In this document: positions 1 through 46,061 of the stretch, piece by piece
Numbering within the stretch: position 1 is the first letter of the stretch
How the letters are laid out: each line of letters starts with the position of its first letter
Assembly: GCA_964462665.1 (NCBI GenBank)
Contig: CAYWYT010000001.1
Location: 1-46,061 of the forward strand
Source: an uncultured Woeseiaceae bacterium
GTDB lineage: Bacteria > Pseudomonadota > Gammaproteobacteria > Steroidobacterales > Woeseiaceae
Length of the DNA: 46,061 bases
Reading direction: 5' to 3'
Made by a program: the position numbers and the translations under genes
The notes under the pieces: generated by a model
What the model was told of the DNA's origin: nothing
Seen by the model: only the letters and a program-made list of their open reading frames with translations
Database searches by the model: none

Positions 1-286
1 TATTCGACATCCGAATATTGAAGCGCCATTCGGCGAACTCGAAGCTGTAGCCATCCAGATCATCAACGTCCAGAGCATTCTCTGCGTAGGTATCGTGCAG
101 CCTCTGCAGCGTCGCTGCCGCATCATCGACCTTGCGATTGATCTCGCCACTCGCGGGATACATGGCCATGCGCTTACCCACCAATTCGGATAGCGACTTG
201 CCGGAAACAGACATCAACTCGGCAACCAACAGCCAGGGAATCATGCCGCTGTCGGCGTAGGAAAAGTCTCGGAAATAGCAGAAGCC
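1..286 (-). pseudogene. 3' fragment of a phosphomannomutase gene (ManB/CpsG type); the N-terminal ~3/4 is missing and it runs off the left edge
   Basis: The minus frame containing ATG 242-244 translates YFRDFSYADSGMIPWLLVAELMSVSGKSLSELVGKRMAMYPASGEINRKVDDAAATLQRLHDTYAENALDVDDLDGYSFEFAEWRFNIRMSN. This is colinear with the C-terminal domain of enterobacterial CpsG/ManB as I recall it (DSGMIPWLLVAEL..FPASGEIN..DG.S..F..WRFN.R.SNTEP). The same frame has TGA at 332-334, and nothing PMM-like lies upstream. The ORF track omits it because it is open at the edge. Confidence 0.7.
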
Positions 287-645
287 CGTTCTCCGGCACC
301 GTAAACCAATGTGCGGTGCCGAAAGATGTTTTCATCGACTCGGCAGATAAAAATGAAGCGCACAATCAGCAGAAATACCAGAGCAATCAACACGGCCATC
401 GCTGCAATCCGCGGTTCGAGCGTGACTGACGGCAATACGTAGTAGATCGCGGCAAGGACTGCCGACCCGACCGCGATCCCGACAATTATGCGGACTATGA
501 TTTCGAAAAAATAGGCGCGTTGATGGAACTGGTAGAGGCCCGTCGCAATCAGCGACATTAATATGATGAACGACAAGACGCCCGGTCTCGGCGCGATCAT
601 GCCTAAAGCGTCGTAGCCTGACTGGACGTTGCCGAATGCCACCAC
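241..645 (-). pseudogene. 5' stub of a polyprenyl glycosylphosphotransferase (WbaP/EpsB-type priming sugar transferase), truncated before the catalytic domain
   Basis: 134 codons with a GTG start. Hydrophobic helices are followed by ..HRTLVYGAGERA, the usual N-terminal layout of this family (TM bundle, then a Rossmann-like R.L..GAG..A segment). The frame stops at 241-243, and the DNA beyond encodes the PMM fragment in another frame. Confidence 0.45.
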
Positions 646-962
646 GCACGCGAAATAAACTGAGCAGGCTGGTAGACACAGAATACGCGGGGTGCAACCG
701 TAGGAGCGCGTCTCACGCGCGGACCTACCTGGGCCGGAGACAAACCGCGATCAAACGCGCTCTGAAACAGTGTCACATTGTGCTAAACCTGTGTCGCCAT
801 TCGCCTACAGCAGGAATGACTTTCTTTATCCTGCGCTTAGCTCAATTACATAATCCATTTTCGGCGTTATTGTCGTGCTATGGCGACCGAACACGGGTCA
901 GAACATGACACGAGTCGGAGCTAGTCGTCGTAAGCCTCTGTAAAACACTAACAATCATTTCT

Positions 963-978
963 TGGCATGCGCTTTGCA
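963..978 (+). promoter_or_regulatory. sigma-54 (RpoN) -24/-12 promoter candidate
   Basis: TGGCAT-gcgct-TTGCA compared with the consensus TGGCAC-N5-TTGCW. GG at 964-965 and GC at 976-977 have the exact GG-N10-GC spacing. The site is intergenic, on the + strand, pointing at the riboswitch and the 1407 operon. Confidence 0.45.
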
Positions 979-1170
979 AAGTATTTGGCTGTGTTCGTGC
1001 AAATAAGACGGCATTTTCCGAAAGTACTAAGCCGCTCAATCAGTTGCCAAAATCACTTCGGGATTCTTACCCAAACTTCGGTTCACCATAATTCTGGTGA
1101 TCCTGAGAGCGGGTCGCTTTGTTGTGACGAACACACTCGCTTTAGTACTGGTAATCAGTTATTCATAGGC

Positions 1171-1260
1171 CTGTACTGAAAAAGGCAAACCTGTCGAAAG
1201 GCAGGGACGCAAAGCGACCGGTCTACGGGTTTTACCTAAGACAGCGGAGCCACCAGATGC
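1171..1260 (+). promoter_or_regulatory. c-di-GMP-I (GEMM-I) riboswitch aptamer
   Basis: AAGGCAAACC(1183-1191)-UGUC-GAAA-GGCAGG-GACGCAAAGC(1206-1215)GACCGGUCU...AGACAGCGGAGCCACC. The first hairpin is CCUGUC/GGCAGG capped by a GAAA tetraloop (1190-1205). The second is CCGGUCU/AGAC-AG-CGG (1217-1246). The layout is colinear with V. cholerae Vc2 as I recall it (GGGCAAACCAUUCGAAAGAGUGGGACGCAAAGCCUCCGG...GUAGCGGGGUUACC). It lies 147 nt upstream of ATG 1407. Confidence 0.8.
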
Positions 1261-1406
1261 AAATGATGGTCAATCGACACATCATCTCATTTCTTGGCCG
1301 GACATTTCGTCCCTCCGAATCGGTCCCAGCACGTCTTTTTCGCGTAGTGAATTTGAACTTAAGAAGTCTTGGCTATGCGCCAGATTCGCGGATTTGAGGG
1401 AAAAGA

Positions 1407-2051
1407 ATGCGAAACATGTTCTTGGCGATAATCGCCGGACCGATACTATTTGGATGCTTGAGTGCGGAAGATCCGATTGCATCGGTTGACGATGCCATCG
1501 CCGCATTGGAAAACAGCGCTCCGGCAATTTCTGGCACCCCAGCCTGGGGCACCAAGTACGACGAGATGTATGAGTTTGTGCCCAACGCCAGTGACGCCGA
1601 CGGCGATCTTCTTACCTTTAGTGTGCAAAACAAACCCGATTGGGCAAGCTTCGATTCGTCGACGGGCAAGCTCTACGGCGAACCTGCGATGACTGACCTC
1701 GGCGACTACAATGGGATCGTGGTGAGTGTGTCCGATGGAACTGACGGCGCATCTTTGCCATCATTTTCCGTCACTGTCAGCCAGACGGCGACGGGCGTTA
1801 TCACTCTGAACTGGGTCGCACCCAGCCAAAATACTGACGGGTCGCCGTTGATGGATTTGTCCGGATACAATATCTACTATCGAAAGAACTCTGGATCCTA
1901 CGTTCAGGAAATACAGATCGACAATCCGAGTGTCACAACTTTCGTCGTCGAACAATTGAGTCCTGCCACCTACCATTTCGCAGCTACTGCATTCAACTCG
2001 TCGGGCGTAGAGAGTTCATTTTCACGCGAAATTGCGTTGACTATTCAGTAA
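1407..2051 (+). CDS. putative lipoprotein with an Ig-like (putative Ig / He_PIG-type) domain followed by a fibronectin type III domain
   Basis: Signal peptide with the lipobox-like LFGC. The segment YEFVPNASDADGDLLTFSVQNKPDWASFDSSTGKLYGEP..DLGDYNGIVVSVSDG fits the 'putative Ig' repeat. LNWVAPSQNTDGSPLMDLSGYNIYYRK...TYHFAATAFNSSGVESS fits FN3. A GAGGGA SD sits 6 nt before the ATG. Confidence 0.8.
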   Translation: MRNMFLAIIAGPILFGCLSAEDPIASVDDAIAALENSAPAISGTPAWGTKYDEMYEFVPNASDADGDLLTFSVQNKPDWASFDSSTGKLYGEPAMTDLGDYNGIVVSVSDGTDGASLPSFSVTVSQTATGVITLNWVAPSQNTDGSPLMDLSGYNIYYRKNSGSYVQEIQIDNPSVTTFVVEQLSPATYHFAATAFNSSGVESSFSREIALTIQ

Positions 2052-2070
2052 GGTCGAGGCCGGAAGCCAC

Positions 2071-2097
2071 GACTCCGTTCGAAAGTGCGAACGAGTC
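2071..2097 (+). terminator. hairpin between the two surface-protein genes (weak attenuator/terminator candidate)
   Basis: GACTC(C)GTTC-gaaagtgc-GAACGAGTC, a 9-bp stem with a 1-nt bulge, followed by GCTTTC. There is only a short T tract. Confidence 0.25.
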
Positions 2098-2173
2098 GCT
2101 TTCAAGCAACTCGCTACACGCTTACGTACTACTCCGAATTGTATGCTTCGGTCATGCACCGAATAATGAAGAT

Positions 2174-4021
2174 ATGGATCGACGAGCACACTCGGTTTCA
2201 CTCATTCTGTTAATGGTGGCGCCGGTGACGTACGCACAGTCGGACTGCCCCGGTGGCGAGCTGTGGGAGCCATACACTCAAGTCTGTGCCGAAGTGCGTG
2301 ATCTTCGTAGCGCCTTTCCGCTCAGTAAAGTAACCGTTGCTGGCAAACCCGACACGGATCTGCCTGTACCGGGTTCGATGGCGGTCGGTACGGCATACAG
2401 TCCCAACCAGCTTGTCGCCCTCGAAAGCGGCCGCCTGCACACTAAGATGTTCGTCTATCCAAACGGTGTTAGTCCTGATGGTCCATTGCCAATCTTCTAT
2501 ACGACAGCAACATCGCGCGTAAATAGAGGCTTGGAACTGCTCGTGGCCTACTCGGACGCGCGCCCGGATATCAGTCGCCTCAATCTGTATGCCTGGACCT
2601 GCCTGCCAGACTATCCGTGCCCGGATGGCGAGACAGACCCAGGCTGGCAATGGGCCAGGAACCTGACAGAGCTGACCTGCAACATCACACAGGTCGTGGA
2701 CCAGGGCGGGCATGCACACAAGCAGCTCTATTACGCCAATCACACAGACAAACTCGATACCGGTTCACCCCCGCAGTGGAAGAGCGCCATATACCTTTGG
2801 AATTATTGCGATTCGGCTTGGGATCTTGCATGGCAACACACCTACCGACAGGACAAAGTCGATTGCTCGATACCGGGCGCCGGCTGTGCTTGGTGGGGAC
2901 CAAGCATCGAAATCTTCGGCAACGAACCGTATCCGCAGATTGCGGAACTGGGCTACGAGGAATCATTGCTCTATCACGATGGCGTATGGAGCCAGTTGCG
3001 GCCCAATGAGGCGGGGTTCCGTGATCCGGCGCGGTGGGCTACGACGACCCCGTGGCAGCTTTTTCATCTGGATCCGAACCGAAGCTACGGCGTGGGCAAC
3101 TTCCTCAATGAAAATGACGCACCGGTCATCGAGGGGCAAATGGTGCTCGAGACCCAGGAGGACGAGCCGTTGGACATCGAAACCGACAGCCTCGTAATCA
3201 GTGACCCAGACATCAATCCCGCGTATCACGTCGCCTTCGAATTGGCGTTGTATGCGGGCAACGACTATACGATCACAAACCGAACTCTGACACCGGCTGC
3301 CGATTTCGCAGGAACCCTAACAGTGCCGGTTACTGTCAACGACGGCGGAGCAAACAGTGAGGTTTTCAACCTAAGGATTGAAATCACTCCGGTCAATGAC
3401 GCACCCGTCATTGTTGGCCAGAATCCAGTCGAAGTGACGGAACGAACGCCGCTCGAAATCGTTTTGGCGGATCTAATTGTCGAGGACATCGACTCGGATG
3501 TCGGAGTACTGTCGATCGCCGTTCAGAACGGCGATGGTTATGAAATATCGGGCAACACGGTCACGCCGGAATTAGGTGTCATTGGCGATATTATGGTCGG
3601 TGTTACGGCAAGCGACTACGAACTGGAAAGTGCCCCCTTCGCTTTGCTCGTTACCGTAACGCCTGACGTTATAGCGCCCGTACTGACACTGCAAGGTAGC
3701 GAAACTGTGACAGTGGGGTTTGGAAGCGACTACCTGGACGCCGGGGCAACTGCGGTGGACAACGTGGATGGCAACATTTCAGACCGAATCGTTGTCGACT
3801 CCCCAGTCGATACTAGCCGCGCCGGATCTTACGCGGTCTCTTACACGGTCGCCGATCTCGCCGGGAACAGCGCTTCGATTACTCGCACAGTTGTCGTCAA
3901 AGCTGCGGTTATTGTGCCTCGAAGTAATGGTGGCGGCAGCATGTCGCTCCTGTTTGTGTTTGGGTTACTACTGTTCGGACGCCGTATTCGACGGAGAGGA
4001 ACTGGAAATCGCGCCAACTAG
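2174..4021 (+). CDS. secreted surface protein: novel Cys/Trp-rich N-domain, two cadherin-like NDAPV repeats, an Ig-like (DUF5011/HYR-like) domain and a GlyGly-CTERM-type sorting tail
   Basis: Signal peptide (..APVTYA/QSD). NENDAPVIEGQ and TPVNDAPVIVGQ repeats. DVIAPVLTLQGSETVTVGFGSDYLDAGATAVDNVDGNISD..AGSYAVSYTVADLAGNSA is the Ig-like domain. The C-terminus is NGGGSMSLLFVFGLLLFGRRIRRR (nt 3926-3997). Confidence 0.85.
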   Translation: MDRRAHSVSLILLMVAPVTYAQSDCPGGELWEPYTQVCAEVRDLRSAFPLSKVTVAGKPDTDLPVPGSMAVGTAYSPNQLVALESGRLHTKMFVYPNGVSPDGPLPIFYTTATSRVNRGLELLVAYSDARPDISRLNLYAWTCLPDYPCPDGETDPGWQWARNLTELTCNITQVVDQGGHAHKQLYYANHTDKLDTGSPPQWKSAIYLWNYCDSAWDLAWQHTYRQDKVDCSIPGAGCAWWGPSIEIFGNEPYPQIAELGYEESLLYHDGVWSQLRPNEAGFRDPARWATTTPWQLFHLDPNRSYGVGNFLNENDAPVIEGQMVLETQEDEPLDIETDSLVISDPDINPAYHVAFELALYAGNDYTITNRTLTPAADFAGTLTVPVTVNDGGANSEVFNLRIEITPVNDAPVIVGQNPVEVTERTPLEIVLADLIVEDIDSDVGVLSIAVQNGDGYEISGNTVTPELGVIGDIMVGVTASDYELESAPFALLVTVTPDVIAPVLTLQGSETVTVGFGSDYLDAGATAVDNVDGNISDRIVVDSPVDTSRAGSYAVSYTVADLAGNSASITRTVVVKAAVIVPRSNGGGSMSLLFVFGLLLFGRRIRRRGTGNRAN

Positions 4022-4022
4022 T

Positions 4023-4052
4023 CCACCTTAACCGGTACTGGGGTTAAGGTGG
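4023..4052 (+). terminator. perfect 11-bp stem hairpin immediately after the stop codon
   Basis: CCACCTTAACC-ggtactgg-GGTTAAGGTGG starts 2 nt after TAG 4019-4021. No U tract follows, so function as an intrinsic terminator is uncertain. Confidence 0.35.
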
Positions 4053-4183
4053 CGACACCGATCCTCATGATTGTGGCTAAATTACTGGACATCGATTTAA
4101 CAAAATCTCGCGATCGGAAATCATCCGTTGCTCCGGGCCCTTTCATGGCCAATACTCTCAGCAGCAACACCGCACGACAATAA

Positions 4184-4534
4184 GAACAGCTTCCGGACAA
4201 TAGCCCAAGAAGCAACGAGGCCTTCCTGAATACCGGCAATATGACCTTCGATATCCACGCAGGCGCCGACCTGAGCACGGCGGTTGCGTCACAAGGTCAG
4301 GCAGGCGCGTTTGGGGCTATTACGAGGGTCTATCCTGCCGGGCAGATCGGCGGTGCGCTTGTCGGTATGCGCGAGTCCAGGAGCAGTTACGGCTATCTTG
4401 CACAAGATGATCCGATGCTGCATTTCGGACTAGGATCAAACGAGTCGGTGGACGTTGTCGTGGACTTTGTTGACGGGTCACAGGTCACGTTAGAAGGAGT
4501 GACCGCAAACCAGATAATACTGATTGCACCGTGA
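4184..4534 (+). pseudogene. C-terminal remnant of an FG-GAP/ASPIC-UnbV (CRTAC1-like) protein
   Basis: SSYGYLAQDDPMLHFGLGSNESVDVVVDFVDGSQVTLEGVTANQ matches the UnbV/ASPIC C-terminal signature (GY.SQ.D..LHFGLG....VD.V.V.W..G....V.ANQ). The in-frame upstream stretch ..FLNTGNMTFDIHAGADL resembles the end of an FG-GAP repeat. Only ~115 codons are open, against the >400 typical for the family. Confidence 0.6.
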
Positions 4535-4543
4535 TCGCCTGTC

Positions 4544-4565
4544 TGGTGCGGATACCAAAACGCAC
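4544..4565. terminator. hairpin between convergent genes
   Basis: GGTGCG-gataccaaaa-CGCACC lies between the 4534 (+) end and the 4580 (-) end. There is no clear U tract on either strand. Confidence 0.25.
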
Positions 4566-4579
4566 CACAAAATCAGCGG

Positions 4580-6337
4580 TCAATGCTTAGAAGATACTTC
4601 GCCTAACCTGCCGGTGAGCAACAACTCAAGAGTTAGAGCACGGCTTAACAAGTCGGGACGCCTAATTCTATCCAGATGAATATATTCTGTGATTTCAGAT
4701 ACACCGTCAGGGAATACCCTGCCCACGAACTCATCATTTAGATAAAACGGAAACTCGGGCTGTCGCGCCATACGCTTCTTGATGCGATGAGCCAGCGGGC
4801 GGACTCGCGTTGGTAATGCCCTGACAATACGTTGCCGCACCCGCTTTTTCAGGCTTGGACCGTCGCTAAACGTGAAACCGTAGGCTGATGGCGCCGCAGC
4901 AAGCTTTTTATCCGCGCGCTCGATTAACATTGCGTTTAGACGACCCACGTCTCGATATCGCATCGGCACAAGATAACTCGCTTCAACGAGTAATGGCTCT
5001 GCATACGGTACCAGCGCGTGCGCGCGCTCATTCTCATTCGTCAACTGCATGCCGGTAATACAGGGGAGACGAAACACCGGATACGCACTCTCCGCTTGCA
5101 CCGCTGTGATAACGCCATCGTCCAGTTGCAACTCGTCAGTCATCTTGCGACCAACGGCCCTAAACAACGCCTTCTTCGAGAACTTCCCGGTATAGGCAGA
5201 TGTATCGAACTTATCGGCCTGTATACGAAAGAACACGGGTAGCGGAACGCTTTGACTTGGCAATTCAAGGAGCTTTCGGAATATTTCACCGGCCATTCCG
5301 TACAGTCGGAGCCTCTCTGGCCTTTCCACCTGGCCGCGTTGCGCTGCAATCAGCGGCCACTTGTCAAAAAGCCCCCTATGTGAGAAACCATCAATGTACC
5401 GACTTGCCCCGGTTAAGCGTTGTTCGAAGTCATCGATGTCGAAGTCGAGAGCCGCCTCGTCCGGATCATGCTCAATATCAAATCCCACGAAATCAGCAAT
5501 TTGCTTTGCGATTTTGACGTCTTCCAGGTCGTCGGCACCCTGCACGTAGACGCGAGGATTGCACCCACAATTTCGAAGGTGGGCCAAGATCAGGCGACTG
5601 TCGTAGCCTCCCGTGAGGCCGATCGAGATGTCGTCCCCAAATGCTGTAGTAATTTTGGCGAAATAGTCTGATAACAAACCATGAATTTGATCCACGTGCC
5701 GTTCTAAATCATCCCCGTCATAAAAATCCGGCAGCTGAAAGGGTTTCGATCGCGTATCGCCTCCCGGCAAGACCTCGTGTATATATCTCTTGTCCAGCCT
5801 TTCGATCTCCGCGATAGGCGTTCTATTTCCGAAAAACATCAGGAAGTGCAGGTATTCGTAGATTTCCTGATCGTTGGCAGTATACGAATCGAGAGTCTCA
5901 TAAACCGCCAGGAAGGATGTCGACAGGATGCTTTGATCTGAATTCGTGTAGATTTGGCACATGCCGCGATAGTCGTTAAACACGACCAGTTTGTTATCGC
6001 AAAAAACGACAACCCCGAAATGCCCTAGCGCATGTTCAAATGAAAAACCATTGGTCGCAAAATCTCTATAGAGCGCTTCCAAAGCAGCCGACCCTTGTTC
6101 ATCTTTATAAAGCATTGTGCCGACCGCAATAATGAAGTCTCCGTTTTCAAACTCCAGGTAATTGCTCGTCTCGAACCGACGCTTGCGGTAGAGAAACAAC
6201 TCGAAACCCGGTCTCTCAAACGTTTTTACTTGCCGAAGGCCTCGAGCTTGCATCGCTGCAATCGCACGCGCTGCCGCTACGCCTCTTTGGCCGTTTTGCG
6301 GCGTGTCGTCGCGTTTGGCTATTAAGAATGAAGCCAT
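4580..6337 (-). CDS. asparagine synthetase-family (PP-loop ATP pyrophosphatase) protein lacking the N-terminal Cys nucleophile
   Basis: PP-loop SIGLTGGYDSRL (SGGxDS type). The N-terminal third resembles the class-II GATase fold (..HFGVVVFCDNKLVVFNDYRGMCQIY..). However the protein starts MASFLIA instead of MCG. Its ATG directly abuts the upstream TAA (TAAATG at 6335-6340). Confidence 0.75.
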   Translation of the reverse strand: MASFLIAKRDDTPQNGQRGVAAARAIAAMQARGLRQVKTFERPGFELFLYRKRRFETSNYLEFENGDFIIAVGTMLYKDEQGSAALEALYRDFATNGFSFEHALGHFGVVVFCDNKLVVFNDYRGMCQIYTNSDQSILSTSFLAVYETLDSYTANDQEIYEYLHFLMFFGNRTPIAEIERLDKRYIHEVLPGGDTRSKPFQLPDFYDGDDLERHVDQIHGLLSDYFAKITTAFGDDISIGLTGGYDSRLILAHLRNCGCNPRVYVQGADDLEDVKIAKQIADFVGFDIEHDPDEAALDFDIDDFEQRLTGASRYIDGFSHRGLFDKWPLIAAQRGQVERPERLRLYGMAGEIFRKLLELPSQSVPLPVFFRIQADKFDTSAYTGKFSKKALFRAVGRKMTDELQLDDGVITAVQAESAYPVFRLPCITGMQLTNENERAHALVPYAEPLLVEASYLVPMRYRDVGRLNAMLIERADKKLAAAPSAYGFTFSDGPSLKKRVRQRIVRALPTRVRPLAHRIKKRMARQPEFPFYLNDEFVGRVFPDGVSEITEYIHLDRIRRPDLLSRALTLELLLTGRLGEVSSKH

Positions 6338-7504
6338 TTATGCGACCGCCCGGTTTCGCTGGGAGTCCTGTAATGATTTGTCATAGACCTCGCGTGTCCG
6401 TCGAGCAATGTACGAGGCGCGCAATCGTTCTTCCGCGATCTCGCGCGAACGGGCCTCCATTACCTGGCGTAACTCACTGCTACCCAAAATCCGGGACATT
6501 CTCTCCCCCAAAGCGACTGCATCCTTTGCGGGCACGATAAAACCCGATGAACCATCTTCGACCAGATAGCGGATACCGCCGACGTCAGTACTAACCACCG
6601 GGACACCCGCCGCCATCGCTTGCAGAATTACCATGGGAGCAGTTTCGAGAATTGACGAGACTGCCATGAATTCACACTGGGCATATTCGTCGATCAATGA
6701 GGCGTCGTCGAGCTGCCCAAGGAACTTGACTGAATCGGTCATACCACTAGCTTCAATAAATCGGACGAGCTGCCCGGAGTAACCTTCTGGCTCGAGACCA
6801 GAAATGCCCTCGCCCGCCAGTCGCAACTGACAACCAGGGACGGTCTGTCGAGCTCGATCGAAGGCACGAAGCAACGTAATGATATCCTTTCGCGGGATCA
6901 GCCGACCAACATACAGTATGCGGCCAGGCGAAGGCTCGCGCTTCGCCGCGAAAAACGCGTCATTCACCGGGTTGTCCAGCTCAGTGGTGTCGCCTCGAAT
7001 ACTGCCTGTAAAAGTCTCAGTTACGAACGGGCTTATCGAAATCAAGTGCGTTGCGGCGGCCATCAGTCCGAATTCCTCTTGCCGCACCGTCCACTCCCTA
7101 TACCTATTAAGTAGTCCCGGGCGTAAGGCCATCTCGAAGTGACGAATGCCGTGCGCAGTCAATACCCAGGGCCGACCGGTCGCCCTTGCGGCGGCGGCGT
7201 ATTGGTTTGCGATGTGGGCATGAACGAGGTCGGGATTGAGCGAAGAAATAACCTCGCTCATTCGCTTGATATTTTGCCAATTTGAAAGACGGCTGGGTCG
7301 GGTACTTAGAGGAACGAAATGCACCGGCACGCCCGATTGCACTTCAACTCGCGCCGCGCCACCCCATCGGTCAAGAGTTACACCATGAATCTCGGTGTTG
7401 GGCATATTTTGCAAAGCAGATGCGAGATAGCTTGTCACCGCCTCTACCCCACCGCCAATTTCCTTGGCCTCGCGCGGGAAGTCTCCCACCATCACAATAC
7501 GCAT
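6338..7504 (-). CDS. GT4-family glycosyltransferase
   Basis: MRIVMVGDFP..GGGVEAVTSYLASAL at the N-terminus. The C-terminus has SILETAPMVILQAMAAGVPVVSTDVGGIRYLVEDGSSGFIV (GT-B/GT4 signature). The start was trimmed to ATG 7502-7504, which is preceded by AAGGTGGA. The track ORF extends to 7615. Confidence 0.85.
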   Translation of the reverse strand: MRIVMVGDFPREAKEIGGGVEAVTSYLASALQNMPNTEIHGVTLDRWGGAARVEVQSGVPVHFVPLSTRPSRLSNWQNIKRMSEVISSLNPDLVHAHIANQYAAAARATGRPWVLTAHGIRHFEMALRPGLLNRYREWTVRQEEFGLMAAATHLISISPFVTETFTGSIRGDTTELDNPVNDAFFAAKREPSPGRILYVGRLIPRKDIITLLRAFDRARQTVPGCQLRLAGEGISGLEPEGYSGQLVRFIEASGMTDSVKFLGQLDDASLIDEYAQCEFMAVSSILETAPMVILQAMAAGVPVVSTDVGGIRYLVEDGSSGFIVPAKDAVALGERMSRILGSSELRQVMEARSREIAEERLRASYIARRTREVYDKSLQDSQRNRAVA

Positions 7505-7553
7505 TAATCCACCTTCAACGACTGTCAGCGCAAACGAGAAACTTGCGTCTGTC

Positions 7554-7569
7554 TGGCGAAACAGTAGCA
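7554..7569 (+). promoter_or_regulatory. weaker sigma-54-like -24/-12 element
   Basis: TGGCGA-aacag-TAGCA with correct GG-N10-GC spacing (GG 7555-7556, GC 7567-7568), 50 nt upstream of ATG 7619. Confidence 0.2.
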
Positions 7570-7618
7570 TACAACTCGATTGAAACCGATGGGTGCGCCC
7601 GACACTGATTGACATCCG

Positions 7619-8770
7619 ATGAATCGAATATTACATATTACATGCGACTTTCGTGACGCGATTCGTCAAGACAAAACTGCCGCCGTTTCTCGGCTCATTA
7701 ACGAGACATCACAGTTTTCTCATACCGTACTGTCGCTAAATCGAACGATGAATCCTTTTAAGCACCAATCACGCCATTCAAGTAACGGCGTTCACTCGCT
7801 CTATTATTTCGGACTGCCCTTCGGCATATGTCTTCGGGCGTCATTGCAACTGGCCGCCCGTCGAATATTACGATACATAGAACAAAACGATCTTGGCGCC
7901 GATGTTATTCACTGTCACAAACTGACCTTTGAAGGCGTCATTGGGCGAGCTCTTTCACAGAAATTGCGAGTACCCTACGTACTGAGTTTTCGAGGCGATA
8001 CCGATTTCAAGTTACTGCGATTCAAGCCGACGTATGCCGGCCTGTATCGCGTCGTTCTTCGGGAATCGATGGCCGTTTTCTTTATTGCGCCGTGGTCAAT
8101 GCGAAAGTTAACTAAAATGTGGCCCGACGTTCTGCCCGAACGGAAAGTCCTCTTGCCCAATATTGTCGATCACGCAAAACCGGAAAATTCTGACCAACTT
8201 GTCACGCCAAACCACCTCGTTACTGTATTTCATCTCAAGGATTACCGAAGAAAGAATCTTAAACGGCTCTTTCTAGCCGTTGATCTACTCAACACGGAGG
8301 GAACAGGCGTTACGCTGGACGTCATCGGTGGTGGATCAACATCGACTATCTCCACAATCGAAAAGATGATAGCTGCATTGCAGTTTTCACAGAACATTCG
8401 ATTGCTTGGACACTTATCGAACCGAGAAGTCTCAGCGCGACTACCCAGTTATGCTGGTCTGGTACTGCCAAGTTCTCGCGAGACGTTCGGAATGGTCTAT
8501 CTTGAGGCACTTCAAGCCGGTATCCCATTCCTCCACAGTGAAAATGCGGGTGTCGATGGTTATTTCGACGATTTGGGCGTGTCTGTTTCCGTCGATCCGA
8601 AGTCGGCGCAGTCGATCGCAAATGGCATCCTTCAACTACTCAATGATCAATCTCAAATGCGATATAGCATAAAACAGCTTCACGAATCGGGTGGTTTTGA
8701 TCAGTTTAACACTGAGAATATTGTGCGAACCTATTCCGAAACGCTCGCGTCAGTACTGTCGGGCAGATGA
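7619..8770 (+). CDS. GT4-family glycosyltransferase
   Basis: GLVLPSSRETFGMVYLEALQAGIPFLHSENAGVDGYF carries the E-x7-E motif of retaining GT4 enzymes. Confidence 0.8.
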   Translation: MNRILHITCDFRDAIRQDKTAAVSRLINETSQFSHTVLSLNRTMNPFKHQSRHSSNGVHSLYYFGLPFGICLRASLQLAARRILRYIEQNDLGADVIHCHKLTFEGVIGRALSQKLRVPYVLSFRGDTDFKLLRFKPTYAGLYRVVLRESMAVFFIAPWSMRKLTKMWPDVLPERKVLLPNIVDHAKPENSDQLVTPNHLVTVFHLKDYRRKNLKRLFLAVDLLNTEGTGVTLDVIGGGSTSTISTIEKMIAALQFSQNIRLLGHLSNREVSARLPSYAGLVLPSSRETFGMVYLEALQAGIPFLHSENAGVDGYFDDLGVSVSVDPKSAQSIANGILQLLNDQSQMRYSIKQLHESGGFDQFNTENIVRTYSETLASVLSGR

Positions 8771-8774
8771 CACT

Positions 8775-10799
8775 GTGTTAAGCAGAATCAGACATAGATT
8801 ACGGGTACTTCGATATTTCCTGTCGCGGGGCAGCGATTACCACATTCGTTTCGTGCGGTATCGCTTCGCCAATTTATTGCAAAAATTCATTCGACGCGAC
8901 TACTCAGTAGACGTTTTGCCGAACGGCAGCTTTACTCCATCAACATTCTTTTTTGACCCCGACGATTTGAGCATGATCACTCGTCGGGCGACGCACGACA
9001 CCAAACGAACGACGATTACTGCTGCCAATCAATTATGCGAATTGCGCTTCACCTTTCGCGGCTCTGCGACTGTGCAATTCGAGGACTGTATCGACTGGGG
9101 GCTGGAGCCGGATGGCGTTACTGATTGGCGCTGGGATCTAAACAGACATGCGTGGTTCGAGACGCTAGGCTATGCGTGGCACTATAGCCACGAGGCCAAG
9201 TATGCAAAGGCCTTCGAATCCTCGCTATTGCATTGGCTACAAAACAATCCTGTCAGTCCGGAAATGCCGAACTGGTCGGCGCCATTCGAGGTCGCGTATC
9301 GAGTTAACAGCTGGACCTGGGCTTGGTTTCTGTTTCATGATTGCGAAGAAATCGCTGCTGAAACTTCCGATGTCCTACTGCGCGCGATAGGCGAGCACTG
9401 TAGTTACCTCGATGCCAATCTCGAAGTGCATGCTCGAAACAATCACCTTCTTTTGGAAGCCAAGGCCTTGCTCTTCGCAGCGATCGCGTTTCCGCAGTTT
9501 TCGGACGCGAAGCTTTGGAAACAACGGGCCGAACGCCTCCTTTTCGACGAAGTTCGGCAGCAGGTTTTAGAGGACGGCGTCCATGCTGAAATGTCCACAC
9601 ATTATCACCGTGTTATTGCGGGGGAGCTTCTCGAGCTTTTCATATTGTTACAAAGGAACGGAATAGCCATACCGACGGATGTCGAGCAGCGAATTCGTCT
9701 GATGGCTGAATTTGAACAGAACATTGTGCGTCCGGACGGACACCTTCCATTGTTTGGCGATTCGTCGCAGAACGACACCTACGCACGATTTCCTGCTGCC
9801 GCCGCAGCTCCTTATTGTTTTGCATCGGCTGACAATAATGCATCGGGCACGGTGCCCGAACTCGAGGAAGCCATCTTATGGCGCTTGCCACATGCAAAGC
9901 GCAGTGACTGCATTGTCCGTCCTGCTCAAAGTAAAGCTTTTCCTCTCGGCGGGTACTACATCATGCGAAATCAGGAGTCGGGTGAGCAAGCCAAGTACAT
10001 GGCGATCGATTGTGGCCCGTTTGGATTGCCTATCGATCCACACCACGGTCACGCAGACGCATTGTCTTTCGAATTGTACGCACTCGGCCGACCATGGCTT
10101 GTCGACTGCGGAGTATATTCCACGCACACGGACTGGGAGTGGCGCCAATATTTCCGTGGCACACGATCGCACAATACTGTGATGGTAGATGGCTTGGATC
10201 AGAGTCACCTCATTGATAGTCGACGAGCAGATTCTCTCGCCAAAGCGCGTTGCATTGAATGGAGCGCTACGCCTGATTCCGATGTGCAGCGATTCTCGGG
10301 CCGTCATGACGGCTACGCGCGACTTCCGAATTCAGTCATACATCGCCGCATGATTTGGTTCGTTCGAGACAGCTTCTGGGTGATCACAGATGTATTGGAG
10401 GGTACTGGCACGCATTCATTAGAACTGAATCTTCACAGCTTGCCGGACGTCGAAATAAAGGTAGTCGGTGACGGTGCCGCTATTCTCTCAGATGACACCC
10501 GTCGCCTGGTCATTGCCTTCGCCTCCAACACGGACTTGCAAGCAACAGTATTAAGTGGCGCGCTGGATCCTGTTCAGGGTTGGTATTCCGGCAATTCCGG
10601 CTCAAAGACCGCCGCACCAGCACTATGCCTCGCGGCTAATTCCTCCATGCCGGCAATCCTCTGCACGGTTATTGTCCCTGACGCAAACGGCACCCTTCGA
10701 CCGGCCGACATTCAAATAGAAATATCCGAAGAACAAAATGATACCGGCAGTGAAATTGCAGTTCGGGTCGGATCGCATCAAATCATGATGTCATTATAG
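8775..10799 (+). CDS. heparinase II/III-like (alginate-lyase-fold) protein with no signal peptide
   Basis: WDLNRHAWFETLGYAW.., NWSAPFEVAYRVNSWTWAW, NNHLLLEAKALLFAA, DGVHAEMSTHYH, PDGHLPLFGDS and HGHADALSFELY..GRPWLVDCG..YFRGTRSHNTVMVDG are typical of Hepar_II_III_N plus Hepar_II_III. The track ORF starts at 8691, overlapping the upstream gene by 80 nt. GTG 8775 (5 nt after the TGA) is my preferred start, but it is uncertain. Confidence 0.75.
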   Translation: MLSRIRHRLRVLRYFLSRGSDYHIRFVRYRFANLLQKFIRRDYSVDVLPNGSFTPSTFFFDPDDLSMITRRATHDTKRTTITAANQLCELRFTFRGSATVQFEDCIDWGLEPDGVTDWRWDLNRHAWFETLGYAWHYSHEAKYAKAFESSLLHWLQNNPVSPEMPNWSAPFEVAYRVNSWTWAWFLFHDCEEIAAETSDVLLRAIGEHCSYLDANLEVHARNNHLLLEAKALLFAAIAFPQFSDAKLWKQRAERLLFDEVRQQVLEDGVHAEMSTHYHRVIAGELLELFILLQRNGIAIPTDVEQRIRLMAEFEQNIVRPDGHLPLFGDSSQNDTYARFPAAAAAPYCFASADNNASGTVPELEEAILWRLPHAKRSDCIVRPAQSKAFPLGGYYIMRNQESGEQAKYMAIDCGPFGLPIDPHHGHADALSFELYALGRPWLVDCGVYSTHTDWEWRQYFRGTRSHNTVMVDGLDQSHLIDSRRADSLAKARCIEWSATPDSDVQRFSGRHDGYARLPNSVIHRRMIWFVRDSFWVITDVLEGTGTHSLELNLHSLPDVEIKVVGDGAAILSDDTRRLVIAFASNTDLQATVLSGALDPVQGWYSGNSGSKTAAPALCLAANSSMPAILCTVIVPDANGTLRPADIQIEISEEQNDTGSEIAVRVGSHQIMMSL

Positions 10800-12011
10800 A
10801 TTGGATTCATGACTCGAAAAAAGTTGCTCGTATGCGCCAATGAGTTTCGGTTCTTCATATTCCCAGGACAATTCGTCCACGACCCGACGATATCCGCACT
10901 CGCCCATTTGCGCACGTTTGTCTGGGTCGTCAATTAACTCAATGATTTTTCGGGCCATGTCTTCAAAATTATTTTCCTCTGCATAAAGTGACGCATCCTG
11001 TGCGGAAAAACGCCCCTCTGTCAGATTGAATTGCACGATCGGCTTTTTCAGCGCCATATACTCCATGATCTTGTTCATTGTCGACTTGTCGTTCATCTCG
11101 TTCGCTATATCCGGATTGACACAGACATCGGCCGTGTTCAGCATTTCAAGGAGTTCCTCATCTGGCACCCGACCGGTAAACGTCACGAAATCGTCAATCT
11201 CCAGTTCGACGGCCAACGCCTTGAGGCTTTTGAGCGAAGTTCCACCGCCAACCAATCCAAGATGTATGTCTCTCCGACCGAGGTCATGGATAATGAATCG
11301 AGCCGCACGCAGAAGATAGTCGATTCCTTCCTGGTCGCCCATTACTCCTACATAGCCGATCAGGAACTCACGTCCGTTTCGAAGCCGCGGATTCGCCGGT
11401 AGAATCCTTAGTCGGTCCAGCTTCGGCCCACTTCGCACAACATGTACTCTGCTTTCGGGCATACCGCCTCGTTCGATTGCGATCTTTTTGTAGGACTCAT
11501 TCGTTGCGATGGAAATATCGGCCATACGAAACGTCAGCCGCTCCAGAACCAGCATTAGCTTGTAATAAATATCGCGTCGCCCGAATTTAGCTTCGTATAA
11601 TTCCGGGTTGATGTCGTGGTGATCAAAAACGAATTTCTTGCGAAAAATCTTGAAAAATCCGCCCACAATGAAAATCAAATCAGGCGGATTACAGGCGTGG
11701 ATAACATCGAAGCCTCGAGTAAAGGCAACGCGTGTAGCCAACACGAACTGCCAGAACAAAGCCGCCGAGTATTCGACCAGATAACCTGCGGGACTCGACG
11801 CCTCGACTGGGAGCGGATGACGATAAATGTGCACGTCTTCAAGCACTTCGAATCGCTTTTCATATCCCTTGCCTGTAGGGCAAATGATCGTCACGTCATA
11901 ACCCGATTTCTGCAGCGTCGTCGCCTCTTGCCAGACGCGCCTGTCGAATGGAGACGGCAGGTTTTCAACAATAATCAAAATGCGCCTGCGAGTATTCGAC
12001 TTTTTGGCCAC
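10794..12011 (-). CDS. GT4-family glycosyltransferase (WbuB-like)
   Basis: RRILIIVENLPSPFDRRVWQEATTLQKSGYDVTIICP is typical of this GT4 subgroup. GTG start with a GGGAG SD 6 nt upstream. The C-terminal half has the usual GT-B nucleotide-sugar fold pattern. Confidence 0.8.
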   Translation of the reverse strand: MAKKSNTRRRILIIVENLPSPFDRRVWQEATTLQKSGYDVTIICPTGKGYEKRFEVLEDVHIYRHPLPVEASSPAGYLVEYSAALFWQFVLATRVAFTRGFDVIHACNPPDLIFIVGGFFKIFRKKFVFDHHDINPELYEAKFGRRDIYYKLMLVLERLTFRMADISIATNESYKKIAIERGGMPESRVHVVRSGPKLDRLRILPANPRLRNGREFLIGYVGVMGDQEGIDYLLRAARFIIHDLGRRDIHLGLVGGGTSLKSLKALAVELEIDDFVTFTGRVPDEELLEMLNTADVCVNPDIANEMNDKSTMNKIMEYMALKKPIVQFNLTEGRFSAQDASLYAEENNFEDMARKIIELIDDPDKRAQMGECGYRRVVDELSWEYEEPKLIGAYEQLFSSHESNL

Positions 12012-12241
12012 GCTGCTCCCGGAGAATTATGTTGCCGAAAAATTGACAGGCGAGTATAGCAGCCCACCAACTCTCAACAAGACTCGTTTTTAGTGACTAT
12101 CGCCAGGCACAATCGTCGACCTCGATCGGAAAAATCCTGTCGCTATTTCGATCGATACCGCTTTGGAAAATTACGCGTCTTATAATCTCTATTGCATACC
12201 TGGTCGATCTGCTTAACCGGACGATCGCCAGCGTAACTGGA

Positions 12242-12673
12242 TTATGGTGTCTGCAATTCCAACTTACGCTTTCCCAAAATTCGCAATAAGGTATTTCTTC
12301 CGAAGCGGAGAATTGGATACATGAACCGAGCGACGCCCGGCGATCGAAACATCAATGCGTTTAGACGGTTGAAGGCGCCTGATGGCGAACTCAGCAACGC
12401 CAACATATGCAGGCAATCGGCGCCGTGATAGAAGCGACCACCATAGATGAGCACCATACCTTCGTCTAAATCCAGGGTTTCAGAGACGACCCGATCAACG
12501 ATGGCGCCGCCATCGCGAGCGTCGACCAACTCTATGTGGCCAATTGACTCCTGAAGTCGAACAAAACGGACATAGGCATTACAGACCGGGCACTCACCAT
12601 CGTATATCAGATAGTTTTCCCCGCTTCCTTCAATAGGATCTACTTCTTTGTCGTCCGTCAAATGATCACTCAA
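12242..12673 (-). CDS. DCC-family (DUF393) thiol-disulfide oxidoreductase
   Basis: LIYDGECPVCNAYVRF is the family-defining YDGxCxxC motif. The TTG start overlaps the upstream TGA (TTGA, 12670-12673). Confidence 0.7.
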   Translation of the reverse strand: MSDHLTDDKEVDPIEGSGENYLIYDGECPVCNAYVRFVRLQESIGHIELVDARDGGAIVDRVVSETLDLDEGMVLIYGGRFYHGADCLHMLALLSSPSGAFNRLNALMFRSPGVARFMYPILRFGRNTLLRILGKRKLELQTP

Positions 12674-13623
12674 GCTGAGCTACTCGTTTTTTGCGATAAA
12701 TCCGGGACTCTGTGGTTTGCGAGCCAGGCGAAGACCGCCGCCCATGGAACGTAAATCATGTACAACACTATCCACTGTGGAAATGGAGCGCGAAGCGTTA
12801 CATAGATGATGATGTGAAATGACAGGCCAAGCGGCAAATAGATCCACTTCAGTCTAGGGAAAAACAGTATCAGGAAAAACGTAGCCTGAAAAATCAACAC
12901 AATGACTTCGGAGAATTTCAGAAAATTGTGGAATTGGGAAACGTACAGCGCCAGGTCACTGTCATTTTTATACGCTTCAAGAATCATGTAGTACTGCAGC
13001 GAAATCCCGTTCGCCCATTCAAGGCCACCTCGGGTCAACTTTGAGACGACCGCTGACAAATACATCAAGGGGTAGAACAACTGCAGAAACAGAATGGGCC
13101 AGCCAGAATATTTATCCTTTACATCCAGCAGAATTTTCGATTCACCTACGGCACCGTTTCGCCGCCTTTTCAACCAGCTGTCCAAGCTCATGACCCGGCC
13201 GCTCGGACTTATTGCGAGCGAGATCAATGCCAACATCATGATCGCTTCCGGATGATGAATATCGCCGAACGAATACGTAAACGCCTGAATAACAATATTA
13301 AACAGCGCAAACAAAGCCAGACTGACATTGGTAAACAGTCCGACAAGCGATAGCAAGCCAAGCAAAAACGTGATCCAAAACAGACCAATCATAGTTGACG
13401 CATCGGGTAGTACTGGCCCTCCGAACGGTAGGGCAAGTATCTTCAAGACTAGCTGGGGCTCGTAGAGATAATCTGGAAGACTCAGCACATAAGTTAGCGC
13501 TGGAAAATTGTAGCTAAGCAGCAAATAGCACTGCAAAGCCACCAATACAACACGGAGCAACGCCAGATCAAAACACGCAGCCGGCCTGAACCAAAATTTT
13601 GCCCACCCATCGAGGGTTTTCAT
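12670..13623 (-). CDS. HTTM-domain polytopic membrane protein (vitamin K-dependent gamma-carboxylase-like)
   Basis: WAKFWFRPAACFDLALLRVVLV at the N-terminus, then ..YSFGDIHHPEAIMMLALISLAISPSGRVMSLDSW.. and ..YLSAVVSKLTRGGLEWANG.. follow the HTTM pattern (P.d..sLa.fR ... NH.yl..ll ... SlD.w ... Y..aG..Kl...W..G). About 8 hydrophobic helices. Confidence 0.65.
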   Translation of the reverse strand: MKTLDGWAKFWFRPAACFDLALLRVVLVALQCYLLLSYNFPALTYVLSLPDYLYEPQLVLKILALPFGGPVLPDASTMIGLFWITFLLGLLSLVGLFTNVSLALFALFNIVIQAFTYSFGDIHHPEAIMMLALISLAISPSGRVMSLDSWLKRRRNGAVGESKILLDVKDKYSGWPILFLQLFYPLMYLSAVVSKLTRGGLEWANGISLQYYMILEAYKNDSDLALYVSQFHNFLKFSEVIVLIFQATFFLILFFPRLKWIYLPLGLSFHIIIYVTLRAPFPQWIVLYMIYVPWAAVFAWLANHRVPDLSQKTSSSA

Positions 13624-14090
13624 TTCAGAGAACCTGACTTAGACAGTGGAATTATCGCGAGCACCTGTGACTCCTGTTCTATTGGACCGTCTCGTGTCAC
13701 TGCAATTGGAAAACTCATGATTCTGATTTCCTGCAGCTTTTGACCCGCTGGTACGAAAGTGGCAACAAATTCGATCGCGTCTCGGTTACCGTTCTCCAGA
13801 TCACGCCCCAGATCCCGATATTGCCAAAGGTGCATTCCAACAACATCCATACTCAGTTCAACTTTCTCGCCATTCTCCGTAACGCCGTCGAGAATTCGAT
13901 AAATTTCAACCGTATCGCCATCTTCAAAGGAACGGCTATACATTGCGTAGTTCACGATTGGCCAGAATCGGGTACCGATTTCCAGACCGAATACAGGTCC
14001 TAGAGAAACAACCATCTGAAGAATTAATACGAAACCGACGAATATGGAAACCAAAACTCGGTATGCAGCGGCGGCGTCAATCGGCATCAC
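13620..14090 (-). CDS. hypothetical N-terminally anchored protein (no recognisable family)
   Basis: One N-terminal TM helix (YRVLVSIFVGFVLILQMVVSL), then ~120 soluble residues. The start (GTG 14090 or ATG 14087) overlaps the upstream stop, and its own stop overlaps the HTTM ATG (ATGA). Confidence 0.6.
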   Translation of the reverse strand: MMPIDAAAAYRVLVSIFVGFVLILQMVVSLGPVFGLEIGTRFWPIVNYAMYSRSFEDGDTVEIYRILDGVTENGEKVELSMDVVGMHLWQYRDLGRDLENGNRDAIEFVATFVPAGQKLQEIRIMSFPIAVTRDGPIEQESQVLAIIPLSKSGSLK

Positions 14091-15064
14091 TCGGAGTCAC
14101 TGGTTGGCGCATTAGCTTCCGACGCTGCAGAAACTATTTCTGCAACGGTATATTCTTTTATGCGACCTGCATGGGTGAATATTATCAACTCACCAATCAG
14201 GCCAAGTGCAAATACTTGCACGCCAAGAACCAGTAGCAATGATCCCAGCAAAAGGGCCGGTCGGTCTGCAAGCCCAACATCAAAGAACAGACGTTGCGAC
14301 ACCAGGATAAGCACAACTAAAGCGCCGAGTGCGGACACGACCATACCTACCATGCCAAAGAATCTAAGAGGCTTCTTGGTGAATCGCACGAGGAAAAACA
14401 CCGTGATGATGTCCAAAACTCGATGAAAGTACTCGCGCAGCCGATACCTGCCAGAGAAATCATCTTTGGGCGACTGTGCGACGTCGACCTCGACAACGTT
14501 GAAGCCCTGCCTGCTGGCAAGTACGGGGAAGAATCGGTGCAAGTCGCCATAGAGGTGGATCTCCTCAACGAGACGCCTACTAAATAGCCTCACGCCGCAA
14601 CCGAGGTCGTTGTACGCTTCGCCGCTAAGGCACTTCAACAAGTAGTGAAAGGTTTTCCGGCGCAAGGACTCAAAAAGACCGCCAGCCCGCGGCCAGCGTC
14701 GAGCGATAACAAGATCACAGGTGTCATAAGCTCGAAAAACCTGGCCAATAGATTCCGGTTCAATCTGGTGATACGCGGGAAGCGTCAGGATTGCATCACC
14801 CTGCGCCTCGTCGAATCCTGCGGATAGAACCGTAGACTCACCGAAGTACTTGGCTAACTGAATGGTTTTGAAACTTGTATCCCTCGTTCGCAGATCATCC
14901 AATTGCTCAACGACTGCATCATTGCCACCGTCCAAGACGAAAATCGTCTCATAGGTTCTGCCGGTTTCGTCGAGCGCAGTTTTGTAACCGCTATAAAGAT
15001 CTTCCAGATTGTCAACGCGCTGCAGGACTGGTATTACCACCGATATTTGTATCGCGTCACTCAT
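14087..15064 (-). CDS. GT2-family polyprenyl-phosphate glycosyltransferase paralogue with a degenerate DXD motif
   Basis: Colinear with its upstream neighbour, including the two C-terminal TM helices. However FVDDGSKD becomes FVLDGGND, and VTMDGDLQNDP becomes LTLPAYHQIEP. Confidence 0.75.
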   Translation of the reverse strand: MSDAIQISVVIPVLQRVDNLEDLYSGYKTALDETGRTYETIFVLDGGNDAVVEQLDDLRTRDTSFKTIQLAKYFGESTVLSAGFDEAQGDAILTLPAYHQIEPESIGQVFRAYDTCDLVIARRWPRAGGLFESLRRKTFHYLLKCLSGEAYNDLGCGVRLFSRRLVEEIHLYGDLHRFFPVLASRQGFNVVEVDVAQSPKDDFSGRYRLREYFHRVLDIITVFFLVRFTKKPLRFFGMVGMVVSALGALVVLILVSQRLFFDVGLADRPALLLGSLLLVLGVQVFALGLIGELIIFTHAGRIKEYTVAEIVSAASEANAPTSDSE

Positions 15065-16020
15065 GGATTACTCGTCGTCGAATGTGAAGCAGGAGTTGCA
15101 CGCATCGTTAATCTCGCAAGCCGGCCTAAATCGATATCGCCCGTCTTGTAAACCAGTTCGGCTAGCGCTCCATTTAGGAGCAGAAACACGCCGAGGGCGA
15201 GAAGCAATATGCCCGTACCAGCAGTTGCAAGCGGCATCTGCGGCTGCGAGAACAAAGCGAACACGCTAATAAAGAGACAGGCCAGACCGGCGGCAATGAA
15301 TGGCAATGACAAAATAGTGAACCACAACATGGGTCTGCTGGAGAAAGAAACTATCGTTTTAATTGTGAGCAAGTCAACCAGCACCTTATAGATTCTTCCC
15401 AGGCCGTACTTCGACTCGCCAAACTGGCGCGCATGGTGGCGGACCTTAACTTCGGCAACGCGGGATCCCGCCAGAGATGCCATAGCCGGAATGAACCTGT
15501 GCATGTCTGAGTACAAAGGAATTTCTTTAATTACTCTAGCTCGATAGGCCTTTAGAGAGCAGCCGTTGTCCTTGATGGGGACACCAGTAATTTTTCCAAT
15601 CATCCAATTTGCGATGCGCGACGGGATTTTTCTCGTAATCAGTTTATCTTGCCGATTAAAACGCCAGCCTACGGCGATGTCGAAGCCTTCCTCTAGCTTG
15701 GACACCAGCATGTCGATATCACGAGGATCATTCTGTAAATCGCCGTCCATTGTCACGATGACCTCGCCGACCGCGCAGTCAATACCCGCTGCCATCGCCG
15801 GCGTCTGACCGTAGTTGCGACGAAAACGAACAAGCCTCAGATTTGGATCTTGTAGAGCAATTTCTTTTGCAAGCTCAAATGTCCGATCTTTGCTGCCATC
15901 GTCAACAAAAATAATCTCATAGAGGTAATTGACTTCCGACATTGCCGACGCAATGGCAGCGTGCATGGCTTCGACACTTTCTTCTTCATTGAAAAGCGGC
16001 ACAACAATGGACAAAAACAT
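15061..16020 (-). CDS. GT2-family polyprenyl-phosphate glycosyltransferase (ArnC/GtrB/DPM1-like)
   Basis: LSIVVPLFNEEESV..EIIFVDDGSKDRT..RNYGQTPAMAAGID.A.GEVIVTMDGDLQNDP..DNGCSLKAYR..MHRFIPAMA, plus two C-terminal TM helices. The start was trimmed to ATG 16018-16020 (MFLSIVVP). The track ORF runs to 16167, across the divergent promoter. Confidence 0.85.
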   Translation of the reverse strand: MFLSIVVPLFNEEESVEAMHAAIASAMSEVNYLYEIIFVDDGSKDRTFELAKEIALQDPNLRLVRFRRNYGQTPAMAAGIDCAVGEVIVTMDGDLQNDPRDIDMLVSKLEEGFDIAVGWRFNRQDKLITRKIPSRIANWMIGKITGVPIKDNGCSLKAYRARVIKEIPLYSDMHRFIPAMASLAGSRVAEVKVRHHARQFGESKYGLGRIYKVLVDLLTIKTIVSFSSRPMLWFTILSLPFIAAGLACLFISVFALFSQPQMPLATAGTGILLLALGVFLLLNGALAELVYKTGDIDLGRLARLTMRATPASHSTTSNP

Positions 16021-16130
16021 TCTCTGTCGACCCGTAGACTGACCTTGTAAGCAAAGCATTGTATAGCAGATCGTGAAAGCACCAACGACTGACTTCACAA
16101 TAACCTGATGGATGGCGGCGAGTGTCGGAG

Positions 16131-16146
16131 TGTGACCCAGTTCACA
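16131..16146. promoter_or_regulatory. perfect CRP/Vfr/Clp-type site TGTGA-N6-TCACA
   Basis: TGTGAcccagtTCACA lies in the 162-bp divergent gap between ATG 16020 (-) and ATG 16183 (+). Confidence 0.55.
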
Positions 16147-16182
16147 CTTTTGCAATATCGCATTCATCGGATACGTGGCATA

Positions 16183-17079
16183 ATGCCGAGCGACGCCTCT
16201 ATAAAAATCAATTACTTAACTGGCGACTTCACGTTATCTTGTGGTATCTCGGCGGGACAAAAATTGGGCAACGACATTACCATCCTGGACGCTCATGTCC
16301 ACATACACGATTGCTTCCCAATCGTGGATTTTTTGAACAATTCACGGCGCAATTTCTGTCAGGCCGCGTCTCAAGACCACCCGAACTCAAGTTTTACGGC
16401 TGTACTAATGTTGACCGAGTCTTACGGTGCTGACTGGTTTTCAACCCTCGCTGAACTGGCCGCCAAGAAGGCCGGCGTCAACGGACAGTGGTCACTGACG
16501 GGCACCGCGGAGCCGCAATCAATGATCGCACGAGATTCTGAAGGCGGCGAATTGGTCATCATCGCGGGCCGACAAATTGTCACGGCCGAACGTCTGGAGA
16601 TTTTGGCGCTGGGAATCACCGATTTACCACCTGACGGCATGCCGATTAGGGATGTCATTCACGACGTGCAAACATACGGTGCGCTCTGTGTACTTCCTTG
16701 GGGCTTCGGCAAGTGGACCGGCAAGCGTGGCCAGATTGTTGCCAACATCTTGGCTGAAGACCAGGGAGATAATTTTTTTCTTGGTGACAACGCGGGACGT
16801 TTGGGTCTGTGGCCCGATCCACCGGAATTCCGGATTGCACGGGACTCCGGCATACAAATTCTGCCAGGCTCGGACCCTCTTCCCTACACCAGCGGCGCAA
16901 TGTCACCTGGACGATTCGGCTTCGTACTATCTGAGCCGTTGGATCAGGATCGTCCGTTTTCATCGATTCGGCGATCACTGGTCGACGAGTCGAAACAAGC
17001 AAAGCCGTACGGTCGCCTTGAGGGATTAGTGCCGTTCGCGACTAACCAAATTCGTATGCAGCTGAGAAAACTGCAGTGA
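16183..17079 (+). CDS. hypothetical protein, possible metal-dependent hydrolase (HxH motif)
   Basis: ILDAHVHIHDCF near the N-terminus (amidohydrolase/PHP-like HxH) and LPGSDPLPY late in the protein. No firm family assignment. The start was trimmed to ATG 16183 (track: 16108). Its stop overlaps the next GTG (GTGA). Confidence 0.5.
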   Translation: MPSDASIKINYLTGDFTLSCGISAGQKLGNDITILDAHVHIHDCFPIVDFLNNSRRNFCQAASQDHPNSSFTAVLMLTESYGADWFSTLAELAAKKAGVNGQWSLTGTAEPQSMIARDSEGGELVIIAGRQIVTAERLEILALGITDLPPDGMPIRDVIHDVQTYGALCVLPWGFGKWTGKRGQIVANILAEDQGDNFFLGDNAGRLGLWPDPPEFRIARDSGIQILPGSDPLPYTSGAMSPGRFGFVLSEPLDQDRPFSSIRRSLVDESKQAKPYGRLEGLVPFATNQIRMQLRKLQ

Positions 17080-18254
17080 AGCGTAAAGTACTGGTGTTGG
17101 CGCCGCAGCCGTTTTTCAGCCCGCGAGGTACGCCTTTCAGCGTTTACTACCGCACCATGGTGCTTTCGGAACTTGGGTACGAGGCCGATTTGCTGACCTA
17201 TGGTCAGGGACAGGATGTCGATATTCCCGGTGTCAGAATCATTCGCATACCTGCCTTTTCTTTTCTGGGCAAGGTCAAGACGGGACCGTCCGCACTAAAA
17301 GCATTTCTCGACATATTTATGTTCCTCTGGACAGTTGGGCTTTTGCTACGCAGGCGCTATGCATTCGTGCACGCTCACGAAGAGGCCGTCTTTTACTGTC
17401 GGTTTTTGAAGCCGATTTTTCGATTCAAGATGATTTACGACATGCACTCCAGCTTGCCGCAGCAGCTGGATAACTTCGAATTTACGAAATCAAGATTGAT
17501 TAAGAAGATTTTCAAATGGTTGGAAGATTCTTCGCTGCGCGCCGCAGACGCGGTCATAACTATTTGTCCGGACCTTTCCGATTATGTGATCGACCAGATC
17601 GGTGATGACCCAAAGCACACATTGATAGAAAATTCGATTTTTGAGCCTGTGCGACTTAAGGATCGTAAGGAAGGCTCAAACGCCAATGTGACTGCGATGC
17701 AATTCAGCCCTGACAAACGACTTGTTATTTATGCAGGAACATTCGAAAGATACCAGGGGTTAGACTTGCTTGTGCCCGCCTTTGCTCAGGTGCTGCGCGA
17801 AATTCCAGATGCATATCTACTGATGATCGGTGGTGAATCTGAGCAGGTCGATCAGATGCGCCAGTTGGCTCAGGACGGCGACTGCGGTGACAGTATTTTA
17901 TTTACCGGTCGCGTTCCTCAGTCTTTGGCGACGCATTACAACTCAATCGCGCATGTCCTGACTTCCCCTCGTTCCGCGGGAACGAATACGCCTCTCAAAG
18001 TGTACGAACAACTGGCAAGCGGCAAGCCGCTCGTCGCAACACGTATCTATTCACATACCCAGGTTTTGTCGGACGAAAACTCATTTCTCGTGGATCCGAC
18101 AATTGACGATCTGGCGAGGGGCATCGTATTAGCGCTCTCCGATGAACAACTGGTCGCTGAAAAAGTCGCCGCGGCAAAACGCCTGTATGAAACTGAATAC
18201 TCCCGATCGGCGTATGTTTCAAAGATGCGGCACCTATTGGATCGTTTGAGCTAA
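17076..18254 (+). CDS. GT4-family glycosyltransferase
   Basis: KVLVLAPQPFFSPRGTPFSVYYRT..LSELGYEADLLTYG at the N-terminus. The C-terminal half has the GT-B pattern (..TSPRSAGTNTPLKVYEQLASGKPLVATRI). Confidence 0.8.
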   Translation: MKRKVLVLAPQPFFSPRGTPFSVYYRTMVLSELGYEADLLTYGQGQDVDIPGVRIIRIPAFSFLGKVKTGPSALKAFLDIFMFLWTVGLLLRRRYAFVHAHEEAVFYCRFLKPIFRFKMIYDMHSSLPQQLDNFEFTKSRLIKKIFKWLEDSSLRAADAVITICPDLSDYVIDQIGDDPKHTLIENSIFEPVRLKDRKEGSNANVTAMQFSPDKRLVIYAGTFERYQGLDLLVPAFAQVLREIPDAYLLMIGGESEQVDQMRQLAQDGDCGDSILFTGRVPQSLATHYNSIAHVLTSPRSAGTNTPLKVYEQLASGKPLVATRIYSHTQVLSDENSFLVDPTIDDLARGIVLALSDEQLVAEKVAAAKRLYETEYSRSAYVSKMRHLLDRLS

Positions 18255-20140
18255 TGTGTGGAATCGTTGGTATCGCGTCGTTCCCGGGCGGGAGCGTCCC
18301 GAATCAGGAAGAATTATCGCGCATGTGCAGTAGCATCCTGCATCGCGGCCCGGATGAAGACGGCCGTGAAATTATCGGTTCTGTCGCACTGGGTATGCAG
18401 CGCCTTGCAATTATCGACCTCGATGGCGGTTCGCAACCAATTCGAAACGAAGACGGTACCGTCCGTGTCGTCTTCAATGGAGAGATCTACAATTTTCAGG
18501 AGATTCGTCGCGATCTCGAACACGCCGGGCATGTGTTTCGCACCAACTCCGATACTGAAATTCTCGTTCACGCCTATGAGCAATACGGAGACGACTTTGT
18601 CCAGCGCTTGAACGGCATGTTCGCTTTTGCGCTACATGACATGGCCAGGCGACGACTACTGATTTCTCGCGACCACCTCGGCATTAAGCCGCTGTTCTAC
18701 TACAAATCGGCCAATCACCTCGTTTGGGGATCAGAGATAAAGGCACTGTTGGCCACTCGGCGGGTGCCGCGAGAGATTGACCTCAACGCCGTAGGCGAGT
18801 TCTTTGCCTGGGAATACGTGCCCGGTGCCGGAACGCTTTTTAAGGATATTTACAAGCTGGAGCCTGGTCATACTTTGGTGGTTGACCTCGATTCAGGCGA
18901 TATCACGGACTCGTGTTATTGGGACTTACCGCTTGAACCCGAAGATTCATCGCTAAGTGAGGCTGAATGGATCGAGCGCGTCGACGAGACACTTGTCGAG
19001 GCGGTGCGGCGGCAGATGATATCGGACGTTCCACTTGGAGCATTTCTGAGTGGAGGCGTGGATTCGTCACTCGTCGTTGCGGCGATGGGTGATGCGAAGA
19101 CCTTCAGTATTGGATTTGATGATCCTTCTTATAACGAACTCAAGTACTCGAAGGAGGTCGCCGAACACCTCAACGTCTCTCATACAACCGAGGTTATTCA
19201 GCCGCAGGTCGCCGATCTGTTCGAGCACCTTATGAATTTCATGGATGACCCGATCGGGGACTTCTCGATATTTCCGACCTACCTGGTGTCGAAACTTGCG
19301 CGCGAACACGTCACGGTCGCCTTGAGTGGCGATGGTGGTGACGAGCTATTTGGCGGATACGAGACCTATCTGGCCAATGACATGGCGAGAACATACGCAC
19401 GTGTCCCGGCGCCAATTCGGAACCGCATGGTAGAGCCAATCCTGAATCGATTTAGCCCAAGACCGGCGAAGAAGGGGCTTATCAATAAAGCGAAGCGCTT
19501 CGTGGAAGGGATGCACGAGCCTGAATCGCTGGGTCATGCACGGTGGCGAATCTTCATGAGCGATGAGCAACGCAAGGGCTTCTTCAGTAATGATGCGTAC
19601 GACGCTATCGACCGCAGTGCCGGAGCGCACATCCTGGCGCTGTATGAGAAAGCGCGGAATCTCCAGCCGCTGAATCGAAGCCTGTACGTTGATACTCGCA
19701 GCTATCTTGTCGACAATTGTCTCGTCAAGACAGACCGCATGTCCATGGCAGTATCGCTTGAAGCGCGGGTGCCTTTTCTGGACGTAAAACTGGCTGAACT
19801 CGCCTTCCGCATCCCGGAAAAATTCAAGATTGAGGGCCGTGAGACGAAAGCGCTGCTGAAGAAGATAGCATCCCGCAAGATACCTCGAAGCTGTGTTTAT
19901 CGGCCCAAGGAAGGTTTCTCCATTCCGATCAAGCACTGGCTCGGAACGCAATTCCGTCCCTTTCTGGAACAAGCCACTAATCCCGATCGACTGAGCGAGG
20001 CCGGCCTGTTTGACGTGCATACAATCGCCCGAATGAAGCGTGAACATCTTGAAGGATCAGCTAATCACAGTCATGTATTGTGGTCTCTGATTGTATTTGA
20101 TCAATGGAAGTCAAAGTGGCTAGAGGGAACACTGCCTTGA
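18254..20140 (+). CDS. asparagine synthase (glutamine-hydrolysing) family amidotransferase
   Basis: MCGIVGI start (Cys2 nucleophile), RGPD, GEIYN, and the PP-loop LSGGVDSS. Full length at 628 aa. The ATG overlaps the upstream TAA (TAATG). Confidence 0.9.
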   Translation: MCGIVGIASFPGGSVPNQEELSRMCSSILHRGPDEDGREIIGSVALGMQRLAIIDLDGGSQPIRNEDGTVRVVFNGEIYNFQEIRRDLEHAGHVFRTNSDTEILVHAYEQYGDDFVQRLNGMFAFALHDMARRRLLISRDHLGIKPLFYYKSANHLVWGSEIKALLATRRVPREIDLNAVGEFFAWEYVPGAGTLFKDIYKLEPGHTLVVDLDSGDITDSCYWDLPLEPEDSSLSEAEWIERVDETLVEAVRRQMISDVPLGAFLSGGVDSSLVVAAMGDAKTFSIGFDDPSYNELKYSKEVAEHLNVSHTTEVIQPQVADLFEHLMNFMDDPIGDFSIFPTYLVSKLAREHVTVALSGDGGDELFGGYETYLANDMARTYARVPAPIRNRMVEPILNRFSPRPAKKGLINKAKRFVEGMHEPESLGHARWRIFMSDEQRKGFFSNDAYDAIDRSAGAHILALYEKARNLQPLNRSLYVDTRSYLVDNCLVKTDRMSMAVSLEARVPFLDVKLAELAFRIPEKFKIEGRETKALLKKIASRKIPRSCVYRPKEGFSIPIKHWLGTQFRPFLEQATNPDRLSEAGLFDVHTIARMKREHLEGSANHSHVLWSLIVFDQWKSKWLEGTLP

Positions 20141-21117
20141 GAAAAACTCTTGTAACCGGCGCGACCGGGTTTACGGGCGGCAATGTCGCGAAACGTCTCG
20201 TAAAAGAAGGGAACGATGTTGTTGCATTCGTCCGCGAATCGAGCGATACGGCCGGCCTGGAGTCTATTGGCGTGGAATGCCGTTGCGTCGATATCCGCAA
20301 CGACCGTGATGTTGAGAGGAATTTCGCGGGCATCGGCCGGGTGTTTCACATTGCGGCAGCTTACAGGTCCGAACATGCAGATCACGGCGAATTTCACGAT
20401 GTCAATGTCAACGCAACTCGAAATTTGCTGGAGGCTTCCGTCAAGAACGGTGTCGACCGCTTTGTGCATTGTTCCACGGTTGGCGTCCAGGGCGAGATCG
20501 AGGATCCGCCAGCGTCAGAAGATTACCGCAATAATCCGGGTGATCATTACCAAGAATCAAAGCTCGACGGTGAACTCCTGGCGCTGGAGTATTTTCGAGA
20601 TCGCCTGCCGGGCTGCGTCGTGAGGCCGGTCGGAATTTATGGCCCCGGGGATACTCGATTCCTGAAGCTATTCAAGCCTATTCAGAAGGGCCACTTCGTC
20701 ATGATCGGTAAGGGCGATGTTCTCTATCACATGACGTATATCGACGATCTCGTCGACGGCTTCATGCTGGCCGGTGAGAATGATGCCGCGCTCGGCGAGG
20801 TATTTACAATCGCTGGCCCGGAATATTCGACGATTGGTGCTCTGGTCGATACGATTGCCGACGTCCTGGATAAGCCGCGTCCCCGACTGCGTGTGCCCTT
20901 CGCACCCGTTTATGCCGCGTCGGTTGTCTGTGACGTGATGTGTCGTGCCATTCGGATTAATCCACCACTGTATCCCCGTCGCGTTGAGTTCTTTGAGCTG
21001 GATCGAGCGTTCTCGACCGACAAGGCACAACGTATGTTGGGGTACAAACCAAAAACCAGCCTCCGGGACGGCATAGCCCGAACCGCCGCCTGGTATCGCC
21101 AGAACGGTCTGATTTGA
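20104..21117 (+). CDS. NAD-dependent epimerase/dehydratase (extended SDR)
   Basis: LVTGATGFTGGNVAKRL (GxxGxxG) and YQESK (YxxxK). The start is uncertain: ATG 20104 overlaps asnB by 37 nt, and TTG 20137 gives a TTGA overlap. Confidence 0.85.
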   Translation: MEVKVARGNTALRKTLVTGATGFTGGNVAKRLVKEGNDVVAFVRESSDTAGLESIGVECRCVDIRNDRDVERNFAGIGRVFHIAAAYRSEHADHGEFHDVNVNATRNLLEASVKNGVDRFVHCSTVGVQGEIEDPPASEDYRNNPGDHYQESKLDGELLALEYFRDRLPGCVVRPVGIYGPGDTRFLKLFKPIQKGHFVMIGKGDVLYHMTYIDDLVDGFMLAGENDAALGEVFTIAGPEYSTIGALVDTIADVLDKPRPRLRVPFAPVYAASVVCDVMCRAIRINPPLYPRRVEFFELDRAFSTDKAQRMLGYKPKTSLRDGIARTAAWYRQNGLI

Positions 21118-22623
21118 ATGGCGGCCCTAGCTCGCAACCCGACGGCGCTGGAGCGTGAATCCTTCGACATCATTGTGATTGGCGGTGGCATTTACGGGGC
21201 GATGTTGTCTTTGGAAGCAGGCCGCTATGGACTTCGTTCACTGATGCTGGAGCGCTCCGACTTCGGCGGCAGCACTAGCTTCAATAATCTTCGCATCGTG
21301 CACGGTGGCCTTAGATATCTGCAGACCCTGCATTTGTCCCGTTTTCAGGAGTCGGTAAGCGAGCGCCGCTGGTTTTTGCAGCACTTTCCCGATCTGGTCC
21401 GCCCCCTCCCCTGCATGATGCCTCTCTATGGTGGCTTGGTACGAAACAAAGCGGTAATGCGTGCTGCCCTGACCGCTAACGATTGGCTATCCAATTCCAG
21501 GAATGTCGCTTTACCACCTGAATGCCGACTGCCCAATGGCCGTATACTAAATTCGGCGGATACCATTAATAAGTATCCGCTCGTTCGTCGCGCCGGACTG
21601 AACGGTGCTGCGCTGTGGTACGACGCCGTTATGCCCGAGTGTCATCGGGTTCTTATGGAGGTTATGCACTGGGCCGCCGAATCAGGTGCAGCCGCTCTAA
21701 ATTACGTCGAGGTGGACAAGCTGATCCAATCCGGTCGCCGCGTCACGGGCGTCATTGCGTCCGACAAGATAAGCGGCGTTCAGCACGAATTCCGGGCCCC
21801 CGTAGTTGTAAACGCGGCTGGACCGGATTCTGTCCGGTTATTGAAACGTTTCGGTATCGACATGCCGAAACTCTTTCGGCCATCCTGGGCATGGAATCTG
21901 CTGTTCGACCGGGAATCGCTATCACGGAGTGCGTTGGCAATTCAGCCGCCAACACCCGGTGGCCGAATGTATTTTGTCCATTCGTTTGGCGGCCGGCTGT
22001 TTGCCGGAACCGGCCACGCACCCGCTAAGGCCGACGACGTATCAATCCTGGCATCGTCAGACGAGGTGTTGGCGATGATCGGCGACTTAAATTGTGCAAT
22101 ACCTGGGCTGCGGCTTGAGGCGTCAGAGATCAATCGGGTGTTCGCCGGTCGCCTTCCAGTGAAGCATCCCGGCAGTATTGAGCTGGCTGACACGGCAACA
22201 CTCGTGAATCACGCCAAGCAAACGGGGATAGACGGCTTGTTCACTGTATCCGGCGTTAAATACACCACCGCCCGATCAACCGCTGCGGCCCTTATTCGAC
22301 TTATCGTGGAGTCACTCGGCGATCATCCGGCGCGCCGCGAAACAGCGTTACCCAGTCGTCCAACGCCTGTCGAATTCGATTTGCGCAGCGACAGTATCGC
22401 GACCCCTCAAAATCGGGAGAGCCGGCTGAGATATATGATCGAAGCTGAAGCGCCGACATCGCTGGAAGATCTGTTGATGCGCCGCGGCAACCTTGCGGAC
22501 GACAAGTCAATGGCCGAATACCTTGCTGATGACGCCTGCTCTGCTTTTGGCTGGGATAACGAGCGCTCGAAGCTGGAGAAAACGTCTTTGTTGCGGAGTT
22601 TTTCGGCAGGGCGGGCAATTTGA
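21118..22623 (+). CDS. FAD-dependent oxidoreductase, glycerol-3-phosphate dehydrogenase (GlpD/DAO)-like
   Basis: FDIIVIGGGIYGAMLSLEAGRYGLRSLMLERSDFGGSTSFNNLRIVHGGLRYLQ matches the GlpD N-terminal pattern. The ATG directly follows the upstream TGA (TGAATG). Confidence 0.75.
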   Translation: MAALARNPTALERESFDIIVIGGGIYGAMLSLEAGRYGLRSLMLERSDFGGSTSFNNLRIVHGGLRYLQTLHLSRFQESVSERRWFLQHFPDLVRPLPCMMPLYGGLVRNKAVMRAALTANDWLSNSRNVALPPECRLPNGRILNSADTINKYPLVRRAGLNGAALWYDAVMPECHRVLMEVMHWAAESGAAALNYVEVDKLIQSGRRVTGVIASDKISGVQHEFRAPVVVNAAGPDSVRLLKRFGIDMPKLFRPSWAWNLLFDRESLSRSALAIQPPTPGGRMYFVHSFGGRLFAGTGHAPAKADDVSILASSDEVLAMIGDLNCAIPGLRLEASEINRVFAGRLPVKHPGSIELADTATLVNHAKQTGIDGLFTVSGVKYTTARSTAAALIRLIVESLGDHPARRETALPSRPTPVEFDLRSDSIATPQNRESRLRYMIEAEAPTSLEDLLMRRGNLADDKSMAEYLADDACSAFGWDNERSKLEKTSLLRSFSAGRAI

Positions 22624-22800
22624 TGGTCAATTCAGGCTAAATGGCCAATCTGTGACGGCCTGCTCATGGGCTAGTGTGAAAGAGTACCGATCTGTGATGT
22701 GAATTAGATCATCATAAGTCTACTGGATATTTGGCAAAATTCGGGGTTGGTGTCAGGTATCGAACAAATCGCATTTGTACGGACAAACGGAATTTAAAGA

Positions 22801-24612
22801 ATGATCATTCTAGGAATCACGGATAGTTTCACTAGCGGAGCGGCAATTACCATTGACGGACGAATTGTTGCCGCAGTTAATGAGGAAAGATTGAATCGCA
22901 GCAAAATGAGCATGGGTTTCCCAGCGCTCAGCGTTCGCGAAGTAATGCGACTTGCCGGGGTACGCGCTGCTGATATCGACAAAGTTGCCGTCGCTACCTC
23001 CAGCCTGTTTTGGAGACCGGAGGCCGAACCTTATAGCGACTATTTTCGAGACACCAAAGGCGGTTTTCGTGACACTTTCCTATCGCTCGGATCTGCTTTC
23101 TCGCGTGTTGTTGGCAATAGCAAGAGCGCCCGAAACACCTACTTCGGCCTGAAGAGGCAGCTTACTCGTCCCCGTCGCAAGCATCTTCCCGATTTGCTGC
23201 AAAGTAAATTCGGAATTGATGCGCCGGTTCAATTCATCGACCACCACTTGTGTCACGCTGCGTCAGCGTACTTCACCGCAGGATTTCCGGATGCCACAGT
23301 TATTACTCAGGACGGAGCAGGTGATGGCAAATGTTCGCGGGTCTACCGCGTGGAATCAGGGACGTTCAAACAATTGCAAAAACTGGATAGCTACGATTCA
23401 GTTGGCAACTACTACTCGTACGTGACTCACCTGTGTGGCTTCAAAGCGCACAAACATGAAGGCAAAATCACAGGACTCGCAGCCTACGGTAAACCGACGT
23501 ATCTGGATATTCTGAAGACCTTTGTCCGGTATGACGGGCCGTCGGTACGAAATGTCGGCAAGTGCTTTGACCACTCAGCTATCGAAAAGCTACGTAAGGC
23601 GCTGCCAACCGATTTTTCACACGAAGACCTGAGCGCCAGCGTTCAAGTGTTGCTTGAAGAGTCCGTTAGCACATTTTGCGATCACTGGGTACGAGAATCA
23701 GGTATCGGGAATGTGGCGTTGGCCGGTGGTGTCTTTGCCAACGTCAAGTTGAACCAGCGTATTCATGAACTCGAGTGCGTAGACAATCTGTTTGTTCATC
23801 CCGGAATGGGCGATGAAGGCCTCGCTGTTGGTGCGGCCCTGTTCCTTGATAACAGCCTCAACGGTTATCGGGCGCAGCCAGTAATCGATAATGTCTTGCT
23901 TGGCGATGCACCGTCTGATGAGAGTATCGATAAGGCTATCGCCGAATCCGGGTTGCCCCTGATGGAGTGTCCACAGGGAACCGAGCGCGCGACCGCGGAA
24001 CTACTCGCACAAGGAAAGGTGATCGCACGTTGTGCGGGCCCCATGGAATATGGCTCGCGAGCCTTGGGCAACCGCACCATCATGTACCAGACGACAGACC
24101 CCAAAGTAAATCAGTGGCTCAACGATCGCCTCTCGCGTACGGAGTTTATGCCTTTTGCACCGGTCACTCTTTGGGACGAGCGCTTATCCTGCTATAAGAA
24201 CTTGAGCGGTGCTGAAGACACAGCACGATTCATGACCATAACGTTCGATTGCACGGATGAAATGAAGTCGCAATCTCCGGCTGTCTGCCACATAGATGGT
24301 ACCGCCAGGCCTCAGCTTATTCGAGAGCAAGACAATCCGTCCTACTACAAGATCCTGGCGGAGTACCATAAAATTACTGGAATACCTAGTTTGGTCAATA
24401 CCAGCTTCAATATTCATGAGGAACCAATCGTCAATACTGCGAGCGAGGCGATTAAGGCATTCAAAAGCAGCAAACTGGATGCACTGCTTCTAGGTGACCG
24501 GCTTGTTCTGGCAGAGAATGCGGTTGCGGCCGGCGAGCCTGACGTCGCAGAAAAACACGCCGCAAACGCCGACCAGGAGCGAAACGGCAAACGGAGTCGT
24601 CGCACGGGCTAA
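22801..24612 (+). CDS. carbamoyltransferase (NodU/CmcH family)
   Basis: MIILGITDSFTSGAAITIDGRIVAAVNEERLNRSK at the N-terminus and ..VNTSFNIHEEPIVNTASEAIKAF at the C-terminus are family hallmarks. Confidence 0.85.
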   Translation: MIILGITDSFTSGAAITIDGRIVAAVNEERLNRSKMSMGFPALSVREVMRLAGVRAADIDKVAVATSSLFWRPEAEPYSDYFRDTKGGFRDTFLSLGSAFSRVVGNSKSARNTYFGLKRQLTRPRRKHLPDLLQSKFGIDAPVQFIDHHLCHAASAYFTAGFPDATVITQDGAGDGKCSRVYRVESGTFKQLQKLDSYDSVGNYYSYVTHLCGFKAHKHEGKITGLAAYGKPTYLDILKTFVRYDGPSVRNVGKCFDHSAIEKLRKALPTDFSHEDLSASVQVLLEESVSTFCDHWVRESGIGNVALAGGVFANVKLNQRIHELECVDNLFVHPGMGDEGLAVGAALFLDNSLNGYRAQPVIDNVLLGDAPSDESIDKAIAESGLPLMECPQGTERATAELLAQGKVIARCAGPMEYGSRALGNRTIMYQTTDPKVNQWLNDRLSRTEFMPFAPVTLWDERLSCYKNLSGAEDTARFMTITFDCTDEMKSQSPAVCHIDGTARPQLIREQDNPSYYKILAEYHKITGIPSLVNTSFNIHEEPIVNTASEAIKAFKSSKLDALLLGDRLVLAENAVAAGEPDVAEKHAANADQERNGKRSRRTG

Positions 24613-24702
24613 TCGGGCAAGTAAGCCGATAAACTAACCGCTGGACGACGCCGCACGTCTTTGTAAGTAACTAAAAACAGTCCGGTTCGGTAAGATCAAC
24701 CA

Positions 24703-25698
24703 GTGAGTGTTGCAATGACACAGGAAACGAAAAGACCCACAAAACTAGCGGCAATTATTCGCGCCGTTGTTAGTATTGGTCTGATTCTGGGCGTCGTTCT
24801 AAGCATGGACTCGCGTGAGCTTCTCGACGCCTTGTTTAGTGTTTCGCTGACGACCTTATTGGTGCTCACGCTGATTGACCTTGCATTGCGCGTCTTCTCC
24901 GCCTATCGCTGGCAGGTGTTGATCGCCACCACCAGCAAGGCGACTACCCTGTGGGACACGATGAGAATCACGTTTACTTCGAGTTTCCTTGGTCAGGCCC
25001 TTCCCGGCGTCATCGGCGTCGAAGCGCTGCGCATCTATAGTCTGTCGAGAGCCACCGGGAACATGGCCGGGGCATTCGCATCCGTCGTCGCTGACCGTGT
25101 ATTCGGATTGGCCAGTCTGGCGATCGTCATTTTCATCGGGCTTGCCGTGGGTCCTGAAGAGTTGCAATCACTAATTCTCAAGCCTCTGTTGTTCGTCGTG
25201 GTATTGGTGGCCTTCGGTGTTCTTCTGGTTACCGTGCCGGCACTCAGGTCGGTTACGCACCGCATTATTCCCGGAATACTACGAGACCGCATACAGGACT
25301 GGGCCGACAAGGTTTATGAATGTTTTGACCAATATCGATCGCGACCCATGCTCATCGCTCTTTCACTATTGCTCGCCACTATTTTTCAGTTCGGCAGAGT
25401 CATGCTCTTCTATGCCGCCGCATTATTGATAGGTAGCTCGGCCGACTTCATTTACTTTATTGCTGTCATTCCAATTGTAATGTTCGCCGCACTATTGCCA
25501 ATTTCGATTGCTGGTCTTGGCGTGCGCGAGGCGGGTCTCGTTTATCTTTTCTCGGAATTTGCCGTAATGGACAATGCATCTGCTTTTACAATATCGATTC
25601 TGGTATTCGTATCGGGAATCCTGAGTACGCTACCGGGCGCCTGGTTTTATACTCAAGACCGGAAGAAGACCAGTGAAGCGGTGGACCCAACCCCTTGA
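24703..25698 (+). CDS. UPF0104 / lysylphosphatidylglycerol-synthase-TM (flippase-like) membrane protein
   Basis: About 8 TM helices. ..RVFSAYRWQVLI..FLGQALPGVIGVEALRIYSL fits the family motif (..Rw..ll....lPg..GGe..R). GTG 24703 or ATG 24715 could be the start. Confidence 0.65.
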   Translation: MSVAMTQETKRPTKLAAIIRAVVSIGLILGVVLSMDSRELLDALFSVSLTTLLVLTLIDLALRVFSAYRWQVLIATTSKATTLWDTMRITFTSSFLGQALPGVIGVEALRIYSLSRATGNMAGAFASVVADRVFGLASLAIVIFIGLAVGPEELQSLILKPLLFVVVLVAFGVLLVTVPALRSVTHRIIPGILRDRIQDWADKVYECFDQYRSRPMLIALSLLLATIFQFGRVMLFYAAALLIGSSADFIYFIAVIPIVMFAALLPISIAGLGVREAGLVYLFSEFAVMDNASAFTISILVFVSGILSTLPGAWFYTQDRKKTSEAVDPTP

Positions 25699-27389
25699 GG
25701 CAAGAAAACATAACAATCATTGCGTTCGTATTGGTCGCGCTTGCCAGTGCAGGCTGCAGCCGGCAGGAGGACCCTGATCGCCGGCGGGTCGGCGTTGACT
25801 CGCACATTGATATCTCGCAAGGAGAGTCTGCTGTTTGTGGCAGTCTGTCGGTTGGAGTCGTTGACTCCGCGGCGGAACTCGCAAATGCGGCTGCGGACGT
25901 TGAGTCAACCTACAATTCTATTTTCGTTGCTGATGAGGGCTACTCGGCGATGGAAGACAACGACATCCGCGGTTATCTGGATGGCGCCTTCAAGGAAGGT
26001 TGGAACCAGGTGGGTCAATCGCATCTGCGTTTAGGGCGCCGAGGTCGCAATCCGGCATTCGGCGAATTCGAGTTATTCCGCAATCTGCATCGTTGGGCGA
26101 ATCTGGAACTACCCGCGGACATTCAGGTCGTTGATGCGAAACTGGAACTCGTGCTCGAGAGCGGACCACCATTTGCTGTTGACGTCGCCGTTTACGCTGT
26201 GACCAAGGACTGGAACCCCGGGAACGGCGGGACGAACAAAGACAACAACAGTCCACCGGCCCATGGCGAGGTTTGGTGGGTCGACGCAATGGCGGGCAAA
26301 GTTTCATGGCATCGTGCAGGCGCAGGATTTGCTTCTGACGATCATCCCGACGCCGATACTGGCGCACAGCCGCTGGCAATAACGCGATATTCGCCAAATG
26401 GCCCCTCAACGCTTTCGTTTAGATCCCAAAAACTGGCAAGTTACATTGAAGACCGTCTCGCCCAAAACTTGCCACTTCTGTTTCTCTACAAGCAAACGGA
26501 CGTTTACGAAGATTCAATCGGCAGCTCGCTCGAAATCTGGTCATCAAATTTCGGCACTGACGGGTCTGCCCGACGCCCCAGTTTGTCGATTGACTGGAAA
26601 GCCCCCGGTCGCACCAAGGTCCGGAATTTCGATATCAACATTGAGCACGGAAGATTCCTGGAGCTCGGATCGGTACAAGTCGGAGGAAAGAAACATATCG
26701 CCGCGAGTTTTCGTTCGGTCGCTGGCGCGGGCCCGTGCGCGGGTATCCCGTGGCTCGAGTACCGCATTGAGGAATCCGGTAGCGACTGGCGACCGCTCAA
26801 CCGGCCGATGCTGGTCGATGCCGAATGGGTCGCTATTCGGGCGTCCGCAGCGACACACCCGATTGCGCTCGGACGTAAGACGATGAGTAGCCTCAGGGAC
26901 ACCTGGATCCCAAAAGGCAAGGTCGAAGACCATGTCGTTCACTGGACTTTCTGGTCGCCAGATGGCCGTAAAATTGACCGGGCGGGTGAATATGCTGGTG
27001 ACTACACGTGGCAGGTCGGCCTCCCAGCGGACACCATAGGTCGGTGGCGGTACGATTGGCACCATTCTCTGTCAGGCAAGCCGGTCCATAGCGAATCGAT
27101 GATGTACGACGTGGTTGCTTGGGAAGCGGATGTTGTCATGCAGGGTCTGAAGGACCTACGACACGAAATAGGACGCTCTGACGCCGAGCCGAAGAGCTAC
27201 GAAATGATCCGTTTTGAATTATCATTCATGCGATTGCAGCGAGCCGCGATGTTACTGCCGATGGGTCCGGAGCCCGCCTACACCGAGGACTTGCGGGTGG
27301 AGCTGCGTCTTCTGCGCGAACTCTTGTCAGGCAAGGAGGTTCCGGAAACGTTTGAGCCCAAATCCATCCGAGCTCGGGAGGCGCAGTGA
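25695..27389 (+). CDS. hypothetical secreted/lipoprotein, N-terminal half DNRLRE/CBM-like, remainder unknown
   Basis: Signal peptide ending LASAGC. AKLELVLESGPPFAVDVAVYAVTKDWNPG...VSWHRAG...ARRPSLSIDW resembles the 'vy.v...W.e..vtW....rP.L.v' pattern of DNRLRE-type accessory domains (weak, from memory). The TTG start overlaps the upstream TGA. Confidence 0.55.
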   Translation: MRQENITIIAFVLVALASAGCSRQEDPDRRRVGVDSHIDISQGESAVCGSLSVGVVDSAAELANAAADVESTYNSIFVADEGYSAMEDNDIRGYLDGAFKEGWNQVGQSHLRLGRRGRNPAFGEFELFRNLHRWANLELPADIQVVDAKLELVLESGPPFAVDVAVYAVTKDWNPGNGGTNKDNNSPPAHGEVWWVDAMAGKVSWHRAGAGFASDDHPDADTGAQPLAITRYSPNGPSTLSFRSQKLASYIEDRLAQNLPLLFLYKQTDVYEDSIGSSLEIWSSNFGTDGSARRPSLSIDWKAPGRTKVRNFDINIEHGRFLELGSVQVGGKKHIAASFRSVAGAGPCAGIPWLEYRIEESGSDWRPLNRPMLVDAEWVAIRASAATHPIALGRKTMSSLRDTWIPKGKVEDHVVHWTFWSPDGRKIDRAGEYAGDYTWQVGLPADTIGRWRYDWHHSLSGKPVHSESMMYDVVAWEADVVMQGLKDLRHEIGRSDAEPKSYEMIRFELSFMRLQRAAMLLPMGPEPAYTEDLRVELRLLRELLSGKEVPETFEPKSIRAREAQ

Positions 27390-27609
27390 GTTGTGGCCAA
27401 CCGCGAAAATCAAACTCGAACGGAAAGCTCGGATAAATGGACGGAAGTTTCAATCACCCCGCCGTTTTACAATAACCGCAATAATTGCTTACGGTGAAAA
27501 GCAGCAATCGCCTATAATGTCCGGCTCGCCAGTCGAGCTGGAAAACTAAAGACATTTCAGTAACATCTAGCGGAAGTTCAAGAAAATTCTAATTCGGGAA
27601 AAAGACAAT

Positions 27610-28206
27610 ATGCTTGATTCAATCAAACTCGAAAAGCTTAACCGGCTGAATTGGGCCGCGAGCCTCATAATAATAATTGCATTTGCTGCCGACATCGCGG
27701 CAGCGCAGGAAGACGATAATCAAAATGACTATGTTGTAAAACCCGGCGACCAGCTTTTGATCTCCGTCTGGAAGGAAGAGGACTTACGTCAGGAAGTGCT
27801 GATTCGTCCAGATGGCGGCTTCTCGTTTCCCCTTGCAGGCGACATGAATGCATCCGGAATGTCAGTAGACGACATCTCGGTTGAGCTATCGCGCAAGCTC
27901 GAGCGTTATATTCCGGACCTGGTTGTCACGGTTGCGGTGACGGCTATCAACGGCAACAAAATCTATGTGATTGGTCAAGTAAACAACCCAGGTGCGTTCA
28001 TCATGAATCCGCGTCTCGACGTCATGCAGGCGTTGAGCGTTGCAGGCGGCGCAACACCGTTTGCCGCGTTGAATGACATCAAAATTCTGCGCAGGAATGA
28101 ATCTGGACAGACCGTCTTCCAGTTTCGCTATGGCGACGTAGAGGACGGCCGTAAACTGGAACAAAACATCATGCTCGAAAGTGGCGATGTTGTTGTCGTA
28201 CCGTAA
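27610..28206 (+). CDS. polysaccharide export protein (OPX; Poly_export + SLBB, short EpsA/pepcterm-export type)
   Basis: YVVKPGDQLLISVWKEEDL..IRPDGGFSFPLAGDMNASGMSVDDIS..L..Y....VTV......KIYVIGQVNNPG......LDVMQALSVAGG. Confidence 0.85.
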   Translation: MLDSIKLEKLNRLNWAASLIIIIAFAADIAAAQEDDNQNDYVVKPGDQLLISVWKEEDLRQEVLIRPDGGFSFPLAGDMNASGMSVDDISVELSRKLERYIPDLVVTVAVTAINGNKIYVIGQVNNPGAFIMNPRLDVMQALSVAGGATPFAALNDIKILRRNESGQTVFQFRYGDVEDGRKLEQNIMLESGDVVVVP

Positions 28207-28245
28207 CGTTAAGAGAGCACTCAAGCAAAATACAAGCGACTAATT

Positions 28246-29949
28246 ATGGAATACGAAAGTAAATCAATTAACGATTATTCGGCGCTCATCAGACGCCGAA
28301 GCAGAGTAGTTATATCGACTATCGTCGCGGTCAGTCTGGTCGGTGTCATGGTTGCGTATTCCATTCCCGCGATGTATCGCTCGACGTCTCACTTTCTGAT
28401 CGAGAAACAGAATATTCCGCAAGACATTGTTCAATCAACAGTTACCAGTTACGTCGACGAAGAGATCCAGGAGGTTCGGCAACGTGTGATGTCGTCGGCA
28501 ACGCTCGTTCAGATCATTCAAGAACACGACCTATACGGGAACCTGACTGCCACCGGCCAGTCGCAACTGGCAGTTGAAGCGCTTCGGTCGAACACGTTGC
28601 TTGAAACCGAGGTATTCGATGTCGTCAACCCACGAAGTGGTCGGGCAATGCTGGCGACAATCTCCTTCACTCTTTCGTTTGATTATGAAAACGCCCAGAC
28701 GGCCCAAGACGTCGCGTCCGTTCTCGCTAATCTCTACCTGACCGAGAACGTCCAAAGTCGTACGGATCAGGTTCAAGAAACTCTTGAGTTTATTTTGAGT
28801 GATATCGAACGATACTCGCAGGAGGTCGAGCACACCGGCAAACTGCTGGCAGACTTCAAGGTGCTGAATCTCGGCAATCTTCCTGAACTAATGAACTACA
28901 ATCTGCAAACGATCGAACGGTCCGAACGTCAAATTGATGGTATCGATCGGGAAATTCGAGACACGCAAAATCGAAAATTGCAGTTTGCAAGTGAACTGGC
29001 AAGTCTCGTTCCTCCTGACGAGGCGGTGTACGACGAAACGGGCGCACCGATTTTGAATCCGACGGAGCAATTGTCTGAGCTGCAGCGCGAAAGGATGCGG
29101 CTGATTTCGGTGTACAGCGCTGAGCACCCAGATGTAGTTCAAATTCAAAAACAGATAGGCCTGTTGAGCTCTGCGGTATCCGGCTCGGGAGGTTACCTGA
29201 TCGCCATACAGACGGAACTTTCAGTAGCTCGCTCGAATCTGGTACAAGTCGCTGAGCGGTATTCTCCAGACCACCCCGATGTCATCCGCGCACAGCGAAC
29301 TGTCAGCAGTCTCGAGAACGAGGTTGCTCTGGCCCAAGCCTCGGCAAACCAACATCAGCCGTCAACATCCCAGAGTGACCCTTATACGCAACAACTAACT
29401 GCGCAGATGAACGCCGAAGACGCAAATATTATGGCACTTCAACGTCGTAAAGCGGAACTGCAGGCAAAGCTGCACGATCTTGAGGGCAAAGTAGCGCTGT
29501 CTCCCCAGATCGAGCGAGAATACGAAGTACTTAATCGAAGTAACGAGTTGGCAATCGCCAACCTCGACGATGTACGCGCCCAATTCGAGGACGCTCAAAA
29601 AGCAGAGAAACTGGAGTCCGCCGGTAGCGGCGATCGATTCACGATTGTCGAGGGTGCTACGTTACCGCTTGAGCCCTATAAACCGAATCGAACCGCCATC
29701 ATCCTCCTTGCATTTATAATGGCTTGCGGCCTTGGTCTTGTTGCGGCTACGGTGCTTGACACAATGGATGAGACCGTCAAGGACTCGCGAGACGTGGTTC
29801 GTCTGACCAAAACGCCACCGATCGCCGTAATCCCGTACGTAGAAACGGACGTAGAGCAACGTCAGCGGTCTTTATCGAATGTCGCGATGGTCGCAGTCGT
29901 CTTGGGAGGTGTGGCTACAGCCTACCTCATCGCATATTTAGCCGGATAG
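28246..29949 (+). CDS. polysaccharide co-polymerase / chain-length determinant (GumC/Wzz-like PCP)
   Basis: N-terminal TM (VVISTIVAVSLVGVMVAYSI), a long coiled-coil periplasmic region (..LQRRKAELQAKLHDLEG..) and C-terminal TM helices. It lacks a fused kinase domain. Confidence 0.8.
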   Translation: MEYESKSINDYSALIRRRSRVVISTIVAVSLVGVMVAYSIPAMYRSTSHFLIEKQNIPQDIVQSTVTSYVDEEIQEVRQRVMSSATLVQIIQEHDLYGNLTATGQSQLAVEALRSNTLLETEVFDVVNPRSGRAMLATISFTLSFDYENAQTAQDVASVLANLYLTENVQSRTDQVQETLEFILSDIERYSQEVEHTGKLLADFKVLNLGNLPELMNYNLQTIERSERQIDGIDREIRDTQNRKLQFASELASLVPPDEAVYDETGAPILNPTEQLSELQRERMRLISVYSAEHPDVVQIQKQIGLLSSAVSGSGGYLIAIQTELSVARSNLVQVAERYSPDHPDVIRAQRTVSSLENEVALAQASANQHQPSTSQSDPYTQQLTAQMNAEDANIMALQRRKAELQAKLHDLEGKVALSPQIEREYEVLNRSNELAIANLDDVRAQFEDAQKAEKLESAGSGDRFTIVEGATLPLEPYKPNRTAIILLAFIMACGLGLVAATVLDTMDETVKDSRDVVRLTKTPPIAVIPYVETDVEQRQRSLSNVAMVAVVLGGVATAYLIAYLAG

Positions 29950-29964
29950 CCAGAGAGTATTCAC

Positions 29965-30813
29965 ATGGGTCGAATTGAAAAAGCACTCAAGCACGCGAAG
30001 GAGTCTCACGACAGGGCTGGCAGAACGAAGGATGCGCCAGAAAATTATTCAGGGTCCAGTCGCGGTGCCACTGCGAACCAAACAGACACAGCTACGGAAA
30101 CGAGCCGCGTCTTTTCAACGCTATCTGACGCCGCGACGACGCACATACTTGATCCGCAAATCCTGCGGGAAAACCGGGTTACAACTGACGAGCAGAATTT
30201 CGCCATCCGATCAGCGTACAAAATGCTGCGAACTCGATTATTGCAGCGAATTCGGGCAAATTGCTGGAACTCCATGGCGATTTCGTCTGCGCGGTCGAGC
30301 GCGGGCAAAACGCTGACCGCAATCAATACGTCAATCAGTATTGCTCACGAACTCAATCAACACGTAATCCTGGTCGATCTGGACTTACGCAGACCGAGTA
30401 TTGCGGAATACCTGGGATTGGAACCACGCCATGACCTTGTCGAACACCTCGTTGATGGGATTCCAATCGAGGATGTCGTAATCAAGACCGACATCGACCG
30501 ACTTCTGGTGATCCCCACGATGTCACCCCAGGACAATTCTTCCGAACTACTTTCTGGCCCCGCGATGCATGCACTCGCGAATCGCTTGGCCAGTGATTCG
30601 GAGGGCGCCATCGTTATTTATGACCTTCCCCCGATGCTCGATGCAGACGATATGCTGGCATTTTCTTCCAGCTTTGATTGCTTGTTGTTCGTTGTCGCTG
30701 AGTGTGAGACACGTCGCGCAGACCTTCTGCAGGTCGAGAATGTGATTGAGGAAATGAATGTGGTCGGATTGGTCCTAAACAAGTCTAACGACACCGCGCC
30801 AGCCTACTACTGA
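29965..30813 (+). CDS. BY-kinase-like P-loop ATPase (CpsD/EpsG type), a separate polypeptide
   Basis: Walker A ARSSAGKT, Walker A' VILVDLDLRRP and Walker B IVIYDLPP. The C-terminus ..NDTAPAYY has only two Tyr. Confidence 0.75.
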   Translation: MGRIEKALKHAKESHDRAGRTKDAPENYSGSSRGATANQTDTATETSRVFSTLSDAATTHILDPQILRENRVTTDEQNFAIRSAYKMLRTRLLQRIRANCWNSMAISSARSSAGKTLTAINTSISIAHELNQHVILVDLDLRRPSIAEYLGLEPRHDLVEHLVDGIPIEDVVIKTDIDRLLVIPTMSPQDNSSELLSGPAMHALANRLASDSEGAIVIYDLPPMLDADDMLAFSSSFDCLLFVVAECETRRADLLQVENVIEEMNVVGLVLNKSNDTAPAYY

Positions 30814-30840
30814 GCTCATGTGCCCGACTGGCAGCAGTGG

Positions 30841-32157
30841 TCATGCCCAACCGATACCCGAGTATTGATCGTGTTTTTCGGCTGGCCTCGCCGAACCGCA
30901 GAGATCCAGTACTCGCTGCCCGGGCTTGAGACGATCGACGATATCGCCAAATTCGTCGGACCCGTTGCCAACGACTACGAGTTCCGAATCTGCAAGAACC
31001 GAGTCAATATTTTCAGCCATTATTTTGGCAATGTGCGGCACGCGATTTAGTATGTAGTCGCGGTTAGCGCCTACCAATCGCGCAATGTTCACGTATTTGT
31101 CGTAGATACTAACTTCATAACCTTTTCCAATGAGCCGCTCGATCAGTTCGACAACAGGACTCTCGCGCAAATCGTCCGTACCCGATTTGAAGCTAAACCC
31201 GAGGACGCCAATCTTGCGAGCACCGGTGTCGCGGATCATATCCATACCTCGTTGAATTTGGCGTTGGTTGCTGACTGCAATCGAGTCCAGAATCGGCACC
31301 TCAACATCGAGACGAGTCGCCTTATAGGTTAGTGCGCGAAGGTCTTTGGGCAGACATGAACCGCCAAAGGCGAAGCCAGGCCTCATGTAGTACGTCGATA
31401 TGTTAAGTTTCTTGTCCTGACAGAAGATATCCATAATTTTCTGGCCGTCGAGACCCAACGATTTACTCAGGCTTCCGATTTCGTTCGCAAACCCGACCTT
31501 TAGAGCATGCCAAACATTGTCGACGTACTTGACCATTTCAGCGGTCTCGATGTCAGTGCGTATCTTCGGGCCCGGAAGAGATTTGTAAATATCCTCAAGG
31601 AACTGACCATCACCAGGCCTCGACTCACCAATTACGGTTTTTGGAGGATTGTAGTAGTCATACACAGCCGTGCCTTCGCGCAGGAATTCCGGGTTATTAC
31701 AAAGGCCGAAATCTTCGCCTGACTTTTTGCCCGACGCGCTTTCAAGAGCCGGCAGTACGGTCCCCGACATCGATCCTGGCAACATCGTGCTACGAATTAC
31801 CACGCTGTGTCGTGAGGACTTTTCTGCGATCGCCGCGCCGATTTCGTTACAGACTTTTTCAATGTAACTCAGATCTAAGCTGCCGTTTCTCTTGCTCGGC
31901 GTACCTACGCAGACAACGGACATGTCGGTAGCATTCACGGCTTCCGCCGGGTCCGACGTCGCACGAATTCGACCAGCAGACGCTCCAGCGGACAAAATTT
32001 CACCGACCTGATCCTCGACAATCGGCGATTTGCCAGCGTTGATCAGATCTACTTTGGTCGAAGTCGGGTCGACTCCCACGATCGTGTGCCCATCTTGCGC
32101 AAGGCAGCCAACCGAGACAGCGCCTACGTAACCTAATCCAAATACACTTATTTTCAT
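30841..32157 (-). CDS. algD: GDP-mannose 6-dehydrogenase
   Basis: Near end-to-end colinearity with P. aeruginosa AlgD as I recall it: MKISVFGLGYVGAVSVGCLA..GKSPIVE, VCVGTPSK.NG.LDL.YIE, NPEFLREGTA, MRPGFAFGGSCLPKDLRALTY (catalytic Cys), SFKSGTDDLRESP, ending ..GIGWA. Confidence 0.85.
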   Translation of the reverse strand: MKISVFGLGYVGAVSVGCLAQDGHTIVGVDPTSTKVDLINAGKSPIVEDQVGEILSAGASAGRIRATSDPAEAVNATDMSVVCVGTPSKRNGSLDLSYIEKVCNEIGAAIAEKSSRHSVVIRSTMLPGSMSGTVLPALESASGKKSGEDFGLCNNPEFLREGTAVYDYYNPPKTVIGESRPGDGQFLEDIYKSLPGPKIRTDIETAEMVKYVDNVWHALKVGFANEIGSLSKSLGLDGQKIMDIFCQDKKLNISTYYMRPGFAFGGSCLPKDLRALTYKATRLDVEVPILDSIAVSNQRQIQRGMDMIRDTGARKIGVLGFSFKSGTDDLRESPVVELIERLIGKGYEVSIYDKYVNIARLVGANRDYILNRVPHIAKIMAENIDSVLADSELVVVGNGSDEFGDIVDRLKPGQRVLDLCGSARPAEKHDQYSGIGWA

Positions 32158-32184
32158 CAGTTAGACCAACTTCTTCTTGAATGA

Positions 32185-33147
32185 TCAGTGGACCAGCGGG
32201 CCGGGGCGAAAACGCCTCGGTCCCAATAGTTTGTTCTTTGCTGCAGCACGAATCCCATCACACACGCCCAGGAATCGTTGTAGATTTCCGCTGGATACTC
32301 CAATGTAAAGCGTCCGAAGCAAGAGGCCGATAATCGACCAGTAACGAGCGACATGCCGCCAAAGTGACGCGCCCTGATTCTTGCGAAAGAAGTATTGAGT
32401 GAACAGCAGTCTGCGCTTCTCCATTTCTCTCGGAGAATTTCGCGAAACTTTTGATTTACTGTGCCGATACACAGCTTCGGGTGTGGTCAACAGCGAGAAG
32501 CTGCGAGATATACGATATGAAAGATCAAGATCCTCCGCCATCACGTACCCCGTGAGATCACGATCGAACTCGTACTGTCGGAAAACCTCAATTCGATAAC
32601 TGACTGCCGTGGACGGCATGATCTCGCATTCGCGAACACATGACAGCTCGGTCAAATGAATCGGAAAATTCGACGACTTTAGTCGACTGTGGGCGTCTTT
32701 TCGAGTTTCAGCCAACAAGAAGAATTTCTTATACCACCGCCAGAACCCTGTCGAGGAAACATAGCACGGATCAATGACCCCTGACACTCCGGCGATCCTG
32801 CGCTCGGAATCTCGTTCATAAAGTTCAAGTGTTTTTTGAATATAGTCCGACTCCAGCTCCACATCATCGTCAAGAAAATAGACTACGCTGCTGTCAACAT
32901 GCGTGGCACCCAGATTCCTTTGCATTGTTGTGCTCGGCGCGCCCTGCTGGTAAATAAATTCGATTTCAGACTCTTGGCAAGTGTCCTCGATCGGACCACG
33001 CACATGCTGCAAGTCACCTGCATCAATGACAATCAATTGACGCGGCCTTATCGATTGATTCACCACGGATTTGACACAACGCTGTATCTCATCCGGGCGA
33101 TTGAGTGTCGCGATAACAACAGAGGCTGTTTCCAGGGTTTTGGTCAT
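32185..33147 (-). CDS. GT2-family glycosyltransferase
   Basis: ASVVIATLNRPDEIQRCVKSVVNQS..LIVIDAGD and ..YFLDDDVELE (DxD). The start was trimmed to ATG 33145-33147 (track: 33243, which would overlap the upstream gene). Confidence 0.8.
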   Translation of the reverse strand: MTKTLETASVVIATLNRPDEIQRCVKSVVNQSIRPRQLIVIDAGDLQHVRGPIEDTCQESEIEFIYQQGAPSTTMQRNLGATHVDSSVVYFLDDDVELESDYIQKTLELYERDSERRIAGVSGVIDPCYVSSTGFWRWYKKFFLLAETRKDAHSRLKSSNFPIHLTELSCVRECEIMPSTAVSYRIEVFRQYEFDRDLTGYVMAEDLDLSYRISRSFSLLTTPEAVYRHSKSKVSRNSPREMEKRRLLFTQYFFRKNQGASLWRHVARYWSIIGLLLRTLYIGVSSGNLQRFLGVCDGIRAAAKNKLLGPRRFRPGPLVH

Positions 33148-33181
33148 ATCACAGAACCGTCGACGGTGCCGCACGGCGCCA

Positions 33182-34402
33182 TCACGCGCATTCGAATAAT
33201 TTCCGAAGCTGGGCCACGGACTTCTCATTGTTAAATTCTGCAATTACTTTCTGCCGCCCTTCCCTGCCATATTCGCGGCGCATCTCCGGGTTCTCAGCGA
33301 GCCGTTGAATCGCATCGGCTAACGAATCCGGGTCTTTCTCTGGAACGAGGAGGCCACTGACATTGGTCTCGATTAACTCTGGCAATCCGAGAATGTTGGT
33401 CGAAACAACCGGTAATTGACAGAACATCGCTTCCATCAATGCAACGGGAATTCCATCCCGCCAGCCATCATCCGATACGACACAGGGCAAAACGAATATA
33501 TCGGCGGCTTTGAGTTCTCGACGAACATCTTCGTGATGCAATGCACCCACAAGATTCACGTTGTCATCAAGGTGTAACTCGCTAATCAGGTTCTGCAAGC
33601 TTTCTCGCTCGGCGCCACCACCGACGATTGTACAATCGAATGCGAAACCATTGCTTTTTAGGCGCGCGAGGGCCGGAATTAAGATATGAAAACCCTTTCG
33701 TTTATTTAGCTGGCCTACGCTGACGATTCGAAGCGATGACCCGAGGGTACCGCCGGAACTGGTTCGCAAATTTGTGTCTGGGTCTATTCCACAGTGAATG
33801 ATGTGAATCTTGTCAGAATATTTTTGACCGTACGTCTTGATGACATAATTTTTGTTAAAGTCGGAAATCGAAACGCAAAACTTACATGATTCCAATTTCC
33901 TTTGAAACGCGATCGGATCGAGCCATATCATCGACGCGTGCATCGTAAAGGAATACGGAAGCCCGGCCAATTCTGCGAGAAACATCCCGAGCGACGTAGG
34001 TCCATTTATGAAGTGACAATGTATGTGGTCCGGCATGTCACTCTTAAGTCGGCGCAGCAAAAACGTCGATTCTATCAAGTGATAAGCGAGTCTAAAGTAG
34101 TCTCTCGGGAACTTCGCAGGCCGCGCGGAGATTACCCACCAGCAACATCTCAGAGTACGCACTGGCTTCGTCAGGAGCGCCAGAAAAAAGGAAACCAATT
34201 TGGGCGTCAAGCCCGCCTGATCGAGGTAAAGAGTTGAATTTCGGAGTTCACGAGCTTCTGACGATATGCTCTTGTCGTCCGGAGTATTCATCGACACAGT
34301 GTCGATCTTGAGCCCACCATGCCTTAATCGAAAAATCTCGTTATAAATAAACGTTACAGTCAAAGCTGGCAACGTCGCAGTAATGTAGAGAATTCTATCC
34401 AT
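33182..34402 (-). CDS. GT4-family glycosyltransferase (WcaL-like)
   Basis: The N-terminus LYITATLPALTVTFIYNEIFRLRHGG resembles WcaL-type GT4 enzymes. The C-terminus has PCVVSDDGWRDGIPVALMEAMFCQLPVVSTNILGLPELIE..VSGLLV. Confidence 0.8.
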   Translation of the reverse strand: MDRILYITATLPALTVTFIYNEIFRLRHGGLKIDTVSMNTPDDKSISSEARELRNSTLYLDQAGLTPKLVSFFLALLTKPVRTLRCCWWVISARPAKFPRDYFRLAYHLIESTFLLRRLKSDMPDHIHCHFINGPTSLGMFLAELAGLPYSFTMHASMIWLDPIAFQRKLESCKFCVSISDFNKNYVIKTYGQKYSDKIHIIHCGIDPDTNLRTSSGGTLGSSLRIVSVGQLNKRKGFHILIPALARLKSNGFAFDCTIVGGGAERESLQNLISELHLDDNVNLVGALHHEDVRRELKAADIFVLPCVVSDDGWRDGIPVALMEAMFCQLPVVSTNILGLPELIETNVSGLLVPEKDPDSLADAIQRLAENPEMRREYGREGRQKVIAEFNNEKSVAQLRKLFECA

Positions 34403-34602
34403 CGGGGTTCCGCAATTCTTTAATGATCGGCCACATTTAATACGCTTCGCCGCCGAATATCGACGTACCTGGACCTTCGTATTTCAGCCGGACATTATAA
34501 CGCATGGATAGGTCAAATAGCTGCTGACTGGTTCACGGCTATGGACCAAATCACGGTCACACTTTCGAGTGTTTTCGCAACTGTTGGCAGCGGCGGTAGC
34601 TT

Positions 34603-36177
34603 CTACTGTCCGCTGAAACCAGACACCGGTTTTGGACTCACCGTCGTCCGGTCCACCGGTGGCAGCGCAACGTCGGCGCGTACGATTTCCACCATATGCA
34701 GCGTCACACTCGTTGTCGCACGAATTGTTATGTCAGCGCCCTGATTTCCTGACATTCCTGCCGCAGGGACATCTACCTCGACAGTGCGCCAAACGCCGGA
34801 CCCTCCTCCGTCGATTGTCTGTGACGCTGAACCTGGAACTTCGATACCGAATTTCGGATTACCGGAATTGAAATACGTTATTCTAAGCCGAATGTTTTCG
34901 GACTCAATGTGCCGCGCCAGGCGGTCCTCAACCTGGAAGCGCATAAGGCCGCCGGCGGGAACGCGGCGCGCCCAGGCACCATGCCTCTGCCAATCTGGCC
35001 CGACGGTTTCAAGCACATCGTTGGCATCACCGCTCATGCGTGACATTAGAAACGTATAATCTCCGAGCAGGTACTGGTCTCCCTCGCGAAGCGCAACCCA
35101 GGCCCCGGGGGAAAATTCAGCAGCACTGCGCGTCTGGAAGCCAGCGTAACGGTTGCCAAACTCAAACGCGGCATCATATTCAGCGTCAACATGTCGCTCC
35201 AGGTCGGACCCATACACAGAGATGAACGTAACGCCGGCGTGGAGGTCACTCAGTATTCGCCAATAGTTCCACTGTGGCGGTGGCTGCTCACCCCGACTTC
35301 CTTTCGTAGAACTCGAATAGGGCTCAGCATAAACAGGCGTATCACCCTGGCGACCGAATTCGATGTGCTTCAGGTATTTTCGCTCGGTACTGCGACTAGT
35401 TGGTTCCGGCAAGCTTGATGTGTGCACCAAGCCCATTGTGCCCTGCTCAATCGCATTTTCCACGACTGCTGGCAAATTGTTGTCATTGCTAATCAAGACT
35501 ATTGTTCGGACAAATACAAGAAAATCAGGGACGAACAAATCATAGTAAGACTGGGCTACAAAGCGTTTGTATTCTTCGTTTACGGTATCTGAGTAAGGAA
35601 CAAAAGTTACGCCGGGTGGGATCGTCCATTGATTTTGAGGCCGATACCTTTCTTCGACTCCCGAATGTTCCGTGCCAAGAGCATTTAGATTGAGTCGTAT
35701 CGAGTACACAGAGTCTCGATTCGGAGATGCACGCAAATGATTGTTGAACGCCGTCAGCAATTCTTTATATCGCTGCATGTAGGTTGGATGCCAATACTGA
35801 AGCGAGCCCTTCTCATCATGTACGCCGAGCCCTAGACGTTGCGGATGATAAGGAACCTCATCAAACAGGAAATCCGGTTTAAAACTCCCCCGTATCGCGA
35901 CGGTTAACGGTTTGCCAAGACTAGCGTATCGCTCCAGTGCGTTGTCAATTTCGGTGAAGTCAAACTCCCCAGGCGCCGGATTGACGTCAATCCACTCCGG
36001 TGTAATGTAGCCACCGCGCACTTGCGGCATCGAGTCGACCGCGTAACTTCCCCAGATCTTGTGAATTCCCCAATCAGCGGGATCAGTACCGGCCAATGAC
36101 AGGCTTGGTATGCAGGCGAGCAGCATCAGAATAGCCGATATAATCACACTGACGAGAGGTCGGCATTTAGTTGGCAT
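34603..36177 (-). CDS. secreted hypothetical protein, glycoside-hydrolase-like TIM-barrel N-domain plus C-terminal beta-sandwich
   Basis: Signal peptide MPTKCRPLVSVIISAILMLLACIPSLSLA. ITPEWIDVNPAPGEFDFTEIDNALERYASLGKPLTVAI resembles the 'W..iEP..G.ydf..lD' opening of clan GH-A enzymes. No catalytic residues could be assigned by eye. The start was trimmed to ATG 36177 (track: 36252). Confidence 0.5.
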   Translation of the reverse strand: MPTKCRPLVSVIISAILMLLACIPSLSLAGTDPADWGIHKIWGSYAVDSMPQVRGGYITPEWIDVNPAPGEFDFTEIDNALERYASLGKPLTVAIRGSFKPDFLFDEVPYHPQRLGLGVHDEKGSLQYWHPTYMQRYKELLTAFNNHLRASPNRDSVYSIRLNLNALGTEHSGVEERYRPQNQWTIPPGVTFVPYSDTVNEEYKRFVAQSYYDLFVPDFLVFVRTIVLISNDNNLPAVVENAIEQGTMGLVHTSSLPEPTSRSTERKYLKHIEFGRQGDTPVYAEPYSSSTKGSRGEQPPPQWNYWRILSDLHAGVTFISVYGSDLERHVDAEYDAAFEFGNRYAGFQTRSAAEFSPGAWVALREGDQYLLGDYTFLMSRMSGDANDVLETVGPDWQRHGAWARRVPAGGLMRFQVEDRLARHIESENIRLRITYFNSGNPKFGIEVPGSASQTIDGGGSGVWRTVEVDVPAAGMSGNQGADITIRATTSVTLHMVEIVRADVALPPVDRTTVSPKPVSGFSGQ

Positions 36178-36244
36178 GAGAGATTCGACCCGAGTGAGTA
36201 CATTGATTAGTCGTATACATCGTACAGGCTGTTGCTGTCGAAAA

Positions 36245-36284
36245 CGTGACATACGTCACGCTTTAATTAGTGACACAGTTCAAA
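36245..36284. promoter_or_regulatory. two adjacent degenerate CRP-like sites
   Basis: cGTGAcatacgTCACg (36245-36260; 6-bp perfect arms CGTGAC/GTCACG) and aGTGAcacagtTCAaA (36269-36284) lie upstream of the 36177 start. Confidence 0.3.
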
Positions 36285-36328
36285 TTTTGTTAAATATTTT
36301 TCGATCAGTGCGAGTCTCCAGCAGGCGG

Positions 36329-37132
36329 CTAGTACCCCTGCCGTTCTTTCAATAATACATACATCTTTTCGCACATAGCCTCTATATCCGGATCAAGATG
36401 AGATTCGCTTCTACCTACCGATCGCGCGTGGATACTCGAAGTCATGCGGCGATCATAAGCGCAATCGATAAACCGACAAATCACATCCATAACCTTCTCA
36501 GGCATCGATACTAGGTCTTCATAGGCTAATGTTAGCACGCGCGCGTCGTTATCCAGGCCTTGCTCAAAATAGAGCGAGTTTCTGATATACCAGAAGAGGC
36601 CAGCCGCAGAATGCGGTGACATCGTTTGAAAGTCGTATTTTCGAAGAAGACTCAAGCTGCTCTCACTCAGTCCTTGCGCTTGCCAGCTGTCAAGCCGTTC
36701 ACCCCGCACAAACGCAGACAGAAACTCTAGATTGTTGGATCGAAACCGCGCGACGGCGGAGTTGGCCCGATCTGCAGCACGCCGATACACCCAAATGACT
36801 ACGGCGTTAGGGACGATCTCCAATAGCTCTCTGGCCCGGTGCGATTCGGTAAGTGGCTTGAACACGACTGCTTTACTGCGCGATCCCCGTACGACGGCGG
36901 CGACAGTCTCGTTGTCCTTGAGCCGCCAGTCTTTCATGGCCGCCGACGCCTCGCCGTATACCTCCAGCTCTGCAGATTCATTGAGACACCTAATGAGCAT
37001 GGTCGTCCCGGATCTCTGAGCGCCAAGCACGAAGACCGCCTTTGCATTTGGCGAGCAATTATTCCGAAACTGCCATAGCCGCTTGCGAGCCGCTACACGG
37101 CTTCGCTCGAGAAAACGGGTCAATTTGGACAT
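36329..37132 (-). CDS. sulfotransferase
   Basis: 5'-PSB loop VLGAQRSGTTMLIRCL and a 3'-PB-like VIWVYRRAADRANS. Confidence 0.75.
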   Translation of the reverse strand: MSKLTRFLERSRVAARKRLWQFRNNCSPNAKAVFVLGAQRSGTTMLIRCLNESAELEVYGEASAAMKDWRLKDNETVAAVVRGSRSKAVVFKPLTESHRARELLEIVPNAVVIWVYRRAADRANSAVARFRSNNLEFLSAFVRGERLDSWQAQGLSESSLSLLRKYDFQTMSPHSAAGLFWYIRNSLYFEQGLDNDARVLTLAYEDLVSMPEKVMDVICRFIDCAYDRRMTSSIHARSVGRSESHLDPDIEAMCEKMYVLLKERQGY

Positions 37133-37226
37133 GAGATTATCTGCTTGGCCAGTTGGAATGCCTGATGATCAAGGTACCGGCAGGCGATTATCCACAACCG
37201 CGACGTTGGGTCAACCTTGACTAGTA

Positions 37227-38243
37227 TTGCTCACCGAGACACCTGTCGAGTGCTCGGCCGTACTGGAATGGTCCCGGCAAAATCCGTACCATTCATTACC
37301 CTGTCGTTTTACAAGTGATATCGTGACAATCAACCCTCTCCGTCTGCTCTTGCGCAGCTCTTATTACCAGCGTCGGGTGCTCGCCCCTCAGATTGCAGGA
37401 TCCGATGATCTCGGGCGGGCCGTTAGTATCATCAGTTCTCGCTGGCCTGAGACAGTAAAGGACCGGGAATGCGAAGATTCGCCTATCTTTCTCTTCTCCG
37501 CCGGATGGGGATCAGGCTCCACACTCATACAACGGTTGATATCCTCCGATAAGAACACGTTGATCTGGGGCGAACCACATGATCACGGAATTGCAATACA
37601 CCGTTTAGCTGAAATGCTAGTTCCCGTGAATGATAAGTGGCCGCTCAATAACTATTTTCAACTGCCTGACAACTCGAAGCCAATTCAGGAGCAGTGGATC
37701 GCAAATTTTTCGCCGCCTGTTGTCGCACTACAAGCGGCGCACAGAAGTTTTCTCCAACGCTGGCTTCGTGATCCAGCATCTTCGTCTGGACGAAACCGAT
37801 GGGGAATAAAGGAAGTCCGGCTAACTGCCGATCACGCACGGTACCTGAAGTGGCTATTCCCGCGCGCCAAATTTATTTTCCTATATCGTGACGTGCTTGA
37901 CTCATACCGCTCATGCAAAGACGTCAAATGGCTAAGTGTCTGGCCGGATTACCCGGTAGGTAAGCCGACGGCTTTTGCGCATCATTGGAAGCACCTACTG
38001 CAGGGATTCATCAAACACGCCGATGAGCTCAACGCGTTGCTAATTCGATATGAAGACTTCGTGTCTGGAAAGACCGCACCTGGTCTGATCGCCGACCATC
38101 TGGACCTTCCAACAATGGATGAATCAGCTATCAAGGTCAGAGTCGGCGCACGCGCCAAGCGAAACAAGAGCTTAACTTACATCGAGACTGCGGTAATACG
38201 AGCGATCACGGATGACCTTCGGTCAAAACTGGACTATTGCTAG
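37227..38243 (+). CDS. sulfotransferase (divergent PSB loop)
   Basis: FLFSAGWGSGSTLIQRL (PSB-like, lacking the usual basic residue), RWGIKEVR.. and KFIFLYRDVLDSYRS (3'-PB). TTG start in the track, so the start is uncertain. Confidence 0.65.
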   Translation: MLTETPVECSAVLEWSRQNPYHSLPCRFTSDIVTINPLRLLLRSSYYQRRVLAPQIAGSDDLGRAVSIISSRWPETVKDRECEDSPIFLFSAGWGSGSTLIQRLISSDKNTLIWGEPHDHGIAIHRLAEMLVPVNDKWPLNNYFQLPDNSKPIQEQWIANFSPPVVALQAAHRSFLQRWLRDPASSSGRNRWGIKEVRLTADHARYLKWLFPRAKFIFLYRDVLDSYRSCKDVKWLSVWPDYPVGKPTAFAHHWKHLLQGFIKHADELNALLIRYEDFVSGKTAPGLIADHLDLPTMDESAIKVRVGARAKRNKSLTYIETAVIRAITDDLRSKLDYC

Positions 38244-39646
38244 GGCCGCCTCGTACGCGATTGGGTTTCATCCGGACGTTGTGTCGGCTCCCATCGAGAT
38301 CTCACCGCCTCAGTTTCCGCCGCGCTCTCCTTGCGACTTGTTGCAAGGAGACTACAGGTCGATAAAAACAGGGCGAACAATACGAATAGATAGTTTTGGT
38401 AGTCCAGCAAGCCTTCACGCAAGAATTCGATCCGTAACTGCGATACCGCAAATACGCTCAGAATTACCAGCCCTATTCGGGGCAAAGATGAAAGGGTCTC
38501 GTGTGAACTCCGTATCCGTTTTGCGGCCACGAGCCTTGACGACATCGACCAAAAAAATACTACCCACGATGCGATCCCGATAATTCCGGTTGTAAACATA
38601 ATATGAAGCGCGAGGTTATGCGCATGAAGCATGTAAGGAATGTCTGCTACCAAATTTTCTGGCGTACTGATGAAAAGTTTCGGGCCGTGGCCAAGAATGG
38701 GCGCATCCTGAATACGTTCCCATACGGTTGGCCAAACCGCAGCACGTGTATCCGGAACGCCACCTTCGATCGACGTTCCTTCGAGTCGATCAAACAGCAT
38801 TCCGTATTCGGTGAAATTCACCAGGATAATTCCGACGAGCGCAAAAATAGTCGCTCCGCCAACGAATATCTTAGCCACCCGGGCGAGGCCAAGTTCTCGC
38901 CGGAACACACCAAGAAACAGCAGAGCCCCAAAGACGATTGTTACAAACCCACCGCGGTTGCCGGTTGCGATAAGGAACAATACGTTCAAAGTCATTATTA
39001 GAACTACCGCGTGCCGAACATGGCGTGCGGCGCTCTGGATCAGGATGCGCCCCAGTAAAACACACTGAATTGTCAGGTATTCAGCCGTCGCCGCTGTTGC
39101 TTTGAAAGGACCGACGAGCCGCCCATCTTTGCGAATCGGATTCATCGACAGCTCCTGAATCCCGAAAAGCGTTACCCGCGTTTGTCCGGCAATAAACTGA
39201 ATCGCACAATAAATGAGCACCAAGACATTCAGAGCAAGCAGCACCTTGAAGACAAACTGCCAGTCCCGGGTCCGCAACACGAAGTTGTAAACTATGTAGA
39301 ACAACAGAATATTGGAGAAGAAACCGAAGATATACAGGACATGTTGGAGTCGTGCCGCCGGATGTGATTGCGAAAATGCGAGTAGAAAAGAGAAAAGCAC
39401 CAATAGAATGGGCAGTAGAAACGGCAATCGCGCTATTCGACCCTGCAACAGGAACGCAAATGCCGCGATATAAACGAGAACGGTATTAATGGTTCCGTAC
39501 TTGGAATCAATCAACTGAAACGGAATCATCAATAGTATGAAACCAACGCTTGCACGTTCAGGCAACCGAAACAACAGAATAAAATAGGCAATTCCGGCGA
39601 GCGCCGAAATTATTAGCTGCGCGTATTGCGAGTCAGAAAAGTCCAT
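38240..39646 (-). CDS. O-antigen ligase/polymerase family (Wzy_C) membrane protein
   Basis: About 11 TM helices. ..IATGNRGGFVTIVFGALL.. and a periplasmic loop followed by HAHNLALHIMFTTGIIGIASW (the 'H.HN..l....e.G..G' Wzy_C hallmark). Confidence 0.7.
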   Translation of the reverse strand: MDFSDSQYAQLIISALAGIAYFILLFRLPERASVGFILLMIPFQLIDSKYGTINTVLVYIAAFAFLLQGRIARLPFLLPILLVLFSFLLAFSQSHPAARLQHVLYIFGFFSNILLFYIVYNFVLRTRDWQFVFKVLLALNVLVLIYCAIQFIAGQTRVTLFGIQELSMNPIRKDGRLVGPFKATAATAEYLTIQCVLLGRILIQSAARHVRHAVVLIMTLNVLFLIATGNRGGFVTIVFGALLFLGVFRRELGLARVAKIFVGGATIFALVGIILVNFTEYGMLFDRLEGTSIEGGVPDTRAAVWPTVWERIQDAPILGHGPKLFISTPENLVADIPYMLHAHNLALHIMFTTGIIGIASWVVFFWSMSSRLVAAKRIRSSHETLSSLPRIGLVILSVFAVSQLRIEFLREGLLDYQNYLFVLFALFLSTCSLLATSRKESAAETEAVRSRWEPTQRPDETQSRTRRP

Positions 39647-39662
39647 TAGATTTGTTCAGGCT

Positions 39663-40712
39663 CTAGTCGGAAAAGTCTTGTGTTGGAATCGGCATTGCGG
39701 AATCGACTGAATAAGCAGAAACCCCAAAAATTTCAAGTACACGATGGACATCATCTTGCTGTTGTTCGCTCAGGTAAGATTGCCACGAAAGCACGAGCTT
39801 CTCGGCGGACGCCTTTTGCCCCATCTGATAGCTTGCCTGTTGCGACGGGCGCTCTAGAGTCTGCTCGTCCGGCACATTCGACAACTGCAACGCAGTCACC
39901 AAGTTATCCCAGGCGCCTTCTTGTCGTGTCACCAGGTTTTCATAGAATGCGAGATGAGGATCATGACCCGAACGCTCCAGATGGGGCACATTCTCGATGC
40001 ACCAAATCGCAGTATGAACCTCTGCCATAGACTTCAAATCGGCCAATTGTGGCGCAACGCTGGCGAGATAGTCCTGTACTAGCTTGGGCTGGTCAAGATA
40101 TCGATCGAGCAGTTGCCGAATTGAGCGCTTATTCCATTCCTGTCCTGAACGTCTGCACACGGATGCCAGGACAGCGCAAGGATGTCGCACGATAATTGCT
40201 GAGCGGTAGCCATACTCTCTTTGCATCCAGCGGGCCAGGAGATTAGCCCGTATGAATTTGATGACTCTCGGCAAACCCACCTGACGACGATATATTAACC
40301 ATCGACGGTAAGTCCGTCGGTATTGTACAGCCGTATCCTTTATACCTCTTTTCGTAAGAATCGTCCGGGGGTGCGGAAACAAGCGGTCCGGGCGCGTGCG
40401 TAGTCCGGGCCACAAACCCGCGTTTGTTCCTTCGATGATGCCATCAAGAAACACTCGCAATTCCGCGCAAGTTTCTTCAGCACGCACATAACGATTCGCG
40501 AATTCGTACGCACCGCGAACCGCCTGCGGATGTAGTGGTTCGAATACCGTACCAAGACCGTTTGATTCAGCGATAGCGTCCTGGACCCACGTCGTACCGC
40601 TTCGTCCGGAACCAAAGACAAATACCTGCCGGGTTTTCGAAGCTGCCAACGGAGGTTCAGGTGCTGTATTCAGGAATTTTTGCAAATCAGATCTACAGGT
40701 CTCGCTGACCAA
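39663..40712 (-). CDS. sulfotransferase
   Basis: VFVFGSGRSGTTWVQDAI (5'-PSB) and AIIVRHPCAVLASV (3'-PB-like). Confidence 0.75.
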   Translation of the reverse strand: MVSETCRSDLQKFLNTAPEPPLAASKTRQVFVFGSGRSGTTWVQDAIAESNGLGTVFEPLHPQAVRGAYEFANRYVRAEETCAELRVFLDGIIEGTNAGLWPGLRTRPDRLFPHPRTILTKRGIKDTAVQYRRTYRRWLIYRRQVGLPRVIKFIRANLLARWMQREYGYRSAIIVRHPCAVLASVCRRSGQEWNKRSIRQLLDRYLDQPKLVQDYLASVAPQLADLKSMAEVHTAIWCIENVPHLERSGHDPHLAFYENLVTRQEGAWDNLVTALQLSNVPDEQTLERPSQQASYQMGQKASAEKLVLSWQSYLSEQQQDDVHRVLEIFGVSAYSVDSAMPIPTQDFSD

Positions 40713-42289
40713 CGATAGACGCGAAGGCCATACTTTAGGTCGACGGCATCGGCAGTCGCGTATCTCTCAATCACATCAGCGACAGCATTGTTGACTCTGG
40801 TTCGGTTTCTCCACGCAGGCGCGTGCACTATGACAACGCCACTCGGGTTGCACGCAATAACCTGCTGCATGTCCGCTACGTCTGCGATGGCAACTCGACC
40901 TGTGCGCGGATCCAGTCCATCTTCGCTTCTCAAGCTATTGATGTCGGCGAGAGTCGTCGCGTTCAAAACAATATCAACATCTCCCAGATAATAAATTGAT
41001 TGTAATGGCTGGCTGCTGACCGTAACCGCGACGGAGTCTGCGATTTTCCTCAGGTCCTCGCTCGCAGCAGACCAATCCGTTGCATAACGGTCCCAGTATA
41101 CTGGAGGCTTTGTTGGTCGAGCCAGAATCATTCGAACGCCGGTTTCGACAGCTGGCGTCGTTGCCAAAATGAAAGCGGCGACACTTGACAACAAAATGAG
41201 TGCGGCGACGCTCTTCCCATTATCTGAAAACAGCGGCGTAGCAATCTGGCCAAAGCCATCACGAATTCTTGCATGAAGGATCCGACCCATCGAATCCAAA
41301 CCCACACCCAATAATATCAGCATGAAGGGGATGGCATAAAAAATGAACCGTTCTGCTCTCATGCCACCGAAAGATTGCGCAAAAAAAGCGACCAAGAAAA
41401 TACTCGCACAAAACGAAGCCGGAACCGGTTTCGCCATCAACGCTGCGATTAATGCCACCGGCAACAAACTCCAAAGTACTGCCAGCTGGGCGTTGAAGTG
41501 TCGATGATAGTAAAGGGGTCCGTCGCCTGTATTCCACATTGCCGACGATCGGTATACTCCCATCAAGTCAGCGATGAGCTCTCGCCCGAGAACGGCTGAA
41601 ATAAGAATTACCGCTGCGCCAGCAAGGGCTGCGACTAGTCCTGGCCAACCGCGCGGCATCCGATCCTTCAGCCAGCTCGAGTTGAGTACGAGTAACCAGA
41701 GGGCTATACCTCCAACGCCAATCAACGTTGTAATCTGCAGGTGCAAGCCGAGAAAGAGGAGCACAACAATCGCAAGAATCAGAAAGATTCGTCGCTGGCC
41801 GTCCATGCCTGATCGGGCGAGTGAATAACTGGCGCACGCGAGTAGAAAAAAAACCAGTGCGTGCAGCGAGTAAAAACGTATGTGCTGGGACAAGAATATC
41901 GCACCCGGCAAAATCGCGAGCAATCCCGAAGCGATAATCGCTGAACTTAGACTAAAATTCAGAGCAGTCCATGCGAATACGGCCGTGACGAGAAGTGCGC
42001 CAATCAGTGCGCCCAGAATACGGACAGAATTTACGCTTCCATCGCTCTGCGATTGAACAAAACCAACGAGTCGTGTGAAGATGGATGCCCGATGATACTC
42101 ACCATCGGCGATCGAAAGTATCCCGCTATCGACCCAAGACTTGCCTGCAATCAGGTGGTAGAGCTCATCCGTTATCGGTTGATGTTCCAGGTTGGACAAC
42201 CTGATCCCCACCGCAAAAACGAATACAACTGCCACATAAGCCAACAAGCGTCCCAGAGGAATCGCACTACTGTCGTGCATTGCTCTCAT
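40670..42289 (-). CDS. GT-C fold glycosyltransferase (ArnT/PMT, GT39/GT83-like) with a C-terminal soluble domain
   Basis: About 11 TM helices. The first loop HQPITDELYHLIAGKSW carries the acidic DE motif typical of ArnT/PMT_2 enzymes. About 170 non-hydrophobic C-terminal residues. The start was trimmed to ATG 42287-42289 (track: 42442). Confidence 0.65.
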   Translation of the reverse strand: MRAMHDSSAIPLGRLLAYVAVVFVFAVGIRLSNLEHQPITDELYHLIAGKSWVDSGILSIADGEYHRASIFTRLVGFVQSQSDGSVNSVRILGALIGALLVTAVFAWTALNFSLSSAIIASGLLAILPGAIFLSQHIRFYSLHALVFFLLACASYSLARSGMDGQRRIFLILAIVVLLFLGLHLQITTLIGVGGIALWLLVLNSSWLKDRMPRGWPGLVAALAGAAVILISAVLGRELIADLMGVYRSSAMWNTGDGPLYYHRHFNAQLAVLWSLLPVALIAALMAKPVPASFCASIFLVAFFAQSFGGMRAERFIFYAIPFMLILLGVGLDSMGRILHARIRDGFGQIATPLFSDNGKSVAALILLSSVAAFILATTPAVETGVRMILARPTKPPVYWDRYATDWSAASEDLRKIADSVAVTVSSQPLQSIYYLGDVDIVLNATTLADINSLRSEDGLDPRTGRVAIADVADMQQVIACNPSGVVIVHAPAWRNRTRVNNAVADVIERYATADAVDLKYGLRVYRWSARPVDLICKNS

Positions 42290-42512
42290 AACTCGTACCT
42301 TTTCAATGGCTTTCGTCGTGCGCAATTTGAAACGACGTATTGCTGTGCGGCCGCACCGGCAGATTCTAGCATAGCAATCCGGCAGTTCTGTGATGTACAT
42401 ATCAAGCTGGCATTGGATTGCGACCGGCATGAAATGGTCCAATTCGCTGTAGACGGCACTACTTGCGGCAGCTATTCTCCCGCCAAACCAGTAACAGAAT
42501 GTTCACCAGATA

Positions 42513-43295
42513 TTGAATAAACCACTCATATACATCGGCGCCATACGTCGATCGGGCTCGACGATGTTGTGTGAGGCACTGACTCAGCTGCCTCATTCAC
42601 TGGTATTTAACGAACCGAATATCGCTTCTGACCAGTTCGTCATTCGCCCCCATGAAGCCGCGCTACTACGCAGTATCGATATCGAGCTTGACGATTTCGT
42701 GCGTCGCTGGTCGATGTTCGGCCGTCGATTTCTGTTTCGCGGTGTGAGGACTAAGCTGTTTCCGCAAATCGCCCGCGACATCAGCCAAATCGGCATCAAG
42801 GAAATATTTCATGCAAACTGGCGGCGAATCGAAGCCGCATTTCCGGATCTCCGGATTGTGCTCACCGCCCGCGACCCGCGTGACATATACCTGTCACTCA
42901 AGAACCGTTACGAAGCGGGCACAGCGATTTGGGATGGAGTATTCTCACCTGAGCGAGTGGCCGAGTCCCTGAATGAGGAGTTTGGCTACCAGAAGCAGAT
43001 GCAAGACACACATAGCGTGCTCCAGGTTCGCTATGAAGATTTGTGTCTCGATTCGGCGATTCTGACGAGCGTGCTCGATTTCGTCGGCAGTGAAATCCAT
43101 GAAGTCGGGCGACTTGGTGGTTTTCTGGAATCTGACAGCAAGCGTATTGAAGAAAGCGAGCTGCATGGCGGAAAAATTACAGACAAAAGGGTCGCTCGGT
43201 GGCGATTCGAACCCGATAAAGGCAGAGTTCGTCAAGCGCATCGAGTCTACGAATTGATGCCGGAATACTGTGATTTTTGGGGCTACACTGAATAG
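42513..43295 (+). CDS. sulfotransferase
   Basis: IGAIRRSGSTMLCEAL (5'-PSB) and RIVLTARDPRDIYLSL (3'-PB RDPRD...S). TTG start in the track. Confidence 0.75.
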   Translation: MNKPLIYIGAIRRSGSTMLCEALTQLPHSLVFNEPNIASDQFVIRPHEAALLRSIDIELDDFVRRWSMFGRRFLFRGVRTKLFPQIARDISQIGIKEIFHANWRRIEAAFPDLRIVLTARDPRDIYLSLKNRYEAGTAIWDGVFSPERVAESLNEEFGYQKQMQDTHSVLQVRYEDLCLDSAILTSVLDFVGSEIHEVGRLGGFLESDSKRIEESELHGGKITDKRVARWRFEPDKGRVRQAHRVYELMPEYCDFWGYTE

Positions 43296-43302
43296 TATCC
43301 GC

Positions 43303-44835
43303 TTAATTCAGTTCTCTTTCCGGCCAGCGCTCGCGCCCCAGCATGCACCGGCAAATCCACAACGTACCGAAAAGATAAGCAAACCCAAAGATCAGCGGTA
43401 CGAACATCGCCCCGACGGCAATAAGTGTCACGAAGGGACCCGTGTCGCCGAGATAGCGTACGTCGATTAACCACACCAGTAACCCGCTGACCACTGCTCC
43501 TGACAATAGCCGACCGAGCGTCGACCAGTCCTGAAGGCGACCGAACGGAATCTGCATTACGAACGCCGCACGGCGAAAGTTGAAAAGCCTGGTAACAAGC
43601 GTACCGACAAGCCCTCCCAATGCGACACCGGGCAGCCCGAACGTCATTGCGCCTGCATAGCTCAGCACAGCTGAAGCCAGCAGTACGCCAGCGCTCACCT
43701 TGGCTACGAACGATCCCTGTTCGTAGACGATCAAGACTGTCGCCAGCTCGACACTCATCAATATCATTGCCAGCGAGTACACACGAATTATGGGGACTGC
43801 CTCCAGGTATTTGTCGGTAAACAAGACCTCGACCAACGGCGCCGCGAACAGCCAGATATAAACCACCGCGGGATAAACCAAAAAGCAAATAACCAAGTTT
43901 CCGCGGTTATTGAGCTCCAGCGACCGTGACACGTCGCCGGTTGCATGTGTTTTGCTCATCTTGGGGATAAGAACATTTCCGACAGATTTTCGCAGCAGCC
44001 GCAAGATCGAATTGAAGCTTCCGGCAATAGCGAACATCGCGAGTGCTTCCGGGATGAAGAATCCAACAACCAGCCATTGCTCGATCCGCCCGCGCGCTTG
44101 AGCAAGGATGCCGGAAAGACCGAACGGAAATGCAAATTTCATTTGTCTGCGCATTCCCGCCCATCGAAGAGACTGCAACCGGCTGCCGTACCGGGTCGCA
44201 CCGTAATAGACGAGTAGCACCATCTGTGCCGCTGCGAAGAAAAGAAGTGCTATAAAAATGCTCTCCAGATCGCGCGTGAACCACGCAGTCGCAGTAATCA
44301 ATACTGCGCGCAAGAGCGACAAGCAAATTATTGCCCGGGCCTGCCAACGAATGTCACCATCCGCATTTGGTAAAGTGAGTATTATCGACGACACGACCCA
44401 GAGAAACGCGAAAGCACCGAGTAGAGCATCTCTTTCAGTGAGCGCCCGAATCTGATCAGGCAACCAACTCTCGCCACTGGCTAGAGCCGCGGCGACGGGT
44501 AAGCTGACGATTGACAGAAACATTATTGTTTGACTAACGAAAGCTGCTCGTTCAACCGGTTCGGAGCGCGGCAAGAAATACAGCAAACTGCGCACCATGC
44601 CCATAGGCAGCAATAGGGTCAGGCTGTTGCCTACCAGCCAAAACAGTCGATACTGACCAAAGTCCGTAGGTGAAATCAATCGAACGAGCACCATCGGTAC
44701 CAGCAGTCGCAATCCGGCTTCAAATGCGTTAGCTAACGATAACCGCAACACTTCGCCGCGCGTACCTTGAATGCTTGTCATGGGTAGTTGTGTTTCCGTG
44801 ATCGAGCGTGCTGCCATGATGCCGATATCAAACAA
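43303..44835 (-). CDS. wzx: Wzx-type oligosaccharide flippase (MOP superfamily, Polysacc_synt)
   Basis: About 12-14 TM helices. The N-terminus ..LANAFEAGLRLLVPMVLVRLISPTDFGQYRLFW matches the family opening (..i..r.L.p..fG.y). The start is uncertain: TTG 44835, ATG 44817 or ATG 44781. Confidence 0.75.
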   Translation of the reverse strand: MFDIGIMAARSITETQLPMTSIQGTRGEVLRLSLANAFEAGLRLLVPMVLVRLISPTDFGQYRLFWLVGNSLTLLLPMGMVRSLLYFLPRSEPVERAAFVSQTIMFLSIVSLPVAAALASGESWLPDQIRALTERDALLGAFAFLWVVSSIILTLPNADGDIRWQARAIICLSLLRAVLITATAWFTRDLESIFIALLFFAAAQMVLLVYYGATRYGSRLQSLRWAGMRRQMKFAFPFGLSGILAQARGRIEQWLVVGFFIPEALAMFAIAGSFNSILRLLRKSVGNVLIPKMSKTHATGDVSRSLELNNRGNLVICFLVYPAVVYIWLFAAPLVEVLFTDKYLEAVPIIRVYSLAMILMSVELATVLIVYEQGSFVAKVSAGVLLASAVLSYAGAMTFGLPGVALGGLVGTLVTRLFNFRRAAFVMQIPFGRLQDWSTLGRLLSGAVVSGLLVWLIDVRYLGDTGPFVTLIAVGAMFVPLIFGFAYLFGTLWICRCMLGRERWPERELN

Positions 44836-45095
44836 TAATTGGAATCGGGCGTCCGCAATGCGGCGGGGAGGAACGTCTGGTCCGAAAGGATGCAGTGCCG
44901 CTTTCGGAAATCGGTGTTCGCCTGGAAGCCCATTTGTGGATTTTGGTAAATATGCGACCCCATCTCTCCCAAAACTGCTAACGTATCGCTGTAACAGCGA
45001 CTTAGGGAGGATTCCTGAGTGAATATTCTCTTGAGTAAGTCGGTTATGGTAGGGCAGCGCCTAAGCGAAAAAGATTAAGAAAGGCGCCGGTAATC

Positions 45096-45111
45096 TGTGA
45101 CGCAAGTCACA
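45096..45111. promoter_or_regulatory. perfect CRP/Vfr/Clp-type site TGTGA-N6-TCACA
   Basis: aatcTGTGAcgcaagTCACAgttt lies in the 460-bp divergent gap between wzx (-) and the FG-GAP gene (+). A GATAGT -10-like hexamer at 45132-45137 would put the site near -41.5. Confidence 0.55.
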
Positions 45112-45295
45112 GTTTTATAGCCAATTTCAAGGATAGTGTCACAGAACAAGGTGTAGTGTTTGCCTGCTGCCAATTAAGAAGAATCAAAACCTGAGCAGCC
45201 CGCCTCGCGCCAAATTACAAAAAAATTGAGACTTCAATGGCGGGCACCTATCCCAATGTTGGAAAAAAACAACACTATAACTAACAGGTATTATT

Positions 45296-46061
45296 ATGAA
45301 AAAGAGCGCTAATTCTTGTCCAGATAACCAGAATCCTGGGATATTCACGACGCGCAAGTCAGGTGGTTTCGTCCGCTCCGGTATTGCCGGCTGGGTGGCC
45401 ACTTTGGGCGTCCTGATCGTGGCACTCCCGGCTATTTCCGCGTTACAGGGAAATACGACCGTCGGCGACGTCAGTAGCGACGAAAATCGCACCCGTTCGG
45501 CTGCGATCGGCGACTTGAATGGCGACGGATTTCCCGATCTCGTGGTTGCAAATGAATCCGCGCAGCGAAATCAGATCTACTTTGGCGACGGCCTGGGCGG
45601 CTTCGGAGCAGCGGTCGACCTGGACAATCGGCAGGAAGTTACGGACTCAGTCGATCTTGCGGACGTTGACAATGACGGAGACCTTGATCTGGTGATCGGC
45701 AACCGCTCGACGACACAAGACAATCGCCTTTACACAAATAACGGCTCGGGTATTTTTCAGGCCAGAAATACGGCGGTCAACGACAGCACCTTTACGAGCC
45801 GCCAAACGAGTTCAGTTCGGTTCGCCGACCTCAACCAGGACGGCGATCCAGACATCGTCGTTGCCAATCGCAACTCGCGAAACGTTGTCTTACTTGGCAA
45901 TCCGGCAGCGGGCGTATTCGGGTTCCCAACTAACGACGATCTCGCTAACTCAGGTCAAACGGACTCCAGTTCAGTGGCCGTTGGCGATCTGAATGGCGAT
46001 GGTGTGCCTGAGATTGTGGTTGCGAATCGTCAAAATGCGAGAAACGATTTGTACATTAACA
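45296..46061 (+). CDS. FG-GAP/VCBS-repeat secreted protein, 5' part (continues beyond the window)
   Basis: My own translation from ATG 45296: MKKSANS...GIAGWVATLGVLIVALPAISA (signal/anchor). This is followed by at least four repeats of the type GDLNGDGFPDLVVAN..NQIYFGDG / DVDNDGDLDLVIGN..NRLYTNNG / ADLNQDGDPDIVVAN / GDLNGDGVPEIVVAN..NDLYIN. It is open to the window end and absent from the ORF track. Confidence 0.85.
   Translation, partial: MKKSANSCPDNQNPGIFTTRKSGGFVRSGIAGWVATLGVLIVALPAISALQGNTTVGDVSSDENRTRSAAIGDLNGDGFPDLVVANESAQRNQIYFGDGLGGFGAAVDLDNRQEVTDSVDLADVDNDGDLDLVIGNRSTTQDNRLYTNNGSGIFQARNTAVNDSTFTSRQTSSVRFADLNQDGDPDIVVANRNSRNVVLLGNPAAGVFGFPTNDDLANSGQTDSSSVAVGDLNGDGVPEIVVANRQNARNDLYIN

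Follow-up and report, generated by a model that had tools for sequence, protein, structure and literature searches.

Vc2, the c-di-GMP-I (GEMM-I) riboswitch in the tfoY leader of Vibrio cholerae (RF01051), contacts its ligand through G20, A47, and C92, with G20 and A47 spaced 27 nt apart (PMC4744006, PMC11218506), and a tetraloop together with its receptor is typical of the c-di-GMP-I class (PMC11218506). A preprint reports Vc2 as an OFF switch (bioRxiv 10.1101/617340). Bc2 of Bacillus thuringiensis precedes the collagen adhesion protein gene cap, and Bc1 has an expression platform of ~220 nt with two intrinsic terminators (PMC11218506, PMC4933901). In Geobacter sulfurreducens, a GEMM riboswitch lies upstream of the gene for the fibronectin type III surface protein KN400_1971 (PMC13194489). 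Many Geobacter GEMM-I RNAs sense cGAMP via A20, according to PMC13194489, which cites Kellenberger 2015.

Here, we follow up an earlier note, made from the letters alone, on 46,061 nt of DNA from an uncultured Woeseiaceae bacterium (contig CAYWYT010000001.1; this whole stretch is referred to as the window). The note had placed a c-di-GMP-I riboswitch in the leader of a surface-protein operon and had likened its architecture to that of Vc2, a likeness that holds. The window aptamer shares with Vc2 the P1, the GAAA-capped P2, and the P3 with a tetraloop receptor; it has equivalents of G20, A47, C92, and the C44-G83 pair, as well as the 27-nt spacing between G20 and A47; and its predicted OFF sign is the same. 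It differs from Vc2 in the downstream gene and the organism, in one P3 pair that has become a G-A mismatch, in a predicted transcript start at a sigma-54 promoter, and in a platform with a 50-nt strand that complements the aptamer in four segments. Bc1 and Bc2 are likewise class I aptamers with G20, A47, and C92 equivalents and an association with surface adhesin control, but the two intrinsic terminators of Bc1 have no detectable counterpart in the window platform. The KN400_1971 riboswitch is also a GEMM-I aptamer before the gene of an FN3-domain surface protein, yet it comes from a different phylum, and the likeness is one of domain content. The cGAMP-sensing Geobacter RNAs have A20, whereas the window has G at this position.

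Aptamer, downstream genes, and related loci

Screening the whole 46,061-base window on both strands with cmscan against 4227 Rfam families returned a single match, at 1175-1258 on the + strand (70.3 bits, E 9.1e-15, full model length). The top model was RF03167 'c-di-GMP-I-GGC', whose gathering score of 59 was exceeded, and a further member of the c-di-GMP-I clan CL00126 also reached at least its own gathering score at 1175-1258; this second member is presumably RF01051 (gathering score 35). The riboswitch call of the earlier note was therefore borne out, with RF03167 and not RF01051 as the best model. The string that it had quoted is present at 1182-1253: AAGGCAAACC-TGTC-GAAA-GGCAGG-GACGCAAAGC-GACCGGTCT reads from 1182, and AGACAGCGGAGCCACC ends at 1253. 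A permissive Rfam rescan of 600-1500 gave nothing credible beyond the aptamer, which has the following features:

1172-1261, + strand: c-di-GMP-I aptamer (Rfam match 1175-1258; RNAalifold consensus folds)
1172-1178 with 1254-1261, + strand: helix P1 (consensus folds)
1184, + strand: equivalent of Vc2 G20, which contacts one ligand guanine (base just 5' of the P2-closing GC)
1185-1186 with 1209-1210, plus hairpin 1190-1205, + strand: helix P2 (consensus folds)
1196-1199, + strand: GAAA tetraloop capping P2 (sequence)
1211, + strand: equivalent of Vc2 A47, which intercalates between the two ligand guanines (cmscan alignment; just 3' of P2)
1213-1251, + strand: helix P3 (consensus folds)
1253, + strand: equivalent of Vc2 C92, which forms a Watson-Crick pair with the ligand (junction base preceding the P1 3' strand)

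The aptamer lies in an intergenic stretch of 761 nt (646-1406), which the earlier note had given as 760 bp of non-coding DNA. Mechanically called ORFs inside it are not conserved as reading frames, because indels in the alignment with the closest genomic relative, locus L001, are not multiples of three (related loci are labelled L throughout). From the aptamer end at 1258 to the ATG at 1407, there is a gap of 148 nt (147 nt in the note). Two genes follow, with the Pfam domains that had been described for them:

1407-2051, + strand: gene 1, 214 aa, He_PIG (putative Ig; PF05345, 6e-8) and fibronectin type III (PF00041, 8e-6)
2174-4021, + strand: gene 2, 615 aa, Big_9, cadherin-like, and surface Ig-like domains (Pfam)

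Residues G16 and C17 in the signal peptide of gene 1 hardly vary among 23 homologues, and the product is therefore a probable lipoprotein. The C-terminal tail of the gene 2 product, which reads GGGSMSLLFVFGLLLFGRRIRRRG, consists of GGGS, a hydrophobic stretch, and RRIRRR, and it scores a borderline 15.4 bits against the TIGR03501 GlyGly-CTERM model (cut-off 15.5, E 0.024). The genes are 122 nt apart, no terminator-like site was found between them (2052-2173), and gene 2 may be co-transcribed with gene 1.

In the genome collection, the nearest and only relative is a Woeseiaceae MAG that has the same aptamer before a gene 68% identical to gene 1. The gene 1 protein has 734 homologues at E <= 1e-5, and a metagenome scan yielded 80 loci. 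We used 26 of these aptamers to make a covariance model, which detected 71 aptamers in 82 sources, 70 of them on the strand of the gene; three more are cut by contig ends. The aptamer ends within ~350 nt of the start of the homologue ORF in 49 of 65 assessable loci, a count that includes the window and several near-duplicates. Gene 2 was rejected as a conserved partner, as tblastn found no homologue of it in the other 81 loci. Since homologues of gene 1 follow aptamers and gene 2 is without a homologue in the other loci, gene 1 is the conserved target. Of the two surface proteins that the earlier note had wired to the second messenger, the first is thus upheld as a conserved partner, and the second has no homologue after gene 1 in other loci.

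The related sequences also bear on the fold. RNAalifold recovered P1, P2, and P3 from alignments of 26 and of 10 sequences, with covariation in P2 (three to five pair types per pair), so the P1/P2 fold that the earlier note had proposed to check was obtained. The P2 loop is GAAA in 44 of 68 related aptamers and another GNRA loop in most others. A tetraloop receptor can be read by eye in P3 (UACGG, 1224-1228, with CCUAAG, 1235-1240), and the equivalents of the inter-helix pair C44-G83 (C1208/G1244) are invariant in 71/71 aptamers. Every defining feature of c-di-GMP-I that can be assessed from sequence is present, and we regard 1172-1261 as almost certainly a c-di-GMP class I (GEMM-I) aptamer, with ligand binding as a prediction.

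Several loci have two or more aptamers on the same strand (L022, L033, L044, L055, L066, L067, L068, L072, and L041/L046/L047). Adjacent copies in multi-aptamer loci are ~180-265 nt apart, and some stand after the gene 1 homologue, before further genes. A regular-expression match at 40682 in the window was considered as a second aptamer and discarded, as it has no match to the covariance model.

Leader and predicted expression platform

Upstream of the aptamer, the leader contains three further elements:

963-978, + strand: sigma-54 type promoter TGGCATGCGCTTTGCA, -24 GG / -12 GC (consensus match, conservation)
1096-1118, + strand: leader hairpin, conserved in position and variable in sequence (terminator-like in the scan; alignment of 10 leaders)
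1124-1140, + strand: conserved leader box GTGACGAACACACTCGC (core bases invariant across 10 leaders)

The motif TGGCAY-N5-TTGCW has one match in the whole window, at 963-978 (0.13 expected), ~200 nt upstream of the aptamer; transcription would then begin near 990 and yield a 5' UTR of ~415 nt. Fifteen related loci share the motif on the + strand, 5' of either the aptamer or the gene. It precedes the aptamer in L001, L005, L009, L010, L014, L015, and L075, and it stands directly 5' of the gene in L011, L018-L021, and L023, which have no riboswitch. Because the motif is conserved across loci, we infer that the aptamer lies within a sigma-54-dependent 5' UTR. The distance between promoter and riboswitch is either ~100-120 nt (L009, L010, L014, L015, L075) or ~205 nt (window, L001, L005), which suggests an insertion into the leader in the subclade of the window. 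No sigma-70-like site was found in 500-1700, and no sigma-54 activator was found in the window.

The leader box follows the hairpin at 1096-1118 and precedes the aptamer by ~35 nt in 10/10 close leaders, and it is without a pairing partner in the consensus fold. Two candidate roles were rejected: a sigma-70 promoter, as the spacing is wrong by eye and the scan has none, and pairing with the conserved CGCGUAGUG (1341-1349), which L005 breaks without compensation and which is at odds with the unpaired box of the consensus fold.

Between the aptamer and the start codon, folds and alignments delimit the elements of a putative expression platform:

1263-1285, + strand: hairpin H1 (AUGAUGGUC-AAUC-GAC-A-CAUCAU), directly after P1 (all single-sequence and consensus folds)
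1292-1342, + strand: switch (anti-aptamer) strand (RNAalifold consensus of nine leaders; folds with and without the aptamer enforced)
1370-1382, + strand: small hairpin H3 before the ribosome-binding site, differing in sequence among relatives (single-sequence folds, alignment)
1391-1409, + strand: ribosome-binding region with Shine-Dalgarno GAGGG at 1396-1400 and AUG at 1407-1409 (alignment)

The GUC/GAC core of H1 is conserved, and GAGGG is kept 6-7 nt before the ATG in relatives. We aligned nine close leaders from the aptamer to the start codon, and the RNAalifold consensus of these full leaders is not the aptamer but an alternative fold, where four segments of the aptamer have their partners within 1292-1342: 1292-1303 with 1249-1257, CGUCCCU.C (1308-1316) with 1201-1209, 1320-1329 with 1191-1197, and GUCUUUUUCG (1333-1342) with 1177-1186, a segment that includes the G20 equivalent. 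Across the nine leaders, 94.8% of the cells in the alternative fold are paired, versus 40-46% when the partners are slid by 1-3 columns, a count made on the same alignment that yielded the structure and on two strands that are both highly conserved. Three of its pairs change on both sides (e.g., A-U to G-C at 1207/1310 in L008). Together, these comparisons lend the alternative fold modest support from pairing, with thin covariation. Enforcing the aptamer costs 3-13 kcal/mol in stability relative to the unconstrained fold, a gap that ligand binding could cover.

When the aptamer is enforced in the fold of the window leader, UCCCUCCGAAUC (1310-1321) pairs with GAUUUGAGGGA (1391-1401), and the ribosome-binding site is predicted to be less accessible: its mean unpaired probability over positions -13 to -5 is 0.59 without the constraint and 0.20 with it. 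Such a drop is seen in 11 of 13 leaders and is absent in the other two (L053 and L016). As a control, the platform alone was shuffled with dinucleotides preserved, 30 times per leader, in six leaders. The native drop is 0.19-0.44, compared to a mean of 0.03-0.08 for shuffled platforms, and the number of shuffles out of 30 that reach the native drop is one in the window, three in L005, one in L008, one in L012, and none in L034 and L049. Duplex energies do not stand out from shuffled controls, neither between platform and ribosome-binding region (12-147 of 200 shuffles are as good) nor between aptamer and platform (z from +0.1 to -1.9). L034 and L049 come from a different branch, with platforms of unrelated sequence, yet they display the same three-strand design; in L049, the strands are GGCAAACCAAUCG in the aptamer, CGAUUGGUUUGCUC as the switch, and GGAGCAAAACCAUG in the ribosome-binding region. 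No terminator-like site was found on the + strand in 1259-1406.

A switch of the following kind would fit these folds. Without ligand, the pyrimidine-rich 1292-1342 would invade the aptamer at G20, J1/2, both P2 strands, and the 3' side of P3 and P1, so that the Shine-Dalgarno GAGGG (1396-1400) stays open. Binding of c-di-GMP would lock the aptamer, and the freed UCCCUCCGAAUC (1310-1321) would pair with GAUUUGAGGGA (1391-1401). That pairing would occlude the ribosome-binding site and shut down translation of the lipoprotein, in addition to the transcriptional control by sigma-54. We lean towards this predicted translational OFF switch at high c-di-GMP because the accessibility drop exceeds that of shuffled platforms, because the same design is seen in L034 and L049, and because there is no terminator-like site. 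Counting against the OFF sign, one would not naively expect such a response from a surface protein that neighbours a locus for matrix polysaccharide.

There is a small chance that the output lies at the RNA level instead, with the released C/U-rich strand 1292-1342 serving as a Rho loading site or altering the stability of the transcript. In its favour, the platform is a long, pyrimidine-rich stretch with a loose predicted structure when the aptamer is enforced; the 148 nt between aptamer and start codon are more than a simple Shine-Dalgarno-sequestering switch needs; and Vc2 itself is reported to act through RNA stability (bioRxiv 10.1101/617340). However, this output is countered by an accessibility drop at the ribosome-binding site that is specific to the native platform and recurs in L034 and L049 with unrelated sequence.

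The U5 tract at 1336-1340 is conserved and could indicate a mechanism based on termination. Here, the ligand-free RNA would form a long hairpin whose 3' arm, GUC followed by UUUUU (1333-1340), acts as an intrinsic terminator, and c-di-GMP binding would prevent this hairpin and allow read-through, which makes a transcriptional ON switch. GYCUUUUU is kept in eight of the nine close leaders, and a complementary A tract occurs earlier, in the aptamer, an arrangement reminiscent of terminators that have an A tract on one side and a U tract on the other. Yet the helix at the U tract has only 3 bp (GGC/GUC) and closes a loop of ~145 nt, the stable P2 hairpin would have to unfold, and the scan of the + strand that returned no terminator-like site covers this hairpin's 3' arm. 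In addition, CGCGTAGTGAA just 3' of the U tract is conserved, which a terminator would not need, and the tract is absent from L034 and L049. We consider a transcriptional ON switch quite unlikely, and the translational OFF switch remains our preferred reading.

Ligand-contacting bases and the Rfam label

The base that the earlier note had singled out as separating c-di-GMP from 3'3'-cGAMP specificity, the equivalent of Vc2 G20, is G1184. It lies 27 nt from A1211, the same spacing as in Vc2, Vc1, and Bc1. Of the related aptamers, 67 of 68 have G at the G20 position, and 71/71 have C at the C92 position.

The name of the best-scoring model raises the question of a specificity variant, either the Rfam 'GGC' class or the 3'3'-cGAMP type (GEMM-Ib). 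'GGC' we take to stand for the bases at positions 20/47/92, and an A at position 20 presumably marks 3'3'-cGAMP sensors (GEMM-Ib). In favour of a variant ligand, RF03167 is the highest-scoring Rfam model for the window aptamer, and in the close clade P3 contains an N-A mismatch and C92 is preceded by A instead of G. The cmscan alignment nonetheless sets the RF03167 consensus ACGC-G-AA and UGCC against ACGC-A-AA and CACC in the window: the consensus has G both at the A47 position and before C92, and the window has A at both. Membership of the GGC variant, in the sense of its name, fails on A1211, where the consensus has G; this position is A in all 71 relatives, including those labelled RF03167. 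Membership of the 3'3'-cGAMP type fails on G1184, as cGAMP sensors have A at this position. Many sequences with canonical bases receive the GGC label from Rfam, and the 24 riboswitch matches in 20 related loci (L002-L076) are divided between RF03167 (13) and RF01051 (11). The RF03167 label here is an artefact of model competition within the clan. The bases G1184/A1211/C1253 are canonical 'GAC', therefore neither GGC nor the A20 cGAMP type, and the predicted ligand is c-di-GMP, not 3'3'-cGAMP or a variant ligand; sensing of another ligand is very improbable. The probability that the element matches by chance, or is a decayed relic without function, is negligible given the E-value of 9e-15 and the same placement of the aptamer in dozens of diverged loci in which the flanking leader sequence has diverged.

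The 'GGC' label of Rfam thus attaches to canonical aptamers (13/24, with A47), and automated annotation would over-call the variant. The understanding of how this riboswitch class works is unchanged by the window aptamer, which is a canonical, ordinary class member. The only A at the G20 position among the 68 aptamers is in L067:4204-4294 (GAGCAAACC), the third of three aptamers in its locus, which may be of the 3'3'-cGAMP type (GEMM-Ib).

The lipoprotein family and the neighbouring polysaccharide locus

Three things make the element interesting: its sign is likely OFF, it is combined with a sigma-54 promoter, and it is broadly linked to one small lipoprotein family. The pairing of aptamer and gene 1 recurs in many sediment and soil bacteria. 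A riboswitch accompanies this small Ig/FN3 lipoprotein family in most of the environmental loci examined, often together with a sigma-54 promoter, which makes the family a candidate c-di-GMP effector in uncultured sediment Gammaproteobacteria. Tentatively, and with more doubt than we attach to the OFF sign itself, the He_PIG + FN3 lipoprotein family might be a widespread, uncharacterised target repressed by c-di-GMP, made only if c-di-GMP is low while a sigma-54 activator is active. If so, the sigma-54 promoter and the OFF riboswitch would form a two-input gate, and the place of the gene at the edge of a matrix polysaccharide locus would suggest that the lipoprotein acts before matrix production or against it (e.g., in first surface contact or dispersal).

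The earlier note had also described a matrix-polysaccharide locus next to the riboswitch, and the rest of the window agrees with this description. Its genes code for glycosyltransferases, a heparinase II/III-like protein, an amidotransferase of the asparagine-synthase type, a tyrosine autokinase, and proteins for export and chain-length determination, all with their best matches among families of the XrtA/PEP-CTERM system (TIGR03108 with 611 bits versus a cut-off of 817; also TIGR03027, TIGR03007, TIGR03018, and TIGR03013), all below their equivalog cut-offs. Wzy- and Wzx-like proteins are encoded as well. XrtA and PrsR/PrsK were not found within the window. By its gene content, the neighbourhood is a polysaccharide locus that may be of the XrtA/PEP-CTERM type, with marker families below equivalog cut-offs. 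The border of this locus gains an RNA-level regulatory annotation that ORF-based annotation misses.

Within the polysaccharide locus are two sulfotransferase-family genes (37227-38243 and 42513-43295) and the heparinase II/III-like gene (8691-10799), and its product may be a sulfated polysaccharide. At the left edge of the window, the - strand encodes, from 645 to 241, the N-terminal 134 aa of a TIGR03013/EpsB-type sugar transferase, which end at a stop at 241. Directly adjoining this fragment in a different frame is an ORF from 244 to 1 on the - strand that ends in WRFNIRMSN and by eye resembles the C terminus of a phosphomannomutase. Position 119 of the window is position 1 of the matching ENA metagenome contig, which is 54,154 bp long, and the segment 1-645 may be a truncation or an assembly chimera. 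Between 4241 and 4534 lies an isolated 97-aa ORF with an UnbV_ASPIC domain only (E 8e-12), which looks like a remnant of a larger protein.

What the first reader, a model, noticed from the sequence alone, without database searches (positions are those of the whole stretch)
12242..16020. Five-gene translationally coupled operon: GT2, pseudo-GT2, small anchored protein, HTTM, DCC (candidate undescribed system)
Every junction on the minus strand is a stop/start overlap: ATGA at 15061-15064, TGATG/GTGA at 14085-14090, ATGA at 13620-13623 and TTGA at 12670-12673. This argues for stoichiometric co-production. The products are listed in the next sentences. First, an ArnC/GtrB-type polyprenyl-phosphate glycosyltransferase. 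Second, a DXD-degenerate paralogue of it. Third, a 156-aa N-terminally anchored protein with no family. Fourth, a 317-aa HTTM (vitamin-K-dependent gamma-carboxylase-like) membrane protein. Fifth, a 143-aa DCC/DUF393 CxxC thiol oxidoreductase. HTTM and DCC genes are known neighbours, but their function is unassigned. The only characterised bacterial HTTM relative I know is B. subtilis SdpB, which works with the small SdpA in maturing a disulfide-containing peptide. The order (small anchored protein, then HTTM) and the sizes here resemble sdpA-sdpB. Coupling this pair to lipid-carrier glycosyltransferases inside an EPS locus matches no pathway I know. It suggests a redox-coupled (thiol or quinone) modification of a lipid-linked sugar or of a periplasmic substrate.
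Basis: partly seen in the sequence, partly recalled or inferred. Interest (0 to 1): 0.8.

Follow-up and report, generated by a model that had tools for sequence, protein, structure and literature searches.

The report
Split carboxylase-like enzyme in polysaccharide locus
Five tightly packed genes in a bacterial slime-polysaccharide locus encode a lipid-linked-sugar synthase with a dead twin, plus a three-piece bacterial relative of the human vitamin-K-dependent carboxylase, which hints that vitamin-K-type chemistry is used on sugars, though its substrate is still unknown.

Summary
Five minus-strand ORFs (12242-16020) are joined by four consecutive stop/start overlaps, the tightest run in the window.

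- **GT2a** is an ArnC/GtrB-type enzyme.
- **GT2b** is a conserved DXD-less pseudo-enzyme.
- **DCC** passes Pfam.
- **The "HTTM" protein** fails every HMM itself. However, its family partly hits HTTM, and its AlphaFold model (pLDDT 94) matches only human GGCX in the PDB. The catalytic Lys218, Trp223 and His160 equivalents are invariant.

The block is not one fixed five-gene system. The invariant core is the small anchored protein plus HTTM, usually with DCC, which is fused in Nitrospirales and replaced by a GST in one locus. This core sits in polysaccharide loci of Gamma- and Alphaproteobacteria and Nitrospirales. The GT2a/GT2b pair accompanies it in 13 of 23 informative loci, but at variable positions, and is absent in two cultured Novosphingobium.

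The small protein belongs to a family with no Pfam model (774 clusters). It has the architecture of DUF5819, recently predicted to complete a GGCX-like complex with HTTM-DCC.

The best reading is a split GGCX-like quinol/O2 enzyme that modifies a polysaccharide intermediate, joined here to a lipid-linked-sugar module. It is a new variant of a known kind. Substrate and chemistry are untested.

The parts
15061..16020 (-). GT2a: catalytically intact ArnC/GtrB-type polyprenyl-phosphate glycosyltransferase. The longest ORF extends to 16167; Met50 at 16020 is the likely start.
   Evidence: PF00535 at 1.8e-30. NCBIfam ArnC model 174 bits and PgfS 152 bits, both below cut-off. The DDGS, DGD and RRNYGQ motifs are invariant in 11 orthologs. 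Two C-terminal TM segments.
14087..15064 (-). GT2b: conserved pseudo-glycosyltransferase paralogue, the presumed non-catalytic partner of GT2a.
   Evidence: PF00535 at 2.3e-12. The DXD motif is replaced by P[ASG]Y and other catalytic motifs are lost, but its own motifs (TLPAYxQ, RWPRAG, DLGCG) are conserved in all 11 orthologs. It always lies directly downstream of GT2a.
13620..14090 (-). Small subunit: one N-terminal TM helix (with invariant Gln24), the invariant loop WPxxxY(P/A)MY, and an alpha/beta periplasmic domain of about 100 aa. Proposed cap or substrate-side subunit of the HTTM enzyme.
   Evidence: It lies directly upstream of the HTTM-like gene in every related locus. The family has 774 clusters, and 0 of 137 plus 0 of 26 members hit any Pfam model. 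The domain folds at pLDDT of about 90. K/R residues precede the TM, indicating N-in topology.
12670..13623 (-). HTTM-like catalytic membrane subunit, equivalent to the GGCX transmembrane 'epoxidase' domain. About 8 TM helices, N-in and C-in.
   Evidence: AF2 model pLDDT 94, pTM 0.90. The top 16 PDB matches are all human GGCX (probability 1.00, TMq up to 0.68), with noise below. The only viral match is the Yasminevirus epoxidase-desaturase. 18 of 60 family members hit PF05090. hhalign aligns K195 with K218, W203 with W223 and HH123/124 with N159/H160, and all are invariant.
12242..12673 (-). DCC1-like (DUF393) thiol-disulfide oxidoreductase, cytoplasmic. Proposed redox partner.
   Evidence: PF04134 at 7.6e-12, 46.9 bits against a cut-off of 27.8. 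The DGxCP[VFL]C motif is present in 24 of 25 loci. DCC is fused to the C-terminus of HTTM in Nitrospirales and in P0050/P0095. It has no TM segment or signal peptide.
20104..22623 (+). Co-occurring pair (not part of the operon): a 3-beta-HSD/HpnA-like SDR (20104-21117) and a GlpD/GlpO-like FAD oxidoreductase (21118-22623).
   Evidence: Pfam and NCBIfam assignments. In L004/L014, L010, L015 and L019 the orthologous pair sits directly upstream of small-HTTM-DCC. The pair lies within 10 kb in 11 loci.
24703..25698 (+). Candidate flippase for a lipid-linked sugar (MprF-type 'flippase-like domain').
   Evidence: PF03706 at 3.4e-30; TIGR00374 at 63.9 bits, above its cut-off. The role in this pathway is inferred only.
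40670..42442 (-). Candidate GT-C-type consumer of the GT2a/b lipid-linked sugar.
   Evidence: At least 8 TM segments in residues 58-433, followed by a soluble C-terminal domain. The Glyco_transf_22 hit is weak, E = 0.018. This is a tentative assignment.

Best explanation
The block joins two modules that this lineage has placed in one translationally coupled operon.

**Module 1 (GT2a + GT2b).** This is a heteromeric ArnC/GtrB-type synthase, with one active and one pseudo-enzyme subunit, each carrying two C-terminal TM helices. It loads a sugar onto polyprenyl phosphate at the cytoplasmic face. After flipping, that sugar would be used outside the membrane to decorate the polysaccharide.

- The HTTM-like subunit is the membrane 'epoxidase' core. 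A reduced membrane quinone binds near the periplasmic leaflet and invariant Lys195 (equivalent to GGCX Lys218, stacked on Trp203, equivalent to Trp223) deprotonates it. Reaction with O2 gives a quinone epoxide and a strong base.
- That base removes a proton next to a carboxylate on a polysaccharide-pathway substrate, which is held by the His123/His124 site and by the periplasmic domain of the small subunit. The small subunit plays the part of the GGCX last TM helix plus lumenal domain.
- The carbanion is then carboxylated or re-protonated.
- The cytoplasmic DCC protein uses its CxxC dithiol to re-reduce the quinone, a VKOR-like role.

**Shown:** homology, fold, conserved catalytic residues, gene adjacency and fusion, topology signals, and recurrence in polysaccharide loci.

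**Inferred:** physical complex, quinone dependence, the direction of DCC electron flow, the substrate, and the chemical outcome.
For: - **Fold.** The only PDB matches of the pLDDT-94 model are 16 human GGCX entries covering all 317 residues. The only viral match is the Yasminevirus gamma-carboxylase-like epoxidase-desaturase.
- **Catalytic residues.** K195=K218, W203=W223, HH123/124 near N159/H160 and H270=H287 by hhalign against a GGCX sequence verified in the PDB. These residues are invariant in 60 family members. Their roles in GGCX are taken from PMC12647623.
- **Superfamily.** 18 of 60 members hit Pfam HTTM and 10 of 60 hit DoxD.
- **Core module.** The small gene is always immediately upstream of HTTM, with a 4-nt overlap or a gap of 14 nt or less. 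DCC is immediately downstream or fused. Its redox motif is conserved in 24 of 25 loci. A GST takes its place in L040.
- **Topology.** K/R counts give an N-in/C-in HTTM with K195 and HH on the outer face, the small domain outside, and DCC inside.
- **Precedent.** DUF5819 (an N-terminal TM plus a domain) with an HTTM-DCC fusion is predicted by AF3 to rebuild whole GGCX, and MloH is a fused bacterial carboxylase. Giant-virus HTTM-only epoxidases paired with VKOR are proposed to act on lipids.
- **Polysaccharide link.** The trio lies in polysaccharide loci in Woeseiaceae, Steroidobacteraceae, Sphingomonadaceae and Nitrospirales.
- **GT2 module.** The GT2a/GT2b pair is always adjacent and the pseudo-enzyme features are conserved. 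A GtrA-family flippase gene sits beside the pair in L037. A flippase-like gene and a GT-C-like gene are present in the window.
Against: - The window protein itself hits no HTTM, SdpB or DoxD model, and a profile search of PDB sequences finds nothing.
- hhalign support is modest: E = 5.5e-4 with probability 30% against a single-sequence template.
- GGCX Asp263 appears to be an invariant Gln here, and N290 and F299 could not be placed.
- The small family shows no detectable similarity to GGCX residues 361-630 (E = 0.45), to DUF5819 or to SdpA.
- In the forced fusion model the family's most conserved loop (residues 38-52) is low-confidence and pTM is only 0.68, so no interface was established.
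- DCC is predicted to be cytoplasmic, whereas the VKOR active site faces the lumen or periplasm.
- Some relatives lack DCC altogether.
- From my own knowledge, not tested here: many of these Proteobacteria use ubiquinone, not a naphthoquinone, and epoxidation of ubiquinol is not established biology.
- No expression or biochemical data exist.
Confidence: 0.5

Rival explanations
1. All five proteins form one stoichiometric pathway, and the polyprenyl-phosphate sugar made by GT2a/GT2b is itself the substrate that the HTTM/small/DCC enzyme modifies before it is transferred to the polysaccharide.
For: - All five genes are translationally coupled here and in the Woeseiaceae-type relatives.
- Orthologous GT2a/GT2b pairs (300-530 bits) lie within 10 kb of the trio in 13 of 23 informative loci, including a Nitrospirales genome.
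- A lipid-anchored substrate suits an active site at the outer leaflet.
- The GlpD-like and SDR pair that also travels with the trio could act on the same lipid-linked sugar, by analogy with DprE1/DprE2. That analogy is my inference.
Against: - The trio occurs in polysaccharide operons with no ArnC-type pair within 10 kb: two cultured Novosphingobium, and L038, L020, L008 and L009.
- The position and strand of the pair vary.
- More distant small+HTTM pairs occur with no glycosyltransferase at all.
Confidence: 0.2
2. The HTTM-like protein is a DoxD/DoxX-type quinone-binding membrane anchor and not an oxygenase. With DCC it shuttles electrons between cytoplasmic thiols and the quinone pool, for example to support a redox step of the neighbouring GlpD-like and SDR enzymes. 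The small protein is a structural subunit.
For: - 10 of 60 family members hit the DoxD model, and 2 hit the TQO large-subunit model.
- DCC is cytoplasmic and carries a CxxC motif.
- The putative Asp263 equivalent is Gln.
- A GlpD-like quinone-reducing flavoenzyme co-occurs with the trio.
Against: - The fold match is to GGCX over the whole length, with nothing else above noise.
- The residues that are invariant are the ones GGCX uses for quinol deprotonation and substrate carboxylate binding, and they lie on the outer face, away from DCC.
- An invariant periplasmic partner domain has no obvious role in simple electron shuttling.
Confidence: 0.15
3. An SdpA/SdpB-like system. The small and HTTM-like proteins mature or export a secreted peptide or protein, for example a surface protein of this XrtA/PEP-CTERM-type locus, and their place among polysaccharide genes is incidental.
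For: - The gene order and sizes resemble sdpA-sdpB (about 156 and 317 aa).
- 10 of 60 HTTM-like members weakly hit the SdpB model, best E = 1.3e-6.
- GGCX and MloH act on amino-acid residues.
- The AsnB-like gene resembles the XrtA/PEP-CTERM amidotransferase.
Against: - No member hits the SdpA model, and the window proteins hit neither model.
- No SdpC-like or other small precursor gene is seen next to the trio in any locus.
- The polysaccharide context recurs across three phyla with different neighbouring genes, which argues against incidental placement.
Confidence: 0.07

Closest known systems
[quoted passage not shown]
   Same: - The transmembrane HTTM fold matches over all 317 residues (TMq up to 0.68, probability 1.00).
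- The catalytic Lys218, the stacking Trp223, the His160 region and His287 have invariant equivalents.
- The active site is predicted on the non-cytoplasmic face.
   Different: - Here the enzyme is split. There is no covalently attached last TM helix or lumenal domain (GGCX 361-758). A separate small protein with no detectable sequence similarity (E = 0.45) takes that position in the gene order.
- Asp263 appears to be Gln.
- Sequence identity is about 17%.
- The genomic context is polysaccharide synthesis, not Gla proteins.
DUF5819 protein + HTTM-DCC1-like fusion protein (Melghirimyces thermohalophilus A0A1G6IAS5/A0A1G6IBF2; AF3-predicted complex, bioRxiv 10.64898/2026.08.19.745780)
   Same: The three-part logic is the same: a small protein with an N-terminal TM helix plus one domain, encoded next to an HTTM protein that is joined to or followed by a DCC domain. 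That pair is predicted to rebuild the overall GGCX shape. HTTM-DCC fusions also occur in this family.
   Different: - None of 163 scanned members of the small family hits Pfam DUF5819 or any other Pfam family.
- The HTTM-like clade falls mostly below the Pfam HTTM threshold.
- The context here is polysaccharide loci of Gram-negative bacteria.
- Structural equivalence of the two small-protein families was not tested.
MloH (Streptomyces malonomycin pathway), a bacterial vitamin-K-dependent-type carboxylase
   Same: A bacterial HTTM enzyme with demonstrated carboxylation next to a carboxylate on a non-Gla-protein substrate. It shows that the chemistry is portable (as cited).
   Different: MloH is one polypeptide (HTTM fused to a DUF5819-like region) and sits in a PKS-NRPS cluster.
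Giant-virus VKOR + gamma-carboxylase-like epoxidase(-desaturase) modules (PMC13486548)
   Same: - An HTTM-only 'epoxidase' core that keeps Lys218 but lacks GGCX 374-418.
- It is paired with a thiol-redox partner.
- It is proposed to act on a non-protein (lipid) substrate.
- The Yasminevirus protein is the only viral structural match of the model.
   Different: The partner there is VKOR, a membrane protein with a lumenal active site, not a soluble cytoplasmic DCC. The viral core is fused to a desaturase. No small capping subunit is reported.
B. subtilis SdpA/SdpB
   Same: SdpB is an HTTM-superfamily membrane protein encoded after a small partner gene of similar size.
   Different: The window proteins hit neither TIGR04033 nor TIGR04034. 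Only 10 of 60 relatives weakly hit SdpB. There is no SdpC-like substrate gene and no DCC in that system.
ArnC / GtrB / GacI-GacJ-type polyprenyl-phosphate glycosyltransferases
   Same: GT2a has the GT-A domain with intact DXD and two C-terminal TM helices, and its best model hits are ArnC and PgfS. Dependence on a partner protein has a precedent in GacI-GacJ (my own knowledge).
   Different: The partner here is a full-length, DXD-less paralogue, not a small membrane protein. Scores are far below the ArnC and PgfS equivalog cut-offs (174 against 529 and 152 against 500), so the sugar is unknown.

Membership tests
HTTM / GGCX superfamily (Pfam PF05090, clan with DoxD/DoxX) | Match to the Pfam HTTM profile | tested here: inconclusive
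   The window protein has no hit even at E <= 10. 18 of 60 family members hit PF05090 (best 3.2e-11) and 10 of 60 hit DoxD.
HTTM / GGCX superfamily (Pfam PF05090, clan with DoxD/DoxX) | Fold of the GGCX transmembrane domain | tested here: met
   The AF2 model has pLDDT 94. The 16 best PDB matches are all GGCX (probability 1.00, TMq 0.60-0.68, about 317 columns). The next matches have probability <= 0.07.
HTTM / GGCX superfamily (Pfam PF05090, clan with DoxD/DoxX) | Catalytic general base Lys218 with stacking Trp223 | tested here: met
   hhalign aligns K195 with K218 and W203 with W223. Both are invariant in 60 sequences.
HTTM / GGCX superfamily (Pfam PF05090, clan with DoxD/DoxX) | Asn159/His160 substrate-carboxylate site | tested here: inconclusive
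   The invariant His123-His124 aligns to this gappy stretch. Which His pairs with H160 is ambiguous.
Vitamin-K-dependent carboxylase (functional GGCX/MloH type) | Asp263 assisting Lys218 | tested here: not met
   The global hhalign places the nearly invariant Gln246 at Asp263. This is a tentative alignment near a low-confidence stretch.
Vitamin-K-dependent carboxylase (functional GGCX/MloH type) | Region 374-418 (Tyr395, Met401) and the lumenal domain needed for carboxylation | tested here: not met
   It is absent from the HTTM-like polypeptide. The small protein sits in the matching topological place (a TM helix followed by an aromatic/Met-rich invariant loop) but shows no detectable similarity (E = 0.45). 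Structural equivalence could not be tested.
Vitamin-K-dependent carboxylase (functional GGCX/MloH type) | Quinol- and O2-dependent epoxidation coupled to CO2 fixation | not testable with these tools
   This needs biochemistry.
DCC1-like / DUF393 thiol-disulfide oxidoreductase (PF04134) | Profile match above the gathering score, plus the N-terminal DxxCxxC motif | tested here: met
   46.9 bits against a cut-off of 27.8. D25-G-E-C28-P-V-C31 is present, and the motif is found in 24 of 25 related loci.
DUF5819 (partner of HTTM-DCC proteins) | Match to the Pfam DUF5819 profile | tested here: not met
   0 of 26 and 0 of 137 members of the small family hit it or any other Pfam family.
DUF5819 (partner of HTTM-DCC proteins) | Architecture (N-terminal TM helix plus one domain) and a gene adjacent to HTTM(-DCC) | tested here: met
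   One TM segment at residues 3-38, then a confident alpha/beta domain. The gene is directly upstream of HTTM in all loci.
SdpA/SdpB antimicrobial-peptide maturation system | Matches to TIGR04034 (SdpA) and TIGR04033 (SdpB), with an SdpC-like precursor gene nearby | tested here: not met
   The window proteins give no hit at E <= 0.1. The SdpB model is weakly hit by 10 of 60 relatives. SdpA is hit by none. No precursor-like gene appears in any neighbourhood.
ArnC (undecaprenyl-phosphate Ara4FN transferase) / GtrB-type polyprenyl-phosphate GT2 | GT-A domain with DXD and two C-terminal TM helices | tested here: met
   GT2a has PF00535 at 1.8e-30, an invariant DGD motif, and TM segments at 230-260 and 262-291.
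ArnC (undecaprenyl-phosphate Ara4FN transferase) / GtrB-type polyprenyl-phosphate GT2 | Equivalog-level score, meaning the same substrate as ArnC or PgfS | tested here: not met
   174 bits against a cut-off of 529 (ArnC), and 152 against 500 (PgfS). It is the same enzyme type, but the sugar is unknown.

The most novel reading that the evidence does not exclude
The small/HTTM/DCC enzyme applies vitamin-K-carboxylase chemistry to a glycan. It would use quinol and O2 to remove the proton next to a sugar-borne carboxylate, either C5 of a uronic acid or an amide-linked Glu/Asp substituent installed by the AsnB-like enzyme. It would then add CO2 to create malonate-type (Gla-like) calcium-binding groups on an exopolysaccharide, or alternatively epimerise the residue. 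That would be the first GGCX-type enzyme acting on a carbohydrate and a new class of polysaccharide modification.
Probability: 0.12. Interest if true: 0.9.

Novelty: new variant of a known kind. Interest (0 to 1): 0.62.

Why it matters
Bacterial relatives of the vitamin-K-dependent carboxylase are widespread, but only one (MloH) has a known reaction. The HTTM-DCC gene pairing has stood unexplained for two decades.

This finding shows three things. A divergent HTTM clade keeps the catalytic lysine site. It always comes with a small membrane-anchored partner from a family with no Pfam model (at least 774 sequence clusters). And it is embedded in polysaccharide biosynthesis loci across three bacterial lineages.

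That gives a concrete, testable setting for what these enzymes do, because two cultured Novosphingobium strains carry the module in a simple operon.

If the enzyme modifies a glycan or a lipid-linked sugar, it would extend vitamin-K-type oxygenation and carboxylation chemistry from proteins to carbohydrates. It could also explain unusual acidic, cation-binding exopolysaccharides in sediment bacteria.

Separately, the GT2 plus conserved pseudo-GT2 pair suggests a heteromeric form of the ArnC/GtrB enzyme class.

Tried and rejected
1. **Direct HMM assignment of the window HTTM-like and small proteins.** I tried Pfam at E <= 10 and NCBIfam at E <= 0.1 and got nothing. Only family-wide scans and structure settled the HTTM call.
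2. **Sequence search of the PDB.** The family profile and P0097 gave no hits.
3. **Paired small+HTTM alignment for a complex model.** An unpaired block alignment misaligned under MAFFT until I reduced it to 25 + 16 rows.
4. **The resulting fused model.** It folds both parts but does not place the conserved loop. Foldseek still aligned only the HTTM part, because the fusion order is opposite to GGCX. That makes it uninformative about whether the small domain equals the GGCX lumenal domain.
5. **hhalign of the small family against GGCX 361-630.** No similarity.
6. **The apparent natural small-HTTM fusion in L017.** I rejected it as evidence. Relative to four related loci it differs by a G5 homopolymer and a 1-nt deletion in a long-read MAG. 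It would also join a periplasmic domain to a cytoplasmic N-terminus.
7. **Search of annotated plasmids for DUF5819- or SdpA-named neighbours to compare with.** The only hit was another Novosphingobium copy, annotated 'hypothetical'.
8. **Promoter and terminator scan.** No signal above shuffled controls.
9. **Literature.** No paper in the held library links HTTM proteins to polysaccharide synthesis, and 'HTTM domain' occurs in only three papers.
10. **Chance adjacency of the trio to polysaccharide genes.** Rejected because the association recurs with rearranged neighbours in different phyla.

Full report
**1. The observation**

The five minus-strand ORFs are present as described:
- GT2a 15061-16167 is the longest ORF. 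That agrees with the 309-333-aa orthologs and starts just before the GT2 motif.
- GT2b 14087-15064.
- A 155/156-aa protein at 13620-14090.
- A 317-aa membrane protein at 12670-13623.
- A 143-aa protein at 12242-12673 with a TTG start.

Reading the minus strand at each junction shows ATGA, GTGATG, ATGA and TTGA, so all four are stop/start overlaps. Of 24 same-strand junctions between the main ORFs of the window, seven are 1- or 4-nt overlaps and four of those are in this block. It is the most tightly coupled run in the window, although overlaps also occur elsewhere. A promoter and terminator motif scan found nothing above shuffled controls inside the block.

**2. The five proteins**

*GT2a and GT2b.* Pfam gives Glycos_transf_2 for GT2a (1.8e-30) and GT2b (2.3e-12). 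In NCBIfam both GT2s score best against ArnC and PgfS, but far below the equivalog cut-offs. They are the same enzyme type with an unknown sugar. Both have two C-terminal TM segments. I aligned eleven ortholog pairs. GT2a keeps NEE, DDGS, RRNYGQ and DGD without exception. GT2b has lost all of them (DGD is replaced by P-A/S/G-Y) while keeping motifs of its own (TLPAYxQ, RWPRAG, DLGCG). GT2b is therefore a maintained pseudo-enzyme. It always sits directly after GT2a, which suggests a heteromeric synthase.

*DCC.* Pfam gives DCC1-like for the last protein (46.9 bits against a cut-off of 27.8). Its motif DGxCP[VFL]C is present in 24 of 25 related loci, and the protein has no TM segment or signal peptide.

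*The small and HTTM-like proteins.* Neither gets any hit from Pfam, even at E <= 10, or from NCBIfam.

**3. Is the 317-aa protein an HTTM protein?**

- A homolog search found 97 relatives.
- Scanning 60 of them individually, 18 hit Pfam HTTM (best 3.2e-11) and 10 hit DoxD. Ten weakly hit the SdpB model (best 1.3e-6).
- An AlphaFold2 model built with the 60-sequence alignment is very confident (pLDDT 94.1, pTM 0.90).
- Against the PDB, the first 16 matches are all human GGCX (probability 1.00, TMq 0.60-0.68, about 317 aligned columns). Everything below has probability <= 0.07.
- Against predicted viral structures, the single real match is the Yasminevirus 'desaturase' A0A5K0UBG6. A 2026 PNAS paper describes that protein as a gamma-carboxylase-like vitamin K epoxidase fused to a desaturase.

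I recalled the GGCX sequence from memory and verified it as 100% identical to the deposited chains. Its numbering reproduces the published C99, N159, H160, K218, W223, D263, F299, Y395 and M401.

hhalign of the family profile against GGCX gives E = 5.5e-4 over 203 columns. It aligns:
- Lys195 with Lys218, the general base that deprotonates vitamin K hydroquinone.
- Trp203 with Trp223, which stacks on that lysine.
- His123-His124 with the Asn159-His160 stretch that binds the substrate carboxylate.

The residue roles are from PMC12647623. Lys195, Trp203 and His124 are invariant in all 60 sequences. A global alignment adds His270 = His287. It tentatively puts the nearly invariant Gln246 at Asp263, and it leaves N290 and F299 unplaced.

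The HTTM call is thus right at the level of fold, superfamily and core catalytic site. This is a divergent clade that current HMMs mostly miss.

**4. The small protein**

- It has one N-terminal TM segment preceded by basic residues, then an invariant loop WPxxxY(P/A)MY, then a domain of about 100 aa.
- Word-based searches found only 10 and then 30 relatives. An exhaustive profile search found 774 clusters at 50% identity (464 at E <= 1e-10), nearly all stand-alone proteins of 140-200 aa.
- None of 26 + 137 members hits any Pfam family, so it is not recognisable as DUF5819 or SdpA.
- Invariant positions are Gln24 (inside the TM helix), Pro43 and Met49. Tyr47, Tyr50, Gly57 and Gly134 are nearly invariant.
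- A profile comparison with GGCX residues 361-630 found nothing (E = 0.45).

A 2026 preprint reports that DUF5819 proteins have the same architecture (an N-terminal TM helix plus one domain). They are encoded next to an HTTM-DCC1-like fusion protein and are predicted by AlphaFold 3 to form a complex resembling whole GGCX. In that model the DUF5819 TM helix overlays a GGCX helix and the domain sits where the lumenal domain is. The preprint also notes that MloH, the malonomycin carboxylase, has the two parts fused.

The small protein here is the architectural and positional counterpart of DUF5819, but it belongs to a different or much diverged family.

I tried to test the complex. An unpaired block alignment was accepted. 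It gave a model in which both parts fold (small domain pLDDT about 90) but the conserved loop is disordered and pTM is 0.68. Foldseek on that model aligned only the HTTM part, because the domain order is opposite to GGCX. The complex remains inferred.

**5. Gene neighbourhoods**

I collected 40 loci and searched their ORFs with the window's own proteins.

*(a) The small gene and HTTM.* The small gene is immediately upstream of the HTTM-like gene in every locus, with a 4-nt overlap or a gap of at most 14 nt. The exceptions are L008 and L009, where it is split by frameshifts.

*(b) DCC.* DCC is immediately downstream, or fused to the HTTM C-terminus in Nitrospirales (L022, L024, L026, L030), in L009 (P0050) and in P0095.
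- In L040 a glutathione S-transferase sits in its place.
- In L006 and L039 there is no thiol partner.

*(c) The full five-gene block.* It occurs only in the window's own organism and in Woeseiaceae-type relatives at about 65% identity (L007/L011, L012).

*(d) The GT2a/GT2b pair elsewhere.* The orthologous pair (300-530 bits) lies in various positions:
- 5-8 kb away in L010, L014, L015, L017, L019, L028 and L029.
- About 2 kb away on the other strand in L013/L037, next to a GtrA-family flippase gene and a third GT2.
- 4.5 kb away on the other strand in a Nitrospirales chromosome (L022).
- In total it accompanies the trio in 13 of 23 loci with enough flank.
- It is absent within 10 kb in two cultured Novosphingobium, where the operon is GT2-GT4-Wzx-unknown-small-HTTM-DCC. 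It is also absent in L008, L009, L020 and L038.

*(e) The GlpD/GlpO-like FAD enzyme and 3-beta-HSD/HpnA-like SDR pair.* In the window this pair is at 20104-22623. It sits directly upstream of the small gene in L004/L014, L010, L015 and L019, and lies within 10 kb in 11 loci.

*(f) Distant relatives.* Below about 41% identity the small+HTTM pair is found outside polysaccharide loci.

Taken together, the invariant unit is small+HTTM, usually with a thiol-redox partner. One clade of it is dedicated to polysaccharide loci. The GT2 pair and the FAD/SDR pair are frequent but non-obligatory companions. An apparent small-HTTM fusion in L017 is most likely an indel artefact.

**6. Topology**

Family-wide K/R counts show basic residues concentrated in the N-terminus, the 138-173 loop, the 254-258 turn and the C-terminus. 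That implies an N-in/C-in protein of about eight TM helices. Lys195, the His-His motif and the WANG loop fall on the periplasmic side, as in GGCX, whose loop after TM1 is lumenal (the C99-C450 disulfide is my own knowledge). The small protein is N-in with its domain outside. DCC, being signal-less and fused to the cytoplasmic C-terminus in some lineages, is cytoplasmic.

**7. The wider locus**

The window is a large polysaccharide locus. It contains:
- five GT4s,
- a heparinase II/III-like protein,
- an AsnB-like amidotransferase resembling the XrtA/PEP-CTERM type,
- a NodU-like carbamoyltransferase,
- three sulfotransferases,
- Wzy, Wza and Wzc-like genes,
- UDP-glucose dehydrogenase,
- a flippase-like MprF-type protein,
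- a polytopic protein with a weak GT-C hit.

The product is probably an acidic, sulfated, decorated heteropolysaccharide. The closest named relative of the HTTM-like protein is from a Woeseiaceae MAG.

**8. Most likely mechanism**

*Module 1.* GT2a/GT2b is a heteromeric polyprenyl-phosphate sugar synthase. It supplies a side-branch donor that is flipped (by the flippase-like or GtrA proteins) and used by a GT-C-type enzyme.

*Module 2.* The HTTM-like subunit, capped on its outer face by the small subunit, is a split GGCX-type enzyme. It would work as follows:
1. Lys195 deprotonates a bound quinol.
2. O2 converts the quinol to an epoxide and generates a strong base.
3. The base abstracts a proton next to a carboxylate of a polysaccharide intermediate.
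4. DCC regenerates the reduced quinone from the cytoplasmic side.

The fold, residues, adjacency, fusions and context are shown. The complex, cofactor, substrate and outcome are inferred. I put this at about 0.5. The rivals are given separately: the single-pathway reading at 0.2, a DoxD-type redox anchor at 0.15, and an SdpAB-like peptide system at 0.07.

**9. Comparison with what is known, and novelty**

The HTTM-DCC pairing and, since 2026, a small-TM-protein + HTTM-DCC complex have been described, but only as predictions. MloH and GGCX are the only members with known chemistry. Giant-virus HTTM-only modules are proposed to act on lipids. I found no paper that connects HTTM proteins with polysaccharide synthesis, and PGAP annotates the Novosphingobium copies as hypothetical proteins.

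New here are:
- a divergent HTTM clade that keeps the lysine site,
- a large small-subunit family with no Pfam model,
- the consistent polysaccharide-locus setting,
- the GT2/pseudo-GT2 companion pair.

I rate it a new variant of a known kind, with interest 0.62.

Noticed in passing
window 36329-37132 (-), 37227-38243 (+), 39663-40712 (-), 22801-24612 (+): Three sulfotransferase-family genes and a NodU-like carbamoyltransferase lie in the same locus. This suggests a sulfated and carbamoylated acidic exopolysaccharide, which is unusual chemistry for a bacterial EPS.
   Followed up: partly
window 40670-42442 (-): A 590-aa polytopic protein with at least 8 TM segments followed by a soluble C-terminal domain. 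It has only a weak Glyco_transf_22 (GT-C) hit, E = 0.018. It is a candidate periplasmic transferase that uses the GT2a/b lipid-linked sugar.
   Followed up: partly
window 24703-25698 and 25695-27389 (+): An MprF-type 'flippase-like domain' protein is translationally coupled (4-nt overlap) to a 564-aa protein with one N-terminal TM segment and no family.
   Followed up: no
window 16108-17079 (+): An ORF transcribed divergently from GT2a has no Pfam or NCBIfam hit but is conserved (251-285 bits, 275-287 aa) at the same position in L007, L011 and L012. Its true start is probably later than the longest ORF, which overlaps the long form of GT2a.
   Followed up: partly
window 4580-6337 (-): A 585-aa protein with no family and no TM segment is conserved (554-574 bits) in the syntenic Woeseiaceae-type loci.
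   Followed up: no
L040 11028-11699: In a 39%-identical relative, a glutathione S-transferase gene occupies the position that DCC has elsewhere, directly after the HTTM-like gene. An Acyl_transf_3 fragment and BacA (undecaprenyl-diphosphatase) lie nearby. This suggests that thiol-redox partners are interchangeable.
   Followed up: no
L017 9515-10966: The small and HTTM-like genes read as one 483-aa ORF. Compared with four related loci, the stop region differs by a G5 homopolymer and a 1-nt deletion in a long-read MAG, so it is probably an assembly indel and not a real fusion.
   Followed up: yes
L036 (Novosphingobium pentaromativorans US6-1 plasmid pLA5, NZ_CP009295.1) 13522-15382: The trio is plasmid-borne in a cultured strain. 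The HTTM-like gene is annotated as two separate hypothetical CDSs (13974-14198 and 14322-14945), so it may be disrupted or mis-annotated. Kdo-synthesis genes and an LTA-synthase-family gene are nearby.
   Followed up: no
L008 9528-9989 and L009 9462-9999: In two loci the small-protein gene is split into two ORFs by a frameshift, while the HTTM(-DCC) gene is intact. These are either sequencing errors or decaying copies. IS/transposase genes flank L008.
   Followed up: no
window 8691-10799 (+) and the syntenic genes in L004, L007, L010, L012, L014-L019, L028, L029: A heparinase II/III-like protein (a lyase/epimerase fold acting at C5 of uronic acids) is almost always within a few kb of the trio in the gammaproteobacterial loci. 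It may bear on which residue is modified.
   Followed up: partly

Follow-up and report, generated by a model that had tools for sequence, protein, structure and literature searches.

The perfect palindrome TGTGACCCAGTTCACA in the divergent intergenic region of this DNA (site 1) is very probably a functional operator of the CRP type that serves the plus-strand exopolysaccharide operon. We also consider it probable, with more reservation, that the site activates this operon and does not repress it. As a regulatory site it is solid but fairly ordinary; what is unusual is its conserved position, predicted at about -52, beside an invariant extended -10 element. In the mechanism that we propose, a dimer of the CRP family (CRP/Vfr/Clp type) would bind site 1 with its centre some 52 bp before the point where transcription of the plus operon begins. 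From there, on the helix face used by class II activators but one turn further out, it would aid the binding of RNA polymerase, with the conserved T-rich flank between the site and the polymerase taking part. A second perfect palindrome (site 2) would be another operator of the same regulator, in a near-canonical class II position (about -42) at the gene of a giant FG-GAP/cadherin adhesin. A single cyclic-nucleotide-sensing regulator would then control both matrix polysaccharide and adhesin in a Woeseiaceae-related lineage.

To our knowledge, almost nothing is known about gene regulation in Woeseiaceae. The presence of two conserved operators with fixed promoter geometry indicates that matrix production there may be under the direct control of a cyclic-nucleotide regulator of the CRP family. 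The sites also provide concrete DNA probes and promoter fragments, and the placement near -52 beside an invariant extended -10 lends itself well to testing how spacing governs CRP activation. Table 1 summarizes the features discussed below. All coordinates refer to the window, which is the whole stretch of 46,061 bp that was analysed.

Table 1. Features of the two operator regions and of the genes next to them.
Feature	Position	Strand	Basis or remark
GT2 glycosyltransferase, first gene of the divergent operon	15061..16020	-	ATG 16020; N-terminus MFLSIVVPL conserved
Minus promoter block TCTGCTATACAATGC (minus-strand reading), putative -10 TACAAT of the GT2 operon	16058..16072	-	conservation
Minus block TTATTGTGAAGT, CRP-like half-site (TGTGA) only	16092..16103	-	conserved upstream of the -10 block
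Site 1, perfect CRP-type palindrome TGTGACCCAGTTCACA	16131..16146	.	sequence read directly
Promoter-proximal flank cTTTTGCAAT (consensus nTTTnGCGAT)	16147..16156	+	74% identity vs ~30% background
TGGCATAAT, putative extended -10 (TG-n-CATAAT) of the plus-operon promoter	16176..16184	+	conservation
Predicted transcription start of the plus operon	16189..16192	+	from the -10 position
Leader block AAAAATCAATTACTTA (consensus AAAA[T/A]CAATAACTT)	16203..16218	+	present in 13/13 loci
PHP-fold phosphoesterase-like gene, first of the plus operon	16264-17079	+	TTG start, structure model
Plus operon: PHP-like, GT4 glycosyltransferase, AsnB-like amidotransferase, NAD epimerase, FAD oxidoreductase	16264..22623	+	may extend downstream
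Oligosaccharide flippase (Polysacc_synt_3), 504 aa, divergent from the FG-GAP gene	43303..44817	-	domain match
Site 2, perfect palindrome TGTGACGCAAGTCACA between the divergent flippase and FG-GAP genes	45096..45111	.	pattern search
TAGTGTCACA (consensus GGATAsTGTCACAG, window 45131-45144), 22-23 nt after site 2	45134..45143	+	conservation
FG-GAP repeat protein gene, runs off the window end	45296..46061	+	orthologues >900-1100 aa with FG-GAP, cadherin and Ig domains

Rarity and conservation of the palindrome

A pattern search for the perfect core TGTGA-N6-TCACA returned two matches in the window, namely site 1 and site 2. Dinucleotide-preserving shuffles contained 0.06 perfect cores on average, and none of 100 shuffles reached two. 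Matches with one mismatch (one found, about 1.3 expected) and with two mismatches (14 found, about 18 expected) are at chance level, and the two perfect sites are thus outliers. Both lie in intergenic DNA, which accounts for 8% of the window. A weight matrix was built from the orthologous site-1 sequences alone, with the window excluded. When the window was scanned with it, sites 1 and 2 ranked top with 25.3 and 18.6 bits; the next match, in coding DNA, scored 14.2 bits, and the null 95th percentile of the window maximum was 16.9 bits.

The preliminary description of this DNA had reported the perfect core of site 1 as one of two in the window, and had read it as a CRP/Vfr/Clp-type operator in a divergent promoter region. 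The pattern search and the shuffles bear out the first statement, and rarity together with the conservation in relatives argues for the second. The distances given there were also correct, as ATG 16183 is 44.5 nt and ATG 16020 is 118.5 nt away from the centre at 16138.5. A scatter of equally good matches in coding DNA, which had been named as a reason for doubt, is absent both from the near-matches, where coding ones are at chance, and from the top of the matrix ranking.

For comparison with relatives, we collected loci that encode relatives of the PHP-like protein, the first product of the plus operon, from GTDB genomes (80 loci), from JGI metagenomes (80 loci) and by exact-protein look-ups of the closest metagenomic relatives. 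A site with no mismatch or one was found at the matching position in all 12 of the other independent loci, where the PHP-like protein is 47-73% identical (L001, L082, L084, L003, which is identical here to L134, L002 from Woeseiaceae, and L162-L168). The 13-locus comparisons in this work consist of the window and these 12 other distinct metagenome or MAG loci. When the protein identity is at least 46.6%, the site precedes the aligned start codon by 131-138 nt in every locus except L083 (133 nt in the window); L164 and L165 have it 119-120 nt from a differently called start. All ten core positions are perfect in 15 of the 17 orthologous sites, and the other two carry TCACG, in which the last base differs.

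Among the 13 loci, pairwise identity is 97% at the ten half-site positions and 56% at the six spacer positions. It is 74% over the ten bases after the site (nTTTnGCGAT) and 30-32% in the rest of the intergenic DNA. The spacers vary (CCCAGT, CTCAGT, ACTGGT, CACAGT, CCGGGG, CGCAGT, ACTGCA, CCTGGT, ACCAGT, TCTAGT) without a compensatory pattern. The contrast between half-sites, spacer and flanks therefore points to recognition of DNA by a protein, and not to shared ancestry or to an RNA or DNA hairpin; at 30% flank identity the loci are not recent copies of one sequence. In the 63.6 kb of L162-L172, every match with at most one mismatch is at an orthologous position; by chance, 0.06 perfect cores would be expected in this DNA. 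In the 161 GTDB and JGI loci (1.04 Mb), there are seven perfect cores, and six of them are at most 200 nt upstream of the homologous gene.

Homologous loci that are more distant, among them those of other gammaproteobacteria, cyanobacteria and Acidobacteriota, lacked the module of operator, -10 and leader block. L083, a contig of 1,549 bp whose protein is 54% identical, is the sole close relative that has none of the three elements. Its upstream DNA is G+C-rich and unrelated, so that the module appears to be replaceable. L047 and L063 have sites with no mismatch or one about 190 nt upstream of the homologous gene; these lack the TGGCATAAT architecture and were not counted as orthologous.

Weaker CRP-like matches were also noted in short intergenic gaps of the window: CGTGACATACGTCACG and AGTGACACAGTTCAAA at 36245-36284, with their centres 24 bp apart (starts 36245 and 36269), TGTGAATTAGATCATC at 22693-22713 (start 22698), and two more at 34522-34555 (starts 34522 and 34540). 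Six or seven of the best eleven matrix matches are intergenic, compared with 8% expected. None of these weak intergenic sites reaches the median that shuffles give for the window maximum, and they are not claimed as operators.

Promoter architecture and the operon served

The element TGGCATAAT is invariant in 12 of the 13 loci, L165 having AGGCATAAT instead, and its general form (T/A)GGCATAAT is found in all of them. The offset from the site start to (T/A)GGCATAAT is 45 nt in ten loci, 44 nt in two and 46 nt in one. Of possible core promoter elements only this one is conserved; the positions after it, and those 11 nt before it, carry about zero information. There is no -35 element conserved at 16-19 bp from the -10 in the 13 loci. 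A generic sigma-70 promoter and terminator scan of 15950-16330 found no full -35/-10 pair and no terminator-like feature, which fits an activator-dependent extended -10 promoter without proving one. A conserved extended -10 combined with no recognisable -35 is the usual signature of activator dependence. TTGCAA at 16150-16155 was considered as a -35 and rejected, since it is 23 bp from the -10. Readings of TGGCATAAT as a sigma-54 (GG-N10-GC, -24/-12), sigma-28 (TAAA-N15-GCCGATAA) or sigma-32 element were likewise rejected, as no partner element was present at the required spacing. For the flank nTTTnGCGAT we infer a role as an extended contact of the regulator or a contact of the polymerase alpha-CTD.

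The centre of site 1 is 40.5 bp before the first base of the -10 hexamer, which places it at about -52 (-51.5 to -52.5) if transcription starts near 16190, as predicted. According to PMC2859248, citing Gaston et al. (1990), E. coli CRP works best at -41.5 and -61.5 of sigma-70 promoters and activates only very weakly near -50. Site 1 would thus belong neither to class I (-61.5 and beyond) nor to class II (-41.5). This weak activation would agree with a CRP-type operator that acts negatively on the plus promoter, either by blocking upstream contacts of the polymerase or by holding a repressor that its ligand releases, as with Clp and c-di-GMP. An extended -10 promoter can function without a -35, and in Vibrio cAMP-CRP represses biofilm polysaccharide genes. 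On the other hand, site 1 overlaps neither the -10 nor the start, and the missing -35 suggests a promoter that needs an activator. The spacing, constant to within 1 nt on one helix face and 10 bp beyond that of site 2, points to a face-specific contact with the polymerase. We consider negative action unlikely, and prefer activation from site 1.

The preliminary description had taken ATG 16183 as the start codon of the plus operon. This ATG has to be given up, as it is inside the invariant TGGCATAAT (the last two bases of the element and the next G). The first gene has 1,072 homologues, typically of 270-275 aa, and their alignment begins only at residue 28 of the long reading frame. L001, whose protein is 73% identical, has an in-frame stop within the supposed N-terminal extension, and there the gene call begins at the equivalent TTG. 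TTG or GTG is conserved at the aligned start position, and in a structure model of the long frame residues 1-27 have a pLDDT of about 50 while the remainder is above 90. From homologue length, the stop in L001, codon conservation and the low pLDDT together, the start is TTG 16264.

Although the encoded protein matched no Pfam or NCBIfam family, its model (pLDDT 88.8) has TM0559, PsfC, EndoQ and RNase AM as best structural matches, with TM-scores of 0.43-0.60, and we confidently predict a PHP-type metal-dependent phosphoesterase fold. For annotation, the gain is thus a corrected start for the first gene of the operon and its probable identification as PHP-fold phosphoesterase-like. This family, in which D-x-H-V-H and PWGFGKW are invariant motifs, has more than 1,000 homologues in gammaproteobacteria, cyanobacteria, Acidobacteriota, Nitrospirota and other groups, and its gene is consistently followed by those of a GT4 enzyme and an AsnB-like amidotransferase.

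Between the predicted transcription start and the TTG, a leader block of 15-16 nt, AAAA(T/A)CAAT(A/T)ACTT, follows the -10 at a distance of 20-25 nt in each of the 13 loci, and it would be part of the 5' leader. RNAalifold on the 13 leaders gave no consensus structure. When compared with the IHF consensus WATCAANNNNTTR, five of the 13 copies are exact and the rest are one base off. Candidate roles for the block are an IHF site, an operator of another regulator, or a translation or antitermination signal.

The preliminary description had assigned site 1 to either or both of the divergent operons. On the minus strand, the operon consists of two GT2 genes, two genes for proteins of unknown function and a gene for a DCC1-like protein. 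The block TCTGCTATACAATGC is kept in 11 loci at a constant distance from the GT2 start codon, and TTATTGTGAAGT is located 22-23 nt upstream of it. As a 16-mer, TTATTGTGAAGT would be centred at about -40.5 from the predicted minus start (~16051); its promoter-proximal partner half is not conserved. The regulator of site 1 could also act at the minus promoter through this half-site, which we regard as a lead. Control of the GT2 operon, or of both operons, from site 1 itself is suggested by its place between divergent genes, with the GT2 start codon 118 nt away, by this conserved TGTGA half-site of the minus promoter, and by the ability of CRP to activate from distal class I positions. The distances argue against this. 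The gap between site 1 and the minus-promoter blocks measures 38 nt in the window but 139 nt in L001 and between 83 and 167 nt in other loci, without phasing among them, whereas the spacing to the plus promoter is fixed within 1 nt; site 1 would also be near -87.5 of the predicted minus start, where no class I site is expected. By this measure, site 1 goes with the plus operon, and for the minus operon (38 to 167 nt, not phased) the earlier assignment is quite doubtful.

The second operator and the adhesin promoter

Site 2 was followed in three orthologous loci (L170, L171 and L172), which were reached through homologues of the adjoining flippase. All three keep the divergent arrangement of the flippase and a giant FG-GAP/cadherin/Ig protein, and all three have a perfect core between the two genes (TGTGAATTGCGTCACA, TGTGACCTGGATCACA and TGTGACCGGGTTCACA, respectively). 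L170 shares a contig with L162, and L171 with L167, both of which carry a conserved site 1, while L172 and the MAG with L003 derive from one sequencing run.

The centre of site 2 is 30.5 bp from the first base of the conserved TAsTGT hexamer, and this spacing is exactly 10 bp shorter than that of site 1. If TAsTGT is the -10, site 2 would be at about -42 (-41.5/-42.5), with the geometry of class II. Alternatively, GGATAsTGTCACAG could be a second, weak half-site. In L170 (2647-2662), this block makes a CRP-type site with one mismatch, its centre 32 bp from that of the perfect one, and site 2 may therefore be a tandem operator instead of a single one.

The regulator and the surrounding locus

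The sequence TGTGA-N6-TCACA is the specificity of the CRP/Vfr/Clp subgroup within the CRP-FNR superfamily. From the box and this established knowledge of the family, site 1 is of the CRP/Vfr/Clp type and not of the FNR, NtcA or CooA type. All 17 sites read TGTGA...TCACA, and none has the FNR-type box TTGAT-N4-ATCAA. Three properties of such a box are seen here, namely a 16-bp inverted repeat, a frequency above chance in promoter DNA and conservation of the half-sites. The site of L168, TGTGATCTAGTTCACA, is close to the E. coli CRP consensus.

With E. coli CRP as query, tblastn on the window and 172 loci found no CRP-family gene in the window or in any gammaproteobacterial locus among them. The matches were in two cyanobacterial loci only, where a Crp-family gene is located about 2 kb upstream of the PHP-like homologue (L081, ~1675-2175; L022, ~1583-2083, minus strand). 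Neither of these loci has a TGTGA-N6-TCACA site with at most one mismatch. Among the open reading frames of the window, no CRP-type or other recognisable DNA-binding domain was present.

Partly on account of this missing gene, a regulator outside the CRP family may be proposed for the palindrome, for example a locus-specific repressor that recognises a TGTGA-type inverted repeat. The flank nTTTnGCGAT is also asymmetric and one base out of register with the flank of E. coli CRP sites, and a position of -52 is atypical for CRP (PMC2859248). We judge this improbable, given that 15 of the 17 sites agree with the CRP/Vfr/Clp box at every one of the ten core positions, that L168 approaches the E. 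coli consensus, that site 2 has the predicted class II geometry, and that the locus has no regulator gene of its own to offer. That the palindrome is a chance match, a structural hairpin or a terminator with no regulatory role has a negligible probability: it was first seen in a single 46-kb window, and 200 mononucleotide shuffles occasionally yield a perfect core, but 12 + 3 independent loci conserve it, with half-sites that do not vary and without compensatory changes, and it has no terminator-like feature and no Rfam match, and, being upstream of both predicted promoters, would not be transcribed.

A CRP-type operator is therefore the reading that we compare with known systems. The class II CRP promoters of E. 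coli, such as galP1 (-41.5), have the same 16-bp TGTGA-N6-TCACA box together with weak core promoter elements. Site 2 resembles them in its predicted geometry (-41.5/-42.5), whereas site 1 would be one helical turn further upstream (~-52), the starts on our side being predictions from sequence. At the aer promoter of E. coli, a CRP site at -49.5 is optimal and activates a sigma-28 promoter (PMC2859248). There, as is proposed for site 1, CRP binds between the class I and class II positions on an activating helix face. The promoters differ in that aer has the sigma-28 element GCCGATAA, while the plus promoter has a sigma-70-type extended -10 (TG-n-CATAAT) with no TAAA-type -35 conserved 11 nt upstream.

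In other bacteria, the control of biofilm matrix genes by cAMP-CRP or Vfr (Vibrio cholerae vps; the Vfr regulon of Pseudomonas aeruginosa) is mostly indirect or repressive, as known from experiment. In those systems, too, a global cyclic-nucleotide regulator is wired to exopolysaccharide and adhesin genes; the difference is that direct operators at two promoters are proposed here, by comparative genomics alone. The regulon of Xanthomonas Clp, a CRP homologue inhibited by c-di-GMP, shares the box and the link to extracellular polysaccharide and enzymes, and the window likewise carries a c-di-GMP riboswitch. The host differs, being Woeseiaceae-related with a G+C content of ~52% and no xanthomonad. 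Clp is described in Xanthomonadales/Lysobacterales, and the nearest named relatives here belong to Woeseiaceae, so that the xanthomonad analogy is weakened. The sole link of site 1 to c-di-GMP is the riboswitch 15 kb away. A literature search on CRP with PEP-CTERM systems or with Woeseiaceae found nothing relevant.

A bolder and rather speculative version is that a CRP-type dimer near -52 with an invariant extended -10, no -35 and a conserved T-rich/GCGAT linker forms an activation architecture that is undescribed for sigma-70, and that the regulator might be a Clp-like sensor of c-di-GMP. If this were true, either the regulator would touch RNA polymerase in a new way, or an alternative sigma factor that has gone unrecognised would be at work. 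With a Clp-like regulator, the riboswitch-controlled adhesins at one end of the locus and the operator-controlled polysaccharide and adhesin genes would form a single second-messenger circuit in a clade that is among the most abundant of marine sediment bacteria.

As judged from its genes, the whole window is one large locus for cell-surface polysaccharide and adhesins. The gene order PHP-like, GT4, AsnB-like is kept in L001 and L162-L168. For the AsnB-like protein, the nearest model is the XrtA/PEP-CTERM amidotransferase, with a score below the cut-off. Counting the operons described above, the locus has several GT4 and GT2 genes, and it also encodes a carbamoyltransferase, a heparinase II/III-like protein, a Wza-like exporter, a chain-length determinant with a separate tyrosine autokinase, a UDP-glucose dehydrogenase, four sulfotransferases, a Wzy-like polymerase and a flippase. 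Surface proteins with Ig, cadherin and FG-GAP domains are found at both ends. Two further details of the preliminary description fared differently. Its c-di-GMP riboswitch was recovered as c-di-GMP-I-GGC (RF03167, 1175-1258, plus strand, 70.3 bits, E 9e-15), and this was the only match in an Rfam scan of the whole window, with none at site 1 or in the leader. The label 'HTTM' for the other operon could not be reproduced, as the 317-aa protein had no Pfam or NCBIfam match at the thresholds used. This protein is a multi-pass membrane protein (12670-13623, minus strand), with a DCC1-like thiol-disulfide oxidoreductase as its downstream neighbour (12242-12673, minus strand), and L001 has the same set of genes, L168 a part of it.

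For two proteins of the locus, the nearest named relatives come from Woeseiaceae MAGs (order Woeseiales, Gammaproteobacteria). The G+C content of the window ranges from 48 to 57%, and the stretch was found in DNA runs of marine sediment metagenomes and in no RNA run. The Woeseiaceae and related bacteria, which live attached to surfaces, rank with the most abundant in marine sediments (PMC12175321).

Among the genes of the window, none was recognised as encoding an exosortase or rhombosortase. The riboswitch is upstream of genes for surface proteins of the He_PIG/fn3 type (1407-2051) and the cadherin/Ig-like type (2174-4021, plus strand). The latter protein, of 615 aa, ends in SNGGGSMSLLFVFGLLLFGRRIRRR, with glycines, a hydrophobic helix and an arginine cluster, which resembles a sorting tail of the GlyGly-CTERM or exosortase type.

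Follow-up and report, generated by a model that had tools for sequence, protein, structure and literature searches.

A stretch of DNA on a metagenome contig, whose source is an uncultured gammaproteobacterium and probably a relative of Woeseiaceae, raises the question of whether four predicted proteins with PAPS-binding signatures, encoded among polysaccharide polymerisation and flipping genes, are genuine sulfotransferases and what they would sulfate. The window, meaning the whole stretch analysed, measures 46,061 nucleotides (46 kb). The reading favoured here, at a probability of roughly 0.7, is that this is the core of a Wzx/Wzy-dependent exopolysaccharide (EPS) or capsule locus, responsible for modification, polymerisation and flipping, with sulfation taking place in the cytoplasm. 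The core consists of the following genes.

36329..37132, minus strand: ST1, 267 aa, soluble Sulfotransfer_3/Sulfotransfer_1 protein
37227..38243, plus strand: ST2, 338-aa ORF, sulfotransferase-fold protein
38240..39646, minus strand: Wzy-type repeat-unit polymerase, 468 aa, polytopic (Pfam Wzy_C, 64.6 bits)
39663..40712, minus strand: ST3, 349 aa, sulfotransferase-fold protein
40670..42442, minus strand: divergent GT-C-like (PMT_2/ArnT-like) membrane protein, assigned by transitive homology
42513..43295, plus strand: ST4, 260 aa, soluble Sulfotransfer_3 protein
43303..44835, minus strand: Wzx-type flippase of the MOP family (Polysacc_synt_3, 57.2 bits; Polysacc_synt, 39.6 bits)

Identity of the four sulfotransferases

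The four ORFs, to which an earlier note had drawn attention, are present at these coordinates and on these strands, each with the peptides that had been quoted for it. Packed into 7 kb around Wzy and Wzx, they are interleaved with Wzy, the large membrane protein and Wzx, and their strands alternate (-, +, -, + from ST1 to ST4) as described. A six-frame scan of the window with the PAPS-loop pattern [RKGW][ST]G[ST][TS][LMW][LVIMC] gave exactly four matches, one per ORF, against a chance expectation of 0.10 +/- 0.31 (maximum 2) from 300 residue shuffles of the six frames. Pairwise identity in a multiple alignment is 23-27%, and BLASTP between the proteins returned motif-level local matches only (E >= 0.002). 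They are therefore old paralogues, and the earlier view that they differ too much to be recent duplicates is borne out. With a gathering cut-off of 27 bits for Pfam Sulfotransfer_3 (PF13469), the sulfotransferase label held for three of the four, namely ST1 (61.6 bits), ST2 (42.8) and ST4 (42.4), but ST3 itself scored just below, at 24.5. No transmembrane (TM) segments were predicted in ST1-ST4, and all four are soluble.

The catalytic Lys/Arg of the PSB loop and the Arg and Ser of the PB (3'-phosphate-binding) motif are defining features of PAPS sulfotransferases (PMC11625862). The PSB-loop Arg is R40 in ST1, R37 in ST3 and R13 in ST4, and ST2 has G95 at this position. The PB Arg...Ser pair (R117/118...S125 in ST1, R221...S229 in ST2, R176...S184 in ST3 and R120...S128 in ST4) is invariant or nearly so across the families and orthologues. 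Additionally, each protein has a Glu precisely 21 residues downstream of the PSB Arg position (E61 in ST1, E116 in ST2, E58 in ST3 and E34 in ST4). The same spacing separates Arg78 from Glu99 in human TPST2, and Ala substitutions at these two positions cost that enzyme its activity (PMC10951654). On this TPST-like Arg-21-Glu spacing the conserved Glu is, by alignment, a candidate catalytic base.

The Pfam matches of ST1 and ST4 span nearly the whole profile. In ST1, the motifs GAQRSGTTML (37-46) and YRRAADRANS (116-125) are accompanied by K92 and YEDL (204-207), and PF00685 (37.1 bits) is passed along with PF13469. Its sequence matches OLS/CurM sulfotransferases of the PDB weakly (4gox at 2.5e-5), and its orthologues are 60-72% identical with the motifs conserved. 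ST4 carries IRRSGSTML (11-19), K96, ARDPRDIYLS (119-128) and YEDL (174-177); its PF13469 match covers profile positions 1-213 of 216, and its orthologues are 57-68% identical. In the automatic gene call, ST4 begins at ATG 42564 (243 aa), which would split the PAPS loop. The longer start, TTG 42513, is preferred because orthologue conservation reaches upstream of that ATG.

The sub-threshold Pfam match of ST3 is confined to the N-terminus. Its motifs GSGRSGTTWV (34-43) and VRHPCAVLAS (175-184) are invariant in the family alignment (A1), and K152 and R155 complete the set of key residues. In its family of more than 787 proteins, many members are named sulfotransferase and score above the PF13469 or PF00685 cut-off; many homologues with these domains are 35-54% identical to ST3. 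An AlphaFold (AF2) model of ST3 (pLDDT 89.2) was compared with the PDB by Foldseek, and the top 38 matches are all PAPS sulfotransferases (TPST1/2, OLS and CurM sulfotransferases, Stf1 and SULTs).

ST2 has an atypical PAPS loop, GWGSGST, with Gly95 at the expected Arg/Lys position. Its true start is probably GTG 37323, giving 306 aa in agreement with the gene call and the homologues; residue numbers here refer to the 338-aa frame, in which GWGSGSTLI occupies 93-101 and YRDVLDSYRS 220-229. The protein retains E116, K195, R198 and R221...S229, and PF13469 is found in all of the 120 homologues listed out of 533. In a family alignment of 30 sequences the stretch AGWGSGSTL is conserved, with invariant A, G, W, G, S, T and L and one Ser at >=90%; where Arg would be expected, the consensus residue is Gly. 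The ST2 and ST3 families align collinearly in hhalign. For the AF2 model of ST2 (pLDDT 89.9), Foldseek placed TPSTs of the PDB on top at 1e-5, followed by Stf9, the CurM sulfotransferase and Stf1. Since ST2 and its whole family are without the catalytic PSB Arg/Lys, its catalytic activity is uncertain. The family offers a concrete test of whether sulfotransferases can do without the "obligatory" PSB Lys/Arg.

For both modelled proteins, the top PDB matches are all sulfotransferases at probability 1.00, with identities of 13-19% and TM-scores of about 0.4-0.59 to the closest solved structures. Because these structures are protein-tyrosine and polyketide sulfotransferases of such low identity, acceptor specificity is not readable from homology. 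Single-sequence PDB searches with ST1-ST4 came back nearly empty. Judged by their sequences, the identity of the four genes as members of the PAPS sulfotransferase family is confirmed, most likely within the Sulfotransfer_3/TPST-like clade; the sulfotransferase fold modelled for ST2 and ST3, the conservation of the motifs and the soluble topology are shown as well.

The surrounding locus and its relatives

Pfam matches to Wzy_C and Polysacc_synt_3 uphold the earlier labels of polymerase and flippase, for which about 12 and 12 TM segments are predicted, respectively. The GT-C label fared less evenly. On its own the protein matches nothing in Pfam but Glyco_transf_22, at a non-significant E of 0.018, and a sequence search of the PDB gave no match; support for the label is transitive, through relatives. 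An exhaustive profile search found 728 of these at <= 1e-30, and among 33 relatives PMT_2 matches 22 (best 1.5e-6), Glyco_transf_22 three and PMT one. The protein has about 11 TM segments, a C-terminal soluble domain and an invariant D92-E93 just after TM1. Its probable true start is ATG 42289, giving about 539 aa, and the ORF as listed is overlapped by the start of ST3 over 43 nt. Further genes of the window that bear on the pathway are listed below.

14087..16167, minus strand: two GT2s of ArnC/GtrB-like type, each with TM helices at the C-terminus (best NCBIfam NF007986, ArnC)
27610-28206, plus strand: OPX (Poly_export/SLBB)
28246-29949, plus strand: PCP (best NCBIfam match, XrtA/PEP-CTERM chain-length family, under the equivalog cut-off)
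29965-30813, plus strand: tyrosine autokinase (best NCBIfam match, XrtA/PEP-CTERM TyrKin family, under the equivalog cut-off)
30841-32157, minus strand: UDP-glucose 6-dehydrogenase, UGDH (UDPG_MGDP_dh domains in gene calls)
32185-33243, minus strand: GT2 (Pfam GT2)
33182-34402, minus strand: GT4 (Pfam GT4; NCBIfam EpsE-like GT4)
34603..36252, minus strand: signal-anchored conserved protein, 549 aa (weak GH42 similarity, E = 0.035)
45296..46061, plus strand: giant FG-GAP/cadherin/Ig-like surface protein, 5' part, from translation (1124 aa on the full contig)

A Bac_transf priming phosphoglycosyltransferase follows the giant protein on the same contig just beyond the window, and one locus unites it with Wzx, Wzy, PCP and OPX. 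The two ArnC-like GT2s score 123.8 and 173.7 bits against NF007986 (cut-off 529); as candidate undecaprenyl-phosphate-sugar synthases they would provide the GT-C with its donor. The 549-aa protein has one N-terminal TM segment, the same operon orientation as ST1 and no PDB match. It may process glycans in the periplasm, and it has orthologues in the related loci L005 and L007/L086 and more distant ones in L008, L009 and L021. With about 8 glycosyltransferases plus the GT-C, the window could encode more than one glycan. As the earlier note had remarked, PAPS-synthesis genes are absent from the window (no family match among about 33 substantial ORFs), and PAP-recycling genes are likewise absent from it. 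The window ORFs scanned include no two-component or STAND regulator, and a promoter and terminator scan of the window was at chance level.

Syntenic cassettes that keep the gene order and orientation and hold three to five sulfotransferases apiece occur in at least three further metagenomic lineages, Woeseiaceae MAGs among them. Across L003, L005 and L007 the sulfotransferase orthologues are 44-72% identical, similar to the 53-67% for Wzy, Wzx and the glycosyltransferases, and ST2 is conserved across lineages to the same degree as its neighbours. Wzy is syntenic in L003, L005 and L086. The UGDH/GT2/GT4 block is also conserved beside the cassette, with orthologues 56-70% identical in L003, L005 and L007, and the giant FG-GAP/cadherin protein is a constant neighbour of Wzx in all related loci, as gene calls and Pfam matches for L001, L003, L005 and L086 indicate. 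The sulfotransferase set varies, as ST1 is missing in the Woeseiaceae MAGs and L003 has a possible fifth. Furthermore, ST3-family genes of distant taxa also lie among Wzx, Wzy, PCP and GT4 genes. Synteny and co-conservation across lineages are thus shown, and the cassette stands as a compact four-sulfotransferase unit conserved over deep divergence.

Proposed pathway and alternative readings

Everything past gene identity is prediction. In the proposed pathway, the Bac_transf phosphoglycosyltransferase would prime undecaprenyl phosphate, and the GT2 and GT4 enzymes would assemble, at the cytoplasmic side, a repeat unit that includes uronic acid. As many as four soluble PAPS-dependent sulfotransferases would then O-sulfate the lipid-linked unit; this step is placed in the cytoplasm, ahead of flipping, because the cytoplasm is the only compartment holding PAPS. 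Wzx would flip the sulfated unit and Wzy would polymerise it. The divergent GT-C would probably add a further periplasmic sugar from Und-P-sugar made by the ArnC-like GT2s, and the XrtA-type OPX/PCP/tyrosine-kinase module would export the polymer. We infer that the EPS repeat unit is the acceptor, that each sulfotransferase serves a different position on it and that ST2 would be active despite the missing PSB Arg/Lys. The polymer is probably heavily sulfated, which would fit the multiply sulfated EPS previously suggested.

The number of sulfations may be lower than four. ST2, and possibly others, might be non-catalytic or diverged, serving as a PAP(S)-binding scaffold, as a regulator or in other chemistry. 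In that case one to three sulfates would be expected on the polymer, or the paralogues would act as condition-dependent alternatives. This reading, considered rather unlikely, draws on the Gly that the ST2 family keeps within GWGSGST at the catalytic Arg/Lys position, since the equivalent R78A mutant of TPST2 is strongly impaired (PMC10951654). It is also consistent with the differing gene sets of related loci (Woeseiaceae MAGs without ST1; L003 with its possible fifth), and in the synechan system an xssE mutant barely altered EPS accumulation (PMC8205485). Yet none of the aligned Glu, Lys, Arg and PB Arg/Ser residues is lost in ST2, which also passes the Pfam cut-off and matches its neighbours in cross-lineage conservation; the constancy of its loop, seen in a 30-sequence sample of a family of >500, argues for a working active site and not for decay.

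Some or all of the enzymes might instead act on a non-EPS acceptor such as LPS, a glycolipid or, in the manner of TPST/RaxST, tyrosines of secreted proteins. The giant FG-GAP/cadherin protein would be the candidate protein acceptor, as it adjoins Wzx in every related locus; tyrosylprotein sulfotransferases rank first in the structural comparison of both ST2 and ST3, and the characterised bacterial Sulfotransfer_3 members cited, e.g. NodH, use glycolipid signals (PMC11625862). At such low identity and TM-score, however, TPSTs are merely the nearest solved representatives, and neither a RaxX-like peptide nor genes for type I secretion came to light. The sulfotransferase genes are interleaved and partly overlapping with Wzy, GT-C and Wzx and co-vary with them across lineages, and the placement of ST3-family genes in distant taxa points the same way. 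An acceptor other than EPS is judged improbable. Least credible of all is that the signatures are chance P-loop-like motifs in ORFs that are not sulfotransferases. The sub-threshold, N-terminal Pfam match of ST3 and the nearly empty PDB searches would fit such an explanation, but it was rejected on the HMM scores (three of four above curated cut-offs), on the sulfotransferase fold of both proteins modelled, and on four motifs against 0.1 expected, collinear and conserved in families of hundreds.

Woeseiaceae-related bacteria are among the most abundant in marine sediments. If the preferred reading of cytoplasmic sulfation in a Wzx/Wzy locus is true, the locus would hint at a polyanionic sulfated EPS from an uncultured, probably sediment-dwelling gammaproteobacterial clade. 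The four mutually distant enzymes would also be candidate regiospecific carbohydrate sulfotransferases for glyco-engineering. A bolder and doubtful extension holds that the core ST4/GT-C/ST3/Wzy/ST2 (with or without ST1)/Wzx specifies a clade-specific, very highly sulfated, glycosaminoglycan-like EPS with uronic acid and three to five sulfates per repeat, that the Woeseiaceae-related bacteria making it would be an unrecognised bacterial source of sulfated glycans in marine sediments, and that the ST2 family is a mechanistically distinct sulfotransferase subclass.

Comparison with known systems

The four proteins share with the TPST/CurM-ST/OLS-ST/Stf1 branch (3ap1, 5wrj, 4gbm, 4gox, 2zq5) the fold, the PSB strand-loop-helix, the Glu 21 residues after the PSB Arg, the strand Lys and the PB Arg...Ser. 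ST2 differs in its Gly for the PSB Arg and in a loop one residue longer, and the acceptors of that branch (protein tyrosine, polyketide beta-hydroxyl and glycolipid) are not expected here. As in periplasmic glycosylation of the ArnC/ArnT and GtrB/GtrC type, ArnC-like GT2s with C-terminal TM helices occur together with a polytopic GT-C-like protein bearing DE after TM1; that protein matches PMT_2 only through its relatives. XrtA/PEP-CTERM EPS loci provide the best families for OPX, PCP, the tyrosine kinase and an AsnB-type amidotransferase (TIGR03027, TIGR03007, TIGR03018, TIGR03108), and the GT4s resemble stp2 and stp3. In contrast to them, all scores are sub-equivalog (132.8<180, 222<279, 145<231 and 611<817 bits), and neither an exosortase nor a PEP-CTERM protein could be identified in the window.

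Gammaproteobacterial surface-polysaccharide loci with carbohydrate sulfotransferases are also known from Vibrio sp. KMM 8419 (PMC11641403) and Cobetia marina KMM 1449 (PMC11766843). The Vibrio region spreads three sulfotransferases over about 80 genes and two glycans, and it uses an ABC-transporter CPS pathway with cysDNC in the cluster (PMC11641403), whereas the present locus is of the Wzx/Wzy type without PAPS genes in the window. A parallel in architecture is the xss cluster for synechan of Synechocystis sp. PCC 6803, a Wzx/Wzy system with two sulfotransferases in which sulfate content matches the sulfotransferase count (PMC8205485). Both loci are Wzx/Wzy-dependent and combine a PCP, many GT2/GT4 genes and in-cluster sulfotransferases, which in xss likewise come from distinct bacterial subfamilies (PMC8205485). 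The xss cluster is cyanobacterial and plasmid-borne, is regulated by XssQ/R/S, whose counterparts were not seen among the window ORFs scanned, and is without GT-C or ArnC-like genes; the present locus has XrtA-type export genes and UGDH. The synechan product is chemically defined, whereas this locus is known from genes alone.

Genetically defined bacterial pathways for sulfated polysaccharides are very few, and the count of four exceeds every published cluster found, with two to three sulfotransferases at most. The earlier description of four in one locus as exceptional was overstated, given three to five in the syntenic lineages, five Pfam-verified sulfotransferases within 16 kb in L022, a locus of an unrelated gammaproteobacterial MAG, and three in several other loci. 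In environmental genomes, EPS loci with several sulfotransferases prove to be fairly frequent, and among them this one is unusually sulfotransferase-rich, notable and not unique.

Sequence and fold evidence for the four sulfotransferases

The earlier note proposed, from the sequence alone, four diverged sulfotransferases (ST1-ST4) that make a multiply sulfated exopolysaccharide (EPS). All four ORFs were recovered with the peptides quoted for them, at the same coordinates and on the same strands. They alternate in orientation (-,+,-,+) around the polymerase and flippase genes as described, with Wzy, a membrane protein and Wzx lying between them:

36329-37132 (-), ST1
37227-38243 (+), ST2
38240-39646, Wzy, interleaved with the sulfotransferases
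39663-40712 (-), ST3
40670-42442 (-), GT-C-like membrane protein of ~590 aa, its end overlapping the ST3 start by 43 nt
42513-43295 (+), ST4
43303-44835, Wzx, interleaved with the sulfotransferases

Pairwise identity in a multiple alignment is 23-27%, and BLASTP between the four gives motif-level matches only. They are thus too diverged for recent duplication, as had been suggested, and are best read as old paralogues. HMM scans of the window ORFs also bore out the reported absence of PAPS-synthesis genes (0 ORFs matching such a family). The probable start of ST2 is GTG 37323, giving 306 aa. The public call of ST4 (243 aa from ATG 42564) has its start within the PAPS-binding loop, which accounts for why precomputed Pfam annotation is weak or missing for ST4 and for its orthologue in the Logan contig L005. 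Since the 17 residues upstream of this ATG are conserved among orthologues, TTG 42513 is more likely the true start. A promoter and terminator scan of 36000-45600 stayed at chance level.

The expectation that all four would match sulfotransferase HMMs held for three of them. ST1, ST2 and ST4 score 61.6, 42.8 and 42.4 bits against Pfam Sulfotransfer_3 (gathering score 27), and ST1 also passes Sulfotransfer_1, whereas ST3 alone falls below the cut-off with 24.5 bits and a match confined to its N-terminus. This shortfall is offset by other evidence: ST3 has >787 homologues, many with PF13469 or PF00685 and the NCBI name sulfotransferase; GSGRSGTTW, RHP...S and two Glu are invariant in its family alignment; and the AlphaFold prediction derived from this alignment (pLDDT 89.2) has exclusively PAPS sulfotransferases as its top 38 PDB fold matches (TPST1/2, the OLS and CurM sulfotransferases, Stf1 and SULTs). 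The fold search was required because single-sequence phmmer of ST1-ST4 against the PDB was nearly empty (sole match ST1 to 4gox, 2.5e-5), and the ST3 profile gave weak yet collinear CurM/OLS matches. By the same procedure, the ST2 model (pLDDT 89.9) matches TPSTs at 1e-5, followed by Stf9, the CurM sulfotransferase and Stf1, and the ST2 family aligns collinearly with the ST3 family, profile against profile, across every motif.

Moreover, each protein carries a conserved Glu exactly 21 residues past the Arg position of the PAPS 5'-side loop (40 to 61, 95 to 116, 37 to 58 and 13 to 34). In human TPST2 the catalytic pair Arg78/Glu99 stands at the same spacing, and Ala substitutions there cause loss of activity (PMC10951654). 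All four likewise possess a strand Lys and the 3'-phosphate-binding Arg...Ser motif, and such features define polysaccharide sulfotransferases (PMC11625862). None of ST1-ST4 has a predicted TM segment, which fits cytoplasmic PAPS-using enzymes.

The ST2 loop (37503-37529) reads GWGSGST, being one residue longer than usual and having Gly in place of the catalytic Arg/Lys. In 30 sequences sampled out of a family with >500 homologues, AGWGSGSTL is conserved: most positions are invariant, one Ser reaches >=90%, and the Arg position has Gly as consensus. Given this conservation, the substitution is not a sequencing quirk. The family also retains the aligned Glu and Lys, a further Arg, and the 3'-phosphate-binding Arg/Ser; ST2 may therefore be active with another means of stabilising the leaving group, or may have diverged in function. 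GWGSGST in place of G-x-R/K-S-G-T/S-T is a trait of a whole Sulfotransfer_3 subfamily that lacks the 5'-side loop Arg/Lys. ST2-type and ST3-type genes occur together in distant taxa (loci L009, L013, L026, L036 and L074).

Partner genes and conservation of the cassette

The Wzy and Wzx labels are upheld by Wzy_C (64.6 bits) and Polysacc_synt_3 (57.2 bits) matches. The GT-C label of 40670-42442 stands less firmly: the protein itself has no significant Pfam match (best Glyco_transf_22, E = 0.018), but PMT_2, a GT-C family, is matched by 22 of 33 sampled relatives (best E 1.5e-6), and the ~11 TM segments, soluble C-terminal domain and invariant Asp-Glu right after TM1 speak for the label. A GT-C enzyme is thus a reasonable but not proven reading. 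Residues D92, E93, Y116, R118, R141, R189 and Y191 are invariant in the family. A word-indexed search had pictured a tiny family (27 clusters), and the idea of a rare family strictly linked to ST3 was dropped after an exhaustive profile search gave 728 relatives at E <= 1e-30 and 3458 at <= 1e-3, counted as 50%-identity representatives. The family (40670-42442 (-) and relatives P0268-P0413) is large, and Pfam offers no dedicated model for it.

Synteny of the cassette extends to three further sources: a JGI/Logan contig also present in an NCBI 'uncultured proteobacterium' MAG (L003, L004, L006), a Logan contig (L005), and two Woeseiaceae MAGs (L007, L086, L087). Orthologue identity is 44-72% for the sulfotransferases and 53-67% for Wzy, Wzx and the glycosyltransferases; because these ranges are similar, the sulfotransferases are regarded as long-standing, co-inherited components of the locus. 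The first source has a candidate fifth, sub-threshold sulfotransferase-like ORF (13386-14474) between ST2 and ST1 (in L003, 362 aa with GPPKTGTT; Sulfotransfer_1 E = 0.0085, below cut-off). In the Woeseiaceae MAG version ST1 is missing, but a methyltransferase gene and an ORF faintly resembling Sulfotransfer_2 are present.

Members of the ST3 family are also present beyond this clade, in at least 262 species genomes, where they typically lie amid Wzx, Wzy, PCP and GT4 genes. Counting only Pfam-verified genes within +/-10 kb, three sulfotransferases lie in each of L009, L019 and L036, and five in L022 (MAG Gammaproteobacteria bacterium MGR_bin311), where the Sulfotransfer_3 genes span ~16 kb (5363-20937) of an EPS-type locus and are neighboured by PCP, TyrK and GT4 genes. 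Higher counts from iterated phmmer were rejected, as the searches drifted without converging and the extra ORFs of the Rubrobacter loci are not sulfotransferases by Pfam. The claim that four sulfotransferases in one locus are exceptional does not survive the larger number in L022 and the syntenic cassettes.

The surrounding EPS locus

The window overall is a single large EPS locus. It includes five GT4 and three GT2 genes (by HMM matches), a UDP-glucose dehydrogenase, and an OPX/PCP/tyrosine-kinase module whose top matches are XrtA/PEP-CTERM families, every one under its equivalog cut-off. Further genes are:

4580-6337 (-), 585-aa ORF with PP-loop-like GLTGGYDSRL; no Pfam/NCBIfam match
8691-10799 (+), heparinase II/III-family protein (HepC-like, 144 bits, far under cut-off)
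12670-13623 (-), 317-aa polytopic protein; no family match
13620-14090 (-), 156-aa single-TM protein; no family match
14087-15064 and 15061-16167 (-), two GT2s with C-terminal TM helices; best match ArnC-type Und-P-sugar synthase, below cut-off
18254-20140 (+), AsnB-type amidotransferase (Asn_synthase, 326 bits)
22801-24612 (+), NodU-like carbamoyltransferase
45296-46061 (+), window part of a ~1100-aa FG-GAP/cadherin/Ig-like surface protein, also at L001 2043-5417, L003 17264-20617 and L086 16227-19481

From the heparinase-family, amidotransferase and carbamoyltransferase genes, the polymer may additionally be amidated and carbamoylated and contain lyase-sensitive uronic acids. The 585-aa ORF may be a second AsnB-like protein. 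It is plausible that the ArnC-like GT2s supply the GT-C donor. Together with the 156-aa and 317-aa proteins they form an apparent four-gene operon (12670-16167 (-)), which might be a second lipid-linked-sugar transfer module; we take the N-terminus of the 317-aa protein to resemble HTTM-type domains.

Between a GT4 gene and ST1 lies a conserved signal-anchored protein of 549 aa (34603-36252 (-)) with weak GH42 similarity (E = 0.035) and no relative found in the PDB. Orthologues occur in L005 and L007/L086, and more distant ones in L008, L009 and L021, usually close to an ST3-type gene. In the parent contig (ENA ERZ23877653 NODE_76, 54 kb), Wzx is followed by the giant FG-GAP/cadherin protein and then a Bac_transf priming transferase, which also follows the surface protein in L001, L005 and L086. 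The opposite window end likewise bears similar Ig/cadherin proteins. There, a full-length c-di-GMP-I-GGC riboswitch aptamer (1175-1258 (+); Rfam RF03167, 70.3 bits, gathering 59, E = 9e-15) precedes by ~150 nt the genes for an Ig-like/fn3 protein (1407-2051) and for a cadherin/Big_9 surface protein (2174-4021), an arrangement suggesting that a second messenger controls adhesin-like genes at this edge of the EPS locus.

Proposed pathway and known systems

The best-supported model is cytoplasmic O-sulfation of an Und-PP-linked repeat unit, with PAPS as donor, by up to four regiospecific enzymes. The gene identities, the folds of ST2 and ST3, the topology and the synteny are established, and from these we infer that the EPS repeat unit is the acceptor, that sulfation comes before flipping, that each enzyme would serve one position and that ST2 is active. 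Wzx would then flip the sulfated unit and Wzy polymerise it, with optional periplasmic glycosylation by the GT-C protein, and OPX/PCP export would come last.

Fewer than four active sulfotransferases is an unlikely outcome, to which the loop of ST2 lends some weight, while its retained motif residues weigh on the other side. Acceptors other than the EPS, for instance a glycolipid or tyrosine residues in the flanking surface protein, are quite improbable; the ~1100-aa protein does flank Wzx in every related locus, and the sulfotransferases are interleaved with the polymerase and flippase genes. Chance motifs, for which the Pfam score of ST3 might be cited, are refuted: the PAPS-loop pattern matches four times in six frames of the 46-kb window, once per sulfotransferase ORF, against a residue-shuffle expectation of 0.10 +/- 0.31.

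Although wholly predictive, the locus offers good candidates for carbohydrate sulfotransferases, with ST2 as a neat test case. Among described systems, the synechan xss cluster comes closest; there, Wzx/Wzy genes accompany two sulfotransferases, compared with four here, and the sulfate stoichiometry agrees with the number of sulfotransferases (PMC8205485). Vibrio KMM 8419 has three, dispersed in an 80-gene region with cysDNC (PMC11641403), in contrast to the present window without PAPS-synthesis genes, and the Pontiella cluster has one (PMC7356697). A literature search found no paper connecting Woeseiaceae or PEP-CTERM-type loci to sulfotransferases. By this comparison, the locus is an unusually sulfotransferase-rich example of an already known kind, and is not unique among environmental genomes.
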